In this document: positions 1 to 39,925 of the stretch, one piece after another
Numbering within the stretch: the first letter of the stretch is position 1
Layout of the letters: each line of letters begins with the position of its first letter
Assembly (NCBI GenBank): GCA_964472415.1
Contig: CAYYLC010000001.1
Location: forward strand, 197,269 to 237,193
DNA length: 39,925 nt
From: an uncultured Gammaproteobacteria bacterium
GTDB lineage: Bacteria > Patescibacteriota > Microgenomatia > Levybacterales > GWA1-39-11
Reading direction: 5' to 3'
Translations under genes and position numbers: made by a program
Notes under the pieces: model-generated
Seen by the model: the letters and a program-made list of their open reading frames with translations, nothing else
Databases searched by the model: none
What the model was told of the DNA's origin: nothing

Positions 1-2
1 TT

Positions 3-104
3 CCTAATAAGAAGATATCTTCATTTCTCTGTAGAGTAGAAATTTCTAGTAATATTCCATTTGGGAATCTCCTTTTGGGAAGCTTTAAAAATGAAAAAGA
101 ATAA
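3..104 (+). CDS. 3' end of an upstream gene (partial), possibly another methyltransferase
   Basis: The open frame from the window edge reads PNKKISSFLCRVEISSNIPFGNLLLGSFKNEKE*. Its stop at 102-104 overlaps the ATG at 91 of the next gene, like other coupled genes here. The product guess rests only on the PFG-x-x-L-type tail. Confidence 0.5.
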   Translation, partial: PNKKISSFLCRVEISSNIPFGNLLLGSFKNEKE

Positions 105-759
105 TAAAAAAACTATAGATCTGTGGAAGGAGAATTATGCTCATGACCAGGAAAATCTGTATAAGAATAAATTAATTCAAACGTTGTTTGATTTAGGCCA
201 TAGATATATTGCAAGACAGGGAGAGAGTATAACAGGGACTATTTTAGATATTGGATCAGGGATGGGATATCATTTGAAGTTTGAGAAAATCTCAAATGAG
301 AGAAAGTATATTTGTCTTGATAATGATCCAAAAATGCTTCAGAAAATAAGAAACAAGAAAGTAGAGAAAATAGTAGGAAATTGTTCGAATATTCCACTTA
401 AAGATAAATCTGTGGATCTTGTTATTGCGTCCCATATACTGGAGCATTTGCCTACCTTAAAAAATGATTTGAGTGAGATCAGAAGGGTTCTTAAGGATGA
501 CGGGAGGCTTATCGTTGTGTTACCTTGCGATCCAGGATTTTTATGGAATACTGCAACCCATATGAGTCCTAGTAGGAGGAGATTGAAAAAAATTGGAATA
601 GATTATGATGAAGTTATGAAGCATGAGCATGTAAATACTTTTGAGAAATGCGTTTCCGAATTAGAAGGGAGTTTTAAAATACAGGATCGACAATATTATC
701 CATTCTTAATTCAGAATCATAATTTTAATTTGATTTGTGGTTTTACATTTACGAAATAA
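91..759 (+). CDS. Class I SAM-dependent methyltransferase (Methyltransf_11-like)
   Basis: Motif I ILDIGSGMG, acidic residue in CLDND, and VDLVIASHILEHL / LKDDGRLIV motifs. ATG 91 is preferred over TTG 61, which lies deep inside the upstream CDS. Confidence 0.88.
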   Translation: MKKNNKKTIDLWKENYAHDQENLYKNKLIQTLFDLGHRYIARQGESITGTILDIGSGMGYHLKFEKISNERKYICLDNDPKMLQKIRNKKVEKIVGNCSNIPLKDKSVDLVIASHILEHLPTLKNDLSEIRRVLKDDGRLIVVLPCDPGFLWNTATHMSPSRRRLKKIGIDYDEVMKHEHVNTFEKCVSELEGSFKIQDRQYYPFLIQNHNFNLICGFTFTK

Positions 760-767
760 GAGAATTT

Positions 768-1607
768 ATGAAAAAGTTAGTCCGTTTTTTCGAGATCGAT
801 CTGCAATATTTATCGATTACTACATTGCCTTTTAGTGAGAAGATTAGAAATGTTTTAATTACAGATCTTACTATCTTCCGCAATTTATTTTTTTCGAAAT
901 CAAGTTTTCCTCCAATAAATATAAGCGGTAATATGATATCGTACGATACAAGATACGCAACAAAATCCTTTTTAGTTGGAGCCTATGACTTATATAATGA
1001 AAGTAAGCGTTTTTCGATCTTCGATAACAATGCCGTGGTCGTAGATATTGGATCAAATATTGGGCAGTATTTATTTGCTTTAAAAACATCGGTGCCACAG
1101 GCAAGAGTGTACTCTGTGGAAGCAGACCCGATAATATTTAAATTATTGAAAAAGAATGCGTCAAATCTCAACAAGGTAAAAATTTTTCAAAAAATACTCT
1201 CTAATAAATCAGGATCAATGAATTTTTATACGAGTAAAAAATTCTCAACTTGGTCAACGCTCGTTAAGCCAGAAGATGACGATGCATATACTAAGACTAA
1301 AGTAGAGGTTGTAGATGGCGACAGTTTATTTGAGGACTTAAAACATGTTGATTTGTTAAAGATAGATGTTGAAGGAGCAGAGTGGGAAGTTTTGATGGGA
1401 TTGAAAAAAACTTTGAAGAAGTCAAAGTATATTCTTATCGAAATAAGTATCACTCGAGATAGAGTCGATCCCGGTTCTAGCAAGATAGTGCAGTTTTTGC
1501 TTAAGAATGGGTTTCATATTCATCATATTGGGAGAATTTTTACGAATGGGGTTGGAATGGACCAGTCTGCCGGAAACTTTCTTTTTAAGAGTAATTCAGA
1601 AAAATGA
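768..1607 (+). CDS. FkbM family methyltransferase
   Basis: VVDIGSNIGQY, VYSVEADP and LLKIDVEGAEWEVL are FkbM hallmarks. ATG 768 is preferred because it follows the previous stop. Confidence 0.9.
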   Translation: MKKLVRFFEIDLQYLSITTLPFSEKIRNVLITDLTIFRNLFFSKSSFPPINISGNMISYDTRYATKSFLVGAYDLYNESKRFSIFDNNAVVVDIGSNIGQYLFALKTSVPQARVYSVEADPIIFKLLKKNASNLNKVKIFQKILSNKSGSMNFYTSKKFSTWSTLVKPEDDDAYTKTKVEVVDGDSLFEDLKHVDLLKIDVEGAEWEVLMGLKKTLKKSKYILIEISITRDRVDPGSSKIVQFLLKNGFHIHHIGRIFTNGVGMDQSAGNFLFKSNSEK

Positions 1608-2458
1608 AAATAGAATTTACATTTTTTAACAAGTTTGTATTCTATGCAAGCTATATATACTATAAGGCAGCCTCATTCGTTGAAGTAAAGAGTCCCCGAT
1701 TTAACTTTTTTTTCTTTGAGTTATTGTATTCAGTGAATAAAATTTTAAGAATTCCAGTAAAAATAAATAAACTTTTTTCGATAAGTTATGTCGAGACGAA
1801 ATTCGGAAAATTTCATATAAGGCCAGGAACAGAGGATATAATTTGTGCCTCACCTGCATTCGAAAGAAATGACCTCAATAGACTGATTTCCTTAATAGGA
1901 AAAAAGGCCAATGAGAAAAAGAGAATTTTATTCTTAGATATTGGGGCAGATTTTGGTAGTTATTCCCTTACTTTGGGTTTATGGTTTAAGAACTATAAGA
2001 ATTTCGATATTTTTGCATTCGAGCCTACGGATATAAGTTTTGAATTACTGATGAGGAATATACGGGAAAACAAGCTTGAGAAAAAGATTCGAACATTTAA
2101 TATTGCCTTGGCTGAAAAAAATGATAATTTTAAGATTTATTATGATAACGAGCGACCTGGGTCAAGTTCGATAAAGACAAAAAAAGGAAAAGGAATAGTT
2201 GTAAAAGGAAAGACTATGGATTCTCTAGGTATTAGGTATAATTCTTATGATGCGATCTTTGTAAAGATTGACGTGGAGGGATTTGAGGATAATGTGATAA
2301 AAGGTAGTAAGAAGCTTTTGGAGACTGAAGCAGAGCTTTATCTTTTTATTGAGGATTTTAAGAATACCCGCTTTATTAAACATCTTTCACAGAACATTAT
2401 TTTTGATACAAAAATAACTCCATATAATAGTTGGTGGAGAAATAAAGCAGATATTTAG
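1604..2458 (+). CDS. FkbM family methyltransferase
   Basis: FLDIGADFGSYS, FAFEP and VKIDVEGFE motifs; ATGA overlap with the previous gene. Confidence 0.9.
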   Translation: MKIEFTFFNKFVFYASYIYYKAASFVEVKSPRFNFFFFELLYSVNKILRIPVKINKLFSISYVETKFGKFHIRPGTEDIICASPAFERNDLNRLISLIGKKANEKKRILFLDIGADFGSYSLTLGLWFKNYKNFDIFAFEPTDISFELLMRNIRENKLEKKIRTFNIALAEKNDNFKIYYDNERPGSSSIKTKKGKGIVVKGKTMDSLGIRYNSYDAIFVKIDVEGFEDNVIKGSKKLLETEAELYLFIEDFKNTRFIKHLSQNIIFDTKITPYNSWWRNKADI

Positions 2459-2483
2459 ATACATACATAGAATCATATGAGAT

Positions 2484-3446
2484 ATGAATAGAGAACCTAG
2501 TCTTGATGCCTCTTTTCTAATTCCTACTTTTAACTCTGAGCAATATATTCAGAGGTGCCTTGAGAGTATCTTAAAGCAAACACATTCTAAAAAAAAATAT
2601 GAAGTGCTTGTACTTGATGGTGGATCTATTGATAAGACAATAGATATAGTTTTTGGATTCGAAAGAAAAATGAACCTAAGGATTATTCATAATGAATTAC
2701 GGGATGCAGAGAGCGCGAAAACAAAAGGGATGAAGCTTAGTAGAGGCGAGGTGATTATCTTACTTGATAGTGATAATGAGATAGTTCATAGAGAATGGTT
2801 AAGTTTAGGAGTAATGATAATGGGAAAACACCCTGAATTATGGGGAATTCATTCTCCTTGGAGTTTTAATAGAGATGATATTTCATTAAATAAATATTTT
2901 TCACTTCTTGGAAATTCAGACCCGCTTGCAAAATTACTCGGCTCTACGCCTGAATTGGAGAAGGACTGTAAAAGATATAAGATAGTTAGGATGAGAAAAG
3001 GGACACCTATCATCGGTGCAAATGGGTTTTTTTGGAGAAGATCTATTCTCGATCAAGAATTAAAGAAATTCGAAAAGTTTGAAGAGGTTAATTTTGTTTC
3101 CCATATAATTGCAGAAGGAATGCAGATGTACGCTATTTTAAGTGAGGATTTTGGTGTAAGGCATTATTATTGTAATTCAGTTTATGGATATTTTATGAAG
3201 CGTTTTAAGGTAGCTAATAAATTTATACATAGGAAGAAGAAGCATCAAATCACATGGGTAGATAGAGAGGGGAAAATGAAGCTGCTATTTGCTTTTTTCT
3301 ACTGTGTTACCATAATAGGTCCATTGATAGAATCGCTGATAAGATCATTCTCTTCAAAAAAAATCCAATGGTTTTTTCACCCGTTGATTTCATTTATAAC
3401 AGCGATAATATATTTTTATTCTGCGACAAAAATATTAAGAAAATAA
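2484..3446 (+). CDS. Glycosyltransferase family 2 with C-terminal membrane segment
   Basis: LIPTFNSE, VLDGGSIDKT, DxD motif (LLDSDNE) and a hydrophobic C-terminus. Confidence 0.9.
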   Translation: MNREPSLDASFLIPTFNSEQYIQRCLESILKQTHSKKKYEVLVLDGGSIDKTIDIVFGFERKMNLRIIHNELRDAESAKTKGMKLSRGEVIILLDSDNEIVHREWLSLGVMIMGKHPELWGIHSPWSFNRDDISLNKYFSLLGNSDPLAKLLGSTPELEKDCKRYKIVRMRKGTPIIGANGFFWRRSILDQELKKFEKFEEVNFVSHIIAEGMQMYAILSEDFGVRHYYCNSVYGYFMKRFKVANKFIHRKKKHQITWVDREGKMKLLFAFFYCVTIIGPLIESLIRSFSSKKIQWFFHPLISFITAIIYFYSATKILRK

Positions 3447-3457
3447 TTAGCTATTTT

Positions 3458-4756
3458 ATGGATAAGATTCAAAGCTTGCAATCAAATACAGCGGTTCTTT
3501 TTTTCAAAGTTGTCCGACACGAATTGGTAAGAGGGAGTTTTTGGTTATCGGTTGGAGCAATTGGATCAAGTTTTATTGCTTTTTTAACAAATCTTTTCCT
3601 TGCACGGAACCTATCAATTGCCGAGTATGGAGTATATGCAAGTTTATTGTCATTTTTTACTCTTGCGACAATTCCGGCAAAATCCATAACTACGGTTATC
3701 GTAAGGATTGCAGGTGGATATTTTGCGAAGAAGCAGCAGGTTAAGGCAGCATATCTTTATCGAAAGCTTTTGTTTTCAATTATAATCCTTTCTGTTATTG
3801 TTTTAGCCTTCTTGCTTTTATTTTCTCGCATACTGACAGAATTTCTTCATATTGGTAACCCCCTCTTTGCATCGCTTATCGCAATTGCAGTTACATTTTC
3901 ATACTTGGGTTTAGTAAATCAGTCGTATCTCCTCAGCCAGTTACGATTTTCTTTCATTACTTTTGTTTCCATAGTAAGTTCTTTTGTGAGACTTGTTGTA
4001 GCGATAGCGCTTGTATATGCAGGCTTTAAAATGTTTGGCCCTATTTTTTCTATTGTAACGGCTTCATTCGTTACATTTATACTTAAAGCCTTTCCTTTAG
4101 CGGGATTATTGAGGAGTAAATCAGAGAAACCGATTGAAATCCCGAGAGGAGAAATACTTAAATACGCTTTTCCTTCTGCGATAGCTATCCTTTCTCTTTC
4201 GTCATTCATATCTGTAGACATTATTTTAGCAAGACATTTTTTACCATCTCATGAGGCAGGATTGTATGGCGGAATGTCTCTTATTGGAAAAGTTATTGCA
4301 TACTCGACTACGCCTATTGTTTCTGTTATGTTTCCCATAGTAGTAAAGCGATATGAGGCAAATCAGGAATTTAAAAGAGTGCTATATCTTGCAATTTTTT
4401 TGGTTGCAATGCCAGCATCTATTATTACATTTTTTTATTTTCTTTTCCCAGATTTTACTATTCGTTTATTTCTCAACAATTCTGAATATCTTGATAAGGC
4501 GTCAATTCTTTGGCTATTTGGATTATTTATATTTACTCACATGGTATTAAATGTGTTTGTAAATTTTTTCCTTTCTATAAAAAAAACAAAAGTATTTATA
4601 TTTGTAGCAATCTTTGCTTTACTGCAAATAATGTTCATAAGTATTTTTCATGAAAGTATCTTTCAGATACTCATGATTTCGATTTCTTTAATTTTTATTC
4701 TTCTTTGTTTACTGTTCATATATTTTCTTCTTAGAATTAAGAGGATTGGGGGATGA
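3458..4756 (+). CDS. wzx: Wzx-type oligosaccharide flippase (MOP superfamily)
   Basis: About 12 hydrophobic segments, with LARNLSIAEYGVY and EAGLYGG repeats typical of polysaccharide flippases. ATG 3458 lies just after the previous stop. Confidence 0.85.
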   Translation: MDKIQSLQSNTAVLFFKVVRHELVRGSFWLSVGAIGSSFIAFLTNLFLARNLSIAEYGVYASLLSFFTLATIPAKSITTVIVRIAGGYFAKKQQVKAAYLYRKLLFSIIILSVIVLAFLLLFSRILTEFLHIGNPLFASLIAIAVTFSYLGLVNQSYLLSQLRFSFITFVSIVSSFVRLVVAIALVYAGFKMFGPIFSIVTASFVTFILKAFPLAGLLRSKSEKPIEIPRGEILKYAFPSAIAILSLSSFISVDIILARHFLPSHEAGLYGGMSLIGKVIAYSTTPIVSVMFPIVVKRYEANQEFKRVLYLAIFLVAMPASIITFFYFLFPDFTIRLFLNNSEYLDKASILWLFGLFIFTHMVLNVFVNFFLSIKKTKVFIFVAIFALLQIMFISIFHESIFQILMISISLIFILLCLLFIYFLLRIKRIGG

Positions 4757-4800
4757 TATATGTCCGCTTGTTATTGCTGGCTATTTATAGTGTGATCTAA

Positions 4801-4806
4801 TAAAAT
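4801..4806 (+). promoter_or_regulatory. Candidate sigma70 -10 element (TAAAAT) for the tagD-like module
   Basis: Lies in a 57-bp intergenic gap, 7 nt before ATG 4814. An alternative TG-n-TCTAAT is at 4793-4801. The region is AT-rich, so a chance match is possible. Confidence 0.35.
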
Positions 4807-4813
4807 ATTATTT

Positions 4814-5242
4814 ATGAAAAACGGAAAAAAAATTGGATATACGGCGGGTGCATTTGATCTTTTTCATATTGGGCACCTAAATTTATTGAGAAATGCAAAA
4901 TCTCTTTGTGATGAGCTTATTGTGGGAGTAACAGTTGATGAGCTTTCTCATACTAAGAATAAAAAATTTATTATTCCTTTTCAGGAAAGATTAGAGATTG
5001 TTGAGCATATTAAGTTTGTAGATCGAGTAGTTCCCCAAGAAGACCTTGATAAATATAAGGCTTGGGAAAATTTGCGATATGATATTTTATTTTCTGGAGA
5101 TGATTGGAAAGGAAATTCTCGATGGAAAAAATATGAAGATAAACTCGAGAAAGTTGGAGTTGAGGTTGTGTATTTTCCTTATACTCGGAATACATCCTCT
5201 ACAAAGATAGCCTCGTTAATAGAGGAGCTTGGAGAAATATAG
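4814..5242 (+). CDS. tagD: Glycerol-3-phosphate (polyol-phosphate) cytidylyltransferase, TagD-like
   Basis: GAFDLFHIGHLNLL (HIGH motif), ERLEIVEHIKFVDRV, GDDW and the C-terminal SST motif. Confidence 0.88.
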   Translation: MKNGKKIGYTAGAFDLFHIGHLNLLRNAKSLCDELIVGVTVDELSHTKNKKFIIPFQERLEIVEHIKFVDRVVPQEDLDKYKAWENLRYDILFSGDDWKGNSRWKKYEDKLEKVGVEVVYFPYTRNTSSTKIASLIEELGEI

Positions 5243-5249
5243 AAGAAAT

Positions 5250-6419
5250 ATGCGAAATTTGCAGTTTATAGTAACAATCCTCCTTTTCCCTTTTGGGATA
5301 ATTTCTTACTTGATTCCACTCAGAAAGGATATTTGGATTTTCGGTTCATGGAATGGTCAAAGATATAGCGATAACAGTAAGTATTTGTATGAATATTTAC
5401 ATGCGAATAAAGAGTTGTCTGTACGACCAATATGGCTTACAAAAAATAAGAAAATCTATGATTACCTGAACTCACAACATAAAGAGTCATATATGGCTTA
5501 TTCATTACGAGGGATATACTATAGCATTATTTCAGGTGTTGCCATAATGTCTGTTTCTTGGATCGATTTTCCCTTTACGGCGTTTATTCCAAAAAGGAAG
5601 AAATTGGTTCAACTCTGGCATGGAACGCCTTTAAGAAAACACAATTTGAAAAAAATGCCATTTCGAATTAGATTCTTAAAAACATTCTTATTGGCTTATA
5701 TCGGGAGAGAATATGATTTGGTAACAACAGCAAATAAAAAGAATGCAGACATACATTCTTTAAAGATGCGCTTTAATATACCAAAGGAAAAAATTAAAGT
5801 TACTGGCCAGCCGAGAACTGATATTTTTTTTGATAAAAAAAAGTTTGAGGCGATAGAGTTTCCAAAAAAGAATGCAAAAGTAATCTTATATTTACCAACC
5901 TGGAGGAAATATAGCCATAATTTATTTGACGAAAAATATAAATTCAATTTCAAAAAGATTAACGATTTTCTAAAAAAGAATAATGCATATTTAATAATTA
6001 AAGTTCACAATAATGAATTTAGAAAATATCAAAATGAAATAAAAAAGTATAAGTCTGAAAGTAATATAAAGATGATATTTATTGATGATATTTATCCAAT
6101 CATGCCTACTGTTGATATGTTGATTGCAGACTTTTCTAGTGTTCATTTTGATTTTATGTTAATTGATAAACCATTGATTTATTTGATTCCAGATTTCGAT
6201 AAATATAACAAAGCATGTGGTTTTCATTATGATTATTCTTCTATTACACCAGGGCCAAAGGTTGCTGATTGGAATAAGGCGATGGTAGAAATCAAGAAGG
6301 TCTTGAAAGGAGAAGATGAGTTTAAGGAAATGAGAAGAAAGGTGTGTAAGGAGTTTAATGAATTTCATGATGGTAAAAACTCTAAGAGGACCTATGATGA
6401 AATTAAAAACATTTTGTGA
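5250..6419 (+). CDS. CDP-glycerol:glycerophosphate transferase (TagB/TagF family)
   Basis: QLWHGTPL motif, TGQPRTD, ILYLPTWR, IADFSSVHFDF and TPGP, all conserved in TagB/TagF-like proteins; adjacent to tagD. ATG 5250 is preferred over the TTG at 5229. Confidence 0.88.
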   Translation: MRNLQFIVTILLFPFGIISYLIPLRKDIWIFGSWNGQRYSDNSKYLYEYLHANKELSVRPIWLTKNKKIYDYLNSQHKESYMAYSLRGIYYSIISGVAIMSVSWIDFPFTAFIPKRKKLVQLWHGTPLRKHNLKKMPFRIRFLKTFLLAYIGREYDLVTTANKKNADIHSLKMRFNIPKEKIKVTGQPRTDIFFDKKKFEAIEFPKKNAKVILYLPTWRKYSHNLFDEKYKFNFKKINDFLKKNNAYLIIKVHNNEFRKYQNEIKKYKSESNIKMIFIDDIYPIMPTVDMLIADFSSVHFDFMLIDKPLIYLIPDFDKYNKACGFHYDYSSITPGPKVADWNKAMVEIKKVLKGEDEFKEMRRKVCKEFNEFHDGKNSKRTYDEIKNIL

Positions 6420-6422
6420 TTG

Positions 6423-8549
6423 ATGAAAGTTGTAAATTTTTTTAAGAAAAACTATTTTGTAATTCTGCTTATTTGTGTGGCGGTAGTATCCCATCAGGAA
6501 TGGTTCAATTTAAATTCTATCCTTACTTCTGGAGATTGGAGATTTTGGCCAACTGAGACGATGAAGGAGTATATTAGCTCATATGGGACATGGATAGGAG
6601 ATAGGAATATCGGCAAGGCGAACATTCAGATATATTTCAATATTTTCCATTCAATTTGGTCTGTATTTACGAATTGGGGCTTTACAACAGAGCAGATCTC
6701 TAAGCTAACAGTGTTTATTCCGGTAGCGATTCTTGGATTTATTTCACCTTATTTTTTAATGAAGAAATTTACGAGTGATAAATTGATCTCTTTCATCTCT
6801 GCTCTTTTTTACGGTTCAACTACATACTTTCTTATTCTTCAAAGTAGTCATTTAACCATCGCATTTGTTTATAGTTTGACACCATTTATTTTCTTAGCAT
6901 TTATACAAGCCCTGGAGAAGAATAGGCTATTGAACTGGATATTTTTCTCCATAATTTATTCTATTGGAATTGGGTATGAGCTTCGGATAATGTATATTGT
7001 TACTTTTGTATTATTCTCTTACTTTTTATTTTTTCACAGCTCTGAGCTAAGAAAATATTTAAAAAATATTATTGCTACAGGATTTCTTATATTTTTTCTT
7101 AATAGCTATTGGATAGTTGCAACATTGTCTGGAGGAGCATCTGATCGCATTGAGCAGGTTGCGGGGAGAGGATTATTTGGAGATTTTTTAACCGACATTT
7201 TACGGTCATTTACGCTATCTCATTGGTCGTGGACTGGTGCTTATAAAAATAGAGAATTCGAGCCTCAATCGATATTATTATATTTCTGGATACTTCCTAT
7301 TTTTGTTTTTTCACTCTTCCTTATAAAGAAAAATAAATATTTAAAACAAATGGTCTTCTATTTAATGATTCTTCTTGTAGGGATTTTTCTTGTTAAGCAA
7401 TCCGCGCCTCCGTTTCAGTCATCTTACCAGATTCTCTATGATTATTTTCCTGGATTCAAATTGTTCAGAGAATCTTCAAAAATGTATCTTCTTATTGCAC
7501 TTGCCTATACTGTACTTCTTGGATATGGTCTGAGTTTGTTAAAGATTAAAAATTATTTACTTTTTAAAATACTAGCGGGAGTTTTTGTAGTATTGGCTTT
7601 TGTTAATCTAATTCCTCTTATTAATAAAGACTTTCGAACTCTCTTCATAGCACGAGAACGTCCGATTGAATACAGTAATTATGAAAATTATATTTTATTA
7701 GCGGAAGATTCATATAGGACCCTGTGGATCCCGCGCAATTCGCAGTGGTCTTATTATGGTGTTAAGAATCCACGGATGCATATGATTCAGATGAAAGACG
7801 GTGGTTGGAAGGAGCTTTTTAAACAAATTGATACTAGTAGGTCTGAGGGTCAAGAAGTTATGGATTTTTTCAATCAGGATTTTACCCAGAGACTGTTAAG
7901 TATAAGCTCAGTTCGATTTATTGCAATCCCATTAATGGATCATACAGATTTGGAAAATAAATTATTCCTTAATTCCGGAACAGACAGAGAGTTTTATGTT
8001 CAAAGAATAGACAAGATTCCGTATTTGAAAAAGGTAGATATAGGAATTGGAGATATAGATATATATGAGAATCCTGATTATCGACCTCGTGTTTATTATA
8101 CGAGATCTCCAGAGACAATTTATGAGGGTATAGATTATTTTGAGGTGCAGAATATACGATATACTGCCGCAGAAAAAAGCTTTGAAATAAAGAATATTTC
8201 TGGACCAATATACATAAATTATTCTGAAGCATATAGTGATAGTTGGAAATTGAGAGTCGGTCCTAAAGATCTGTTTGCCTCAATTTTTAAATCTGACTAT
8301 TTTCTTCCTGATAAGAACCATATAAAAAATGATGCTGGTTTAAATACATTTTATCTTAATATTGATGAGGTTTGCGATACGTATGAATGTGATAAGAACC
8401 AAGACGGAACTTATAATATAAAAGCTACGGTATATTTTAAATCGCAATCGTTTTTCTATGTGGGTGTAGGAATTACTGTAGTAACTATTGCAGTATTATC
8501 ATTTACTATAATTTATGTATTGCTTAAAAATAAATATGGAAAAGAATAG
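6423..8549 (+). CDS. Multi-pass membrane protein, probable GT-C glycosyltransferase (YfhO / DUF3367-AftD-like)
   Basis: N-terminal TM followed by a loop with GDW, about 11 TM helices and an FRESSKM motif. A large extracellular C-terminal region containing YSEAYSDSWKL precedes a final TM. The family call is from motif recall only. Confidence 0.6.
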   Translation: MKVVNFFKKNYFVILLICVAVVSHQEWFNLNSILTSGDWRFWPTETMKEYISSYGTWIGDRNIGKANIQIYFNIFHSIWSVFTNWGFTTEQISKLTVFIPVAILGFISPYFLMKKFTSDKLISFISALFYGSTTYFLILQSSHLTIAFVYSLTPFIFLAFIQALEKNRLLNWIFFSIIYSIGIGYELRIMYIVTFVLFSYFLFFHSSELRKYLKNIIATGFLIFFLNSYWIVATLSGGASDRIEQVAGRGLFGDFLTDILRSFTLSHWSWTGAYKNREFEPQSILLYFWILPIFVFSLFLIKKNKYLKQMVFYLMILLVGIFLVKQSAPPFQSSYQILYDYFPGFKLFRESSKMYLLIALAYTVLLGYGLSLLKIKNYLLFKILAGVFVVLAFVNLIPLINKDFRTLFIARERPIEYSNYENYILLAEDSYRTLWIPRNSQWSYYGVKNPRMHMIQMKDGGWKELFKQIDTSRSEGQEVMDFFNQDFTQRLLSISSVRFIAIPLMDHTDLENKLFLNSGTDREFYVQRIDKIPYLKKVDIGIGDIDIYENPDYRPRVYYTRSPETIYEGIDYFEVQNIRYTAAEKSFEIKNISGPIYINYSEAYSDSWKLRVGPKDLFASIFKSDYFLPDKNHIKNDAGLNTFYLNIDEVCDTYECDKNQDGTYNIKATVYFKSQSFFYVGVGITVVTIAVLSFTIIYVLLKNKYGKE

Positions 8550-9597
8550 TTTTAAAAAAATAATCTTTGGAGTACTCCTTTTTTTTGTATGGATTCTCCT
8601 AACTGCTTGGTATGTGGTGATCTATGATCAAAGTTTTTTTATAACTTTTCAAGCTCATCAAGAGGAAAATTTTATAGATTTGAGTCATGACAGGCTCTTA
8701 AAAGGAGAGAAAATCTCCGGAGAATTCAAAGCAGAGAGAGATAATTTGGGAATAGTTTCATTAAGGTTTAAAAAATTTCTTCGCATTCCCTATGATCAAG
8801 AAGATACATTGATTTTTAGAATTAAGGAAAAAGATTCTTCTCAATGGTATTACGAAAATGAGTATAGGAGTGGATTAACATATGACGTTCCTTTTTTACC
8901 TTTTGGTTTTCCGTTAATTCCTGACTCTAAAGGGAAAATATATTATTTTGAACTCGAGTCATTGAGGGGAAATTCCGTAAATGGTGTGGTGTTGAGTGAG
9001 AGGGAGCCAATCTTGGTAACCAAGTATGAAGCAGATAGGGGTTTGGTATTTAGTAATCTTAATGAATTGTTCAATTTTTTGAATGAAAAATTTCTTAGAG
9101 CACTTTTAACAATTGATATTTTTTATTCATCAGTAATTTTTGCATTACCTTTAGTTTTCTATTTTTTACATTTTACCTCATTTGGAAAAAGGGTAATGGA
9201 ATATGTGCCGAAATTTATCATTTCAAGGCTCGAAGCTTTTGGTAAGAAATTGTTTGGTAGAAAATATAAACAAACTATAGTAATTCTGTCATCATTCTTT
9301 TATCACTGGATGTTAATCATTCTAATAGTTTTACTGTTTTTTGATATATTTTTCCTCCAAATATTAAATGATTTGTTGTACATTTTGGTAATATTTTTAT
9401 GGATCATAATATTAAAGATCTATCGGAAGGATAGAGTGCAATCTTTCAGATTGGGAATTGTATTATTGATAATTTCTCCAATGGCTCTTGCATTTAGTAA
9501 TGTTGATGTAGCTGAAAAAGCTGCAGTTTGGGCATTTGCGTTTTTTATTGCAGGCTTAATTCAGGCATTTTTAGAAATAAGAAAGAAGCGGAAATAG
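8536..9597 (+). CDS. Hypothetical membrane protein: extracellular beta-rich domain plus about 5 C-terminal TM helices
   Basis: One N-terminal TM, a ~160-aa soluble domain (FGFPLIPDSKGKIYYFELES), then a hydrophobic C-terminus; overlaps the previous stop. Confidence 0.75.
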   Translation: MEKNSFKKIIFGVLLFFVWILLTAWYVVIYDQSFFITFQAHQEENFIDLSHDRLLKGEKISGEFKAERDNLGIVSLRFKKFLRIPYDQEDTLIFRIKEKDSSQWYYENEYRSGLTYDVPFLPFGFPLIPDSKGKIYYFELESLRGNSVNGVVLSEREPILVTKYEADRGLVFSNLNELFNFLNEKFLRALLTIDIFYSSVIFALPLVFYFLHFTSFGKRVMEYVPKFIISRLEAFGKKLFGRKYKQTIVILSSFFYHWMLIILIVLLFFDIFFLQILNDLLYILVIFLWIIILKIYRKDRVQSFRLGIVLLIISPMALAFSNVDVAEKAAVWAFAFFIAGLIQAFLEIRKKRK

Positions 9598-9618
9598 TGT
9601 CTTTTTGTTTTTATTCCG

Positions 9619-9624
9619 TATAAT
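9619..9624 (+). promoter_or_regulatory. Candidate -10 element (TATAAT)
   Basis: Perfect consensus in a 36-bp intergenic gap, 9 nt before ATG 9634; the -35 match is weak. Confidence 0.5.
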
Positions 9625-9633
9625 AAGTTTAAT

Positions 9634-10164
9634 ATGACCATTGGAATTGATATCAGTCAGCTTGCATATAGAAATACTGGTGTAGCAAATTATTTACTGA
9701 GATTATTAAAGGAATTAGTTCATCAAGATAATAATACGTATGTTTTATTTTTTTCTTCATTAAGGCGTGATATTGACCTGCAGGAGTTAGGTTTAGATAG
9801 GGAGAATGTTATACTCAAAAAATTTAAGCTTCCTCCCGTAATTCTTGATACACTTTGGAATAAGATGCATATAATGCCGATAGAAAATTTTATTGGAAAT
9901 ATTGATCTTTTTCTTACTTCTGATTGGACAGAGCCACCAGTAAAAAAAGCAAAAAAGGCGACTATTATTTATGACATGATAGTGTATAAACATCCGGAAG
10001 AAACGAATGAGAGGATTGTTAAAACACAAAAAAGAAAATTGAAGTGGGTAAAAAAGGAATCAGATATTATTTTTTGTATTTCTAAATCTACGAAAAATGA
10101 TGCGATTCAGATTTTAAACCTTGATAAAAATAAAGTACGGGTAATATATCCCGGAGTTGTATGA
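9634..10164 (+). CDS. Stand-alone N-terminal domain of a GT4 glycosyltransferase
   Basis: IGIDISQ..TGVANY, TIIYDMI and IFCISKSTKND. It ends at VRVIYPGV, the end of the GT-B N-domain, with no C-terminal nucleotide-sugar-binding domain. Confidence 0.8.
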   Translation: MTIGIDISQLAYRNTGVANYLLRLLKELVHQDNNTYVLFFSSLRRDIDLQELGLDRENVILKKFKLPPVILDTLWNKMHIMPIENFIGNIDLFLTSDWTEPPVKKAKKATIIYDMIVYKHPEETNERIVKTQKRKLKWVKKESDIIFCISKSTKNDAIQILNLDKNKVRVIYPGVV

Positions 10165-11282
10165 AGATAGGAATAAATGGATTTGAGGCTGTTATGCCAC
10201 GTTTTGGATATGATAAGAACGGATTTCCGAATCGTGTTGGGAGTTCAGAATTTTGTTTTCAGCTTCTCAAGCAATTCGAAAGAACTGACCTTAAAAACGA
10301 ATACCTTATTTTTCTTCCCGATAAGCCAAGTGCTGATATGCCGGAAGAGACAGATAGGTGGAGATATAAAATTATTCCAAATAGAAAGATGTGGACGATT
10401 TTCGGTCTTTCAAAAGAGCTCGTGATGAATCATGGGCTGGATGTGTTTTTTTCTCCCACGCATTATGGCCCTATTTATACGCCATGTCCGCAGGTAATTT
10501 CCATCCTAGACGTTTCCTATAAGCATTTTCCAGAAATGTTTCCCAAAAAGGATTTAATAAAATTAAAATTTTGGGGGAGATATTCTATAAATAGCTCTCA
10601 TAAGATCGTTACAATAAGCGAAAGTTCGAAGAATGATATAATAAATGAATACAAAGTTCCAGCGAGTAAAATTGAGGTTGTGCATCTGGGAATAAAAGAT
10701 ATTTCTCAAGCAAAAATGAATAGAAAAGATCTTGTACAAAAGTATGATTTAGATGATCCATATCTGTTATTCGTTGGAACATTACAGCCTCGAAAAAACA
10801 TCGCTCGCCTTATAGAAGCTTTTTCAAAAATTGAAAAAAAGGGTGTAGATTTGATTATCGTGGGAAGAAAAGGATGGGATTTCAAGAAAATTCTCGAAGC
10901 ACCAAAAAAATATCAAGTGAAAAATAGAGTGAGATTTTTGGAATTAGTAACTGATAAGGAATTGCCAGCACTTTATGAAGGAGCAACAGCATTTGTACTG
11001 CCAAGCTTGTATGAAGGATTCGGATTGCCTATTTTAGAGGCAATGCGATATGGATGCCCGGTCCTTACGAGTAGTATTTCATCACTTCCTGAAGCTGGTG
11101 GAGACGCAGCAGTATACTTTGACCCACAAGATCCAAATGATATTGCGGAAAAAATAAATGCCGTGTTAAAAAGTGAGAAACTGAGAGATGAGATGAGAAA
11201 AAAAGGCTATGAGCAGGTGAAGAGGTTTTCCTGGAAAAAAAGTGCAAAAGAAGTAATACAGATTTTTGAATCATTATTATGA
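10161..11282 (+). CDS. Glycosyltransferase family 4 (GT-B)
   Basis: [14 protein letters not shown] and [15 protein letters not shown] (EX7E) motifs. Confidence 0.93.
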
Positions 11283-11830
11283 ACCGGATAGAAAGACGAA
11301 TAAGAACAATACTTCTGGAATTTAGCAATTTGCTGCTAAAGTTTGTGGGCATTGTTCCTACCCATTTCTTTCGGAGATTTTTTTATAGACTATTTGGTAT
11401 GAAAATTGGTAAGGGGTCAACACTTCATACCGGTGCAGTTTTTTATAACATAAAGAATATTTCTATAGGTAGCGATACTATAATTGGTGAGAATGTAATT
11501 CTGGATGGGAGAGAGAAGATTGTGATAGGAAATCATGTCGACTTTGCGTCAGAAGTAATGATTTATAATTCTCAGCATGACATTAATAGTGATGATTTCC
11601 ATGCAGTCTCTGCTCCTGTTATTGTTAAGGACTATGTGTTTATAGGGCCTCGGGCAATTATTCTTCCAGGAGTGACTGTCGGAAAGGGCTCAGTGGTTGC
11701 AGCGGGTGCGGTCGTTACGAAGGATGTAGCAGATTTTACAATAGTTGCGGGTGTGCCTGCAAAAGTGATCGGAGAGCGAAAAAATAAAAACCCAAAATAT
11801 AAATTAGGACGAGCAGCATGGTTCCGCTAG
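11279..11830 (+). CDS. Hexapeptide-repeat (LbH) acyltransferase, WcaF/maltose-acetyltransferase-like
   Basis: Repeats of (I/V)GxxTxI, plus [31 protein letters not shown] and GVPAKVI. Confidence 0.9.
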
Positions 11831-11835
11831 AAGGT

Positions 11836-12696
11836 ATGCCAAAAATTTCCCTCATAATTCTTACCTATAATTCATCGCGATATATCTCCGATCTTCTAAC
11901 TGGACTTATGAACAGATTCGATAAAGAACTAGTAAATAAAGCCCTGGAGATTTTAGTTGCGGATAATGCTTCTCAGGATGAGACAGTAAAACTTGCAAAA
12001 AAATTTAAAAAAATTCAGGTAATAGAAAACGGGGGGAATTATGGATTTGCAAAAGGAAATAATTTAGCAGTTAAAAAAGCTACAGGAGAATATTTATTAT
12101 TTATAAATCCAGACGCGAAATTTATCGATGGAGATATTTTTGAGCTTTTGAAATCATTCAAAGATGAAAAAGTGGGGATTGTGGGAGGAGAGATTATGAA
12201 TTGGCAAAAAGAAAAAGAATTATCGTGTGGTAAATTTTATAAATTTTTTAGTACAACATTACTTACGCTTGGATTGGAAGAATTTTTTCGTGTGCGATTT
12301 TCTCCGGAAAAGGAACAGTTTGTAGATTTTGTGAGTGGGGGATTTTTAATGATTCGAAGAGAGGTTTTTGAGAAGCTTAACGGATTTGATGAAAATTATT
12401 TCATGTACATTGAGGATTCAGATCTATGTTTTCGCGCAAAAAAAATAGGATATAAAACAAAATTTTCCCCTAAAGCAACTATTCAGCACATGGGGCAAGG
12501 GAGTTCCAATAGGACATTTGCAATCATAAATATTTATAAAGGATTAGTATATTTTAATAAAAAGCATTCAAATTATTTAGAATACTTGTTTGTGAGATTT
12601 GCCCTAAAAACTAAGGCATTATTGCTTGTAATACTGGGAAAAATAATGAATAATAGATACCTGGTGGATACCTATTCTGTGGCTATGAAATTATGA
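11836..12696 (+). CDS. Glycosyltransferase family 2 (WbbL/rhamnosyltransferase-like)
   Basis: IILTYNS, ADNASQD, NYGFAKGNN, LFINPD and FDENYFMYIEDSDLC. ATG 11836 is preferred. Confidence 0.9.
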   Translation: MPKISLIILTYNSSRYISDLLTGLMNRFDKELVNKALEILVADNASQDETVKLAKKFKKIQVIENGGNYGFAKGNNLAVKKATGEYLLFINPDAKFIDGDIFELLKSFKDEKVGIVGGEIMNWQKEKELSCGKFYKFFSTTLLTLGLEEFFRVRFSPEKEQFVDFVSGGFLMIRREVFEKLNGFDENYFMYIEDSDLCFRAKKIGYKTKFSPKATIQHMGQGSSNRTFAIINIYKGLVYFNKKHSNYLEYLFVRFALKTKALLLVILGKIMNNRYLVDTYSVAMKL

Positions 12697-15600
12697 AAAA
12701 ATATTTTTCTTGGATCTTGGAACATGCCCTCTTTATCGTAACGCTTTTTCTCCTTGCATTTATCCCCTTGTATCCAAAAATCCCATTAGTTGATATTCAG
12801 AATACATGGGTATATATTCGTGCTGAGGATTTTGTTGTTTTTTTAGTTTTGATATTATGGACGATTTATCTTATTCGAAATAAGATAACATTGAGAACTC
12901 CCCTTACTCTTCCGATATTCGGATTCTGGATAGTAGGTGCTGTAGCAACGATTCATGGAATAATACTCCTTTTCCCAAATCTCGCAAATGTATTTCCGAA
13001 CGTTGCATTCCTGAGTTTTCTCAGAAATATTGAGTATATTAGTGTATTTTTTGTGGCATTTTCAGCCATGCGTGATAAAAAATTCCTAAAAATTATTATT
13101 TTTGTTCTTGTGCTAACACTTCTTGCGATTATTTTCTATGGGTTTGGTCAGAGATTTTTAGGTTTTCCCGCCTTTCTTACCATGAATGAGGAGTTTGCTA
13201 AAGGAGTTCCGATCCAGCTCTCAGAGCTTTCTCGTGTCCCCTCAACTTTTGCGGGACATTATGATTTGGCTGCATATCTCGTTTTGATAATTCCCATTGT
13301 AGTGAGTCTTATTTTTGGATTTAAAAATTGGTTTATAAAAATATTTTTAGGTATTACAACCATATTAGGGTTTGTGTTGCTTTTTATGACAGTTTCACGA
13401 GTTTCATTCTTTGTCCTCATTTTGTCACTTCTTATTGTCCTTTTCTTCCAGAAGAGAAAATTAGTTTTGTTTTCTGTGCCAGTTCTCGTAATTTTGGGAT
13501 TTGCATTTCTTATTTTACGACCTACGACACTTCTAGAACGATTTAGCGATACAGTGAATGAGGTAAATGTGCTTGTTAATGCAGAAACTGGACAAGCAAT
13601 AGCACATGTTGAATATGTAAGCCCTGATTATTTTAATGAGAAGATTATCGCACAGCAAGATATTGGTACTACTCAGGAGTTGAGCGATGTTCTAAATGGA
13701 GTATTGCAAGACGATACTGCCGCTACTCCTTCTGCTTTTTTACCTGCGAGACTTTTCCCTCAAAAAATCCCACTTGTTATCGATAGAAATGTTTCGACTG
13801 GGGAGGAGCTTATTCAAGGAACTGGATATATAAATCTTTCACTTTCACCAGTTGATAAAAAACTAGGGAACTTTTTCTATGAAATTACTGATGAGAAAAA
13901 CTCTAACATCTCTGCAGATGTTCTTATACTACATGGAGACTTTTTGGTAAAACGGGCAGCAGCATATGATCTCTCGTTTACGACTAGGTTTCAAGGGGGA
14001 TGGCCGAATGCTTTGGAATCATTTGAGAGAAATGTGTTTTTAGGGAGCGGATATGGAACGGTGACACTGGCTGTGGATAATAATTATCTCAGAATACTGG
14101 GGGAAATCGGCATATTAGGACTTCTGTCCTATGCAGGAATATTTGTAACACTTGGGATTTATATTGTGAGAGTTCTTCCGAAGACCGATTCAAGCCTTCT
14201 TAAAAGCTTCGTGATTGGGTATGCTGCAGGAGTTATAGGGATTGCCTTGAACGCAACACTTATCGATGTATTTGCAGCCTCAAAAGTCGCATTTGTATTG
14301 TGGCTTTTGACTGGAGTAGTGGTTGGGTTACTCTCTTTGTATCAAGTAAGAGAGTTAGATTTTAAAGCAGAGTTGAGAAACTTTACACTATCGCCTGTTG
14401 CGATAATTTTGTATATTTTTATTCTTACATTCGTTATTTATATTCCAATACTTAATAATTATTTTATTGGGGATGATTTTACGTGGTTTCGGTGGGCGGT
14501 AGATTGCACGTATGGAGGACTACAGTCCTGCCCAAATATTTTTGAACGAATAGCAGACTATTTTACATCAGCTAATGGATTTTTCTATAGACCTGGCACA
14601 AAAACATTCTTCCTTGTCGGATATTCAGTGTTTTGGTTAAATCAAGTAGTTTTTCATTTAATATCCATAATGCTCCACGCAATTGTCGTTGCGTTATTTT
14701 TTCTACTTTCTCGGAAAGTTTTGAAGAGTAATTTGCTTGCAGCACTTGGGGGCATTCTTTTTATTGTGATGAGCGGATATGCAGAAGTGGTGTTCTGGAT
14801 ATCCGGAATTGGACACCTTTTTAATGCAGTATTTGTAATGTTTTCGATACTGCTTTTTTCTGCATGGAACAACTCAAGAAAAGTTTATTATCTACTCGGT
14901 AGCATTGTTTCTATATTCTTAGCTACATTTTTCCATGAATTAGGAGTAGTGGCGCCTCTCCTTATTATTATATATTCCTTATTTGTGACAAAGCGATTTA
15001 CTATAAAAAGATTGCATAAGAAAATAGATATATTTGTATTGTTTATTCCTGTCGTGCTGTATCTTTTGATGCGTTATATGGCAAAAAGTCATTGGAGTGG
15101 AGGAGATTATAGCTACGATATTTTGATGCTACCGTTTAATGTAGTGGGAAATATTTTTGGTTATGTGATGATAGTAATTTTAGGGCCCATGTCTTTGTCC
15201 TTCTACCAGGTTATTCGTACCACTCTGAGAGAAAATATTTTTGTTGCAGGAATCTTGGCTGTGATTTTCATAGGTATCTTGTTCATTCTCTACCAGTATT
15301 TGTGGAAGAAGATTAAGCAAGATGATATTAAGATAATCCTTTTTGGAATTGCATTTTTTATTATCTCCCTACTTCCATTTATCGCTTTGGGAAACATAGC
15401 CTCTCGATATAGTTATCTTGCTTCCATTGGAATTGTAATTATTATGGTGTTTATTCTTGGTAAATTATTGAGAATTCTGATGAGGTATGGTGCAGGGATC
15501 GCCTATGGCGGGATGCTTGTTCTGCTTTCTATCTTTACGCTATTTCATATTATCCAGATTCAGCAGCTCCATGGGGATTGGAAAACAGCGGGGGATAAAG

Positions 15601-15935
15601 TTGAGCAATTCCTTATCTCCATGGATTCACTTTATAGAGATTCTTGGGCAAGTGCTGAGACAGAATTGCATTTTGTAAATGTACCGATAAAGCACAATGA
15701 TGCTTGGGTGTTTCCAGTAGGTGTTGAAGATGCGCTATGGCTTACATTCCAGAATGATGATTTGAAAGTGGTGAATCATCAAAGTATTGATGATGCAGTG
15801 GATTTAGTTGGGCTGTTTCCACATAAATCTATTTTAGTTTTTGAAGAAAATGGTCATATAGAAGAGATAAGAGTTTTTAAAAGTATTTATACAGGAGACA
15901 TAGAATACGAGTTTGTAAATACAGAAAGAGAATAG
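12693..15935 (+). CDS. Fusion protein: O-antigen ligase/Wzy-like domain plus TMTC-like GT-C glycosyltransferase domain
   Basis: N-half: RVPSTFAGHYDLAAYL, TVSR and R....W..A...LGSGYG...DNNYLRILGEIG. C-half: FIGDDF, FYRP, FHLISIMLH and EVVFWISG. About 20 or more TM segments in one uninterrupted 1080-aa frame. Confidence 0.75.
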   Translation: MKKYFSWILEHALFIVTLFLLAFIPLYPKIPLVDIQNTWVYIRAEDFVVFLVLILWTIYLIRNKITLRTPLTLPIFGFWIVGAVATIHGIILLFPNLANVFPNVAFLSFLRNIEYISVFFVAFSAMRDKKFLKIIIFVLVLTLLAIIFYGFGQRFLGFPAFLTMNEEFAKGVPIQLSELSRVPSTFAGHYDLAAYLVLIIPIVVSLIFGFKNWFIKIFLGITTILGFVLLFMTVSRVSFFVLILSLLIVLFFQKRKLVLFSVPVLVILGFAFLILRPTTLLERFSDTVNEVNVLVNAETGQAIAHVEYVSPDYFNEKIIAQQDIGTTQELSDVLNGVLQDDTAATPSAFLPARLFPQKIPLVIDRNVSTGEELIQGTGYINLSLSPVDKKLGNFFYEITDEKNSNISADVLILHGDFLVKRAAAYDLSFTTRFQGGWPNALESFERNVFLGSGYGTVTLAVDNNYLRILGEIGILGLLSYAGIFVTLGIYIVRVLPKTDSSLLKSFVIGYAAGVIGIALNATLIDVFAASKVAFVLWLLTGVVVGLLSLYQVRELDFKAELRNFTLSPVAIILYIFILTFVIYIPILNNYFIGDDFTWFRWAVDCTYGGLQSCPNIFERIADYFTSANGFFYRPGTKTFFLVGYSVFWLNQVVFHLISIMLHAIVVALFFLLSRKVLKSNLLAALGGILFIVMSGYAEVVFWISGIGHLFNAVFVMFSILLFSAWNNSRKVYYLLGSIVSIFLATFFHELGVVAPLLIIIYSLFVTKRFTIKRLHKKIDIFVLFIPVVLYLLMRYMAKSHWSGGDYSYDILMLPFNVVGNIFGYVMIVILGPMSLSFYQVIRTTLRENIFVAGILAVIFIGILFILYQYLWKKIKQDDIKIILFGIAFFIISLLPFIALGNIASRYSYLASIGIVIIMVFILGKLLRILMRYGAGIAYGGMLVLLSIFTLFHIIQIQQLHGDWKTAGDKVEQFLISMDSLYRDSWASAETELHFVNVPIKHNDAWVFPVGVEDALWLTFQNDDLKVVNHQSIDDAVDLVGLFPHKSILVFEENGHIEEIRVFKSIYTGDIEYEFVNTERE

Positions 15936-15953
15936 TTTAAAGCATTTTATTAC

Positions 15954-17390
15954 ATGAAAAAAAAGACCCTCATTTTTCTTATCATAATTTTCCTTTTCGG
16001 ATTTATAGTACGGATTTATAAAATCCATGAGCCGATTGCTGATTGGCATTCATTCCGCCAATCAGATACTGCTGCGGTTTCGAAAATTTATGCAAGAGAG
16101 GGAATTGATATGTTGTATCCTAAATATTACGATATTTCAAATGTCCAATCAGGGTTAGATAATCCAAGCGGGTACCGATTTGTAGAATTTCCACTATATA
16201 ATGTCTTTCACGCATTATTATCAAATACTTTCTCATTTTTTTCATTTGAAATATGGGGAAGGCTCATAAATATTTTTGCATCGCTTGCGAGCGCATTCGC
16301 GATATATTTATTAGTAAGAAAGTACGCAAATGAAATTTCTGCAAGATTTTCTCTAATAGCATTTTTATTTCTTCCGTTTTCTATTTTTTATAGTAGATCA
16401 ATCCTTCCGGATGTTATGATGACGACAAGCATTCTTACGGGGACGTATTTTTTCGATAAATATCTTGAAAAGAGAAGAAATACTAGGGTGACAATTTTGT
16501 TTTATATTCTGGCTTTATTTTTTGTAGCACTCGCATTTCTTCTCAAGCCATTTTCTTTGTTTTTTACGTTTCCTCTTGTGTATCTTGCGTGGAAAAAATA
16601 TAGTATCAAGATATTTTTTAGCATTCCGCTTTGGATTTTTGCAGTCTCTGCAGTTGCTCCATTAATATGGTGGCGATATTGGATTTCTCAATTCCCTGAA
16701 GGGATTCCTGTATCTGCATGGCTTTTTAATGGGAATGGTATCAGGCTTCGTCCGGCATTTTTCCGATGGATTTTGTATGAAAGGATTACTAAATTAATTC
16801 TCGGCTTTAGTGGAATAATATTTTTATTGGGAAGTTTCTGGTCGTTGAAAAAGAAGAATATATTTTTTTTCCTTTCATTTGCATTTTCGAGCATGGTTTA
16901 TTTAATAATTATCGCAACTGGAAATGTTCAGCATGATTATTATCAAATTGCAATAATTCCGACGATTTCGATATTTGTAGGACTTGGTGCTTATGAGATA
17001 TATAAATTTATTGCAAAAAGGACATTTTCAATTTTCGGATTCATGGTAGTTGGAATTTTGTTTTTAACTGCCTTTCTTTTTTCTTGGAATCAAGTGAAGG
17101 ATTATTTTAATATAAATGATAGGAATATGGTTGAAGCGGGGAGGCGAGCTGACGAGATTTTGCCACAGAATGCTTTAGTGATTGCCCCTTATGATGGAAG
17201 TAGCACACTGCTCAATATGGTTTCTCGGAGAGGATGGCCAGTATTCCAAAGTTCTGTAGAAGATCTGATAAAAAAAGGTGCAGATTATTTAATAATAGCA
17301 AGTCCTACCGAGAATGATAGAATGGGATTTGGTAGACAATATGAAATATTAGAGAGTAGTGATGCATATTTGATACTAAGGCTACAATGA
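15954..17390 (+). CDS. GT-C glycosyltransferase, PMT/ArnT-like (family 39/83-like)
   Basis: First loop WHSFRQSDTAAVS, EFPLY, YSRSILPD, LAFLLKP and many TM helices. Confidence 0.8.
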   Translation: MKKKTLIFLIIIFLFGFIVRIYKIHEPIADWHSFRQSDTAAVSKIYAREGIDMLYPKYYDISNVQSGLDNPSGYRFVEFPLYNVFHALLSNTFSFFSFEIWGRLINIFASLASAFAIYLLVRKYANEISARFSLIAFLFLPFSIFYSRSILPDVMMTTSILTGTYFFDKYLEKRRNTRVTILFYILALFFVALAFLLKPFSLFFTFPLVYLAWKKYSIKIFFSIPLWIFAVSAVAPLIWWRYWISQFPEGIPVSAWLFNGNGIRLRPAFFRWILYERITKLILGFSGIIFLLGSFWSLKKKNIFFFLSFAFSSMVYLIIIATGNVQHDYYQIAIIPTISIFVGLGAYEIYKFIAKRTFSIFGFMVVGILFLTAFLFSWNQVKDYFNINDRNMVEAGRRADEILPQNALVIAPYDGSSTLLNMVSRRGWPVFQSSVEDLIKKGADYLIIASPTENDRMGFGRQYEILESSDAYLILRLQ

Positions 17391-18559
17391 TCAAGATTTT
17401 ATTTGTAACATATGATTTTCCGTTTCCGCCAAATTCTGGAGGAAAAAGTAGAGCTTATAATCTCATGAAGTATGCGAAGACGAAAGGTGTACAGATTTAT
17501 CTCTTGTCATTTATGAGAGCTAGTTTTGATAAAAAATGGAAAAGAGAGCTATATGATATCGGAGTTTCAGAAGTAGGGGTTCATAAGAGGAAGAAATTAA
17601 AGTCCATATCTACTATCTCTAAAAATATCCTTTCAAAGGACTCTATTTTTAAAACTCTTTATCATGATGATGGTTTTAAGAAAAAATTATTAAATATGAT
17701 AGAGGTGCATAATATAGACGTTGTCCATTTTGAATCAAGTTATACTGGATATTATCTGAAGTATGTAAAAACGGGAAAAATTAAAACAATTCTTGGAACA
17801 GAAAATATTGAACACCTTTTATATCAGGACTTTCTTAAGACTACAAATTTTATACAAAAATCTATATTGCAATTTCAGATTGATCGATTTAAAAGAGAGG
17901 AGGAATTGATGATGAAGTTGGCAGACCTAAGTCTTGCGGTAACTAAAGATGAGGCGCGATATATAGAGAGAATTTCAGGTAAAAAATGCGAAGTTGTAGA
18001 AAATGGAATTAGCGTAAAAGATTTAAGCTATTCTTTCCAAGAGCGCACTATCGATAATCTCATATTCGTTGGAAATTTTTCATACATGCCAAATCGAGGC
18101 GCGATTCAATATTTTATTCGTGATGTAATGCCGAAATTACCCGAAAATATAACTTTAACGATTATTGGAAAAAACGTTTCAAAGTACGTGGAGCCGAGTG
18201 GGAGAATTAGAGTAAAAGATTTTGTATCGGATTTATCTGTAGAGTATAAGAATTCTGATGCGCTGATTTTCCCCGTTAAAATAGGTGGAGGAACGAATTT
18301 TAAAGTTCTTGAAGCCATGGCTTTGGGGGTGCCGGTTGTAGGATTTGCTGATAAAATAGAAAGCATAGGAGCTCGAAAGAATAAGGAATTTTTTCCTGTA
18401 GAAAATGCCTTGGATTTTGTACGACAGATCGAGACTATTCAGAATAAGAGAGAAATAGTAAAAGAGGTGACGATGAGTGCAAGAAAACTAGTGGAGGAGA
18501 ATTATTCTTGGGAGGAGATTGGGAGAAAGCTCAATACTATTTGGAAAAATTATAAATGA
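17387..18559 (+). CDS. Glycosyltransferase family 4
   Basis: FPPNSGGKSR, FVGNFSYMPN, GGGTNFKVLEAMALGVPVV and YSWE motifs. Confidence 0.92.
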   Translation: MIKILFVTYDFPFPPNSGGKSRAYNLMKYAKTKGVQIYLLSFMRASFDKKWKRELYDIGVSEVGVHKRKKLKSISTISKNILSKDSIFKTLYHDDGFKKKLLNMIEVHNIDVVHFESSYTGYYLKYVKTGKIKTILGTENIEHLLYQDFLKTTNFIQKSILQFQIDRFKREEELMMKLADLSLAVTKDEARYIERISGKKCEVVENGISVKDLSYSFQERTIDNLIFVGNFSYMPNRGAIQYFIRDVMPKLPENITLTIIGKNVSKYVEPSGRIRVKDFVSDLSVEYKNSDALIFPVKIGGGTNFKVLEAMALGVPVVGFADKIESIGARKNKEFFPVENALDFVRQIETIQNKREIVKEVTMSARKLVEENYSWEEIGRKLNTIWKNYK

Positions 18560-19470
18560 AGAAAATTGACTTATCGATAATAATCGTAACATTTAAATCA
18601 GAAAATTTGATAGAAAAATGTTTGGATTCTGTGTATGAAAATGCAGGCGATGTTAGTCTTGAAGTGATTATCTCCGATAATAGCCCAAATCAAAATACGA
18701 AGGATGTAATTGAGAAAATTCAGAGTAAATACAAAAACTTTGCTTTTGTTAAGAATAAGAAAAATGAGGGATTTTCTCGCGGCAATAATATTGGAATTAA
18801 AAAAGCAGTCGGTGAATATGTGCTTTTTCTAAATCCTGATGTGATTCTTAAAAAAAATACTTTGAGAGGGATGCTTGATTTTATAAAGGAGCATTCAAAC
18901 GCAGGAGCTGTCACTTGTCGGGTAAATCTCATGAATGGACAACTTGATGATTCGTGCCACCGAGGATTCCCTACTCCATGGAATGCATTTTGTCATTTCA
19001 CGAAGCTTTCAAAACTATTTCCCAAGATAAAACTTTTTTCAGGATACAATTTAACATATATGGATTTTTCTAAAACTCACGAGATTGATGCTTTGGCTGG
19101 GTCTTTTATGTTGATGCCATTTTCATTAGGTAGAAAATTAAATTGGTGGGATGAAGATTACTTTTTTTATGGTGAAGACATTGATTTTTGCTACCGGATT
19201 AAAAAAACAGGTTTTAAGATTTATTTTGTTCCTAAATATGAGGCTCTTCATTATAAAGGGGCTTCGAGTGGTATCAAAAAAATATCCAAAAATATCAGCA
19301 CTGCTGATAAAAAGACGAAGCTTTGGGTTACTAATCAGCGCTTTAAGGCGATGGAGATTTTTTATGACAAACATTATAAGAAAAAATATCCGAGTATATT
19401 AAGATCGGCCATATTACTCGGAATTAATTCTCGAAAAAATATAGAAAGGATGCGTATCTTTTTAAGTTAA
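18556..19470 (+). CDS. Glycosyltransferase family 2 (WbbL-like)
   Basis: IIIVTFKS, SDNS, GFSRGNN, LFLNPD and WDEDYFFYGEDIDFC motifs. Confidence 0.92.
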   Translation: MKKIDLSIIIVTFKSENLIEKCLDSVYENAGDVSLEVIISDNSPNQNTKDVIEKIQSKYKNFAFVKNKKNEGFSRGNNIGIKKAVGEYVLFLNPDVILKKNTLRGMLDFIKEHSNAGAVTCRVNLMNGQLDDSCHRGFPTPWNAFCHFTKLSKLFPKIKLFSGYNLTYMDFSKTHEIDALAGSFMLMPFSLGRKLNWWDEDYFFYGEDIDFCYRIKKTGFKIYFVPKYEALHYKGASSGIKKISKNISTADKKTKLWVTNQRFKAMEIFYDKHYKKKYPSILRSAILLGINSRKNIERMRIFLS

Positions 19471-20580
19471 ATGAGAATAGGAATAGACGCTCGTTTGTAT
19501 TATGAGAGCGGTGTTGGGAGATATATAAAAAATACACTCGAGCAGTTAGATGAACGCTGCCGTACTGAGAAAATAGATCACAAATTTTTTATCTTCTTGT
19601 CTTCTAAAGGGTTTCAGCAGATACATTTTAATAGTAATAACCTTATAAAGGTGGAAGCCGATATTTCATGGCATTCCCTCCAGGAGCAATTTTTATTTGC
19701 AAAGCTTTTGAATTCATATAATCTTGATCTTATGCATTTCACCTATTTCTCACTCCCTATTTTTTATAGAAAGAAATTTGTGGTAACAATTCATGATTTA
19801 ATTATCAATCATGTGAATACGGGAAAAGCAACTACACTTCCGAAACCATTATATTATCTCAAGCGTTTTGTATATCATAAGGTGATCCGTTATGCAGTTA
19901 AAAATTCAATTTATATTATTTCTCCTTCTGATGCGACAAGAGATGAGGTAGTTTCCTATTATAAAATAAAAAAGGAAAAAATAATCGTAATTCCAGAAGG
20001 GGTAGACCCTGAGGTCAAAAAAATAAAAAAACCACAGATAAAAATTCCTATGCCGTATATTTTATATGTTGGGAATGCGTATCCTCATAAAAATTTAAAT
20101 CGTCTCGTTGAATCTTATGTCAGTATTGAAAATACTATTAAGCAAGAGTTATTACTTGTGGGAAGAAGTGATTATTTTTATAAAAGACTACATAATAAGA
20201 TTCGCAACCATAAAAAGATCCATATTTTGCATGGGATTTCTGATAATGAATTGGCCTATCTTTATAAAAAAGCAGATTTTCTTATAGCACCATCTCTCAT
20301 GGAGGGTTTTGGATTAACACCGCTTGAGGCCATGGGAAATGGTTGCTTACCTGTAGTATCTCGCATTGACGCTTTTTATCAAGTATGTAGGAATGCTGCA
20401 TTGTATTTTAATCCTAAAGATATTCAAGATATCTCTCTTGTTCTTTCAAATGCGGCAAATCTTTCTACTCAAGAGAAGTCTAAGTATAAAAAGCGTTTTC
20501 GCGATCGGCTAGAGTTATTTTCCTGGAAAAAATCAATAGAGAGGACTTTGTCAGTTTATGAACGTTGCAATAGTATATGA
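19471..20580 (+). CDS. Glycosyltransferase family 4
   Basis: IGIDAR..SGVGRY, YVGNAYPHKNL and PSLMEGFGLTPLEAM motifs. Confidence 0.93.
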   Translation: MRIGIDARLYYESGVGRYIKNTLEQLDERCRTEKIDHKFFIFLSSKGFQQIHFNSNNLIKVEADISWHSLQEQFLFAKLLNSYNLDLMHFTYFSLPIFYRKKFVVTIHDLIINHVNTGKATTLPKPLYYLKRFVYHKVIRYAVKNSIYIISPSDATRDEVVSYYKIKKEKIIVIPEGVDPEVKKIKKPQIKIPMPYILYVGNAYPHKNLNRLVESYVSIENTIKQELLLVGRSDYFYKRLHNKIRNHKKIHILHGISDNELAYLYKKADFLIAPSLMEGFGLTPLEAMGNGCLPVVSRIDAFYQVCRNAALYFNPKDIQDISLVLSNAANLSTQEKSKYKKRFRDRLELFSWKKSIERTLSVYERCNSI

Positions 20581-21634
20581 TCGAGTAAATAAATGGGGGG
20601 GAGCTGAGCGAGTTCTTCTGGCGCTTCATGAAATGTTTCCAGGCGCGCCACTTTACACGTCTCTTTATTCTCCACAAAAAGCGAAATGGGCACGTAAATT
20701 TGAAGTAAGAACATCATTTCTCCAACGCCTCAAATTTCTTCGTGATAAACATGAATTACTGGGGCTTTTTATGCCAATTGCGTTTGAATCATTTGATTTT
20801 TCTGAGTTTGACTTGGTGATTTCCGTAACGAGCGAATCGGCAAAAGGGATTATTACTCCTCCCCAGGTAAAACATATTTGTATTTGTCTTACGCCCACTC
20901 GATATTTATGGAGTGAGTATGGGCAGTATTTTAAGAATCCGATATTTCGATTTATTACATCGCCACTAGTTTGGTATTTAAAAAAATGGGAACTTGTTGC
21001 GATACAAAGACCTGATTATATAATAGCAATTTCCCAAAATATTCAAAGAAAAATAGGTAAATTTTATGGTAAGAAGAGTGATGTAATATATCCTCCAGCA
21101 AGTTCAATTCTTCAAGAAGAAAACATCATAGAGCCACAGAATAAGGATTATTTATTAGTGGTCTCTCGACTTGTCCCCTATAAAAAAATTGACATAGTGG
21201 TGAAGGCTGCAAATGAATTGAACTTGCCATTGGTTGTAGTAGGGAAGGGAATTGAAGAACAGTATTTGAGAGAAATAGCCGGCAAAACAGTGCAATTTAA
21301 AAGATCAGTTCGAGATGATGTGTTGCGGGGATATTTAAAGAATGCGAAAGTGCTTATTTATCCATCCGAGGAGGATTTTGGGATTGGGATGGTGGAGGCG
21401 CAGCTCCATGGAACTCCTGTTATCGCATTTCGGAAAGGAGCTGCTAGTGAGATAGTAGTTCCTGGTGAGACCGGTGAGTTATTTGAGCAGCAGACAGCGG
21501 GTTCACTTATCGCTGTGTTGAAAAAATTCAACGCAACTTCGTATAATAGAGATAGATGTAGAAAAAACGGTATGCGTTTTTCAAATCAGGTTTTTAAGAG
21601 TGCACTTACTCGTTACATACGGAAAGTGATATAA
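20558..21634 (+). CDS. Glycosyltransferase family 4 (probable mannosyltransferase type)
   Basis: GGAERVL, VVSRLVPYKKID and EEDFGIGMVEAQ (EX7E); directly upstream of manC. The sugar specificity is inferred from context. Confidence 0.9.
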   Translation: MNVAIVYDRVNKWGGAERVLLALHEMFPGAPLYTSLYSPQKAKWARKFEVRTSFLQRLKFLRDKHELLGLFMPIAFESFDFSEFDLVISVTSESAKGIITPPQVKHICICLTPTRYLWSEYGQYFKNPIFRFITSPLVWYLKKWELVAIQRPDYIIAISQNIQRKIGKFYGKKSDVIYPPASSILQEENIIEPQNKDYLLVVSRLVPYKKIDIVVKAANELNLPLVVVGKGIEEQYLREIAGKTVQFKRSVRDDVLRGYLKNAKVLIYPSEEDFGIGMVEAQLHGTPVIAFRKGAASEIVVPGETGELFEQQTAGSLIAVLKKFNATSYNRDRCRKNGMRFSNQVFKSALTRYIRKVI

Positions 21635-21643
21635 TCAAAAAAT

Positions 21644-22726
21644 ATGAAAGTAGTCTTTTTTGCAGGAGGAGTCGGAACGCGATTGTGGCCCGTTTCTCGC
21701 AAAAGCACCCCGAAACAATTCGAAAAAATTGTAGGTGATAAGTCTACTTTGCAGCTTGGGATTGATCGAGTTAGAGATATTGTAGATTCGCAGGATATTT
21801 ATATTTCTACAGGAAAAAGTTACAGTAAGGTTATTTACAATCAGCTCCCTGAGGTACCAAAGCAAAATATTATTCTAGAACCGTGTGCTCGTGATGTAGG
21901 GGCAGCTGTTGGAATGGTTGCGGCAATTTTGTCTCGTGTTTCTCCGGACGAACCATTCGTTATATTATGGAGTGATCACTTAGTGAAAGAGACTGAAAAA
22001 TTCCAAAAAATCTTACTTGCTGCAAAAGAAATATTGGAAAAAGACTCTGAAAAGATCGTTTTTATCGGTCAAAATTCTCGGTTCCCGAGTGAAAACCTTG
22101 GATGGATTGAAAGTGGTGATAAGGTACAAGACATAGATGGGCTCGAGGTTTTCCGTTTTAAAAGTCTCCATTATAGACCAGATAAAGAGACTGCAGAACG
22201 CTTCCATGATAGTAAGAATCATTCATGGAATCCTGGGTATTTTGTAACGACTGGAAGACACTTATTTAGTCTTTATGAGAAGCATGCTCCTGAGATGGCA
22301 AAAAAGTTAAAGTTGATTGCGAGTCATTGGGGTAAAGATAGTTTTCAGGAGGTTATTGATAGAGAGTACCCATTGTTCGAGAAAATATCCTTTGATAATT
22401 TAATCCTTGAAAAACTTGAAGAAAGTGATGGATACGTGATAGGGGCAGAGCTTGGATGGAGTGATATTGGAGCATGGGAAGCATTAAAAGAAGCACTTTC
22501 AGATAGTGAAGACGAGAGTATTACGAAAGGAAAGGTGCTTTTGCATGATGTGCGGGATAGTATTGCGTATAACTATACCGATAAAATGATTGTGGGGATT
22601 GATCTTGATGGAATGATAATCGTTAACACGAATGATGTTATTATGATCTGTCCAAAAAATTCTGTTCCAAAGATAAAAAAGCTCGTAGAGTCATTGGAGG
22701 GGACAGAATACGAACATCTCACATAG
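21644..22726 (+). CDS. manC: Mannose-1-phosphate guanylyltransferase (monofunctional, no cupin/PMI domain)
   Basis: AGGVGTRLWPVSRKSTPKQF, ILEP..RD, WSDH, SWNPGYF, ISFD and WSDIGAW motifs. Confidence 0.9.
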   Translation: MKVVFFAGGVGTRLWPVSRKSTPKQFEKIVGDKSTLQLGIDRVRDIVDSQDIYISTGKSYSKVIYNQLPEVPKQNIILEPCARDVGAAVGMVAAILSRVSPDEPFVILWSDHLVKETEKFQKILLAAKEILEKDSEKIVFIGQNSRFPSENLGWIESGDKVQDIDGLEVFRFKSLHYRPDKETAERFHDSKNHSWNPGYFVTTGRHLFSLYEKHAPEMAKKLKLIASHWGKDSFQEVIDREYPLFEKISFDNLILEKLEESDGYVIGAELGWSDIGAWEALKEALSDSEDESITKGKVLLHDVRDSIAYNYTDKMIVGIDLDGMIIVNTNDVIMICPKNSVPKIKKLVESLEGTEYEHLT

Positions 22727-22781
22727 GGTTATGATTTCAGCCTATTTATATTTTCAAGCACAGTATTTTATTTACTAGATT

Positions 22782-23420
22782 ATGTTTTACGATATCTCAA
22801 AACGAATTTTCGATATTTTTTTTGCCATAACTCTTCTTATATTATTTTCTCCTATATTATTGGTTACCGTTATTGCAATAAAACTAAACTCTCCGGGGCC
22901 AGTATTTGCAGATACGCCACCACGAGTAGGGAAAAATGGAAAGACATTTCGGATGTATAAGTTTCGTTCTATGGTCCAGAATGCACATGATATTTTGACT
23001 ACTGATCCTACATACAAAAAGCTTTTTGAAGAATATAAGAAGAGTGGATACAAACTTCGAAATGATCCTCGGATAACAAGTGTAGGGAGATTTATTCGAA
23101 AGTATTCAATTGACGAGATGCCACAGTTTCTGAATGTTATCAGTGGTGATATGAGTATAGTGGGACCTCGTGCATATTACGGCGATGAATTACGAGATCA
23201 GCAAAAAAAATTCCCTCATACAAAAAATGCGGTTAAGATTGTGCTTTCAGTAAAGCCTGGGATTACTGGCGTGTGGCAAGTTACCGGGCGTAGTGATATT
23301 AATTTTGATAAACGGATTCAGCTTGATGCGAACTATGCAAAACGACGATCTATATGGTATGATTTCTATCTGATACTACGTACTCCATTTGCTATGCTTT
23401 CCGGTAAGGGCGCATTGTAG
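22782..23420 (+). CDS. Initiating sugar-phosphate (polyprenyl-P glycosyl-1-P) transferase, small PGT of the WbaP/WcaJ C-terminal type
   Basis: KRIFDI, YKFRSM, DPRITSVGRFIRKYSIDEMPQFLNV, MSIVGPR and KPGITGVWQVTGR motifs. Confidence 0.93.
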   Translation: MFYDISKRIFDIFFAITLLILFSPILLVTVIAIKLNSPGPVFADTPPRVGKNGKTFRMYKFRSMVQNAHDILTTDPTYKKLFEEYKKSGYKLRNDPRITSVGRFIRKYSIDEMPQFLNVISGDMSIVGPRAYYGDELRDQQKKFPHTKNAVKIVLSVKPGITGVWQVTGRSDINFDKRIQLDANYAKRRSIWYDFYLILRTPFAMLSGKGAL

Positions 23421-23421
23421 C

Positions 23422-23450
23422 TTGCTTGCATGTAAAAAAGTTTTTATGAT
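23422..23450 (+). promoter_or_regulatory. Candidate sigma70 promoter TTGCTT-17 bp-TATGAT
   Basis: Canonical 17-bp spacing in a 33-bp intergenic gap. If real, transcription starts after ATG 23454, so Met5 (ATG 23466) would be the true start. Confidence 0.5.
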
Positions 23451-23453
23451 TAA

Positions 23454-25418
23454 ATGAATACTTATATGGATAATAACGGGTTTAAAAAGATAGAATTAAA
23501 TAATGCGAAATCCCAAAAGGATATAATAGAAGAAAGGGAGCAGGAGATGGGAAAACGAAAAAGAAAATTTTCATTAAAATCTCGGAAAGCAAAAATTATT
23601 TCAGCAATTCTTGTATTTGTTATATTGCTGGGTATCTATACTACGATAAGCGCGATAGGGATTTATAAACAAGGGCAGATTGTTGAGGAGAAAGCTCGTC
23701 TTGCGATGGATGCTATTAAGCAGCAAAATATCCAAGAAGCCCGAAATCAGCTTGGAGAAACACACAAAGAGGTCAAATCACTCTCTTCAAAAGTAAATGG
23801 GGTATTTTATCTTGGGTTTATCCCATTTTTAGGAGGTTATTATAATGATCTCAATCATATGGTAAAAGCTGCAGATCACGGTGTTCAGGCGGGAATTATC
23901 ACTACAGAAACGCTAATCCCTTATGCAGATGTGTTAGGACTTCAGGGTGATGGAAAATTCTCTGGCGGAACTGCACAGGATAGAATTCGTCTTGCAGTAC
24001 AAACTATGGGGAAGGTTGTACCAGAAATTGACAAAATTGAAGAACAGATAGTCTTTGCAAAAAAAGAAATGGATGAGGTGAATCCGAAACACTATCCTGA
24101 GATCGGGAAGATGAAAGAACTGCGTGTAATGCTCATAGATCTCAAAAGTGGAGTTGATAGTGCAGTTTTTGCAGTAAACGAAGGCAAGCCGCTTATTAAA
24201 GCACTCCCCGGATTATTAGGAGAATCTGAACCGCAAAGATATCTAGTATTATTTCAGAATGACGCAGAGTTGCGTGCTACCGGGGGATTTCTCACGTTCT
24301 ATTCTATATTTAAAGTCGATGAAGGTGTAATAGAGGTAGAGGATTCCTCAGATATTTACGAGCTTGATGAGAGCATCTCTTCACATCCTGCACCCCCTCC
24401 GATTGTTCGAAAATACCTTGAGGTTAATAGGTTGTATATTCGGGATAGTAACTTATCACCAGATTTTAAAGAGTCTATGGATAGTTTTCTCTCACAGTAT
24501 GAGAATTCTGGAAAGGAGCAGGATATTAATGGAATTATTGCAATTGATACAGAGGTGCTTGTCAATATGATTAGAATTTTGGGTGAAGTAAGTGCTTCAG
24601 GGCTTACGTTCAATGCGGAAACAGATCCTCGATGTGACTGCCCGCAGGTTGTGTATGAGCTTGAGGATCAAATTTCTCGTCCGGTAAATTATATCCGTAC
24701 GAATAGAAAAGGTTTAATTTCAGAACTCATGCTTGCGATTATGAATAAGGCACTATCTTCATCACCAGGTCAGTATTGGGGGCCACTATTCCAACAATTC
24801 GTGATTGATGCACAGGAAAAACATATTCTGTTCTACGTATTTAATGAAGATGCTCAAAAAGGACTTGAGGCGCTGAATTGGGCGGGAAGAATCCGGATGT
24901 TTGATGGGGACTATTTGCATATTAATGATGTAAACCTAGGTGGAGCAAAGTCGAATCTGTTTATTTCTCAGAGCGTAGAAATGGATTACACTATTGAGGA
25001 TGATGGGCAAATCAAGAAAAAAATTACTATCGAATATCGAAATCCACGACCACATTCTGATTGTGATCTGGAGAGTGGTGCGCTATGTTTGAATGCAACA
25101 TTAGGTAATTTCCAGCGAGTATATGTGCCTAAAGGTGCAAAGCTTGCCAATGTAAAAGGTTCTCAAGTAGATGTTGAGACGAAAGAAGAGTTAGGAAAGA
25201 CGTATTTTGAATCATTCTTAACTGTCCCACCGCTTGGAAAAGCCGAGATTTCTTATGAATATATTCTTCCATTTAAATTACATGAAGATTCAGTTCTTCC
25301 TGTTATGTTGCAAAAACAGCCGGGGGTTGAGCTGATAAAATACGAGATTAGCGTAAATGGAGAAAAAGTTGAAGAATTTGATTTGCGGGGAGACAAGATT
25401 TTAGAACTTGAGGTGTGA
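23454..25418 (+). CDS. DUF4012 domain-containing membrane-anchored protein
   Basis: Basic N-terminus, one TM and a helical stalk, then LVLFQNDAELRATGGF, RDSNLSPDF and GIIAID motifs and a beta-rich C-terminal domain. The start may be 23466. Confidence 0.82.
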   Translation: MNTYMDNNGFKKIELNNAKSQKDIIEEREQEMGKRKRKFSLKSRKAKIISAILVFVILLGIYTTISAIGIYKQGQIVEEKARLAMDAIKQQNIQEARNQLGETHKEVKSLSSKVNGVFYLGFIPFLGGYYNDLNHMVKAADHGVQAGIITTETLIPYADVLGLQGDGKFSGGTAQDRIRLAVQTMGKVVPEIDKIEEQIVFAKKEMDEVNPKHYPEIGKMKELRVMLIDLKSGVDSAVFAVNEGKPLIKALPGLLGESEPQRYLVLFQNDAELRATGGFLTFYSIFKVDEGVIEVEDSSDIYELDESISSHPAPPPIVRKYLEVNRLYIRDSNLSPDFKESMDSFLSQYENSGKEQDINGIIAIDTEVLVNMIRILGEVSASGLTFNAETDPRCDCPQVVYELEDQISRPVNYIRTNRKGLISELMLAIMNKALSSSPGQYWGPLFQQFVIDAQEKHILFYVFNEDAQKGLEALNWAGRIRMFDGDYLHINDVNLGGAKSNLFISQSVEMDYTIEDDGQIKKKITIEYRNPRPHSDCDLESGALCLNATLGNFQRVYVPKGAKLANVKGSQVDVETKEELGKTYFESFLTVPPLGKAEISYEYILPFKLHEDSVLPVMLQKQPGVELIKYEISVNGEKVEEFDLRGDKILELEV

Positions 25419-25419
25419 T

Positions 25420-25944
25420 ATGCAATTCATTCGTGATGATGGTTTTATAATAAAGCGGAGAAATTTTGGAGAAGCAGATAGGATTCTTACGATTTTTTCT
25501 AAGCAAAATGGAAAAATAACCGTCCTTGCAAAAGGAGTCCGAAAAATTACGAGCCGCCGTGGAGCACTTCTGGAGCCTTTTAATCATGTAAAATTCCACA
25601 CCGTTCAATCCTATACTCGAAGAGTGCTTACTGAGGTGGAGTTAATTCGTTCATTTGATGAATATAAAAATAATCTTGAGCCTTATCAGAAGATTCTAAT
25701 TGCCTGCGAATTGCTCGATGCGCTCTGTGGGGAAGATCAGCTACTCTCAAGTCTATATGAAAAAGTGCTATTATTTGCTTATAGGGACAAAAGTGAAAAG
25801 TCACTACATGATTTTAAGATGGATTTATTAGTAAATCTTGGATATTGGAATAATGATAAAAAATTTATTGATGATAACCACTCATATAGCTATATTGAGA
25901 GTATAATTGAGCGAAAATTAAAGTCGCGATCATTTTCGTTTTAG
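25420..25944 (+). CDS. recO: DNA repair protein RecO (short form)
   Basis: GFIIKRRNFGEADRILTIFSKQNGKITVLAKGVRK..SRRG..LEPF; sits next to glycyl-tRNA synthetase, a known conserved neighbourhood. Confidence 0.92.
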   Translation: MQFIRDDGFIIKRRNFGEADRILTIFSKQNGKITVLAKGVRKITSRRGALLEPFNHVKFHTVQSYTRRVLTEVELIRSFDEYKNNLEPYQKILIACELLDALCGEDQLLSSLYEKVLLFAYRDKSEKSLHDFKMDLLVNLGYWNNDKKFIDDNHSYSYIESIIERKLKSRSFSF

Positions 25945-25971
25945 GAGAAAAGGTACGGTTTTTTTAAATTC

Positions 25972-25980
25972 TGATATACT
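25972..25980 (+). promoter_or_regulatory. Candidate extended -10 promoter TG-n-TATACT for glyQS
   Basis: TGATATACT in the recO-glyQS gap, 9 nt before ATG 25990. Confidence 0.55.
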
Positions 25981-25989
25981 ACGGATTAA

Positions 25990-27360
25990 ATGGGGAACAA
26001 TTCAATGCAAAAAATTACTGCTCTTGCAAAGCGTCGTGGGTTTATTTATCCAGGTTCTGAAATCTATGGAGGGCTTGCAAATACCTATGATTATGGACCA
26101 GTAGGTATAGAGTTATTGCGTAATATAAAAAATCTATGGTGGGAATTTTTCGTTCATAGAAGAGATGATATTGTGGGAATTGAGTCAAGTCTAATTTCTC
26201 ATCAGGAAATCTGGAAAGCTTCAGGACACACTGCAGGATTTGCGGATGCGCTTATTGATTGTAGGAATTGTAAACTGCGAATGCGTGCTGATCATTTAAT
26301 TGAAGATAGTTTGGAAGGAAAAAATGTAGAAGGGTTATCTACGGAGGAATTTGATCAAATTATTCAGGAAAATTCTATTACATGTCCGAATTGCGGTAAG
26401 GTGGAATGGACAAAAGTTCGAAAGTTCAATCTGTTATTTCCAGTAAATTTAGGAATTGTTGAAGGGGATCAGTCACTTGCGTATCTCCGGGGAGAGACTG
26501 CTCAGGGGATGTTTGTAAATTTTAAAAATGTTCTCGATTCTACTCGGGTAAAATTGCCATTTGGTATTGCACAGCTTGGAAAAAGTTTTCGGAATGAAAT
26601 AACACCAGGAAATTCTGTGTTTCGAACGCTTGAATTTGAACAAGGAGAAATAGAATTTTTCTTTGATCCAGAAGTATCTGATTGGGAAAGATTGTTTGAG
26701 GATTGGAAAAAGGAGATGTGGAAATTTGCGACCATAGAACTGGGAATTGATGAGAAAAATCTTCGTTGGCGCGTACATAGTGATGAAGAGCGATCTTTTT
26801 ATAGCAAGCGAACTGAGGATTTAGAGTACAATTTTCCATTTGGATTTAAGGAGCTTTGGGGGCTTGCGTACAGGACTGATTATGATCTGTCCCAGCATGA
26901 GAAAGGTTCTGGGAAAGAGTTGAGAAGTGTCGATTCCAGTAATGGTAAAAAAATCCTTCCACATGTTATTGAGCCTGCTGTAGGGATCAATCGATTATTT
27001 CTTATGGTGCTTGCTGATTCTTATAGAGAAGAGGACGGAAGAGTTTATTTATCTATAGATCCGAAGCTTGCTCCATATAAAGCGGCGGTGTTCCCACTTT
27101 TGGGGAATAAGCCTGAACTTATCGGTAAGGCACGGGAGATTTATGAAATATTACGGAAAGAATTTTTAGCGGTGTTTGATGATCGAGGAAATATCGGAAA
27201 GCGGTATCTTTATCAGGATGAAATCGGTACACCGTTTTGTGTGACAGTAGATTTTGAGAGTTTGGAGGATGAGAAGGTTACCGTAAGGCATAGGGACACT
27301 ATGGAGCAAGAGCGTGTGTCGATATCAGAACTATTATCTTATATTCGAAATAAGGTGTAA
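25990..27360 (+). CDS. glyQS: Glycine--tRNA ligase, alpha2 (homodimeric) type
   Basis: AKRRGFIYPGSEIYGG, LRGETAQGMF, GKSFRNEITP, FRTLEFEQGEIE, VIEPAVG and an anticodon domain (GNIGKRY..QDEIGTPFCVTVD). An alternative start at ATG 26005 has an SD-like GGGGA upstream. Confidence 0.96.
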   Translation: MGNNSMQKITALAKRRGFIYPGSEIYGGLANTYDYGPVGIELLRNIKNLWWEFFVHRRDDIVGIESSLISHQEIWKASGHTAGFADALIDCRNCKLRMRADHLIEDSLEGKNVEGLSTEEFDQIIQENSITCPNCGKVEWTKVRKFNLLFPVNLGIVEGDQSLAYLRGETAQGMFVNFKNVLDSTRVKLPFGIAQLGKSFRNEITPGNSVFRTLEFEQGEIEFFFDPEVSDWERLFEDWKKEMWKFATIELGIDEKNLRWRVHSDEERSFYSKRTEDLEYNFPFGFKELWGLAYRTDYDLSQHEKGSGKELRSVDSSNGKKILPHVIEPAVGINRLFLMVLADSYREEDGRVYLSIDPKLAPYKAAVFPLLGNKPELIGKAREIYEILRKEFLAVFDDRGNIGKRYLYQDEIGTPFCVTVDFESLEDEKVTVRHRDTMEQERVSISELLSYIRNKV

Positions 27361-27363
27361 TTG

Positions 27364-27393
27364 TTGACAAGGTTTTTCAAATCTGCATAGAAT
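27364..27393 (+). promoter_or_regulatory. Near-consensus sigma70 promoter TTGACA-18 bp-TAGAAT
   Basis: Perfect -35 and 5/6 -10 in a 42-bp gap, 9 nt before ATG 27403. Confidence 0.7.
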
Positions 27394-27402
27394 AAGATAT
27401 CG

Positions 27403-27879
27403 ATGAAAAATAAAAAGCTTTTTATCATTGGTGGAATGCTCCTCCTTCTCATGTTATTTGTTAGTGGTGTTTTATTATTTTTGAATAATTCTTTTCCTGA
27501 AGAGGATAAAGATAGGAATTCCTTTGACGAGAATCTGATTGAAATGTCTCCAGAGGATGTAGGCCTCACATTGTCTAGTCAGCAGAATAATCAACAGCTC
27601 GTTATAGAAATGACAAATCTTGATGAAATAGAATCGTTTGAGTATGAACTTGAGTATGATGCGATAGAAAATGGAGAAGTAGTTACTCAGGGGACATTTG
27701 GATCTGGCCCGAATCCCGATGAGGAAGGTAAATCTGAGATACGACGGACTATTGATCTCGGAACGTGTTCTGCAGTGTGCCGATATCACGAAGGTGTAGA
27801 AGAGATCCTTTTTACACTTCGAGTCGATTTAAGAAATGGTGAAGCTGGAATTATAGAAACTACTCATACGCTCGAATAA
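27403..27879 (+). CDS. Hypothetical single-pass membrane protein with acidic extracellular beta-domain
   Basis: MKNKK, a 22-aa TM, an acidic linker and a beta-strand pattern; close Cys pair in LGTCSAVCRYHEGV. Confidence 0.8.
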   Translation: MKNKKLFIIGGMLLLLMLFVSGVLLFLNNSFPEEDKDRNSFDENLIEMSPEDVGLTLSSQQNNQQLVIEMTNLDEIESFEYELEYDAIENGEVVTQGTFGSGPNPDEEGKSEIRRTIDLGTCSAVCRYHEGVEEILFTLRVDLRNGEAGIIETTHTLE

Positions 27880-27880
27880 A

Positions 27881-27928
27881 TCCTCATATTTAGTGCTTTA
27901 CTTTAGTTATTTATCCTACATATAGTGG
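27881..27928. promoter_or_regulatory. Tandem NrdR-box-like operators (TCCTCATATTTAGTGC at 27881-27896; ATCCTACATATAGTGG at 27913-27928)
   Basis: The second site matches the core C-w-A-y-A-T-A-T-w-G-t-g of the NrdR consensus. The first matches its right half. The offset is 32 bp, and the second site abuts the -35. Confidence 0.45.
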
Positions 27929-27929
27929 G

Positions 27930-27958
27930 TTGACTTTTCACGGAAACTGATTCAAAAT
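27930..27958 (+). promoter_or_regulatory. Candidate dcw (mraZ) promoter TTGACT-17 bp-CAAAAT
   Basis: 5/6 -35 and 4/6 -10 with 17-bp spacing, immediately upstream of the MraZ-box repeats. Confidence 0.55.
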
Positions 27959-27983
27959 GGTGAAAGGTGGTGAAAATTGGTGA
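27958..27983 (+). repeat. Three TGGTGA direct repeats at 10-bp period: MraZ autoregulatory boxes
   Basis: TGGTGA at 27958, 27968 and 27978. MraZ is known to bind 10-bp-periodic TGGGN/GTGG repeats in front of its own gene. Confidence 0.72.
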
Positions 27984-28417
27984 ATTTGCTTGGTCAATAT
28001 GAAGTATCAGTAGGCGAAAAGGGGAGAGTTGCGCTTCCTAAAAAAGTTCGCGAAGCGCTTGGAGAATCGGTAATTGTGACATACGGATTTGAGAAATCAC
28101 TTATTGTAGTATCTGAGGCGAATTGGGCAAAGCTGATATCTGAGTTGAAGAACTCATCGCTCTTTTTAACAAATGCTCGAGACACGAAACGTTTTCTATT
28201 TGGAGGGGCAACGTCTGTATCAGTTGATAAGCAAGGGAGATTTATTTTGCCTGACTATCTGATACGGTATGCAGAAATCTCTGAAGACGTTGTTTTTTTG
28301 GGATTATCATCATATGCAGAGATTTGGGATAAAAAACGTTGGGAGAAGCACACAAAAGAATTAAGTCAGGAAATAGAGACGGTAGCAGAATCACTTATTA
28401 AAAAAATTGAAGAATAG
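27977..28417 (+). CDS. mraZ: Transcriptional regulator MraZ
   Basis: LGQYEVSVGEKGRVALP and VDKQGRFILP (duplicated AbrB-like motifs), AEIWD; first gene of the dcw cluster. The start is uncertain (TTG 27977, GTG 27980 or TTG 27986). Confidence 0.95.
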   Translation: MVNLLGQYEVSVGEKGRVALPKKVREALGESVIVTYGFEKSLIVVSEANWAKLISELKNSSLFLTNARDTKRFLFGGATSVSVDKQGRFILPDYLIRYAEISEDVVFLGLSSYAEIWDKKRWEKHTKELSQEIETVAESLIKKIEE

Positions 28418-29285
28418 TTCATATCATACACCAGTTCTTTTACAAGAAACAATTGACGCCTTGCAAGTAGCAGAGGGGGAGAAATATATTGATGGGACTC
28501 TCGGGGGGGGAGGACATGCGGAAATAATTTTAGAAAAAAAAGGGATAGTGCTTGGAATAGATCAGGACGAAGAAGCGCTTACGGAATCACAAAAAAGATT
28601 CGATGAGAATGATCAAATAAGAATTGTAAAAGGAAATTTTCGCGACATAAAGCAAATTGCAGAAAAGTTTAATTTTATAGATAGTGATGGAATTTTATTC
28701 GACCTAGGGACATCGGTCCATCAGTTAAAAAATGAGTTAAGAGGTTTTAGTTTTATGACACATAGCAAGCTCGACATGCGAATGGATAAAAATACAGCAC
28801 TTACTGCAGAGGAAATAGTAAATTCTTGGCCGAAAGCAGAACTTGTTGAAATATTTGAAAAGTATGGAGAAGAACCTGAATCAGGTGCAATTGTTGATGA
28901 AATCGTAAAACGTAGAAAGAGACAGAAAATTGAATATACAGATGAATTAGCAGAGATGGTGAAGAGCATAAAGAGAAAAGGAGAGGGGAAGGTCCATCCT
29001 GCGACCCGAGTCTTTCAAGCAATTCGAATAGTAGTGAATGATGAGATGAATGTACTAAGAGAAGGTTTGGGTGGGGGGTTGGACGTTTTACGATCAGGAG
29101 GACGGATGGTAATTATTAGCTTTCATTCGCTAGAGGATAGGATTGTAAAATCAACATTTAGCGAATTTGAGGCAAGAGGATTGGGAAAGGTGATCATAAA
29201 GAAACCTATTCGTGCAAGTTTTTCTGAAATTAAAAAAAATAAAAAAGCAAGAAGTGCGAAGTTGAGAATATTTGAAAAAAAATAA
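28407..29285 (+). CDS. rsmH: 16S rRNA m4C1402 methyltransferase RsmH (MraW)
   Basis: HTPVLLQE, DGTLGGGGHA, GFSF...LDMRMD, HPATRVFQAIRI, ISFHSLEDRIVK and ARSAKLR motifs. Confidence 0.97.
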   Translation: MKNSSYHTPVLLQETIDALQVAEGEKYIDGTLGGGGHAEIILEKKGIVLGIDQDEEALTESQKRFDENDQIRIVKGNFRDIKQIAEKFNFIDSDGILFDLGTSVHQLKNELRGFSFMTHSKLDMRMDKNTALTAEEIVNSWPKAELVEIFEKYGEEPESGAIVDEIVKRRKRQKIEYTDELAEMVKSIKRKGEGKVHPATRVFQAIRIVVNDEMNVLREGLGGGLDVLRSGGRMVIISFHSLEDRIVKSTFSEFEARGLGKVIIKKPIRASFSEIKKNKKARSAKLRIFEKK

Positions 29286-29287
29286 AT

Positions 29288-29575
29288 ATGAAAAAAATAT
29301 ATCTAATAGCATCGATTTTAATACTAGTAATTCTAGGTGTAGAGGTTTTATATCTTGCGCAGTCAAATAATTTAGCTACTGAAAGTGTGCGAGCAGAAGA
29401 GTTAATGGAGAAAATCACCGCACTAGAAGAAAAAAATCAAATATTGGAGTCAGAAGTTCTCTCATATTCTTCACTTCAAGTTGTGGCGTCAAGAGCTGCA
29501 GATTTAGGCTTCGAGAAGCCAGAGGAATTTATTATGCTCAAAGACTCAGATTCTATTGCATTAAAGCATGAATGA
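29288..29575 (+). CDS. ftsL: Cell division protein FtsL-like
   Basis: N-terminal TM, coiled coil and RAADLGFEKP tail; canonical position between rsmH and ftsI. Confidence 0.75.
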   Translation: MKKIYLIASILILVILGVEVLYLAQSNNLATESVRAEELMEKITALEEKNQILESEVLSYSSLQVVASRAADLGFEKPEEFIMLKDSDSIALKHE

Positions 29576-31257
29576 AGCAGGTTAAGCCCACAGGAAGATT
29601 TTCCATAATTATTGTTTGTTTACTTGTTTTCTATACGATTCTTATTGGCCGTCTTTTTTATTGGCAAGTTGTACGAGCTGAAGAATTGAAAGAAATCCGA
29701 GATAATCAAAGTACAGAGTCGCTTACTCTTCAGCCAGAGCGTGGAACGATTCTTTTTCAAGACATGTTTCCAATGGCGACAAATAATATTAATTATTTAA
29801 CATACGCAAACCCCAAGCTGATCCCTGATATTTTGGAATATTCAGATAAGCTTGCTGATGTGCTTGAGTATGACGCAGCATCTATTTCTGCACGGCTTAA
29901 TTTAGACCTGTATTGGGTAAGACTTGGTGTATTTGATCACAAGAAAAAAGAAAAAATTGAGAGATTGCATTTAGATGGAATTGGGTTTCAGGTAGAAACA
30001 AGTCGGTATTATCCTGAAGCTTCAATGGCAGCGCATCTTGTAGGATTTGTGGGGAGGGATAGTGATGGGAATGATCAAGGGTATTTAGGTATTGAGGGAT
30101 TTTATGATAGGCAGTTGGGCGGGAAAGCGGGAAAGCGGTATGTGGTAAAAGACGCGTTAGGGAATCCGATCGTAACTGATATTCGTGAAGAGCGAAAAGT
30201 GGATGGAAGATCGCTTCTCACGACAATTGATCGGACTGTGCAGTATATTGCAGATAAGGCACTTAAACAAGGAGTCCAAAGGTATGAAGCGCAAGGGGGT
30301 AGTGTAGTTATTATGGAGCCGTCTACAGGGAAAATTCTTGGAATGAGCTCTATCCCGAATTTTGACCCACAGACGTACTATGAATTTAGTGGAGATTCAT
30401 ATCAAAACCCTGTTATTTCGAAGTTATATGAACCAGGATCCACTTTTAAAGTACTTGTTATGGCAGCAGCTATCAATGAGGGATTGGTTGAGGCAGATAC
30501 CCGTTGTGATATTTGTTCAGGTTCTATAGAGCTTGGTGGGTTTACAATAAAAACTTGGAATGATCAATATCATCCAAATACTACCATGACTGAAGTAATC
30601 CAGAATTCTGATAATACAGGGATGGTGTTCGTAGGGCAAAAGTTGGGTGTGGAGCGGATGTATGATTATATGGAGCAGTTTGGATTTGGACAAACTACCG
30701 GGATAGATTTGCAGGCAGAAGTCTCTGGTTCTCTCCGGCGCCAATCTGAATGGCTGCCGATAGATCTTGCGACGGCGAGTTTTGGACAAGGGATATCAGT
30801 AACTCCTATTCAGCTTCTCACAGCTGTTTCTTCCATTGCAAATGAGGGTTATTTAATGAAGCCGTATGTAGTCGAGAAGATTTTTGAAGATAATGGGAGT
30901 GAAATAAAAATAAAGAGTGAGCAGAAAAGAAAGGTTTTATCAAATAGTGCTGCAGAGGTTATGAAATGGATTATGGTAAATGCAGTAGAGTCAGGAGATT
31001 CGAAATGGGTAAATCTTGATCCGATAACAGTTGCGGGAAAAACAGGGACAGCTCAAATTCCAGTAGCAGGTCATTATGACCCTACACAGACTATTGCGTC
31101 ATTCGTAGGATTTTTTCCGGCAGAAACCCCAAAAATTTCCATGCTTGTGCTCGTTAATCGGCCAAAGACTTCTATTTACGGATCTGAAACCGCTGCACCA
31201 ATCTTTTTCAATATAGCACGTGATTTAGTTCAATACTATAATATTCAGCCTGAATAG
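29572..31257 (+). CDS. ftsI: Class B penicillin-binding protein FtsI
   Basis: ERGTI, RYYP and GIEG motifs, catalytic EPGSTFK (SxxK), SDN (SxN) and KTGTAQ. Confidence 0.92.
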   Translation: MKQVKPTGRFSIIIVCLLVFYTILIGRLFYWQVVRAEELKEIRDNQSTESLTLQPERGTILFQDMFPMATNNINYLTYANPKLIPDILEYSDKLADVLEYDAASISARLNLDLYWVRLGVFDHKKKEKIERLHLDGIGFQVETSRYYPEASMAAHLVGFVGRDSDGNDQGYLGIEGFYDRQLGGKAGKRYVVKDALGNPIVTDIREERKVDGRSLLTTIDRTVQYIADKALKQGVQRYEAQGGSVVIMEPSTGKILGMSSIPNFDPQTYYEFSGDSYQNPVISKLYEPGSTFKVLVMAAAINEGLVEADTRCDICSGSIELGGFTIKTWNDQYHPNTTMTEVIQNSDNTGMVFVGQKLGVERMYDYMEQFGFGQTTGIDLQAEVSGSLRRQSEWLPIDLATASFGQGISVTPIQLLTAVSSIANEGYLMKPYVVEKIFEDNGSEIKIKSEQKRKVLSNSAAEVMKWIMVNAVESGDSKWVNLDPITVAGKTGTAQIPVAGHYDPTQTIASFVGFFPAETPKISMLVLVNRPKTSIYGSETAAPIFFNIARDLVQYYNIQPE

Positions 31258-31259
31258 GG

Positions 31260-31265
31260 TATAAT
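31260..31265 (+). promoter_or_regulatory. Candidate -10 element (TATAAT), possible leaderless start
   Basis: Perfect hexamer 7 nt before ATG 31273; no convincing -35. Confidence 0.4.
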
Positions 31266-31272
31266 TTTTTTT

Positions 31273-31431
31273 ATGAATCAAATAATCCTTGCATTTACTG
31301 TGGGAGCGATAGTAGGAGGAGTTTTTAGCTTCTTTAAACTTCCGCTTCCAGCACCACCTACTATTGCTGGGATTATGGGGATTTTAGGCTTATTCTGTGG
31401 ATATATGATTATTTCACATTTCATTAAGTGA
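31273..31431 (+). CDS. Small membrane protein, XapX domain / DUF1427 family (52 aa; absent from the ORF track)
   Basis: Translates to MNQIILAFTVGAIVGGVFSFFKLPLPAPPTIAGIMGILGLFCGYMIISHFIK*. Two hydrophobic helices flank the LPxPAPP..G..GI.G signature, and the TGA overlaps the murE start. Confidence 0.85.
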   Translation: MNQIILAFTVGAIVGGVFSFFKLPLPAPPTIAGIMGILGLFCGYMIISHFIK

Positions 31432-32654
31432 TGAATTTATTCTTGCGCCTTGTTCGGGAGGTAAAAAATATTGCGCACCTTGTACTTGCATTCGTTGCTA
31501 TAAAAAAATATGGCAACCCATCAAAGAGACTTCATATAATAGGAGTAACAGGAACGGATGGAAAAACTACCACAGCAAATTATATCTATCAACTTTTGCA
31601 GTTTTCTGGAAAGAGAGTGGCACTTATTTCGACTGTTGGCGTTTTTTTGAATGGGGAACGAGAAGCTTTGGGGTTTCATGTAACGACTCCCTCCCCATTT
31701 GTTATCAATAAGTATTTGAAAGAAGCATTGAGAAAAAATATAGAGTATGTAATTTTGGAGGTGTCCTCACATGCACTTGATCAGCATAGAGTATCTGGAA
31801 TAAATTTTGAAATTGGGGTAATGACAAATCTTACTCGGGAACATCTTGATTATCATAAAAGTATGGAGCGATATTTGTCAGCAAAACTTAAGCTCTTGAA
31901 ATCAGCAAAAAAAGCAATTCTTAATATTAATGATTATTATTATAAAAAGGTCGTAAAAGTAATTGGAACTGAGAAAGTAAAAACATATTCTTTATTAAAT
32001 ACGGTAAGTGATCTTGCGTATGGTTCGATTCAGAACAGAACATTTGATAAACTTGCGTCATTTAATAAAAATAATATTATGGCTGCGATTCTTACATTGG
32101 ATGAGTTAGGAATTTCTCGAGATAAGTATTTTAGTAAAGTATCAGAGCTTTCATTGCCTGAGGGACGACTTCAATATCTTCAAAAATCACCATTTCAAGT
32201 AATTATTGATTTTGCACATACCCCGAATGCTTTTATGGTATTACTCCCTGAATTTTCTGGTACAGCAGGCCGGATCATTCATGTATTTGGGAGTGCAGGG
32301 GAGAGGGATAGAAAAAAACGTTCAGATATGGGATATGCTTCATCACGATTTGCTGATGTGATTATTTTGACATCTGAAGATCCGCGTAGCGAAAAAGTAT
32401 CAGAAATAAATCATGCTATAAAAAAAGGAATTGCACAGATATTTAAAAGGGTGAGTGTAGAAGAGTTTAAGAATATTGATGGAAAATTTGTATTAGAAAT
32501 AGAAGATAGAAGAAAAGCCATAGAGTTTGCATTAAAAATTGCGAAAAAAAATGATGTAGTTTTAATAACTGGTAAGGGTCCAGAAGAGTCTATGAATATG
32601 GGGAGTGGTGAAGTATTGTGGAGCGATATAAAAGTAACGAAGGAATTATTATAA
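31428..32654 (+). CDS. murE: UDP-MurNAc-dipeptide:diamino acid ligase MurE (lacks the usual N-terminal domain)
   Basis: GVTGTDGKTTT, HVTTP, LEVSSHALDQHR, TNLTREHLDYH, IDFAHTPNA, EDPR and TGKG motifs. Confidence 0.9.
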   Translation: MMNLFLRLVREVKNIAHLVLAFVAIKKYGNPSKRLHIIGVTGTDGKTTTANYIYQLLQFSGKRVALISTVGVFLNGEREALGFHVTTPSPFVINKYLKEALRKNIEYVILEVSSHALDQHRVSGINFEIGVMTNLTREHLDYHKSMERYLSAKLKLLKSAKKAILNINDYYYKKVVKVIGTEKVKTYSLLNTVSDLAYGSIQNRTFDKLASFNKNNIMAAILTLDELGISRDKYFSKVSELSLPEGRLQYLQKSPFQVIIDFAHTPNAFMVLLPEFSGTAGRIIHVFGSAGERDRKKRSDMGYASSRFADVIILTSEDPRSEKVSEINHAIKKGIAQIFKRVSVEEFKNIDGKFVLEIEDRRKAIEFALKIAKKNDVVLITGKGPEESMNMGSGEVLWSDIKVTKELL

Positions 32655-32655
32655 T

Positions 32656-34113
32656 ATGGAGAAAGTAGATTGGAAAAAAATTGAGAGAATATTTTTTGTT
32701 GGCATAAAGGGGGTTGGAATGATGCCGTTGTCTCTCATCGCGAAAGAGGCAGGATATACCATAGCGGGATCTGATATTCCGGAAGAGTTTATTACTGATG
32801 AAGTATTAAGAAAAAATAATATCCGAATCTTTTCGGATTTTAAAGAAGAGCGAATTGAAGATTTTTTCCAAGGTATACCTTCTGAAAAAAGTCTCTTGAT
32901 AACAACGGGTGCGCATCGTGGGTATGATAATCCCCAAGTGAAAAAGGCACAAGCTTTGAATATTCAAGTCTTGAATCAGGGACAAGCTCTGGGAATTTTT
33001 ATCTCTGGTGAACCATTTGGAAGAAAATTACAAGGAATAACTGTTACCGGCTCGCATGGGAAGACTACTATTTCTGCCATGATGGCATCAGCATTTTATA
33101 GGCTCAATCAAGACCCAAGCTTTGCTGTGGGGACGAGTAGTATTTTCCCTATAGGAGACTCTGGGCATTTAGGGAACGGTGAATATTTTATTGCAGAAGG
33201 GGATGAATATGTAGGAGAGCCGAAGTATGATAGGGTTCCAAAGATTTTATATCAAAAGCCGAAATTTGCAGTAATTAACAATATAGACTTTGATCATCCG
33301 GATATTTATGAGAATATCGAGGATGTAAAAAATGTTATGACACGATTTGTAAATGGGATGCAGAAAAGCGGGATTGTTTTTCTAAATTCAGATGACAAGA
33401 ATCTTAATGATATTCGAAATAATTTTCGTGAGGATATAGAAATAATTACATACGGTGAGAAAGATGCTGATTATGTAATCTCAGATGTTTTAGAGAATAT
33501 CGGGAATATTCATTTTGAAGTTTCTACAAGAAATAGAAATATGGGGGACTTTGTACTCAATGTGCCTGGTCGTCACAACGCAAAAAATGCGCTTGCGGTT
33601 GTAGCACTTCTTGATACATTAGAAATTTCTGATGAAGATAAAAAACAGGCAGTTTCTTTTTATAAAGGGTGTAGAAGAAGGATGGAGCTAGTAGGGATGA
33701 CTGAGACTGGTGCCCAAGTATTGGATGACTATGGGCATCATCCTACAGAAATTATCTCAACGCTGAATGCGCTAAAAAAGTTCTACAATAAAAAAATAAT
33801 CTGTGTATTTCAGTCGCATACTTATTCAAGGACAAAAGAATTTCTTAAAGAATTTTCAGAATCATTTGGTGAGGCGGAAGAACTGGTGCTTATTCCTGTT
33901 TTTAAATCACAGAGAGATACAGAGCACGATATAATCTCATATGGTGAATTTTCAGAATCATTTAGAAAAAATCTAAAAAAAGTGTATACTGCAAAAGATA
34001 TTTCTGATGCAGTAGAGTATTTGAAGCATAAAAAATATAATGATGAATATATAATTCTTACTATTGGTGCAGGAGATGTATACAAAGTAGGTTATGAATT
34101 GAAAATAGAATGA
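32656..34113 (+). CDS. murC: UDP-N-acetylmuramate--L-alanine ligase MurC
   Basis: GIKGVGMMPL, GSD, TGSHGKTT, EGDEY, IDFDHPD, GRHNAKNAL, RRME, DDYGHHPTEI, FQSHTYSRT and GAGDV motifs. Confidence 0.95.
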   Translation: MEKVDWKKIERIFFVGIKGVGMMPLSLIAKEAGYTIAGSDIPEEFITDEVLRKNNIRIFSDFKEERIEDFFQGIPSEKSLLITTGAHRGYDNPQVKKAQALNIQVLNQGQALGIFISGEPFGRKLQGITVTGSHGKTTISAMMASAFYRLNQDPSFAVGTSSIFPIGDSGHLGNGEYFIAEGDEYVGEPKYDRVPKILYQKPKFAVINNIDFDHPDIYENIEDVKNVMTRFVNGMQKSGIVFLNSDDKNLNDIRNNFREDIEIITYGEKDADYVISDVLENIGNIHFEVSTRNRNMGDFVLNVPGRHNAKNALAVVALLDTLEISDEDKKQAVSFYKGCRRRMELVGMTETGAQVLDDYGHHPTEIISTLNALKKFYNKKIICVFQSHTYSRTKEFLKEFSESFGEAEELVLIPVFKSQRDTEHDIISYGEFSESFRKNLKKVYTAKDISDAVEYLKHKKYNDEYIILTIGAGDVYKVGYELKIE

Positions 34114-35435
34114 AAAAATATATTATTAAAGGAGGGAAAAAGCTTTCTGGTACAGTAAAAATTTCCGGATCTAAAAACGTCGTTTTAAAAGCTATTGTTG
34201 CTGCTTGTATGACGAATGAAACAGTCACTTTGGAGAATGTTCCACAGATTTCTGATGTTCACTATATGCTCGAGATGGTAAAGGATTTTGGTGGAGAGAT
34301 TATTCAAACCCAAAATACTTTAAAGATTACAGTGCCCGAAATAAAAGATATTCGTTTGCCGCTTGAGACTGCTGCTAAGATGCGTGCATCATCTCTCTTT
34401 TTTGCACCATTTTTGTTACGGAATGGAAGTGCCGAGATTCCAAATCCTGGAGGAGATAGGATTGGTGCGCGAAGAATAGATATGCATATTGACGGTCTTT
34501 CAAAAATGGGGGTTAGTATTACAACTCGCGATGATGGTTATTTTTATGCATCAGGAGATAACATTATCGGCGCTGATTATGCATTTAAAAAGAATACTCA
34601 TACAGGAACTGAGCAGATGATATTAGGGGCGGTTATGGCAAAAGGAGAAACTATCCTTTCAAATTGCGCGTTAGAGCCGGAGGTTGATGAATTGATAGAG
34701 CTCCTTAATTTGATGGGGGGAAATGTAAAAAGAGAAAATGGAAGAACCATCAGAATACAAGGAGTAGAAAAACTTCATGGTGCAAAATATACTATAAAGG
34801 CGGATAGAAATGAGGCAGTGACATTTGCAATCGCATCAGCATTATTGGGTGGAAGTGTATGGCTTACGGATGTCGATTCATATTTATTGCGGGAGTTTAT
34901 CGATGAATTTAGGAAAGCAGGGGGAGATGTGGAAGAAAATGAAAATCATGATTTACGATTTTTCATCACTGGAAAGATTCTCCCTACAAATATTACAACA
35001 GAAATTTATCCGGGATTTATGACAGATTGGCAAGGTCCATGGTGCGTTCTCATGACGCAAGCAGAAGGAGAATCAATAATTCATGAAACTATTTATGAAG
35101 ACAGGTTTCAATACGTTTATGAACTCAAGAAAATGGGTGCAGCTATTGAGCTTTTTAATCCAAAAGTAGAGAACCCTGAAGAATTTTATAATTTTAATTA
35201 TGAAGATTGTACTTCGGAAACTCGCCATGCCATTAAAATTATTGGGAAAGTAGAGTTGACGAATGCAGTTTTGGAGATGCATGATTTAAGAGCAGGAGCT
35301 ACGGTGGTTCTGGCATCACTTTTAGCAAAAGGGGAATCAGTAATTTATGGAATTGATCAGATTGAGCGAGGATATGAGCGATTTGATGAGCGCTTAAAAA
35401 ATCTTGGTGCAGATATAGAATATATAAATGAATAG
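34110..35435 (+). CDS. murA: UDP-GlcNAc 1-carboxyvinyltransferase MurA (Cys-to-Asp variant)
   Basis: SGSKN, MRAS, PGGDRIGAR, EPEV, YPGFMTDWQ, RFQYVYELKKMGA, DLRAGA and RGYE motifs. Confidence 0.96.
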   Translation: MKKYIIKGGKKLSGTVKISGSKNVVLKAIVAACMTNETVTLENVPQISDVHYMLEMVKDFGGEIIQTQNTLKITVPEIKDIRLPLETAAKMRASSLFFAPFLLRNGSAEIPNPGGDRIGARRIDMHIDGLSKMGVSITTRDDGYFYASGDNIIGADYAFKKNTHTGTEQMILGAVMAKGETILSNCALEPEVDELIELLNLMGGNVKRENGRTIRIQGVEKLHGAKYTIKADRNEAVTFAIASALLGGSVWLTDVDSYLLREFIDEFRKAGGDVEENENHDLRFFITGKILPTNITTEIYPGFMTDWQGPWCVLMTQAEGESIIHETIYEDRFQYVYELKKMGAAIELFNPKVENPEEFYNFNYEDCTSETRHAIKIIGKVELTNAVLEMHDLRAGATVVLASLLAKGESVIYGIDQIERGYERFDERLKNLGADIEYINE

Positions 35436-36180
35436 TAATATGAAAAAAATTGGAGCGATTGTTTTAGCAGCGGGGAGAGGATCTCGGATGAAGTCGGTGG
35501 ATGTAAATAAAGTAGCGCTTTCGGTAAATGATAGGCCACTTATTTTACGTACGATAGATATTTTAGAACAGTCTGGAATTGAAGAAATTGTAGTGGTTGT
35601 AGGTTTTGCAAAGGAGTCTGTGATGCGTCTTTTACCAACCCACATCAAAACTGCCGTCCAGGAGAATCAGCTAGGAACTGGAGATGCAGAGAGGGTGGGA
35701 CTTGAGGAGATTTCTGAAGATATCTCAGATGTTCTCAGTGTTTCGGGAGATGATTCGTTTCTCTATACTCCTGAAATTATTCAGAAAATGGTGAGTATTC
35801 ACCATGATACAAATGCAGCGATGACATTTGCGACAGTAAATCTTGAAGATCCGAAAGGGTACGGAAGAATTATTCGAGACAAAAACAAGAAAATCGTAAA
35901 GATTGTGGAGGAGCTGAATGCTACCGATGAGGAGCGAAAGATCACAGAGATAAATGCAGGGTGCTATTTGTTTAATAAAAAATTCCTTGCAGAGAATATT
36001 TTAAGAATAAAAAAGAATGAATTAAAAGAAGAATATTATTTGACAGATATTTTAGAAATATTTATTGCAGAAAGGTATCCAATCAGCTCAGTTACAATTC
36101 CAATAGAGAATTGGTGTGGGATAAATACGCCAGACGAATTACAGTTTGCGCAAAAAACTCTCCAAGAATATGAAAAATAG
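35428..36180 (+). CDS. glmU: GlmU N-terminal domain only: GlcNAc-1-P uridylyltransferase
   Basis: VLAAGRGSRMKS, QLGTG, GYGRIIRD, EINAGCY, EYYLTDI and GINT; ends before the LbH domain. Confidence 0.85.
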   Translation: MNSNMKKIGAIVLAAGRGSRMKSVDVNKVALSVNDRPLILRTIDILEQSGIEEIVVVVGFAKESVMRLLPTHIKTAVQENQLGTGDAERVGLEEISEDISDVLSVSGDDSFLYTPEIIQKMVSIHHDTNAAMTFATVNLEDPKGYGRIIRDKNKKIVKIVEELNATDEERKITEINAGCYLFNKKFLAENILRIKKNELKEEYYLTDILEIFIAERYPISSVTIPIENWCGINTPDELQFAQKTLQEYEK

Positions 36181-36763
36181 TGAACTATTTGATTATAAGA
36201 ATTTGTCTCATCGGGACTTTTTTGATAATTACGTGTACCCATGGGAGGTAGTGAAAAATATACGCAAGTATCTTTCTGCACAAAAAGGTAAAAATATTGT
36301 AGGTGAGGGAACGGTTATCGATTCTTCGGTAAAAATTGAGGGGAGGGTTATTATCGGTAAGAATTGTAGAATCTCTGACAATGTTCTTTTGCGAGATGGA
36401 GTAATTATTGGAGATAATGTAAGAATTGGGCACGCTGTTGAGGTAAAAAATAGTGTAATTTTAAACAATTCTGCAATTGCTCATTTTAATTATATTGGGG
36501 ATAGCGTGGTTGGATCTCATATAAATATTGGTGGAGGTGTGATAACGGCCAATTTGCGACTTGATAGGGAAATAATAAAAATTACTGCCGGTGATGAGCA
36601 TTTTGATACGGAGCTCGAAAAATTTGGTGCTGCAATTGGGGATGGTTCTAGTATTGGGGTAAATGCTGTATTAAATCCCGGGGTTATTTTGGGGAAGGGA
36701 AGTATTGTGTATCCGCTCACTTCTGTAGTAGGAGTATTTTCCCCTAATTCGATAATTAAATAA
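36170..36763 (+). CDS. GlmU C-terminal-like LbH acetyltransferase (GlcN-1-P N-acetyltransferase), archaeal-type
   Basis: YPWE linker, hexapeptide repeats, EVKNS, HFNYIGDS, ANLRLD and KFGAAIGD...GVNAVLNPG. ATG 36170 overlaps the previous stop by 11 nt. Confidence 0.8.
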   Translation: MKNSELFDYKNLSHRDFFDNYVYPWEVVKNIRKYLSAQKGKNIVGEGTVIDSSVKIEGRVIIGKNCRISDNVLLRDGVIIGDNVRIGHAVEVKNSVILNNSAIAHFNYIGDSVVGSHINIGGGVITANLRLDREIIKITAGDEHFDTELEKFGAAIGDGSSIGVNAVLNPGVILGKGSIVYPLTSVVGVFSPNSIIK

Positions 36764-36783
36764 TTTTTTTACCCTCGTTTTTA

Positions 36784-36812
36784 TTGGCCTGTGCATCTTT
36801 AGATGATATAAT
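36784..36812 (+). promoter_or_regulatory. Candidate internal promoter TTGGCC-17 bp-(TG-n)-TATAAT for mraY-ftsW-murG
   Basis: Extended -10 TGATATAAT with a 17-bp-spaced -35 in a 61-bp gap, 12 nt before ATG 36825. Confidence 0.6.
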
Positions 36813-36824
36813 TACAGTGCAGGT

Positions 36825-37835
36825 ATGGAAAAAGTATTCGGGTTTGCGATCTTGTCTCTATTCATAACGGCGATTCTTATTGTTCCGTTTATTGACTTCC
36901 TGTATAAAATAAAGTTCCTGCGCCGTAAACAGAAAACGAAAAATCTTTTTAACGAACCAGCAAAAGTATTTGATAAGTTCAGTGAGAAAAAAATTGGCAC
37001 ACCGGTAGGCGGAGGATTATTAATTATTTTCGTTGTGACAATTCTTTCACTTTGGGCATTTGGATTATTTAGAGTGGAAGTGAGATTTTGGGAATTATTT
37101 GTCCTACTCTTTACATTTATTGGATTTGGACTTTTGGGACTATATGATGATTTTAAGAAAATGTTTGATGTTGGGGATAAGTCTAACGCATTTTTTGGAC
37201 TACGATTTCGAGCGAAATTTATAGTGCAGTGCATAATTGCATTGATTACAGGATTCGTGATGTATCATTTTGGATATGATTTTGTGTATATTCATTGGTT
37301 TGGAGAGGTGCATTTGGGAATGTTTTTCATTCTCTTTGCTGCATTCGTAATCGTTGCTTTTGTAAATGCGTTCAATATAACTGATGGGCTCGATGGTTTG
37401 TCGTCAGGAGTTTATCTGATCTGTCTTAGCGCATTTTTGGTTATCTCAAGTGCTCTTCTGGATACATTTTTGGCAATTTATATTGCAATCCTTATGGGTT
37501 CTGTTGGTGCGTTTCTTTACTTTAACGTTTTTCCTGCGCGCATTTGGCTTGGAGATGTGGGATCGTTGTCTCTTGGAGCGTCTCTTGCTGTCATTGGGCT
37601 TTTGACTGGAAAAACAGCAGCACTCGCGTTTATCGGCGGTGTATTTGTTCTCGAAGTTGCATCATCACTTATACAGATATTATCGAGGAAATTTTTGGGA
37701 CGAAAGATTTTACCAATTGCTCCTCTTCATTTATACTTTTTAAAGAAGGGTTGGGAGGAACCCAAGATTGTAATGCGCGCATGGCTTCTTGCGTTCGCTT
37801 TTGCCTTTTTGGGTTTATATCTTGCCTTTATATAG
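36825..37835 (+). CDS. mraY: Phospho-MurNAc-pentapeptide transferase MraY
   Basis: KKIGTPVGGG, LYDD, NAFNITDGLDGL, FNVFPARIWLGDVGSL, EVASSLIQ and APLH..KKGWEEPKIV; about 10 TM helices. Confidence 0.93.
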   Translation: MEKVFGFAILSLFITAILIVPFIDFLYKIKFLRRKQKTKNLFNEPAKVFDKFSEKKIGTPVGGGLLIIFVVTILSLWAFGLFRVEVRFWELFVLLFTFIGFGLLGLYDDFKKMFDVGDKSNAFFGLRFRAKFIVQCIIALITGFVMYHFGYDFVYIHWFGEVHLGMFFILFAAFVIVAFVNAFNITDGLDGLSSGVYLICLSAFLVISSALLDTFLAIYIAILMGSVGAFLYFNVFPARIWLGDVGSLSLGASLAVIGLLTGKTAALAFIGGVFVLEVASSLIQILSRKFLGRKILPIAPLHLYFLKKGWEEPKIVMRAWLLAFAFAFLGLYLAFI

Positions 37836-37844
37836 AAAGTATCA

Positions 37845-38921
37845 ATGAATAAATTATCTGCTCTTATATTTGTGCTTACCATTATTCTTTCGCTTATTGG
37901 ATTATTTATTCTTTATGAGAGCTCTTCGTATACAGCACTCCTTAATTTAAACGATAGGTTTTATTTTATAAAAAATCAGGCATTATATTTACCAATCGGG
38001 ATTGTGGGAGCACTTATTGTAAGTCGAATTCCAGTTAAGAAGCTATACGTATTTGCACTTCCGACATTGCTTATTACATTTATACTTCTTATAGCTGTTT
38101 TTCTTCCGGGAATTGGGTTGGAGTTGAAAGGTTCACGCCGATGGATAAATTTGGGATTTACTGTATTTCAGCCATCAGAACTTCTTAAAATTTCTTTGAC
38201 ATTATATCTTGCTGCCTGGCTTTCATCCAAGGAAAAGGGAAGACTTGTCGCATTTCTGATACTCCTCGGAGTTTTTGGCGGATTGGTAATTCTTCAACCA
38301 GATTTAGATACTGCGTTTATTGTTGCTATTACTGCTATTTCAGTCTATTTTTTATCAGGAGCACGAATAAAAGAGATGGTTTTTATGGGAGCTTTAATGG
38401 CGATTGGAGTTGCGCTTTTGATTGTAGTGGCTCCTTATAGACTTGAACGATTTTCATCATTTACACAGTTTTCTATAGAAAATCCTACTGATGAAACGTA
38501 TCATTTACGGCAAATAGTGCTTGGAGTTGGTGCAGGGGGGCTGTTTGGGGTAGGCCCTGGAAATTCTATCCAGAAATATGCATATTTACCGGAAAACACT
38601 ACTGATTCTATATTTGCGATTTATGCGGAGGAGACAGGATTTGTAGGATCAGTATTTTTAGTTGGACTTTATGTGTCGCATGTTTTATTAGGATTTTATA
38701 TTGCAATACGTTCGAAAGATATGTTTGGGACTCTTCTCGCATCAGGCATATCTATCTTTTTGTCAATCCAGGCCTTGATAAATCTATCATCACAGGCTAT
38801 CATTATGCCTCTGGCTGGAATTCCATTACCATTTATTTCATATGGGGGAAGTTCGTTGATCATTAATTTTTTAGCAATAGGACTTTTAATGAACGTAGCA
38901 AATCAGCTTAATAAAAAATGA
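37845..38921 (+). CDS. ftsW: SEDS peptidoglycan polymerase FtsW
   Basis: GSRRWINLG..FQPSELLK, QPDLDT, YLPENTTDSIFAIYAEETG and PLPFISYGGSS; located between mraY and murG. Confidence 0.93.
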   Translation: MNKLSALIFVLTIILSLIGLFILYESSSYTALLNLNDRFYFIKNQALYLPIGIVGALIVSRIPVKKLYVFALPTLLITFILLIAVFLPGIGLELKGSRRWINLGFTVFQPSELLKISLTLYLAAWLSSKEKGRLVAFLILLGVFGGLVILQPDLDTAFIVAITAISVYFLSGARIKEMVFMGALMAIGVALLIVVAPYRLERFSSFTQFSIENPTDETYHLRQIVLGVGAGGLFGVGPGNSIQKYAYLPENTTDSIFAIYAEETGFVGSVFLVGLYVSHVLLGFYIAIRSKDMFGTLLASGISIFLSIQALINLSSQAIIMPLAGIPLPFISYGGSSLIINFLAIGLLMNVANQLNKK

Positions 38922-39925
38922 AAGTAGTTATAACGGGAAGCCATTTTTCGCCTGCATATGCGGTGATAAAAAAAAGCGATTGGGAAGTGGTAGTTGTTGG
39001 AAGAAAGTATGCACTTCATAATTCAAAAAAACCATCATACGAATACAAAATCTGTGAGGAAAATAAAATTCCCTTTCAAGCAATAAAGGTCCCTCGATTT
39101 TCTCGAGTCTCACCATTTCGGTCAATCCTTTCTTCATTTAGTTTGATGAAGTCTATAAAGGTAGCAAGAAAAATTCTTAGAAAAACAAATCCTGATGTAG
39201 TCATCTCATTTGGAGGATATATTGCTTTGCCAGTAGTTATAGCGGCATATATTATGAAAAAACCTGTTATTATCCATGAGCAGACGCTTGGTGCAGGGTT
39301 TTCGAATAAAATTTCTGCACGATTTGCTAAAAGGGTTCTTATATCATTTAGCTTTTCGAGGAAACATTTTCCTAAGAAGAAAACATATCTTACTGGTAAT
39401 CCTATTCGGGAAGAAATCTTGAATAAAGAGGCCATAAAACCTGTTATAAAAACTGAAAAGAAAATAATTTATGTGACAGGAGGAAGTACTGGGTCTATGG
39501 CGATAAATGATTTACTGGGAAAAATTATTCCTTCACTTTCAGAATATTTTATTATTCATCAACATGGAATTTCAGATAAGAATACATTTCAGCATTTATC
39601 AAATTATCTTGCAAAACCTTATTTTTCTCCTACGGAAGTCGCATGGATTATGCAGAACGCTTCCCTCATCATTTCTCGGTCAGGAATAAATACAGTAACA
39701 GAAGCTCTTTATTTGGGGACTCCTGCAATTTTTATTCCGCTCCCGTATGGTCAGAAAAATGAACAACTTAAAAATGCGCGGTATGCTGAGAAGCATGGGA
39801 GAGCAAAATATTTTATTCAAGAAAAAGTTACGGGTCGTGAGATGATATCTGCTATCCGTGATATGATGAGAAAGGGACGCTTGAAGAAGATTGATCCAAA
39901 AATGAAGCGGCACGAGAATGCTGCC
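38918..39925 (+). CDS. murG: MurG lipid I GlcNAc transferase (partial, runs off the window end; absent from the ORF track)
   Basis: From ATG 38918: MKVVITGSHFSPAY..., VISFGGYIALPV, IHEQ, GNPIR, YVTGGSTGS, SRSGINTVTE and PLP..QKNEQLKNA. Confidence 0.95.
   Translation, partial: MKVVITGSHFSPAYAVIKKSDWEVVVVGRKYALHNSKKPSYEYKICEENKIPFQAIKVPRFSRVSPFRSILSSFSLMKSIKVARKILRKTNPDVVISFGGYIALPVVIAAYIMKKPVIIHEQTLGAGFSNKISARFAKRVLISFSFSRKHFPKKKTYLTGNPIREEILNKEAIKPVIKTEKKIIYVTGGSTGSMAINDLLGKIIPSLSEYFIIHQHGISDKNTFQHLSNYLAKPYFSPTEVAWIMQNASLIISRSGINTVTEALYLGTPAIFIPLPYGQKNEQLKNARYAEKHGRAKYFIQEKVTGREMISAIRDMMRKGRLKKIDPKMKRHENAA

Follow-up and report, generated by a model that had tools for sequence, protein, structure and literature searches.

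A rare tagD/tagF-like pair adjoins a widespread GT-C/partner pair in the hypervariable arm of a Microgenomatia surface-glycan locus

We analyzed a 39,925-nucleotide stretch of DNA ("the window") from an uncultured, ultra-small bacterium of the Microgenomatia (CPR; GenBank assembly GCA_964472415.1, contig CAYYLC010000001.1). Four plus-strand open reading frames (ORFs) fill positions 4814-9597 of a surface-glycan locus within the window. They encode a TagD-like cytidylyltransferase (4814..5242; 142 amino acids), which is probably a CTP:glycerol-3-phosphate cytidylyltransferase; a TagF/TarF-like CDP-glycerol glycerophosphotransferase with an N-terminal hydrophobic anchor (5229..6419; 396 amino acids); a glycosyltransferase whose fold model is of the YfhO/AftD-like GT-C type (6423..8549; 709 amino acids when counted from 6420); and a membrane protein with a predicted CBM-like outer domain (8515..9597; 360 amino acids), which we call MP360. 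Neighboring ORFs either overlap or lie no more than 7 nt apart, so the four genes are tightly coupled, as an earlier note on this DNA had claimed. Some of the starts have alternatives: the tagF-like ORF starts with TTG at 5229, with an ATG at 5250; the GT-C ORF was called from 6420, while the public protein begins at the ATG at 6423; and MP360 has an alternative ATG at 8536.

The four genes are flanked by gaps of 57 bp (4757-4813) and 36 bp (9598-9633). The glycan locus has just two other gaps of at least 30 bp (55 bp at 22727-22781 and 33 bp at 23421-23453), so the earlier note was right to count the flanking gaps among the few sizeable ones. It also viewed them as the bounds of a cassette, each with a -10 candidate. 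Both motifs are present (TATTAT at 4806-4811, within a weak promoter-like match, TTTATA-16-TATTAT, that fits 9 of 12 positions; and a perfect TATAAT at 9620-9625), but there are 37 promoter-like matches in 3000-12000, versus 40.8 ± 7.7 in shuffled sequences, which is not above chance. In DNA with 31% GC, these candidates carry no weight. Nor do the gaps mark out a cassette: the 57-bp gap lies inside a variable region, and the 36-bp gap is the border between the hypervariable left arm of the locus and its conserved right block.

Just upstream of the 57-bp gap is a Wzx-type flippase (3458..4756, plus strand; Polysacc_synt, 44.8 bits, and Polysacc_synt_3, 43.9 bits) with ten hydrophobic segments. 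Its ORF is open from 3368, with the ATG at 3458 as the likely start, and the glycan locus has no other flippase-like gene. It is preceded by another gene of the variable arm, for a GT2 glycosyltransferase (2484..3446, plus strand; Glycos_transf_2, 77.8 bits) with a hydrophobic C-terminal segment (residues 265-283). Among solved structures, this GT2 is closest to TarS-type enzymes rather than to GtrB or DPMS, and a 52% identical copy adjoins Wzx in the congener G338. Downstream of the 36-bp gap lies the conserved core (9634..25418, plus strand), as defined by Pfam assignments and by recurrence in related loci (L009, L010, L012-L014, L019, L020, L064, and L066-L068). The core includes genes for a GT4 N-domain protein, a GT4, an acetyltransferase, a GT2, a 1080-amino-acid membrane protein, a PMT_2 GT-C, a GT4/GT2/GT4/GT4 series, a ManC-like protein, a Bac_transf initiating transferase, and a DUF4012 protein. 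In the congeners G338 and G339, the genes from the GT4 N-domain gene rightwards are 60-77% identical, while the left side has different gene content; the GT-C and the partner in the congener left block are just 25% and 34% identical to those in this genome. The GC content of the left arm is 0.319, versus 0.383 for the genome. Outside this low-GC, hypervariable (serotype-like) arm, which holds the four genes, the Wzx-type surface-glycan locus is conserved.

The third ORF has a weak match to PMT_2 and no match at the cut-off to any Pfam family, nor any match to Pfam's YfhO. Its fold model (pLDDT 86.6) has about 10 transmembrane (TM) helices, an outer domain at about residues 400-672, and a last TM helix after that. 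Foldseek matched the model to AftD (6W98; E = 5.9e-8), STT3, AglB, PglB, DPY19, AftA, and ArnT, and its Atlas neighbors bear the GT-C_AftD, YfhO, and PTPS_related families. D38, in the predicted first outer loop, is invariant. At the level of modelled structure, this confirms the YfhO/AftD-like GT-C identity that the earlier note had proposed. MP360 matched no Pfam family; its model (pLDDT 93.3) has a first TM helix, a β-sandwich (residues 40-175), and a C-terminal helical membrane domain. The sandwich resembles carbohydrate-binding modules (VIA, Z = 9.4 to 7ZVO; also CBM15, CBM35, and CBM6) and is predicted to be an extracytoplasmic CBM-like domain. At E ≤ 1e-30, 713 representatives belong to the MP360 family. 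Inside the four-gene stretch, we could recognize no polyprenyl-phosphate sugar synthase; the genome does encode a DPMS-type polyprenyl-phosphate glycosyltransferase, which could supply donors.

The GT-C and MP360 might act as a polymerase and co-polymerase, or as a ligase, for the unit that Wzx flips, as with lactococcal WpsH (a GT-C) together with WpsI, or with WpsJ. In that case, the left arm would make a variable side polymer, to be attached to a conserved backbone from the right block. The bipartite locus, with its conserved and variable halves, fits this idea, and the GT-C alleles (25-34% identical between congeners) diverge like Wzy and Wzx do between serotypes. Also, the overlap of the two genes (at 8515-8549) suggests a complex, the fold matches include the en-bloc transferases STT3, AglB, and PglB, and a GT-C polymerase with a partner protein has precedent (PMC10821137). 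However, L014, L015, L017, and L019 carry the pair as tandem duplicates, which suits decorating enzymes better. The GT-C sequence has no visible WWDYG-type oligosaccharyltransferase motif, and in structure comparisons, MP360 was unlike any known chain-length regulator. We consider a role in polymerization or ligation to be unlikely.

The earlier note described the four genes as a self-contained plug-in cassette. If they are a single functional unit, then the GT-C and its partner would glycosylate glycerol-phosphate or poly-GroP outside the membrane, as in Bacillus or Listeria, where YfhO is required for teichoic acid glycosylation (PMC5836110). The YfhO-like layout and Atlas neighbors of the GT-C are consistent with this, as is the tight coupling of the genes. 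Furthermore, the order tagF, GT-C, partner recurs in the genome G302, and it is probably shared by a 277-kb Logan contig: three homologs, 73% identical to the TagF-like protein, 60% to the GT-C, and 48% to the partner, are each listed with a longest contig of 277,234 bp. But the stretch has no csbB-like GT2, and in 11 of 12 related loci, the GT-C and partner genes are adjacent and overlap, with neither tagD nor tagF closer than 9 kb. The partner family is present in 63 of 300 sampled genomes from the class, while TagF-like genes are present in 8 of 300 (and in 2 of 244 genomes from the order, and in neither of the two congeners). Of those 8 tagF-positive genomes, 7 lack the partner, and the other has a match on a different contig from tagF; tagF without the GT-C/partner pair was seen in 7 genomes of the class. 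Among the species genomes searched, the full set of four genes was not found elsewhere, and G302, the only one with the other three in order, lacks tagD. The GT-C and partner from G302 (31% and 42% identical to this genome's) are no nearer than those from the tagF-less loci L009-L013 (31-35% and 38-50%). Finally, the two genomes with tagF directly upstream of the pair (this one, G000, and G302) belong to the same family, so their shared gene order may be mere inheritance, although there may be some functional link between tagF, the GT-C, and the partner within this family of organisms. A single four-gene cassette is thus quite unlikely, and the plug-in cassette was not borne out. Because most copies of the GT-C/partner pair occur without tagD/tagF, the pair appears to be independent of glycerol-phosphate. 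We think it fairly likely that the stretch joins two separable modules of known chemistry: tagD/tagF, a rare pair, and GT-C/partner, a widespread uncharacterized pair.

The first two genes belong to the families that the earlier note assigned. The TagD-like protein matches CTP_transf_like (PF01467; 76.9 bits), and its top matches are TagD in NCBIfam (TIGR01518; 96.2 bits) and B. subtilis TagD among solved structures (1COZ; 74.6 bits). It retains the HxGH motif and the equivalents of K48 and K50. Within 300 genomes from the class, it has one ortholog (62% identical), which is one gene away from a tagF-like gene. The second protein matches Glyphos_transf (PF04464; 201.2 bits) and is the only PF04464 protein in the genome. 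It aligns to residues 355-709 of TagF (3L7I), and both catalytic histidines are present (H131 corresponds to H444 and H260 to H584) and are invariant across 24 family members. Its identity to named proteins does not exceed about 35%.

These enzymes could instead handle another group: the small cytidylyltransferase might activate phosphoethanolamine, phosphocholine, or a phosphonate, which the TagF-like enzyme would transfer. The TagD-like protein scores below the cut-off of the TagD model (165.4 bits), and TagD's C-terminal RTEGISTT motif is changed to YTRNTSST, so another phospho-alcohol substrate is conceivable. The human ethanolamine-phosphate cytidylyltransferase scores nearly as well as 1COZ (70.2 bits), but two domains contribute to that total (38.5 and 29.6 bits). 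In G153 and G270, TagF-like genes follow the genes of a phosphonate-activating set and pair with it, so the family is not limited to glycerol-phosphate. The genome also lacks recognizable genes for making glycerol-phosphate. We did not find GpsA, GlpK, PlsY, or Fe-ADH_2, and the only lead is a weak match to GDPD. Given the absence of GpsA, GlpK, and glycerol-1-phosphate dehydrogenase, glycerol-phosphate is probably scavenged. On the other hand, the window has no PEP mutase, kinase, or other precursor gene. To our knowledge, all of the characterized PF04464 enzymes with both histidines use CDP-glycerol or CDP-ribitol. Also, both proteins match P0232, a natural fusion of TagD and TagF, and in G302, tagF directly follows a GpsA-like glycerol-3-phosphate dehydrogenase and a nucleotidyltransferase (NTP-transferase)-HAD fusion, in place of tagD, which supports a glycerol-phosphate donor. 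A different substrate therefore seems improbable, and glycerol-phosphate is still the likely group to be added.

As the earlier note had stated, a family search found no TagA, TagO, or TagGH in the window, where the only PF00953 gene is mraY in the dcw cluster. Across the genome, the search found TagA and TagO homologs but no TagG-type ABC2_membrane gene, even though the genome is 100% complete by markers; with Wzx just one gene upstream, this supports export by Wzx rather than by TagGH. A classical wall-teichoic-acid pathway, in which genes elsewhere in the genome provide a TagO/TagA linkage unit, the TagF-like enzyme primes and polymerizes poly(glycerol-phosphate) on it, and an LCP enzyme attaches the polymer, could draw on the genome's TagA/WecG homolog (161 bits), its second Glycos_transf_4 gene (TagO-like), and its LCP gene, but it is very improbable given the missing TagG, the single PF04464 gene (which leaves no separate primase and polymerase), the location of the TagO-like gene in a UbiA/GT-C cluster, the setting of tagD/tagF in a heteroglycan locus, among glycosyltransferases, methyltransferases, and Wzx, and the distribution of TagA, a near-universal core gene (54 of 60 other sampled genomes from the class) that must serve something else since TagF-like genes are in about 3% of the class.

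The reading that we favor, with moderate confidence, is that tagD/tagF decorate a lipid-linked glycan unit with glycerol-phosphate in the cytoplasm, while the GT-C and its partner carry out a separate step outside the membrane. We infer the substrates, the acceptor, the topology of action, and a physical complex of the GT-C with its partner, as follows. The TagD-like enzyme would convert CTP and glycerol-phosphate to CDP-glycerol. At the cytoplasmic face, the membrane-anchored TagF-like enzyme would use CDP-glycerol to modify a glycan unit on its polyprenyl carrier, and each unit would most likely receive one or a few glycerol-phosphate residues before the neighboring Wzx flips it. If so, the product would be an anionic, teichoic-acid-like heteroglycan, similar to the Wzy-type capsules of gct-bearing pneumococci. 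Outside the membrane, the surface polymer would most likely receive a sugar, or a glycan unit, that the GT-C takes from a polyprenyl-phosphate donor, with the CBM-like domain of MP360 most likely holding the acceptor. The earlier note's proposal that the GT-C acts outside the membrane to decorate the polymer is still plausible, but the decoration is not tied to glycerol-phosphate.

Streptococcus pneumoniae has genes for CDP-glycerol synthesis (gct) and for a glycerol phosphotransferase within serotype-specific Wzx/Wzy capsule loci (PMC1391919). As in our locus, a small cytidylyltransferase and a glycerol-phosphate transferase lie among glycosyltransferases and Wzx, in only some variants of the locus, and glycerol-phosphate is put on the lipid-linked repeat unit before flipping (as we propose here). 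Unlike pneumococcus, the CPR host has no recognizable synthesis of glycerol-phosphate, and its transferase is distant from named proteins. The G302 variant, with its dehydrogenase and nucleotidyltransferase-HAD fusion, presumably looks more like the pneumococcal gtp1-3 route. Compared to TagD and TagF of Bacillus and Staphylococcus (TarD and TarF; 1COZ and 3L7I), the two enzyme families are the same, with the HxGH motif, the lysines, and both histidines kept, but there is no TagB/TagF division of labor and no TagGH was found, the context is Wzx, and no score comes near its equivalog cut-off (96 vs. 165 bits for TagD and 102 vs. 550 bits for TarF).

For the GT-C, one comparison is the CsbB/GtcA/YfhO system (PMC5836110, PMC8035078). 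In both cases, a cell-envelope glycopolymer locus encodes a GT-C of many TM helices whose first outer loop bears an acidic residue and whose last TM helix comes after a large outer domain. But here, no CsbB-type GT2 or GtcA adjoins the GT-C; its partner is instead a membrane protein with a CBM-like domain, for which the Firmicute systems have no counterpart, and most copies of the pair are unlinked to teichoic-type genes. The rhamnose-polysaccharide loci of lactococci and enterococci combine conserved backbone genes with a variable region that contains Wzx and the GT-C enzymes WpsH/WpsI and WpsJ (PMC10821137, PMC7188991). They share with our locus the conserved and hypervariable halves, with Wzx and GT-Cs in the variable half, a GT-C that adjoins a partner membrane protein, and phosphate-containing decorations. 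Our locus differs in having no rhamnan genes; in the comparisons made, MP360 showed no relation to WpsI, and the roles in CPR are inferred. In mycobacterial AftD, the top structural match for the GT-C (TM-score of 0.50 by query), the identity to the GT-C is just 11% and the CBMs are in the same 1,400-residue chain, rather than encoded by a separate overlapping gene, but in both, β-sandwich carbohydrate-binding domains accompany the GT-C module.

Four ORFs on the plus strand of the window are tightly coupled: a TagD-like ORF (4814-5242, 142 aa), a TagF-like ORF (5229-6419, 396 aa), a YfhO/AftD-like GT-C (6420-8549, 708 aa; the public protein starts at the ATG at 6423), and a 360-aa membrane protein (8515-9597), which we will call the partner. 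For any choice of start codons, adjacent ORFs overlap or are at most 7 nt apart. The block is flanked by gaps of 57 bp and 36 bp; elsewhere in the 25-kb glycan locus, just two gaps reach 30 bp. Both flanking gaps contain -10-like hexamers, with a perfect TATAAT at 9620-9625. The ORF map and the sequence thus confirm the coupling, the gaps, and the -10 candidates that the earlier note described. Promoter-like matches in this 31% GC DNA were not above chance (37 matches, versus 40.8 +/- 7.7 in shuffled sequences), and a scan for promoters and terminators found nothing that exceeded chance.

The glycan locus lies on a single strand and spans positions 1-25418 of the window. It starts with three methyltransferases, a GT2, Wzx, the four genes, a gene for a GT4 N-terminal domain, a GT4, an acetyltransferase, and a GT2. 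The rest encodes a 1080-aa membrane protein, a PMT_2 GT-C, four further GTs, a ManC-like protein, an initiating transferase (Bac_transf), and a DUF4012 protein. Downstream are recO, glyS, and the dcw cluster. (Elsewhere in the window, GlmU is encoded at 35428-36763 by two overlapping ORFs, with the NTP_transferase part at 35428-36180 and the hexapeptide acetyltransferase part at 36146-36763; the gene may be truly split, or a frameshift may be the cause.) The window belongs to genome G000, which comprises 14 contigs (934 kb in total) and has a marker-based completeness of 100%. Related loci are labeled as Levyibacteriota or Gottesmanbacteria.

The TagD-like protein belongs to the CTP_transf_like family (PF01467). 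Its top NCBIfam model is glycerol-3-phosphate cytidylyltransferase (TIGR01518), at 96.2 bits, which does not reach the equivalog cut-off of 165.4; the next model is rfaE_dom_II, at 76.8 bits. The closest solved structure is TagD from B. subtilis (1COZ, 74.6 bits). The HxGH nucleotide-binding motif near the N-terminus is kept (H18-I-G-H21, versus H14-W-G-H17 of 1COZ), and the phmmer alignment to 1COZ places K48 and K50 opposite Lys44 and Lys46, two residues of B. subtilis TagD that we take to be functional. The C-terminal RTEGISTT of TagD reads Y-T-R-N-T-S-S-T here, so the Thr and the Ser-Thr are kept and the Arg is shifted by two positions. The top matches, the motif, and the two lysines all support the TagD-like assignment. 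The enzyme is predicted to be specific for sn-glycerol-3-phosphate, with indirect support from the adjacent TagF-like gene, from a natural TagD-TagF fusion (P0232) that is similar to both proteins, and from a gpsA-like gene near tagF in G302, a genome from another genus of the same family.

The TagF-like protein matches nearly the full profile of Glyphos_transf (PF04464; 201.2 bits against a threshold of 22.1, profile positions 6-365 of 367), and it aligns to residues 355-709 of TagF (3L7I). The catalytic residues of TagF from S. epidermidis, H444 and H584, were identified through its mutant entries (3L7J and 3L7M). H131 (in WHGTP) aligns with H444, and H260 (in KVH) matches H584 after a shift of one column. 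Both histidines, which an alignment needed to show if the protein is a TagF-type transferase, are present and are invariant across 24 members of the family. Scores against the equivalog models are far under their cut-offs (TarF, 101.7 bits versus 550; TarL, 69.9 versus 1000; TarB, 27.1 versus 500). The protein has one hydrophobic segment, at its N-terminus.

The GT-C was assigned by its fold and its topology. Its predicted model (pLDDT 86.6) matches AftD first (6W98, E = 5.9e-8) and then STT3, AglB, PglB, DPY19, AftA, and ArnT, and its neighbors in the Atlas are annotated as GT-C_AftD, YfhO, or PTPS_related. It has 11 hydrophobic segments, and the layout is about 10 transmembrane helices, an outer domain at about 400-672, and a last transmembrane helix. 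YfhO likewise has a large outer domain ahead of its final transmembrane helix (PMC5836110). These matches and the layout support the YfhO/AftD-like assignment. In the first outer loop, all 25 GT-C homologues keep D38 (in GDW), which lies after the first transmembrane helix in the model. Across all 25 homologues, no Pfam family scores above its cut-off, including YfhO (PF09586) and GT-C_AftD (PF11847), and the sole match is a sub-threshold PMT_2 in 4 of the 25. The GT-C belongs to a family without a Pfam model of its own.

We also considered which enzyme might make the donors for the GT-C. The window's three GT2 proteins were candidates for CsbB/GtrB/DPMS-type donor synthases, and we rejected them because none matched GtrB or DPMS. 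About 84 kb away, at positions 113936-115105 of contig C1 of G000 (extracted locus L069:754-1923), is a DPMS-type gene that encodes a polyprenyl-phosphate glycosyltransferase with a GtrA-like transmembrane domain. The protein scores 146.5 bits against DPMS from Pyrococcus (5MLZ), and an ORF of over 500 aa follows it. A second GtrA-domain gene is elsewhere in G000. Given these two genes, donors for GT-C enzymes could be made in this organism, and the DPMS-type protein is a likely source of donors for the many GT-C enzymes that G000 encodes.

The predicted model of the partner (pLDDT 93.3) has a transmembrane helix, a beta-sandwich at residues 40-175, and a helical membrane domain. The beta-sandwich resembles the carbohydrate-binding module (CBM) in 7ZVO (VIA Z = 9.4, rmsd 3.0, 113 residues aligned). 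Other VIA matches include CBM15, CBM35, and CBM6, and Foldseek found CBM6 at E = 3.8e-4. The 12 chains with VIA Z of at least 8 are mostly CBMs or CBM-like sugar-binding domains, at Z values that are only middling. W111, G131, F132, and S149 are invariant and are candidate sugar-binding residues. The partner matches no Pfam family, and an Atlas search gave unnamed clusters only. The family is large: 713 representatives pass a cut-off of E ≤ 1e-30, and 2,409 pass E ≤ 0.001. In some genomes, the part with the transmembrane helix and the CBM is the N-terminus of much larger proteins, as at L016:8974-12984, and the longest of these have about 1,340 aa. Some longer homologues of the GT-C (about 1,200 aa) have CBM_4_9 domains and were candidates for fusions of the GT-C and the partner, but their best E-value to the partner was 0.002 over 70 residues. 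This is not real similarity, so they do not provide Rosetta-stone evidence.

The earlier note had proposed that the four genes form a self-contained plug-in cassette, and conservation across the genomes searched does not support this. We used the partner (as a 15-sequence alignment) to retrieve 12 related loci, which we compared with all of the proteins from the window. In 11 of the 12 loci, a GT-C homologue lies immediately upstream of, and overlaps, the partner homologue, and neither tagD nor tagF accompanies the pair; all 12 loci are free of TagD and TagF homologues within 9 kb. The pair is tandemly duplicated in four loci (L014, L015, L017, and L019), and G026 has four matches to the partner's domain within 14 kb (C1:265900-279536). 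In a sample of 300 genomes from the class (including one unpublished genome, G068, which is present as a counted genome only), the partner family is found in 63, or about a fifth, while a TagF-like gene is found in 8. A close orthologue of the TagD-like protein (62% identical) is found in just one of the 300, G185, where it is one gene away from the tagF-like gene. Just one of the tagF-positive genomes in the class sample, G288, has a match to the partner, and it is on a separate contig. TagF-like genes are present in 2 of 244 other species genomes of the order and in neither of the two congeners (G338 and G339).

Among the genomes searched, only G302 repeats the order of tagF, GT-C, and partner, and it does so without tagD. 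In G302, a contig break divides tagF between two contig ends, and next come a GT-C (31% identical), a partner (42%), and, further along, the conserved block of the locus (L065:628-3142 on the minus strand, plus L064:1-3849). No tagD is found upstream of this tagF. Two other genes are upstream: one encodes a GpsA-like NAD-dependent glycerol-3-phosphate dehydrogenase, and the other encodes a HAD phosphatase in fusion with an NTP-transferase/IspD-like domain. These two genes are a putative non-orthologous replacement of tagD, with its own supply of glycerol-phosphate. The arrangement may correspond to what we take to be the CDP-2-glycerol route of pneumococcal gtp1-3. The dehydrogenase and the fusion protein thus provide independent support for a glycerol-phosphate donor. 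In Logan, homologues of TagF (73% identical), GT-C (60%), and the partner (48%) were found, and the longest contig was 277,234 bp for each; a closer relative probably exists, with putative adjacency of these genes.

Other TagF-like genes have different neighbors. In G112 and G185, they adjoin AsnB-like amidotransferases. In G153 (L034:4610-9495) and G270 (L035:4984-9917), the TagF-like gene follows a 439-aa fusion of a CTP-transferase and a PEP mutase, a TPP-dependent decarboxylase, and an Fe-alcohol dehydrogenase, which together form an activation set for a phosphonate of the 2-hydroxyethylphosphonate type. So, some TagF-like enzymes from the CPR may transfer phosphonates. A metagenome scan with TagF found only two distant loci (33% and 25% identity), without tagD and without the GT-C pair. 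Overall, a rare accessory tagD/tagF pair adjoins a widespread GT-C/partner pair, and the two are linked in a few close relatives at most.

Comparison with the congeners shows where the four genes sit. There is a sharp break at the 36-bp gap. To its right, from the GT4 N-domain gene on, proteins are 60-77% identical in the congeners. To its left, gene content differs, and the GT-C and partner homologues are just 25% and 34% identical. Thus, although the locus as a whole is conserved, the four genes belong to an arm of it that is hypervariable and serotype-like. In other genomes, this arm contains methyltransferases, acetyltransferases, C-methyltransferases, or extra GTs. The GC content is 0.319 in the left arm (1-9597), 0.355 in the conserved glycan block, and 0.383 in the genome; the low-GC stretch is also the one in which the congeners differ. 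The first gene to the right of the break (9634-10164, 176 aa) might seem to be a broken or split GT4. We rejected this because it is conserved as a gene of its own in 11 related loci (L009, L010, L012-L014, L019, L020, L064, and L066-L068), where homologues of 177-191 aa (47-71% identical) precede a full GT4. O-antigen, capsule, and rhamnose-polysaccharide loci have the same arrangement of a conserved core and a hypervariable arm, which by analogy suggests antigenic or phage-driven diversification.

The earlier note called for a search of the genome for tagA, tagO, and tagGH. Homologues of the first two were found and the exporter was not: G000, at 100% completeness by markers, has no match to PF01061 (ABC2_membrane) for TagGH, and the control for this search was positive in 14 of 14 genomes. 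There is a stand-alone TagA/WecG gene (G000:C4:63640-64113; L006:7581-8342, minus strand), which adjoins mreB and is near bacA and an IS200-like transposase gene. Because this family is found in 54 of 60 other sampled genomes from the class, the gene is probably part of the core genome rather than specific to TagF, and a WecG/TagA-type step appears to be part of core envelope biology in Microgenomatia. A second PF00953 gene (Glycos_transf_4, WecA/TagO-like) lies in a UbiA/GT-C cluster (G000:C2:69646-74965; L007:6646-11965, minus strand). That cluster encodes a UbiA prenyltransferase, the Glycos_transf_4 protein, a 121-aa ORF, a PMT_2 GT-C, and a 499-aa unknown protein, and it is reminiscent of pathways for polyprenyl sugars or of the decaprenyl-phosphoribose/arabinan type. 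G000 also has an LCP gene. G000 has just one PF04464 gene, so it does not have a separate TagB primase and TagF polymerase.

The source of the glycerol-phosphate is another question. We found no GpsA, GlpK, PlsY, or Fe-ADH_2 (the G1P dehydrogenase type) in G000, which is complete by markers, and the only lead is a weak match to GDPD at G000:C3:66612-66941. The organism seems to have no de novo route to glycerol-phosphate, even though one of its genes encodes a TagD-like enzyme.

Our results support the earlier reading as to the identities of the enzymes and, in general terms, the chemistry. We have moderate confidence in the following scheme as the most likely one. The TagD-like enzyme would convert scavenged glycerol-phosphate and CTP to CDP-glycerol. 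The TagF-like enzyme, anchored in the membrane, would transfer glycerol-phosphate to a polyprenyl-linked glycan unit on the cytoplasmic side, and Wzx would flip the decorated unit. Given the lack of TagGH, the single PF04464 gene, and the heteroglycan context, a short side group is likelier than poly(glycerol-phosphate).

The GT-C and its partner would work on the surface polymer from the extracytoplasmic side. As the pair is variable, is tandemly duplicated, and lies in the variable arm, we favor a YfhO/GacL-type transferase that decorates the polymer (PMC5836110, PMC8035078). A serious rival is that the pair is a polymerase with its co-polymerase, or a ligase, as was proposed for WpsH/WpsI and WpsJ of lactococci (PMC10821137). 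We speculate that the GT-C and its CBM-bearing partner might be an undescribed two-protein machine for extracytoplasmic glycan transfer in Microgenomatia, with the partner presenting the acceptor and with fast-diverging alleles setting surface-glycan "serotypes" in episymbionts; in G000, it would handle a teichoic-acid-like glycan built with glycerol-phosphate scavenged from the host. We consider this larger picture rather doubtful.

CPR bacteria (Patescibacteria) live attached to other microbes, and to our knowledge, almost nothing is known about their surface chemistry. This locus is a predicted route, in some Microgenomatia, for adding anionic glycerol-phosphate to a Wzx-exported glycan with TagD/TagF-type enzymes. 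Because the organism is apparently unable to make glycerol-phosphate, its surface decoration may be tied to host-derived material. The GT-C/partner pair is a sizeable unannotated family that merits biochemistry. The chemistry is of a known kind, so the worth of the locus lies in annotation and in building hypotheses rather than in surprise. In pneumococci with Wzy-type capsules, gct and a glycerol phosphotransferase are limited to the serotypes with capsular glycerol-phosphate (PMC1391919), and those loci are the closest precedent for the window's tagD and tagF. The locus holds a known type of system, in a lineage for which there is little record of such chemistry.

Follow-up and report, generated by a model that had tools for sequence, protein, structure and literature searches.

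The described enzymes closest to the protein reported here are the O-antigen ligase WaaL (CAZy GT121; PDB 7TPG; Pfam Wzy_C), the inverting Wzy polymerases (clan GT-C1, GT125-129) and SEDS proteins (GT119), together with TMTC1-4 (GT105), PMT (GT39) and ArnT (GT83), the last a lipid A-modifying enzyme and the closest solved homologue of the TMTCs. Protein O-oligosaccharyltransferases are among the members of the Wzy_C family. Where WaaL has its catalytic His, O-antigen ligases have His and the SEDS proteins and inverting polymerases (BP-Pols) have Asp or Glu, and low sequence diversity accompanies a fixed donor and acceptor (PMC10920833). Seven motifs, M1-M7, have been published for the TMTCs; those shared with the present protein are lipid-P-sugar or metal sites, and the RxxY of M7 is a phosphate contact in TMTC models (PMC7801869).

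In the window, by which we mean the whole 39,925-nt stretch of DNA analysed, a Wzy/WaaL-type polymerase/ligase module and a PMT/TMTC/ArnT-type lipid-sugar glycosyltransferase module form one real membrane enzyme (Table 1), an architecture for which we found no description in the literature searched. The 1080-aa reading frame of the preliminary description is confirmed; it begins within the last 4 nt of the upstream GT2 gene, whose stop codon it overlaps (ATGA), and at the junction the frame runs unbroken through a short, conserved, K/R-rich linker (YQVRELDFKAELRNFTL), an arrangement that recurs in 80+ other genomes. Near-full-length fusion homologues with 52-69% identity were recovered as at least 120 clusters from independent sources. 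When GTDB representative genomes were searched with tblastn, the best 80 of 318 positive matches were all near-full-length (~residues 1-1060), came from Levy-, Roizman-, Gottesman- and Woesebacteria, and all lay within one syntenic ~14-gene operon of the Microgenomatia (candidate phyla radiation). The fusion and its operon are conserved across four candidate phylum-level groups. The survey of fused against split copies proposed earlier returns at least 80 species genomes with the fused form, and a diverged lineage in which the two halves are separate adjoining genes (two independent metagenome contigs). In one further, related contig, L086, the halves are also split and adjacent; here the reading frame differs on the two sides of an A6 run, so at this junction the frame either does change in some copies or has been misread in sequencing. 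Nothing in the window itself speaks for an artefact. Given the independent near-full-length homologues, the 80 near-full-length genome copies, the continuous frame and the conserved linker, an assembly, read-through or frameshift artefact is refuted, and we assign it practically no probability. What had been proposed as a fusion is a genuine and conserved one, supported by homologues and by the folds of its WaaL/Wzy-superfamily and PMT/TMTC/ArnT-clan GT-C_A modules.

Table 1. Features of the fusion gene and its neighbourhood (positions in the window).
Feature	Position	Strand	Basis
Upstream operon: GT4 N-domain ORF (176 aa), GT4 (373 aa), hexapeptide acetyltransferase (183 aa), GT2 (292 aa)	9634..12696	+	Pfam
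Whole fusion ORF, 1080 aa, ATG start	12693..15935	+	Sole long ORF there
N module, aa 1-550 (to ~555), Wzy/WaaL-superfamily (GT-C_B) membrane domain	12693..14342	+	AF2, Foldseek, weak HMM matches
T233-V-S-R236, Arg at outer end of TM8	13389..13400	+	Invariant; motif similarity
Beta-rich insert, aa ~286-430, within large outer loop	13548..13982	+	Modelled secondary structure, conservation
TTR432FQGGW, Arg invariant	13980..14003	+	Conservation; pattern R-x4-W...G-x-G-x-G
AVD462NNYL, Asp invariant	14070..14090	+	Pfam Wzy_C coordinates
Cytoplasmic linker between modules, aa 551-567	14343..14393	+	Sequence, models, K/R distribution
C module, aa 568-990, GT-C_A membrane GT, ~11 TM, PMT/TMTC/ArnT clan	14394..15662	+	AF2, Foldseek, relatives
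D594-D595, first outer loop; TMTC motif M1, GT-C catalytic/metal Asp pair	14472..14477	+	Motif definition (PMC7801869)
Y632-R-P634, 37 residues past DD; YRP part of TMTC M2 (SHKSYRP)	14586..14594	+	
FHLISIMLH 654-662 (TM2 start) and EVVFWISG 698-705 (outer loop 2)	14652..14807	+	
H748-E749-L-G, outer loop 3; E of TMTC M4, KE(T/Q)xxT	14934..14945	+	
A-S-R905-Y-S-Y908, outer loop 5; RxxY part of TMTC M7 (ERxxY)	15399..15416	+	
C-terminal ~90-aa alpha/beta domain, predicted extracytoplasmic	15663..15932	+	C-half model
Second GT-C, Pfam PMT_2/PMT, 478 aa, directly downstream	15954..17390	+	Pfam
Downstream: GT4, GT2, GT4, GT4, ManC-like NDP-sugar pyrophosphorylase, Bac_transf phosphoglycosyl transferase, DUF4012 single-pass protein	17387..25418	+	Pfam, synteny

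The AF2 model of the N module (pLDDT 72) contains 12 TM helices, with TM9 and TM10 joined by a large outer loop. Its best solved match in Foldseek is WaaL 7TPG (E 3.6e-4, TM (TMt) 0.62), with FtsW/RodA as weak matches below it. By sequence the window protein reaches 16-17.5 bits against a Pfam Wzy_C cut-off of 31.7 and matches NCBIfam IctB at E 1.8e-10, far under the cut-off of that model; one orthologue passes the Wzy_C cut-off (33.1 bits), and this, with the structural match, confirms the weak ligase/Wzy signal first noticed in this half. On the Wzy_C profile, E. coli WaaL 205-354 covers 6-146, putting H338 at ~130, and window protein 412-480 covers 74-148, putting D462 at ~130. By this coordinate arithmetic and the motif pattern, the invariant D462 maps to the catalytic His position, the direct hhalign comparison with E. 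coli WaaL being non-significant; membership of the WaaL/Wzy superfamily is supported, assignment as a ligase is not. R236 probably corresponds to R215 (TQTR) of E. coli WaaL, which binds the Und-PP phosphate, a pairing taken from motif similarity and a non-significant greedy hhalign alignment, and R432, in a segment where T430, T431, Q434, W437 and P438 are also invariant, is the likely equivalent of R288, the second Und-PP-binding Arg. The beta-rich insert has strongly conserved segments (GTGYINLSLSPV and AYDLSFTT) and no match in Pfam. Identity of 57-78% across genera points to one fixed donor and acceptor for the N module, which fits a housekeeping polymer and not a serotype-variable antigen.

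The C half (aa 568-1080) is modelled with pLDDT 87 and pTM 0.88 as a GT-C_A fold, and Foldseek matches it to STT3/PglB, DPY19, AftA, Pmt1/2/4 and ALG3, so that the earlier reservation that it might not be a GT-C enzyme falls away. The order of these matches places oligosaccharyltransferases that use lipid-PP-oligosaccharides (STT3/PglB) above the PMTs, which counts against the reading preferred below. Relatives detected by sequence (E~1e-19 to 1e-23) show either Pfam PMT/PMT_2 or a TMTC-like TM+TPR architecture; the fusion protein itself has no Pfam DUF1736, PMT or PMT_2 match, no TPR or MIR domain was found by Pfam or in the model, and comparison with E. coli ArnT by hhalign gives no significant alignment. 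In the C-half model the strands of the C-terminal alpha/beta domain fall at 436-520 (pLDDT about 90), and the domain has a conserved WVFPVG motif.

The motifs cited previously (DD 594-595, YRP 632-634, FHLISIMLH 654-662, EVVFWISG 698-705) lie where they were placed. The TMTC order claimed for them holds for DD, YRP, the E of M4 and the RxxY of M7, but not for RxD, the DW/DUF1736 signature or the TPR (PMC7801869). In an alignment of 41 fused homologues (32-69% identity) D595 never varies, and at least 90% of them keep D594, W598, W601, R633, P634, H655, E698, W702, E749, R905, Y906 and Y908, so these are not chance matches. The models give 12 + ~11 TM helices, and the fraction of K/R, which falls from 0.33 in predicted inner loops to 0.06 in outer ones, places the large N loop, DD, E698, E749 and RxxY outside; both predicted catalytic loops are thereby shown, at the level of the models, to face outward.

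The four genes upstream are found at unchanged offsets in 62-79 of the 82 loci compared, and the second GT-C, which is only distantly akin to the C module (hhalign E 4.5e-4), keeps its own in 77. The members of the set (phosphoglycosyl transferase, six cytoplasmic glycosyltransferases, acetyltransferase, ManC-like pyrophosphorylase and second GT-C) are present in 56-79 of the 82. Pfam and synteny revealed no candidate gene for an acceptor protein in the conserved operon. Because this setting is one of sugar-polymer synthesis, a surface-polymer role is probable, and the fusion probably builds and decorates such a polymer rather than carrying out two-step protein glycosylation.

Our best reading, to which we give about even chances, is that an outer-face, polymerase-like N module is coupled to a GT-C that decorates or extends the product from a lipid-P-sugar; we hold with the same confidence that the protein has two functions, is embedded in the membrane over its whole length and assembles glycan in a cell-envelope glycopolymer pathway conserved among the Microgenomatia. 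In the first step, Bac_transf together with the cytoplasmic GT4, GT2 and acetyltransferase proteins would build an undecaprenyl-PP-linked oligosaccharide that is then flipped. The N module would hold the Und-PP donor through R236 and R432 and, with D462 as the acceptor-activating base, polymerise the units by Wzy/SEDS-like chemistry or, less likely, ligate them to a fixed acceptor. The C module (D594/D595, R633, E698, E749, R905/Y908) would take a monosaccharide from a polyprenyl-phosphate sugar and attach it, as a branch or an extension, to that same growing polymer, and the fusion would guarantee 1:1 coupling between the two outer-face steps. Several observations count against this reading: Wzy polymerases are usually highly variable and the N module is highly conserved, no ArnC/GtrB/DPM1-type polyprenyl-P-sugar synthase was found in the window (nor was a GtrA-type flippase), and a Wzx flippase occurs in this genome only within the variable part upstream, outside the conserved core.

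A different division of labour would have the C module and the PMT_2 enzyme encoded downstream build or complete a lipid- or wall-anchored primer from lipid-P-sugars, onto which the N module ligates the Und-PP chain, as a functional analogue of WadA or of monoderm lipoglycan assembly. The two co-conserved GT-Cs, the ManC-like pyrophosphorylase and the several GT4s do resemble lipomannan-type pathways, a fixed acceptor would fit the extreme conservation of the N module, WadA is a precedent (PMC10920833), and an LCP-type ligase was not seen in the window. We nevertheless consider this rather improbable, though the strongest of the alternatives: the anchor is hypothetical, no lipid-P-sugar synthase was seen locally, and, provided that the CAZy generalisation is valid, the exchange of His for Asp speaks for chemistry of the polymerase type (PMC10920833).

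In the mechanism originally proposed, a surface protein such as an S-layer protein or pilin would receive a single O-linked sugar from the C module, with a lipid-P donor, and a PglL/WaaL-like N module would then transfer a preassembled Und-PP-glycan to that sugar. This is possible but has no specific support, and the gene sits in a glycan-assembly operon. The clan of the C module contains protein O-mannosyltransferases, the relatives include TMTC-like TM+TPR proteins, the Wzy_C family includes protein O-oligosaccharyltransferases, and high conservation is compatible with a fixed acceptor. WadA, a bimodular ligase that completes its acceptor and then ligates, is again a precedent (PMC10920833). 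However, the TMTC-type motifs bind lipid-P-sugar and metal and so say nothing about the acceptor, and since ArnT and glycan-modifying GT-Cs belong to the same clan, they do not indicate a protein. With the ligase-typical His replaced by Asp, the TPR and MIR protein-binding domains missing and the conserved operon devoid of an acceptor protein gene, the label of protein glycosyltransferase is not sustained and we regard this mechanism as unlikely. Still less credence attaches to the idea that one module is a catalytically inactive scaffold or substrate-binding partner, such as a dead GT-C holding the polymer or lipid carrier. The unrecognisable RxD and DW motifs and the sub-threshold Pfam scores of the window protein would be in keeping with it, but R236, R432, D462, D594, D595, R633, E698, E749 and R905 stay invariant, or are kept in at least 90% of homologues, even where overall identity falls to 32%.

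Compared with known systems, the N module resembles WaaL in its 12 TM helices, its large TM9-TM10 outer loop, its two conserved Arg in the expected motifs, its Wzy_C matches (weak, with one orthologue above threshold) and as its best structural match. It departs from WaaL in the invariant Asp, in a ~145-aa beta-rich insert without WaaL counterpart and in its fusion to a second GT-C, and a lipid A-core acceptor is not expected in these monoderm-like organisms. With the inverting Wzy polymerases and SEDS proteins it shares the structural class (GT-C_B), Asp/Glu at the His position and one or two Und-PP-binding Arg (PMC10920833), operon neighbours that include a phosphoglycosyl transferase and cytoplasmic glycosyltransferases and, for SEDS, the weak FtsW/RodA matches; the likeness to GT125-129 comes from fold class and residues, and Wzy proteins are normally hypervariable, unlike this module. 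The C module has the GT-C_A fold of TMTC, PMT and ArnT, the TMTC order of DD (loop 1), YRP ~37 on, E (loop 3) and RxxY (loop 5), and relatives of PMT/PMT_2 or TM+TPR type. It differs in having a small alpha/beta domain in place of the TPR (TMTC), MIR (PMT) or periplasmic (ArnT) domain, in its unrecognisable RxD and DW motifs and in the missing Pfam matches. As in GtrA/GtrB/GtrC, ArnC/ArnT, GacI/GacL and CsbB/YfhO, a GT-C in a glycopolymer cluster is predicted to add single sugars outside the membrane, but the window has no detected GtrB/ArnC-type synthase or GtrA-type flippase. The GT-C of such three-component lipid-P-sugar decoration systems is not known to be fused to a polymerase or ligase. 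A parallel in architecture is WadA of Brucella and Mesorhizobium (GT121 ligase + GT25), in which a Wzy_C-superfamily module and a second glycosyltransferase of the same pathway share one polypeptide, a bimodularity taken as a sign of coupled action (PMC10920833). The partner domain in WadA is of GT-A type, soluble and cytoplasmic, and draws on a nucleotide sugar, whereas here it is an integral-membrane GT-C at the outer face, presumably with a lipid-linked donor.

The 1080-codon frame encoding the fusion is a genuine gene. It is a single ATG-initiated open reading frame that at its start shares 4 nt (ATGA) with the stop of the upstream GT2 gene, and a crude hydropathy scan gives about 21 hydrophobic segments. 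The motifs that a preliminary description had read from the sequence are all where it placed them: DD (594-595, nt 14472-14477), YRP (632-634), FHLISIMLH (654-662) and EVVFWISG (698-705). A search of 5.8 billion proteins with the fusion as query returned 1267 matches; the best 120 are all 1053-1094 aa long except P0001, the window's own protein truncated by a short contig, with 95-100% query coverage and 52-69% identity. Where these 120 are named, they are an 'O-antigen ligase family protein' or a 'hypothetical protein' of Candidatus Levybacteria or Patescibacteria. A tblastn scan of one genome per GTDB species gave 318 positive matches, and all 80 that were inspected, from Levy-, Roizman-, Gottesman- and Woesebacteria, span about residues 1-1060. 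Remoter fused homologues (about 1000-1035 aa, 25-40% identity in the C half) are from Patescibacteria where named. Because near-full-length fused homologues recur in many genomes, both among the best 120 matches and among the 80 inspected tblastn matches, we reject the possibility that the fusion is a one-off artefact, the chance of which is negligible.

The two halves also occur separately. One diverged lineage has a 540-aa gene next to a gene of 480 or 511 aa (P0178/P0288, with 35% identity to the C half), the operon order being unchanged, and we accept this split as genuine because it recurs in two independent metagenomes. In a related locus, L086, the genes for a 507-aa Wzy_C protein and a 498-aa GT-C protein lie in different frames and share 20 nt at an A6 run; the frame changes at GAGAAAAAAGCAAAGTAG (positions 7990-8020 of that locus), and deleting one A of the run recreates the fused frame. 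This may be a real split or recent frameshift, or a 1-nt homopolymer sequencing error. The top-ranking 'standalone' C-module representatives, P0121, P0125 and P0160, have their starts at the ends of 2-3 kb contigs; we rejected them as split forms on that ground, and they are probably truncated fused proteins. Halves that are adjacent and split in one lineage and fused in another are the classical signature of two proteins working together.

Curated libraries barely detect the fusion by sequence, yielding only sub-threshold Pfam and NCBIfam matches, and sequence searches of the PDB returned nothing relevant, whether the query was the protein alone or a profile built from 42 fused homologues or from 37 diverse C-module relatives; fold comparison alone gave relatives of solved structure. 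An IctB bicarbonate transporter was rejected, NCBIfam TIGR00947 scoring 40 bits against a cut-off of 366. The AF2 model of the N half (aa 1-560, 41 homologues, pLDDT 72) has 12 long helices, the ninth and tenth separated by a large loop (276-463) as in the topology of WaaL, and the top Foldseek match, and the sole significant one of solved structure, is the WaaL O-antigen ligase 7TPG (7tpg_B; E 3.6e-4, target TM 0.62), followed weakly by FtsW and RodA. The WaaL/Wzy-like nature first proposed for this half is thereby borne out at the level of fold. Within the loop, a beta-rich insert of about 145 aa has very conserved segments and no library match. Pfam Wzy_C scores 16.3-17.5 bits in the N half of the window protein, short of the 31.7-bit gathering cut-off; the split orthologue of L086 exceeds it with 33.1 bits, and another homologue, P0017, has a precomputed PF04932 match.

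WaaL enzymes bind the phosphates of Und-PP through an Arg pair (Cm R191/R265; Ec R215/R288), and a conserved His (Cm H313; Ec H338) has the proposed role of acceptor activation. In the fusion, R236 (TVSR; compare Ec TQTR215) and R432 (TTRFQGGW) fit these Arg motifs. The supporting hhalign alignment (N-module profile against E. coli WaaL, probability 0.2%) is non-significant, and we used it solely to check that the motif positions agree. Residues 205-354 of E. coli K-12 WaaL align to positions 6-146 of the Wzy_C profile, placing the essential H338 (VHLH338NE) at about profile position 130, and residues 412-480 of the fusion align to positions 74-148, placing D462 (AVD462NNYL...GEIGILG) at that same position; because hhalign against E. 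coli WaaL is non-significant, this His-to-Asp mapping is indirect. R236, R432 and D462 are all invariant in 41 fused homologues. In a CAZy analysis of lipid-PP-sugar-using glycosyltransferases, O-antigen ligases have two Und-PP-binding Arg and an acceptor-activating His, and in the SEDS and inverting Wzy-type polymerases of the same clan Asp or Glu takes the place of the His, together with one or two conserved Arg (PMC10920833). On this indirect mapping the fusion shows the polymerase pattern, and the 'ligase' label originally given to the N half is not supported: the N module is WaaL-like in its modelled fold, but its presumed catalytic base resembles that of a polymerase. Its sequence is unusually conserved as well, with 57-78% identity to homologues versus 43-59% for the C half; low sequence diversity goes with a fixed donor and acceptor (PMC10920833).

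The C half has a GT-C fold, as had been proposed. Its AF2 model (aa 556-1080, pLDDT 87, pTM 0.88) matches the solved GT-C_A enzymes STT3, PglB, DPY19, AftA, Pmt1/2/4 and ALG3 in Foldseek (probability 1.00, E 2e-4 to 0.09, TMq up to 0.52), and a modelled alpha/beta domain of about 90 aa closes it. D594-D595 directly follows the first TM helix of the module, in the first outer loop, where GT-C_A enzymes carry acidic catalytic/metal residues, and D595 is invariant. Pfam gives only a sub-threshold EpsG match for this half, and PMT, PMT_2 and MIR have no match in the fusion itself. A HMMER search with the C half nevertheless gathers 9513 relatives at E<=1e-3, and those at E~1e-19 to 1e-23 carry Pfam PMT/PMT_2 or a TM domain followed by TPR repeats, the TMTC architecture; PMT/PMT_2 matches occur only in relatives such as P0237, which passes the Pfam PMT cut-off, and in 7 of 37 family members.

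A more specific likeness to TMTC enzymes stands only in part. TMTCs have seven motifs, M1-M7 (DD, SHKSYRP, RxD, KE(T/Q)xxT, DW, PxxP and ERxxY), which form a metal and dolichyl-P-mannose site, and among solved structures ArnT, which modifies lipid A, is their nearest homologue (PMC7801869). Present and conserved in the fusion are DD, YRP 37 residues beyond it, E749 (M4) and R905-x-x-Y908 (M7), the last preceded by a TM helix bearing a conserved P895. SHKS, RxD, the K of M4 and DW are unrecognisable, DUF1736 (PF08409, the TMTC TM7-TM8 loop) has no match at E<=1 in the fusion or 36 relatives, and the C terminus has the alpha/beta domain in place of TPRs, which are confined to distant relatives (P0250 and P0254 among them). 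Since the motifs form the metal and lipid-donor site, they inform on the donor and not on a protein acceptor. In hhalign the C-module profile matches weakly to E. coli ArnT (E 0.039) and, over TM2-TM4 only, to the PMT_2 protein downstream (E 4.5e-4), and the weakness of the latter match argues that the C module is not a recent duplicate of its neighbour.

With helices taken from both models, K and R make up 33% of the predicted cytoplasmic loops (RNKITLR, MRDKK, QKRK, the linker YQVRELDFKAELR, SRKVLKS and VTKRFTIKRLHKK) and 6% of the predicted outer loops. Because 12 helices would bring the C terminus of the N module to the cytoplasm, the first helix of the C module would put DD594-595 outside. 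Taken together, the models and the positive-inside rule predict that the two catalytic loops, like the C-terminal domain, lie on the outer face.

The fusion lies in a glycan operon as its predicted central outer-face step, and all genes from 61 to 38921 are on the forward strand. By tblastn, the core genes are found at essentially equal offset in 47-79 of 82 related loci, the counts dropping only at contig ends.

Features of the window around the fusion, in order along the forward strand
Feature	Position	Strand	Remarks
Upstream block	61-9597	+	three methyltransferases (two FkbM-type), GT2 with C-terminal TM, Wzx flippase, TagD-like cytidylyltransferase, TagF-like glycerophosphotransferase, 709-aa and 360-aa membrane proteins
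Wzx-like ORF (in block)	called start 3368	+	79-nt overlap with preceding GT2 (end 3446)
709-aa protein (in block)	6420-8549	+	~11 TM; weak PMT_2 match only (E 0.0026)
GT4 N-domain ORF (core)	9634-10164	+	176 aa; Glyco_transf_4 (GT4 N-terminal) domain only; overlaps and precedes next GT4
GT4 (core)	10161-11282	+	373 aa, complete
Hexapeptide acetyltransferase, GT2 (core)		+
Fusion	12693-15935	+	1080 aa
PMT_2 GT-C (core)		+	478 aa
GT4, GT2, GT4, GT4 (core)		+
ManC-like NDP-sugar pyrophosphorylase (core)		+
Bac_transf phosphoglycosyl transferase (core)		+
DUF4012 protein (core)	23454-25418	+	654 aa; single N-terminal TM
RecO, aminoacyl-tRNA synthetase		+	past operon
Division/cell-wall (dcw) cluster		+	MraZ, MraW, FtsI, MurE, MurF, MurA, ..., MraY, FtsW
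GlmU-like nucleotidyltransferase (in dcw)	35428-36180	+	250 aa
GlmU-like hexapeptide acetyltransferase (in dcw)	36146-36763	+	205 aa; overlaps preceding ORF

The methyltransferases, GT2, Wzx, TagD and TagF of the upstream block are each found in none, one or two of the 82 loci, which marks them as a variable add-on, and the block looks like a strain-variable decoration island (glycerol-phosphate, methylation) on an invariant core operon. The window lacks any lipid-P-sugar synthase of the ArnC/GtrB/DPM1 type, any flippase of the GtrA type, any LCP ligase and any candidate for an acceptor protein; the three GT2s resemble structures of the TarS/chondroitin-synthase type and not GtrB/DPMS, and ArnC aligns to two of the three over their N-terminal core of about 100-130 aa only.

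Several other features of the locus deserve mention. The 709-aa protein of the upstream block may be a third GT-C of the locus; weak homologues (25% identity) occupy a similar offset in 41 of the 82 loci, and other large, unannotated membrane proteins stand at its position in related loci. The half-size GT4 is a kept gene and not a pseudogene fragment, since its pairing with the complete GT4 is conserved in 62 of 82 loci. The DUF4012 protein ends the conserved operon in loci that reach far enough, and may have a co-polymerase or export role for the polymer. GlmU-like functions appear to be split over two overlapping ORFs inside the dcw cluster, in place of a single bifunctional gene. The Pfam match of the Wzx-like ORF begins at residue 53, so that its true start is probably further downstream. 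Many MAG records with this Levybacteria-type operon (loci L003, L004, L008, L011, L012 and others) are titled 'uncultured Gammaproteobacteria bacterium', which looks like a bulk-submission mislabel because their gene content and closest named relatives are those of Patescibacteria.

With confidence about evenly balanced, we favor a joint reading in which an oligosaccharide linked to Und-PP is made by the operon, the N module would polymerise it (less likely ligate it) on the outer face by way of R236, R432 and D462, the C module would add a sugar from a polyprenyl-P-sugar to the same polymer, and the fusion would enforce the coupling of polymerisation with sugar addition. Against this reading stand the lack of a lipid-P-sugar synthase in the window, the higher Foldseek ranking of lipid-PP-using oligosaccharyltransferases for the C half and the indirectness of the His-to-Asp mapping. 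The C module might instead prime a lipid or wall acceptor onto which a glycan is then ligated, which we regard as rather unlikely. The scheme of the preliminary description, that one polypeptide primes a protein and then ligates a glycan onto it, is unlikely: the TMTC-type motifs retained in the C half bear on the donor, and the genomic context offers no acceptor candidate. That one of the two modules is catalytically dead seems very improbable.

The broadest reading, to which we assign only a minor chance, is a self-contained outer-face enzyme that uses Und-PP-oligosaccharide and polyprenyl-P-monosaccharide donors on one acceptor to make a conserved, possibly essential surface glycoconjugate defining the Microgenomatia envelope. 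A two-donor enzyme of this kind could be a 'prime-and-ligate' machine for protein or S-layer glycosylation, or a polymerase with co-synthetic branching of its product; we know of no GT-C enzyme for which either coupling has been described.

Candidate phyla radiation bacteria have tiny genomes and a host-attached life, and their cell-envelope chemistry is essentially a gap. The glycan operon of about 14 genes adjoins the division/cell-wall cluster in the window, and about 80 inspected genomes, which span four candidate phylum-level groups, keep its gene order; this conservation and neighbourhood make it a likely core envelope trait. As a natural 'Rosetta stone' that physically pairs Wzy/WaaL-type (GT-C_B) with PMT/ArnT-type (GT-C_A) enzymes, the fusion could guide work on the many systems in which the two are separate, and its compactness and high conservation suit it to structural study of how polymerisation and decoration are coupled. 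Annotation as 'O-antigen ligase family protein' should change: it leaves the second catalytic module out of sight and is probably the wrong name for the first.

Among known systems, WaaL (GT121) is nearest to the N module by fold, although the N module misses the Wzy_C cut-off and, on the indirect mapping, the catalytic His, and its presumed catalytic Asp is a likeness to the inverting Wzy/SEDS enzymes (CAZy clan GT-C1). The PMT/TMTC/ArnT clan is nearest to the C module, which differs from TMTC (GT105) in the absent DUF1736 loop and TPR domain, and from PMT (GT39) in the absent PMT/PMT_2 match and MIR domain. Membership of GT121, TMTC and PMT thus fails in each case on at least one defining feature. 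The Gtr/Arn/Gac-type systems for lipid-P-sugar decoration are also among the closest known entities, although the cognate GT2 synthase and small flippase of the three-component Gtr/Arn system were not found in the window. WadA, a bimodular GT121+GT25 ligase (PMC10920833), is the one fusion so far described between a Wzy_C-superfamily enzyme and a second glycosyltransferase, and full-text literature searches turned up no account of either a GT-C_B + GT-C_A fusion or the present protein family, whose sequences are already public under generic annotation. The fusion is a solid, conserved and unstudied architecture, assembled from familiar enzyme classes in a poorly understood envelope.

Follow-up and report, generated by a model that had tools for sequence, protein, structure and literature searches.

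The gene at 23454-25418 on the forward strand of the 39,925-nucleotide stretch of DNA analyzed here (the window), from a tiny, uncultured CPR bacterium, encodes a membrane-anchored DUF4012 protein whose central domain is predicted to adopt a fold distantly resembling that of the LytR-CpsA-Psr (LCP) proteins and which closes a glycan-assembly operon. We propose, with moderate confidence and partly on the strength of a structural model, that this protein is an LCP-fold ecto-enzyme that acts on the polyprenyl-PP-linked glycan made by its own operon and either transfers or releases it.

The ATG-started ORF encodes 654 amino acids (aa); the cluster representative of the protein in the database starts at Met5 and is 650 aa long. 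By its Pfam match (PF13196, aa 259-382; E value of 2.6e-24 and 86.8 bits, with a cut-off of 28), the 654-aa product is a bona fide DUF4012 protein, and 9,676 representative relatives were found for it at E <= 0.001; the family comprises thousands of sequence clusters. The product is a type II membrane protein composed of a short tail, one transmembrane (TM) helix, a long helical stalk, a central domain, and a C-terminal beta-sandwich. The cytoplasmic N-terminal tail (aa 1-45; 23454..23588, +) is disordered, with a pLDDT of <50 over aa 1-40, and carries the basic stretch KRKRKFSLKSRKAK just N-terminal to the single TM helix (approximately aa 46-70; 23589..23663, +), which was located by a hydropathy scan and is continuous with helix 44-89 of the model. 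Since the only TM helix comes after this basic stretch, the protein lies with its N terminus inside and its ectodomain outside, that is, with the N-terminal membrane anchor and extracytoplasmic domain that mark LCP proteins. The ectodomain begins with a stalk-like or accessory helical domain (aa 71-254; 23664..24215, +) of five long helices in the AlphaFold2 secondary structure, for which the PDB profile matches were limited to coiled-coil and helical-bundle chains. It continues with the central alpha/beta domain (aa 255-484; 24216..24905, +), defined by the domain model (aa 250-484) and Foldseek, and ends with the beta-sandwich (aa 485-654 and the stop codon; 24906..25418, +), whose strands are seen in the AlphaFold2 model and which probably accounts for the full-length Foldseek matches to an M1-aminopeptidase N-domain and 4g2a. 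No direct sequence relatives of the protein were found in the PDB. A TM helix, an accessory domain, an LCP-type domain, and an extra C-terminal domain make up LCP proteins as well (PMC7831098), and DUF4012 parallels them in its anchor, its accessory domain, and, as far as the predicted fold goes, its extracytoplasmic alpha/beta domain; its long helical stalk and its conserved beta-sandwich at the C terminus set it apart from them.

Confident AlphaFold2 models were obtained without templates for the full-length protein (pLDDT of 89.1, pTM of 0.84) and for the central domain alone (pLDDT of 88.1, pTM of 0.85), and both served as queries in Foldseek searches of the PDB (350,542 chains). The suggestion of the sequence-only reading that the protein is LCP-like held up at the level of the predicted fold: for the domain alone, ranks 1 to 15 were all LCP structures (E values of 9e-6 to 5e-4), with 226 to 249 aligned columns spanning the whole domain, while the fold class that came next reached a TM-score of only about 0.2. 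The query TM-scores of 0.41 to 0.51, with rmsd values of 6 to 10 Å, indicate for such a model a distant fold match only. These 15 matches comprised Cps2A (3tep, 3tel, 2xxq, 2xxp, 3tfl, 4de8), Lin1025, Lmo1026, TagV, LytR, EF0465, and 3pe5, and the best-matched family (PF03816) is represented by Cps2A of S. pneumoniae (3TEP, 2XXQ), TagT/U/V of B. subtilis (6UF3, 3NXH), and LcpA of S. aureus (6UEX). The same LCP entries were present in the full-length search, with marginal E values of about 1e-3. The LCP-domain fold is a five- to seven-stranded sheet with helices on both flanks, and the predicted model of the DUF4012 central domain shows this alpha-beta-alpha arrangement; the domain would be a catalytic-looking, very diverged version of the LCP-type alpha/beta fold.

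Homology between DUF4012 and LCP at the level of sequence was not supported, every comparison being negative or within its shuffled controls. BLASTP of the DUF4012 protein against the LCP protein of its own genome gave an E value of 0.31, PF03816 matched neither the protein nor any of 64 family members at E values up to 10, and searching the PDB sequences with a profile retrieved no LCP chain. With hhalign, run on full-length and domain-only sequences at two profile depths, the DUF4012-LCP probability was 1 to 12%; the alignment had an hhalign P value of 0.047, and 4 of 30 block-shuffled controls scored at least as high. The segment DINGIIAIDTEVLVNMIRILGEV (aa 357-379; 24522-24590, +), which is modeled as a strand (360-365), a helix (366-376), and another strand (379-381) and which had been likened by eye to an LCP pattern, lay opposite the LCP segment IxYYVxVDFxGFxxxIDxLGGIxV on the non-significant hhalign path, and as sequence the likeness turned out no better than chance. 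No paper linking DUF4012 with LCP was found in the literature searched. The chance-level sequence comparisons, the low TM-scores with their large rmsd values, and the marginal full-length E values would all suit the view that AlphaFold2 and Foldseek merely placed a generic, functionally unrelated alpha/beta sandwich nearest to LCP, as an artefact or through convergence. We regard this as very unlikely, as all 15 top matches came from one small family among all the PDB chains and covered the whole domain, the order of secondary-structure elements in DUF4012 is collinear with that of LCP, and DUF4012 has its cellular location, its architecture, and its genomic context in common with LCP enzymes.

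In the window, the DUF4012 gene stands at the end of an approximately 20-kb glycan locus. The upstream glycan-assembly operon (3368..22726, +), annotated by Pfam and NCBIfam scans, encodes in order a Wzx-type flippase, TagD-like, TagF-like, and GT-C/PMT_2-like proteins, and GT4 and GT2 transferases, followed by a hexapeptide acyltransferase, a 1080-aa Wzy/WaaL-like module protein (12693-15935) with a weak Wzy_C match (E value of 0.0086), and ManC. Directly upstream of DUF4012, across a gap of 33 nt, lies the gene for the priming enzyme, a small monotopic phosphoglycosyl transferase (PGT, Bac_transf, 212 aa; 22782..23420, +; PF02397 E value of 6.2e-61, TIGR03025 of 2e-75), which is the sole Bac_transf gene of its genome. 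The earlier description of the gene, its three motifs, and their coordinates was accurate, as was the statement that a membrane-anchored extracellular protein closes the glycan locus right after the priming transferase. Downstream, a short form of RecO (25408..25944, +) overlaps the 3' end of DUF4012 by 11 nt and is followed by GlyRS, and the order PGT-DUF4012-RecO-GlyRS is kept across the class. No terminator or promoter above the shuffled expectation was detected between DUF4012 and its neighbors. For the N-terminal domain of the DUF4012 paralog as a degenerate epimerase, there was no more than a weak hint (E value of 0.028).

The association with cell-wall glycopolymer loci that characterizes LCP proteins was also found for DUF4012 in 40 loci sampled from the phylum. 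In 36 of the 40, it closes glycosyltransferase operons, with glycan genes within five genes of it; the upstream same-strand gene encoded a PGT in 9 loci and a GT2 or GT4 transferase in 20 (together 29/40), and a PGT was present within five genes in 22/40. MurJ, which flips a polyprenyl-PP substrate, was encoded directly downstream in 6 of the 40 loci. One variant carries a fused sugar-nucleotide epimerase domain. Both DUF4012 and LCP are encoded with cell-surface glycopolymer genes and occur in Gram-positive-type lineages and CPR bacteria, and DUF4012 is among the protein families that set these two groups apart (PMC6744442). The two differ in that DUF4012 keeps synteny with the Bac_transf priming enzyme, while the canonical LCP of this genome (PF03816, E value of 5e-37) is encoded on another contig, outside any glycan locus.

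Across 201 genomes of the phylum, which are related and do not count as independent samples, DUF4012 was found in 161, 159 of them with LCP and 2 without it; 32 encoded LCP alone. Lineages that have DUF4012 and no LCP include one with a closed genome. DUF4012 tracks the priming PGT, which was present in 157 of the 161 DUF4012-positive genomes versus 29 of the 40 DUF4012-negative ones, and one family of 7 genomes has neither DUF4012 nor PGT and keeps LCP. The idea that DUF4012 and LCP exclude each other therefore fails across genomes, given their co-occurrence in 159/201; seen locus by locus, however, LCP was encoded within 9 kb of DUF4012 in none of the 40. The related proposal that DUF4012 supplies a missing attachment step was borne out only partly. 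Its local part agrees with the closing position of DUF4012 in glycan operons and with the 40 loci free of a nearby LCP gene, but attachment is not missing at the level of the genome, because a canonical LCP is encoded on another contig.

The LCP enzymes are Mg2+-dependent pyrophosphatases/phosphotransferases acting on polyprenyl-PP-linked glycans. Their pyrophosphate is bound by an arginine triad (R267, R362, and R374 in Cps2A, with D371 and Q378), acidic residues serve as Mg2+ ligands, and the polyprenyl chain occupies a hydrophobic tunnel between the sheet and helices 3 to 7. In place of this triad with its Asp/Gln partners, DUF4012 has the motifs N-x-x-E-x-R-x-x-GGF and RDxNxxxD and the residue K419. 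Conservation was scored over 42 DUF4012 proteins of 19 to 46% identity. The family motifs QNxxELRPTGGF, RDxNxSPDF and, toward the C terminus, NxGGxK and QKQPG all occur in the window's protein, and they were 85 to 100% conserved over the set. In FQNDAELRATGGF (aa 267-279; 24252-24290, +), located at the end of strand beta1 and in a flexible loop where the pLDDT dips (aa 275-277), residues N269, E272, R274, and G277-F279 were 100% conserved; in RDSNLSPDF (aa 330-338; 24441-24467, +), a loop preceding helix 338-350, R330, D331, N333, and D337 were 90 to 98% conserved. In YIRTNRK (24690..24710, +), at the N terminus of helix 421-435, K419 was 95% conserved, R418 is invariant in the subfamily of the window's protein, and R415 also occurs there. 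The beta-sandwich has invariant polar residues of its own (D486, N494, K499, R555, K621, Q622, and G624). Within DINGIIAIDTEVLVNMIRILGEV, conservation was restricted to G360 and G377, which points to a structural or fold signature rather than a catalytic motif.

Only two core arginines, R274 and R330, are conserved family-wide, and the conserved acids are E272, D305, D331, D337, D486, and D647. Possible counterparts of the LCP triad and acids are R274, R330, and K419 (with R415 and R418 in the subfamily) and E272, D305, D331, and D337, respectively, the equivalence of residues coming solely from the non-significant alignment. On its path, YIRTNRK lies tentatively opposite the start of the LCP helix DFxRxxRQ (D371/R374/Q378 in Cps2A), and since DUF4012-LCP sequence homology is unsupported, pairings such as YxRxxRK with DFxRxxRQ were not relied on. 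Taken by its sequence conservation, the dense invariant polar set formed by N269, E272, R274, D305, R330, D331, N333, D337, K419, K499, and Q622 has the look of an enzyme site, not of a scaffold.

This set bears on the reading of DUF4012 as a non-catalytic assembly factor, in which an LCP-like shell would bind the lipid-linked glycan or the priming enzyme and act as a scaffold, a regulator of chain length or export, or a co-polymerase-like partner of Wzx/Wzy. Such a role would fit the long stalk behind a single TM helix, a sequence that shows no evident arginine pattern of the canonical LCP kind, and the retention of a canonical LCP by almost all DUF4012 genomes. It would also fit the eps1 operon of Bifidobacterium longum 105-A, where the DUF4012 gene BL105A_0406 is co-transcribed in the order priming PGT, DUF4012, Wzz (PMC5412050). 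The gene belongs to the same Pfam family as that of the window and likewise follows directly after the priming PGT; it differs in residing in an actinobacterial capsule/EPS locus, in having a Wzz-type gene next to it, and in being annotated only as an "auxiliary/envelope protein." Neither LytR nor LCP occurs in the text or gene table of that study (PMC5412050). Yet the roughly 16 polar residues that stay invariant at 19 to 46% identity, in both the core and the beta-sandwich, are what a catalytic or substrate-binding site typically shows, and no Pfam or NCBIfam match to Wzz/PCP families was found in the DUF4012 protein or its 64 relatives; we consider an assembly factor unlikely.

We judge it similarly improbable that the same fold performs a different chemistry, with DUF4012 being a glycan-modifying or -cleaving ecto-enzyme (hydrolase, lyase, or transglycosylase) or a carrier-recycling polyprenyl-diphosphate phosphatase, and attachment being left to the canonical LCP or the 1080-aa Wzy/WaaL-like protein. 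The acid-rich conserved set with its two core arginines, the LCP encoded elsewhere in the genome, and the weak Wzy_C match in the locus are compatible with this division of labor, as is the fact that pyrophosphatase activity is a property of LCP enzymes themselves (PMC7831098). However, the top Foldseek matches of the domain included no glycoside hydrolase or lyase, and the tight and ancient coupling of DUF4012 concerns the priming PGT and no particular sugar or type of polymer.

In the role that we favor, that of an LCP-fold ecto-enzyme serving its own operon, the substrate would be the polyprenyl-diphosphate-linked glycan started by the adjacent priming transferase and met outside the membrane, after the upstream glycosyltransferases, flippase, and polymerase have finished it. 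DUF4012 would cleave the sugar-phosphate/lipid-diphosphate bond and then release the glycan (or glycan-1-phosphate) or transfer it onto an acceptor in the envelope, which would free the lipid carrier. Besides the fold match, the proposal draws on the closing position of the gene in glycan operons, the coupling to the priming PGT, the MurJ neighbors, the invariant polar set, and the matching gene order in B. longum. Shown here are the gene, its family membership and topology, the predicted fold, the synteny, and the phyletic coupling; the substrate, the chemistry, the acceptor, and what the conserved residues do are inferred. Since 159 of the 161 DUF4012-positive genomes encode a canonical LCP, ligation could be wholly the task of the latter; DUF4012 co-occurs with LCP, unlike a substitute for it, and would be a second, operon-dedicated LCP-fold enzyme beside the canonical one, not its replacement. 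More tentatively, and with clear doubt, DUF4012 may form an ancient second branch within the LCP fold superfamily and act as a polyprenyl-PP-glycan transferase dedicated to Bac_transf-primed heteropolysaccharides. Its catalytic constellation would be its own, built from the core and the beta-sandwich, and its acceptor (a protein, a lipid, or another peptidoglycan site) would differ from the one that canonical LCPs use. This would explain the coexistence of DUF4012 and LCP in nearly all CPR genomes and in many genomes of Gram-positive bacteria, cyanobacteria, and Chloroflexi.

That an LCP fold can serve other acceptors, one option for DUF4012, follows from LcpA of Actinomyces oris, an LCP-fold protein-glycosylating enzyme that transfers a lipid-linked glycan to a non-peptidoglycan acceptor (PMC6381275). 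Unlike DUF4012, which lacks detectable LCP sequence similarity, A. oris LcpA is an LCP member at the sequence level, has R128, R149, and R266, and works with a sortase substrate; the genome studied here encodes four sortases and one IPETG protein, but neither of its DUF4012 genes has a sortase, LPXTG, or IPETG gene nearby. O-antigen ligases of the WaaL/Wzy_C type (GT-C-like) also carry out the last extracytoplasmic step, from a polyprenyl-PP-linked glycan to the final acceptor, and, like DUF4012, are encoded in glycan loci, but they are polytopic membrane proteins of an unrelated fold. The WaaL/Wzy_C-like module in the locus is accordingly a rival for the ligase role and not a relative of DUF4012.

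The finding bears on the release of finished glycans from their lipid carrier and on the site of their attachment, for many surface polysaccharides of Gram-positive and CPR bacteria and for bifidobacterial capsules and EPS. The LCP-like predicted fold together with the synteny with a priming enzyme gives the very widespread DUF4012 family a concrete and testable candidate job. LCP enzymes are already under consideration as antibacterial targets, and DUF4012 may represent a second class of cell-envelope ligases.

The DUF4012 gene (window 23454-25418, plus strand) starts with ATG and encodes a protein of 654 aa, in which Pfam recognizes DUF4012 (PF13196) at aa 259-382 (E, 2.6e-24; 86.8 bits; cutoff, 28); NCBIfam holds no model for it. 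The start codon is ambiguous (23454-23468): the identical representative of its database cluster has 650 aa and begins four codons later, at the second Met (MDNN...). As the sequence-only reading had it, the gene directly follows the priming transferase, a 212-aa Bac_transf phosphoglycosyl transferase (PGT; 22782-23420; E, 6e-61), after a 33-nt gap, and the three segments singled out in that reading were all found in place. The PGT is the sole Bac_transf gene of the genome, which comprises 934 kb in 14 contigs with a completeness rating of 100%; the GC content of the window is about 35%, and by annotation the nearest relatives of its proteins belong to Levybacteria/Microgenomates (CPR/Patescibacteria). 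Farther upstream lie, in order, genes for a Wzx-type flippase, TagD-like and TagF-like proteins, GT-C/PMT_2-like membrane proteins, several GT4 and GT2 transferases, an acyltransferase, a 1080-aa protein, and ManC. The 1080-aa membrane protein (12693-15935) gave a weak match to Wzy_C (O-antigen ligase/polymerase; E, 0.0086) and is, as a Wzy/WaaL-like protein, a rival candidate for ligation. On the 3' side follow RecO, GlyRS, and then the dcw cluster. RecO (25408-25944) is short (178 aa), has a TTG start lying 11 nt inside the DUF4012 3' end, and matches about 143 of the 239 positions of the TIGR model, i.e., the N-terminal domain. Between the genes of the locus, no promoter or terminator signal exceeded the shuffled expectation. 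An LPXTG mini-peptide and sortase as partners of DUF4012 do not hold in this genome.

The protein has one hydrophobic segment only (about aa 46-70), and since this is preceded by the basic stretch KRKRKFSLKSRKAK, its topology should be N-in, C-out. AlphaFold2, run on the full-length protein with a 122-sequence alignment (37-78% identity) and without templates, gave a confident model (mean pLDDT, 89.1; pTM, 0.84), consisting of a disordered tail (aa 1-40), a transmembrane helix extended by a stalk of five helices (to aa 254), an alpha/beta domain in the center (aa 255-484), and a C-terminal beta-sandwich (aa 485-654; window 24906-25415). Residues 250-484 folded alone gave a pLDDT of 88.1 and a pTM of 0.85.

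[quoted passage not shown] BLASTP of DUF4012 against the genome's own LCP gave an E value of 0.31 and left the motifs unaligned, PF03816 matched none of 64 diverse DUF4012 proteins even at E values up to 10, and a DUF4012 profile retrieved no LCP chain from the PDB sequences, only coiled-coil-like matches on the stalk. When the DUF4012 profile was aligned by hhalign with a profile of 30 CPR LCPs, the transmembrane helix alone was matched (probability, 11.6%). For the two core domains alone, a collinear path of 185-192 columns was obtained (P, 0.047), the score of which was equaled or beaten by 4 of 30 block-shuffled controls; this nonsignificant path pairs the third segment with the LCP pattern IxYYVxVDFxGFxxxIDxLGGIxV and YxRxxRK with DFxRxxRQ.

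The predicted structure is where the LCP likeness held. With the full-length model, Foldseek found Cps2A (3tep, 3tel, 2xxq) and Lin1025 (3owq) in the PDB with E values of about 1e-3 over roughly 240 columns, interspersed with matches to the M1-aminopeptidase N-domain; the beta-sandwich probably accounts for the latter and for those to Legionella lpg2210 (4g2a) and an OST subunit chain (6s7t_E). With aa 250-484, ranks 1-15 were all LCP-family structures (six Cps2A entries, Lin1025, Lmo1026, TagV, LytR, EF0465, and 3pe5), with E values of 9.3e-6 to 4.8e-4, a probability of 1.00, and a TMq of 0.41-0.51 over 226-249 columns, that is, the whole domain. YvhJ/TagU, gbs0355, and 4obm ranked lower, and the next fold class was the Hsp70 NBD, at a TM of about 0.2. 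The LCP entries are those found by sequence with the genome's true LCP. A TM of about 0.5 with an rmsd of 6-10 Å means that the relationship is distant, not close, and a spurious or convergent match, for which the chance-level sequence scores might speak, appears quite improbable beside the unbroken LCP ranks. To the extent that a predicted model can tell, the central domain is LCP-like in fold.

Among 42 DUF4012 proteins sampled throughout the phylum and sharing 19-46% identity with that of the window, positions conserved at 85-100% were, in the core, Y263, L264, N269, E272, R274, P275, G277, G278, F279, G291, Y302, D305, P315, R330, D331, N333, D337, F338, G360, G377, K419, and G478, and in the beta-sandwich, D486, N494, K499, R555, P559, Y603, P606, K621, Q622, G624, and D647, with K499, Q622, and G624 conserved at 100%. 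The two charged motifs of the sequence-only reading are thus central to the family signature; the third, which retains two glycines only, is the mark of a strand-helix-strand element in the fold. The conserved polar positions fall right after strand beta1, in the flexible beta1-beta2 loop, right after beta3, in the loop preceding helix 338-350, and where helix 421-435 begins, comparable kinds of position to those of the LCP Asp and Arg residues (PMC7831098). Strong conservation of its own residues suggests that the beta-sandwich contributes to the putative site; in this, DUF4012 would differ from LCP. Set against these polar positions, the alternative that DUF4012 is a non-catalytic scaffold or regulator seems unlikely.

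Mutual exclusion of DUF4012 and LCP failed across genomes; individual loci gave a different result. Of 201 phylum genomes, each at least 80% complete, 161 carried DUF4012 and 191 carried LCP; the two occurred together in 159, LCP without DUF4012 in 32, and DUF4012 without LCP in 2, while 8 had neither. A PGT was present in 157 of the 161 DUF4012-positive versus 29 of the 40 DUF4012-negative genomes. Because the genomes are related, these counts overstate independence. In one family, f17 (G009, G036, G061, G127, G146, G164, and G196), LCP is kept in all seven members and neither DUF4012 nor the Bac_transf PGT occurs. In the closed genome G114, conversely, DUF4012 gave two divergent matches, and LCP and Bac_transf were both absent. 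Across 40 DUF4012 loci, scanned about 9 kb to either side, there was no LCP gene; glycan-assembly genes lay within five genes of DUF4012 in 36, and a PGT did so in 22. The immediate upstream same-strand gene was a PGT in 9 loci and GT2 or GT4 in 20. The class of the window keeps the order GT4-GT4-(ManC)-PGT-DUF4012-RecO-GlyRS, the RecO-GlyRS pair following DUF4012 in 10/40. Subclasses were GT2-GT2-DUF4012-S41 peptidase (CtpB-like; 7/40) and PGT-GT4-GT4-DUF4012-MurJ-LepA, the lipid II flippase MurJ being directly downstream in 6/40 (L059, L063, L074, L075, L077, and L078) and LepA coming next wherever that gene was scanned. One locus encodes a protein of 1040 aa in which an NAD-dependent sugar-nucleotide epimerase/dehydratase domain (PF01370; E, 1e-33) is fused to a transmembrane segment and DUF4012 (L073:7592-10714; G177:C14).

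DUF4012 had also been proposed to supply a missing attachment step; the 40 loci scanned do lack LCP, but at genome level the step is not missing, as the genome encodes a canonical 393-aa LCP (L001:1126-2307; G000:C2:91621-92802; minus strand; PF03816 E, 5e-37; motif YVLIIDFAGFVKLIDHLGGIEV) on a different contig, not within a glycan locus, with MurJ about 8 kb away. This LCP, like CPR LCPs generally, has GIGGGTHDGxxLTDT after strand beta1, where classical LCPs have the pattern GxDxR...RxDT. A second DUF4012 paralog (885 aa; G000:C2:182124-184781; L004:9125-11782; minus strand), 28% identical over the ectodomain, adjoins VIT1, with a class-A PBP two genes away and a 422-aa Wzy_C protein close by. 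Its cytoplasmic N-terminal domain of roughly 290 aa had no Pfam match and may be a degenerate version of the epimerase domain in the L073 fusion (BLASTP E, 0.028 only).

With about evenly balanced confidence, we propose that DUF4012 is an extracytoplasmic enzyme of very diverged LCP-type fold that would act, outside the cytoplasm, on the polyprenyl-PP-linked glycan made by its own operon. In this last step it would pass the glycan on to an acceptor in the envelope or release it, with recycling of the carrier, working alongside the canonical LCP and not as its replacement. Ligation specifically to peptidoglycan is a more doubtful proposition. Given the canonical LCP and the 1080-aa protein, either of which could perform attachment, DUF4012 might have a different chemistry (hydrolase, lyase, or carrier phosphatase), which we deem no likelier than a scaffold.

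The proposed LCP-fold enzyme has a parallel elsewhere, CpsA in streptococcal cps cassettes occupying the same position as DUF4012 of Bifidobacterium longum 105-A. In the latter, a priming PGT, DUF4012, and a Wzz-type gene lie in the same order and are cotranscribed (PMC5412050); LytR and LCP are absent from the text and gene table of that report. In the literature searched, no paper mentioning DUF4012 assigns it a function or draws a link to LCP. DUF4012 would be classified, from its predicted structure, as an LCP-like family that fails LCP membership by sequence, shows a conserved constellation of its own together with additional domains, and differs from LCP in its genomic partner, the priming PGT.

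Follow-up and report, generated by a model that had tools for sequence, protein, structure and literature searches.

NrdR is described as a repressor specific to the genes of ribonucleotide reductase (RNR). Its boxes are usually found at the promoters of RNR operons or of nrdR, where they lie over the RNA polymerase site, the -10 element or the transcription start. The NrdR operator is composed of two partially palindromic 16-bp boxes, both of which are needed, a single box being left unbound, and which are separated by a linker of 15-16 bp, lengths of 14-17 or 24-27 bp being tolerated and the linker sequence being irrelevant (PMC13584703, PMC12051234, PMC9110341). The conserved positions of a box are C4, A6, A8, T9, T11 and G13, and positions 3, 5, 7, 10 and 14 are unimportant; C4 and G13, which are contacted by D15 and R17 of NrdR and have been termed critical in both boxes, are 8 bp apart (a spacing of 9 bp is accepted in a single box, one of 7 bp in neither) and enclose at least 63% A/T (PMC13584703, PMC12051234, PMC9110341). 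Substitution G44C in box 2 of E. coli nrdEF abolished binding in vitro and inversion of one G:C pair per box carried an affinity cost of about 60-fold in vitro (PMC13584703, PMC12051234, PMC9110341), and a shift of the C from position 4 to position 3 in one box led to an affinity loss of only about 2-fold (PMC13584703). The NrdR tetramer binds DNA only with dATP plus ATP, placing one zinc-ribbon pair on each box, which is kinked by about 90 degrees (PMC13584703, PMC12051234, PMC9110341). The NrdRs of Listeria, Streptococcus, E. coli and S. coelicolor bind consensus box pairs (PMC13584703, PMC12051234, PMC9110341), those of E. coli and S. coelicolor bind the promoter boxes of each other, and NrdRs of different phyla bind one another's boxes (PMC13584703).

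The published genome-wide surveys of NrdR boxes searched only the regions upstream of RNR operons, and a conserved target of NrdR other than an RNR operon would therefore be missed by them. Rodionov and Gelfand are said to have predicted NrdR boxes in 2005 before a few replication-related genes in some taxa, and mraZ and the dcw cluster are reportedly not among their non-RNR candidates. A literature search returned no paper that links NrdR to the regulation of mraZ or to Patescibacteria, and the conserved mraZ operator presented here is undescribed.

The promoter of mraZ is known to be autoregulated by MraZ through three or four GTG(G/T) boxes placed 6 nt apart. The nearest precedent for a metabolite sensor at this promoter is PdhR at Pmra of E. 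coli, a repressor that responds to a metabolite and has its site upstream of mraZ, for which a link between metabolism and division has been proposed (PMC3265435). PdhR differs from a binder of NrdR-type boxes, however, in being a GntR-family pyruvate sensor that binds an unrelated site weakly and senses carbon flux, not dNTP status.

The window, by which is meant the whole stretch of 39,925 nucleotides that was analysed, is AT-rich (35% G+C), and all of its ORFs with a Pfam match lie on the plus strand. A long glycosyltransferase and teichoic-acid-like cluster is followed by recO, the gene of glycyl-tRNA synthetase and a gene for a membrane-anchored hypothetical protein of 158 aa (27403-27879), which stands directly upstream of the 97-bp intergenic region before mraZ. 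The mraZ coding sequence (27980-28417, plus strand; 145 aa, GTG start at 27980; Pfam PF02381, E = 1.1e-30) heads a cluster that continues with rsmH, an ftsL-like gene, a PBP gene, mur ligases, a murA-like gene, mraY and ftsW. The 10 kb of the contig to the right of the window carry murG, ftsA, ftsZ, bipA, ileS and rodA, and on the left the contig ends after 1.5 kb. Relatives of the encoded MraZ at about 50% identity bear the NCBI labels Levybacteria/Levyibacteriota or 'Patescibacteria group', which places the organism among the Microgenomates-type CPR bacteria.

For the mraZ (dcw) promoter a promoter scan predicts TTGACT-17-CAAAAT on the plus strand, with the -35 hexamer TTGACT at 27930-27935, a 17-bp spacer at 27936-27952 and the -10 hexamer CAAAAT at 27953-27958; the putative transcription start lies near 27965. 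The TTGAC of the -35 hexamer is invariant in the promoter alignment of the window's clade, and TTGAC(A/T) is found in nearly all related promoters. At the -10 hexamer the C, A3, A4 and T are invariant in the clade alignment and the second base is A in at least 90% of the sequences, CAAAAT or TAAAAT recurring in related promoters. The MraZ operator (27958-27985, plus strand) lies downstream of the -10 hexamer and consists of three GTGA boxes (27960, 27970 and 27980) placed 6 nt apart within TGGTGAA repeats, so that the window possesses three boxes of the known kind with a 10-bp period over 27960-27983. These boxes overlap the ribosome-binding site and the GTG start, the last of them being the mraZ start codon, and the three TGGTGAA repeats are invariant in the relatives, while two linker bases between the second and the third repeat vary.

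Upstream of the -35 hexamer lie two further 16-bp boxes, neither assigned to a strand: the distal box 1 at 27881-27896 (TCCTCATATTTAGTGC) and the proximal box 2 at 27913-27928 (ATCCTACATATAGTGG), whose core CTACATATAG occupies 27916-27925, with a 16-bp linker at 27897-27912 between them. The initial annotation had described this pair as tandem NrdR-box-like operators at the mraZ promoter, and the box sequences, coordinates and core that it gave are exact. The box starts are exactly 32 bp apart, ATCCT...TAGTG is common to both copies, and box 2 ends one base (27929) ahead of the TTGACT hexamer of a gene that is indeed mraZ (PF02381), all as had been claimed. The MraZ operator is separate from these NrdR-like boxes, which do not fit the GTG-box pattern; compared with the direct repeats of 10-bp period that make up the MraZ operator, they differ in sequence, repeat type and position and form a second, independent operator upstream of the -35 hexamer.

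Box 2 carries all six NrdR key positions (C4 at 27916, A6 at 27918, A8 at 27920, T9 at 27921, T11 at 27923 and G13 at 27925), and box 1 carries five of the six (A6, A8, T9, T11 and G13), with T at position 4 and C at position 3. The description of box 1 as a weaker copy holds in so far as it is a second box with a lower matrix score (5.4 bits), but it is better read as a box with its critical C at position 3, not 4. The distance between the anchors is 8 bp in box 2 (C4-G13) and 9 bp in box 1 (C3-G13), the stretch between C4 and G13 is A/T at seven of eight positions in each box (88%, against the 63% or more of NrdR boxes), and the pair of boxes with its 16-bp linker has the layout of NrdR operators. 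Taken alone, the window site falls inside the experimentally tolerated range for NrdR operators.

The operators of E. coli nrdAB, nrdHIEF and nrdDG and of S. coelicolor nrdAB and nrdRJ resemble the window site in the two 16-bp boxes, the non-conserved linker of 15-16 bp, the key positions and the AT-rich centre. Box 2 differs from box 1 of S. coelicolor nrdRJ (TCCCCACATCTAGTGG) at four of 16 positions (1, 2, 5 and 10), all outside the key positions. Unlike the known NrdR operators, the site in the window has mraZ and the dcw cluster as its target, lies upstream of and abuts the -35 hexamer, and in most lineages retains three of the four G/C anchors.

The significance of the boxes depends on the model by which they are scored. 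Against the 16-mer consensus used in the initial annotation (acaCwAtATaTwGtgt) the two boxes show 4 and 6 mismatches, and two matches with 3 mismatches were found elsewhere in the window where 0.58 were expected; by this consensus the boxes are not above chance. Nor are they by the count of the six key positions alone, the window holding 12 boxes with all six, where 13.9 are expected, and three loose pairs, where 0.59 are expected. A matrix was built from only ten experimentally validated boxes of E. coli and S. coelicolor (PMC13584703, Table 1), which themselves score 10.1-16.8 bits. By this matrix box 2 exceeds chance: at 15.8 bits it is the best 16-mer in the 39.9-kb window, the next-best matches (10.3, 10.0 and 9.6 bits) all lie in coding sequence, and the exact score distribution predicts 0.024 matches of at least 15.8 bits per window. 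With box 1 at 5.4 bits, the expectation for a box of at least 15.8 bits accompanied, 30-33 bp away, by one of 5.4 bits or more is 4e-4 per window. Other box pairs, in the window (17924 and 4346) and in one related locus (L042, 604-650), are inside coding sequence and not conserved and were treated as chance.

The initial annotation had proposed that orthologous mraZ upstream regions be footprinted, and this comparison speaks strongly for the boxes: all 12 promoters of the window's clade keep them, and another 42 promoters of Microgenomates type have them in a related form. The clade alignment comprises 12 promoters including that of the window, from loci whose MraZ is 69-78% identical to the window's and which share the gene order recO, glyS, hypothetical gene and mraZ. 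Columns A8, T9, T11, A12, G13 and G15 of box 1 and columns A6, A8, T9, T11, A12 and G13 of box 2 are invariant in all 12 promoters. Box positions 5, 7 and 10 and the linker are variable, the mean pairwise identity being 0.43 in the linker against 0.71-0.73 in the boxes. Because the invariant columns match the NrdR-relevant positions while positions 5, 7 and 10 and the linker vary, the constraint lies on the positions relevant to NrdR, with the exception of C4. In box 1, A6 is present in 75% of the clade and C4 in 50%; in box 2, C4 occurs only in the window and is absent from all 11 relatives, with G in 75% of the clade, which makes the window the sole clade member with a canonical box 2. The boxes are offset by 31 bp in seven sequences and by 32 bp in five, which leaves 15 bp or 16 bp for the linker throughout. 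Most of the clade boxes score 4-9 bits, below the validated boxes; in half of the sequences one box reaches 8 bits or more (8.0-15.8), and the remainder peak at 5.3-7.5 bits. Several relatives depart from the anchor distance of NrdR boxes, for example in box 2 of L007 (G4) and of L016 (C5).

A metagenome scan with the MraZ alignment added 80 further loci at 48-78% identity. Among these, 42 unique Microgenomates-type mraZ promoters form a main group, in which an NrdR-like box stands at a fixed position and is followed by an ACACTA half-box. The box starts 53-56 bp (mostly 54-56) upstream of the -35 hexamer TTGACA, and its profile over the 42 promoters is C4 76%, T5 66%, A6 80%, A8 80%, T9 80%, T11 95%, G13 100% and G15 95%; TCACTACATCTAGTGT (16.3 bits), TCACTAGATCTAGTGA, CTCCTATATATTGTGT and TCACTATAGGTAGCGT are examples. 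The linker, which is not conserved in sequence, measures 15 bp in 20 promoters, 16 bp in 20 and 14 bp in two. The half-box, ACACTA with a T-rich tail, starts 23-24 bp before the -35 hexamer, and the second box to which it belongs keeps only C4 and A6, G13 being usually missing. The main-group boxes end 7-8 bp upstream of the -35 hexamer, the site extending from about -45 to -91. The minus strand of the window site follows the same plan, with a full box CCACTATATGTAGGAT, 16 bp and then box 1 read as GCACTAAATATGAGGA with its 'CACTA' half-box; in the window, however, the orientation to the promoter is inverted and the site lies 8-9 bp nearer to the -35 hexamer. Which half of the weaker box is conserved differs between the clades: in the main group it is the left one (ACACTA), in the window's clade the right one (TAGYTG). 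This flip fits a symmetric binder of palindromic boxes and disfavours a direct-repeat binder.

A box of at least 10 bits is present within a 5-nt range of positions in 22 of 77 promoters, the background being 8e-5 per position, and boxes that score 8 bits or more and have CACTA at +31 or +32 were found only at mraZ promoters among 822,602 strand positions (about 410 kb of related DNA). The 81 unique mraZ promoters were also compared with the pair pattern from the literature (C.[AT].[AT][AT].[AT].G, gap of 20-23 nt), which not one of them matches, the window itself failing at T4 of box 1; most promoters keep only three of the four G/C anchors. About one third of the retrieved promoters are without such boxes, and these come from other lineages, including Uhrbacteria (L002). 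The boxes and their spacing, the conservation of particular positions and the restriction of the arrangement to mraZ in this lineage show that Microgenomates-type CPR bacteria possess a real and deeply conserved second operator at their dcw promoter, built in sequence and geometry like an NrdR site.

The gene nrdR was sought with Pfam scans of essentially all long ORFs of the window and with a signature-pattern scan of the six-frame translations of the window and of 100 related mraZ loci (L001-L100). Neither these loci nor the window contained it, nor did the adjoining parts of the contig, which reach 10 kb to the right and, up to the contig end, 1.5 kb to the left. Its absence from the approximately 51 kb examined carries little weight for a genome that would measure about 1 Mb. 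A consensus NrdR query gave matches only from Clostridia. A divergent NrdR from a 'viral' contig proved to be Bathyarchaeial, and no Microgenomates mraZ was found on the viral contigs.

As a positive control, one contig of 38% G+C (L103) carries an nrdR-nrdD-nrdG operon, identified with Pfam, and approximately 125-160 bp upstream of its nrdR are two boxes of 12.6 and 12.8 bits by the same matrix, 33 bp apart. Its NrdR retains D15 and R17, and in an exhaustive search its nearest named neighbour was 'NrdR [Parcubacteria group bacterium]'; this was the one named neighbour returned, and no match was tied to the mraZ-bearing genomes. The L103 protein, its boxes and its Parcubacteria neighbour imply that an NrdR with ordinary box specificity exists in CPR-like bacteria. 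At two Bathyarchaeial nrdR-nrdD promoters (L105 and L106) a full box is followed, after 16 bp, by an ACACTA half-box. The Microgenomates mraZ promoters and the minus strand of the window show the same three-anchor arrangement, which is thus also to be seen at genuine targets of NrdR. The two archaeal promoters differ from the mraZ promoters in their domain of life and in standing before nrdR and a class III reductase, which are canonical targets.

The binder of the mraZ boxes is probably NrdR, the best supported of the candidates considered, a view held with moderate confidence. The reading of the pair as an NrdR operator, put forward in the initial annotation, is supported in part, by the conserved positions and by the linker of 15-16 bp, which agree with the published definition (PMC13584703, PMC12051234), and is weakened by C4 of box 2, which is not conserved in the relatives. 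NrdR is made less likely by this loss of C4, which affects box 2 of all 11 clade relatives and box 1 of half the clade, by the usual lack of G13 in the second box of the main group, given the severe effect of anchor mutations in vitro, by the failure of every promoter to match the published pair pattern, by clade scores that are mostly below those of validated boxes, by the lack of nrdR in the DNA examined, by the location of the boxes upstream of or abutting the -35 hexamer, and by a target that is neither an RNR gene nor nrdR. As NrdRs of different phyla bind each other's boxes, any NrdR that is present should recognise the mraZ boxes.

The main rival to NrdR is a different, lineage-specific transcription factor that binds AT-rich partial palindromes with one G/C anchor as a dimer of dimers, the likeness to NrdR sites being partly convergent. 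This explanation, which is considered unlikely, draws on the single G/C anchor per box that is constrained in many lineages, with G or A in place of C4 in box 2 of the clade relatives and no G13 in box 2 of the main group, on the failure of all 81 promoters to pass the published pair pattern, on the lack of nrdR in the DNA examined (the window, its extensions and the 100 loci), and on a target and position that are atypical for NrdR. It is opposed by the one-for-one coincidence of the conserved positions with A6, A8, T9, T11, G13 and often C4 of NrdR boxes, by linkers of only 14-16 bp, which are inside the range tolerated by NrdR, by scores of 12-16 bits at a fixed position in many promoters with a matrix derived from E. 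coli and Streptomyces, and by a genuine archaeal nrdR-nrdD promoter with the same full box and half-box. No other factor is known to recognise boxes of this kind at this spacing.

A promoter without any dedicated regulator, in which the conserved DNA would serve as promoter architecture (UP-element-like contacts of the RNA polymerase alpha subunits, or intrinsic curvature of the DNA ahead of the -35 hexamer) or as a second, overlapping promoter (TTTACT-18-TATAGT, 27897-27926), is considered very improbable. The region from about -40 to -90 is where UP elements act, and the right half of the proximal box is a T-tract in the main group; yet G13, G15 and C4 are conserved while the adjacent A/T positions vary, which is unexpected for an A/T-tract element, and the strict spacing of two palindromic units by 31-32 bp is not a property of UP elements. 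The second promoter is listed by the promoter scan with nine of 12 matches, but its -10 reads TCTAGT or TGTAGT in the relatives and so lacks the essential A2, and its -35 falls within the linker, which is not conserved.

Chance similarity in AT-rich DNA, to which the chance-level frequency of six-position matches and loose pairs in the window would point, is ruled out by conservation across dozens of divergent promoters, and the hairpin CCTAC-ATATA-GTGGG as a terminator for the upstream 158-aa gene, flagged by a scan at 27915-27929 ahead of a T-rich stretch, has a stem of 5 bp including a G-U pair, a left arm that is not conserved and an RNA fold (27870-27945) no better than that of shuffled sequences (z = +0.64), so that the two together are scarcely credible.

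Other known elements were also compared with the box region. An Rfam search of it matched no known RNA family. A DnaA box (TTTATCCTACA, 27910-27920) would need an insertion and is not conserved; CIRCE, SOS and CtsR sites gave no match by inspection; and additional MraZ sites were dismissed, as the core and the period of the boxes differ from theirs.

If NrdR is the binder, its mode of action at the mraZ promoter may be pictured by analogy with the solved NrdR-DNA complexes. The NrdR tetramer loaded with dATP plus ATP would place one zinc-ribbon pair on each 16-bp box, the two boxes being presented on one face of the helix, three turns apart, and each having a kink in its AT-rich middle. Box 2 adjoins the -35 hexamer, at about -52 to -37 from the putative start, and the sharply bent complex could hinder sigma region 4 and the alpha C-terminal domains and thereby lower dcw transcription. 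NrdR with ATP only would form oligomers that do not bind DNA, and regulation would then fall to MraZ, acting on its own promoter through the three GTGA boxes beyond the -10 hexamer. In this scheme we infer the identity of the binder as NrdR, its action as repression rather than activation, and the position of the transcription start.

Since NrdR binds DNA with dATP present, plain repression would lower the expression of the division genes at plentiful dNTPs. This regulatory logic, repression when dATP is available, is not obviously adaptive. The position of the boxes, which in the main group span about -45 to -91 and in the window's clade adjoin the -35 hexamer, would also suit an activator. 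The fuller proposal is that NrdR has been recruited to the division and wall operon across the Microgenomates/Microgenomatia-type CPR class, through a three-anchor operator upstream of the core promoter, and that division is gated by the dNTP pool, possibly through activation or licensing; we regard it as evenly balanced between right and wrong. A dNTP checkpoint on division would follow from such wiring.

The finding bears on what constitutes a functional NrdR site, as it would imply that three G/C anchors may be enough and that either half of the weaker box is dispensable. Should the proposal be true, it would represent a direct transcriptional link from dNTP supply to cell division by way of an NrdR-type operator on the dcw promoter, in a setting of minimal genomes with few regulators and scavenged nucleotides, where the control of the cell cycle is almost undescribed. 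The conservation of the boxes across a large CPR group suggests that the division genes of these bacteria may be tied to their nucleotide supply.

NrdR boxes were also identified at nrdR operons. In two Bathyarchaeial nrdR-nrdD promoters, L105 (about 3885-3935; IMG/VR contig 3300044798_000623) and L106 (3932-3979; IMG/VR contig 3300044580_000369), a single full NrdR box is followed, after a linker of 16 bp, by an ACACTA half-box, an arrangement that is a three-anchor operator (three G/C anchors) at a genuine NrdR target. The canonical boxes of the nrdR-nrdD-nrdG operon in L103 (3844-3892; IMG/VR contig 3300021600_000632), namely TTACCACATATGGTGG and GCACAAGATATGGTAT, are separated by a linker of 17 bp; the operon is that of an unclassified, CPR-like bacterium and the nearest named NrdR is from the Parcubacteria group. 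A 1187-aa protein of unknown function is encoded upstream of this operon. The L105 and L106 contigs are filed as viral, as is the L103 contig.

In the main-group mraZ promoters (such as L078, 1325-1372 and L042, 1349-1395), the proximal half-box has a T-tract, ACACTATTTTGG, as its right half. Relative to the inferred transcription start, this tract occupies roughly -44 to -59, a position suited to an UP element, and this may account for the departure of that half from the NrdR consensus.

A further NrdR-like match in the window, ATTCAAAATGGTGAAA (27950-27965), matches five of the six NrdR key positions in most relatives, and its span takes in the -10 element together with the first MraZ box; it was treated as a coincidence because its distance of 37 bp from box 2, the NrdR-like box at 27913-27928, is out of phase. 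The MraZ-type operator itself (27958-27985) comprises three TGGTGAA repeats, invariant in relatives, with GTGA boxes at 27960, 27970 and 27980 and 6 nt between neighbouring boxes; their fourth base is A, whereas the usual MraZ box carries G or T. Because the repeats overlap the GTG start codon as well as the ribosome-binding site (AGGTGG, 27965-27970), the mraZ transcript would have a short 5' leader of about 15 nt.

Three MAGs (L001, L003 and L004) are titled 'uncultured Gammaproteobacteria bacterium', with mraZ loci that are Microgenomates-type or Uhrbacteria-like, and these labels look wrong; NrdR-like boxes are also present in L001 and L004. Three large ORFs of the glycosyltransferase and teichoic-acid-like cluster, of 1080 aa (12693-15935), 709 aa (6420-8549) and 360 aa (8515-9597), had no Pfam match. 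Every ORF with a Pfam match in the window (1-39925) lies on the plus strand, the base content of which is 21% G against 14% C over the same interval. Such strong strand asymmetry recalls the one-directional skew of replication that has been reported in some Microgenomates (PMC7143001).
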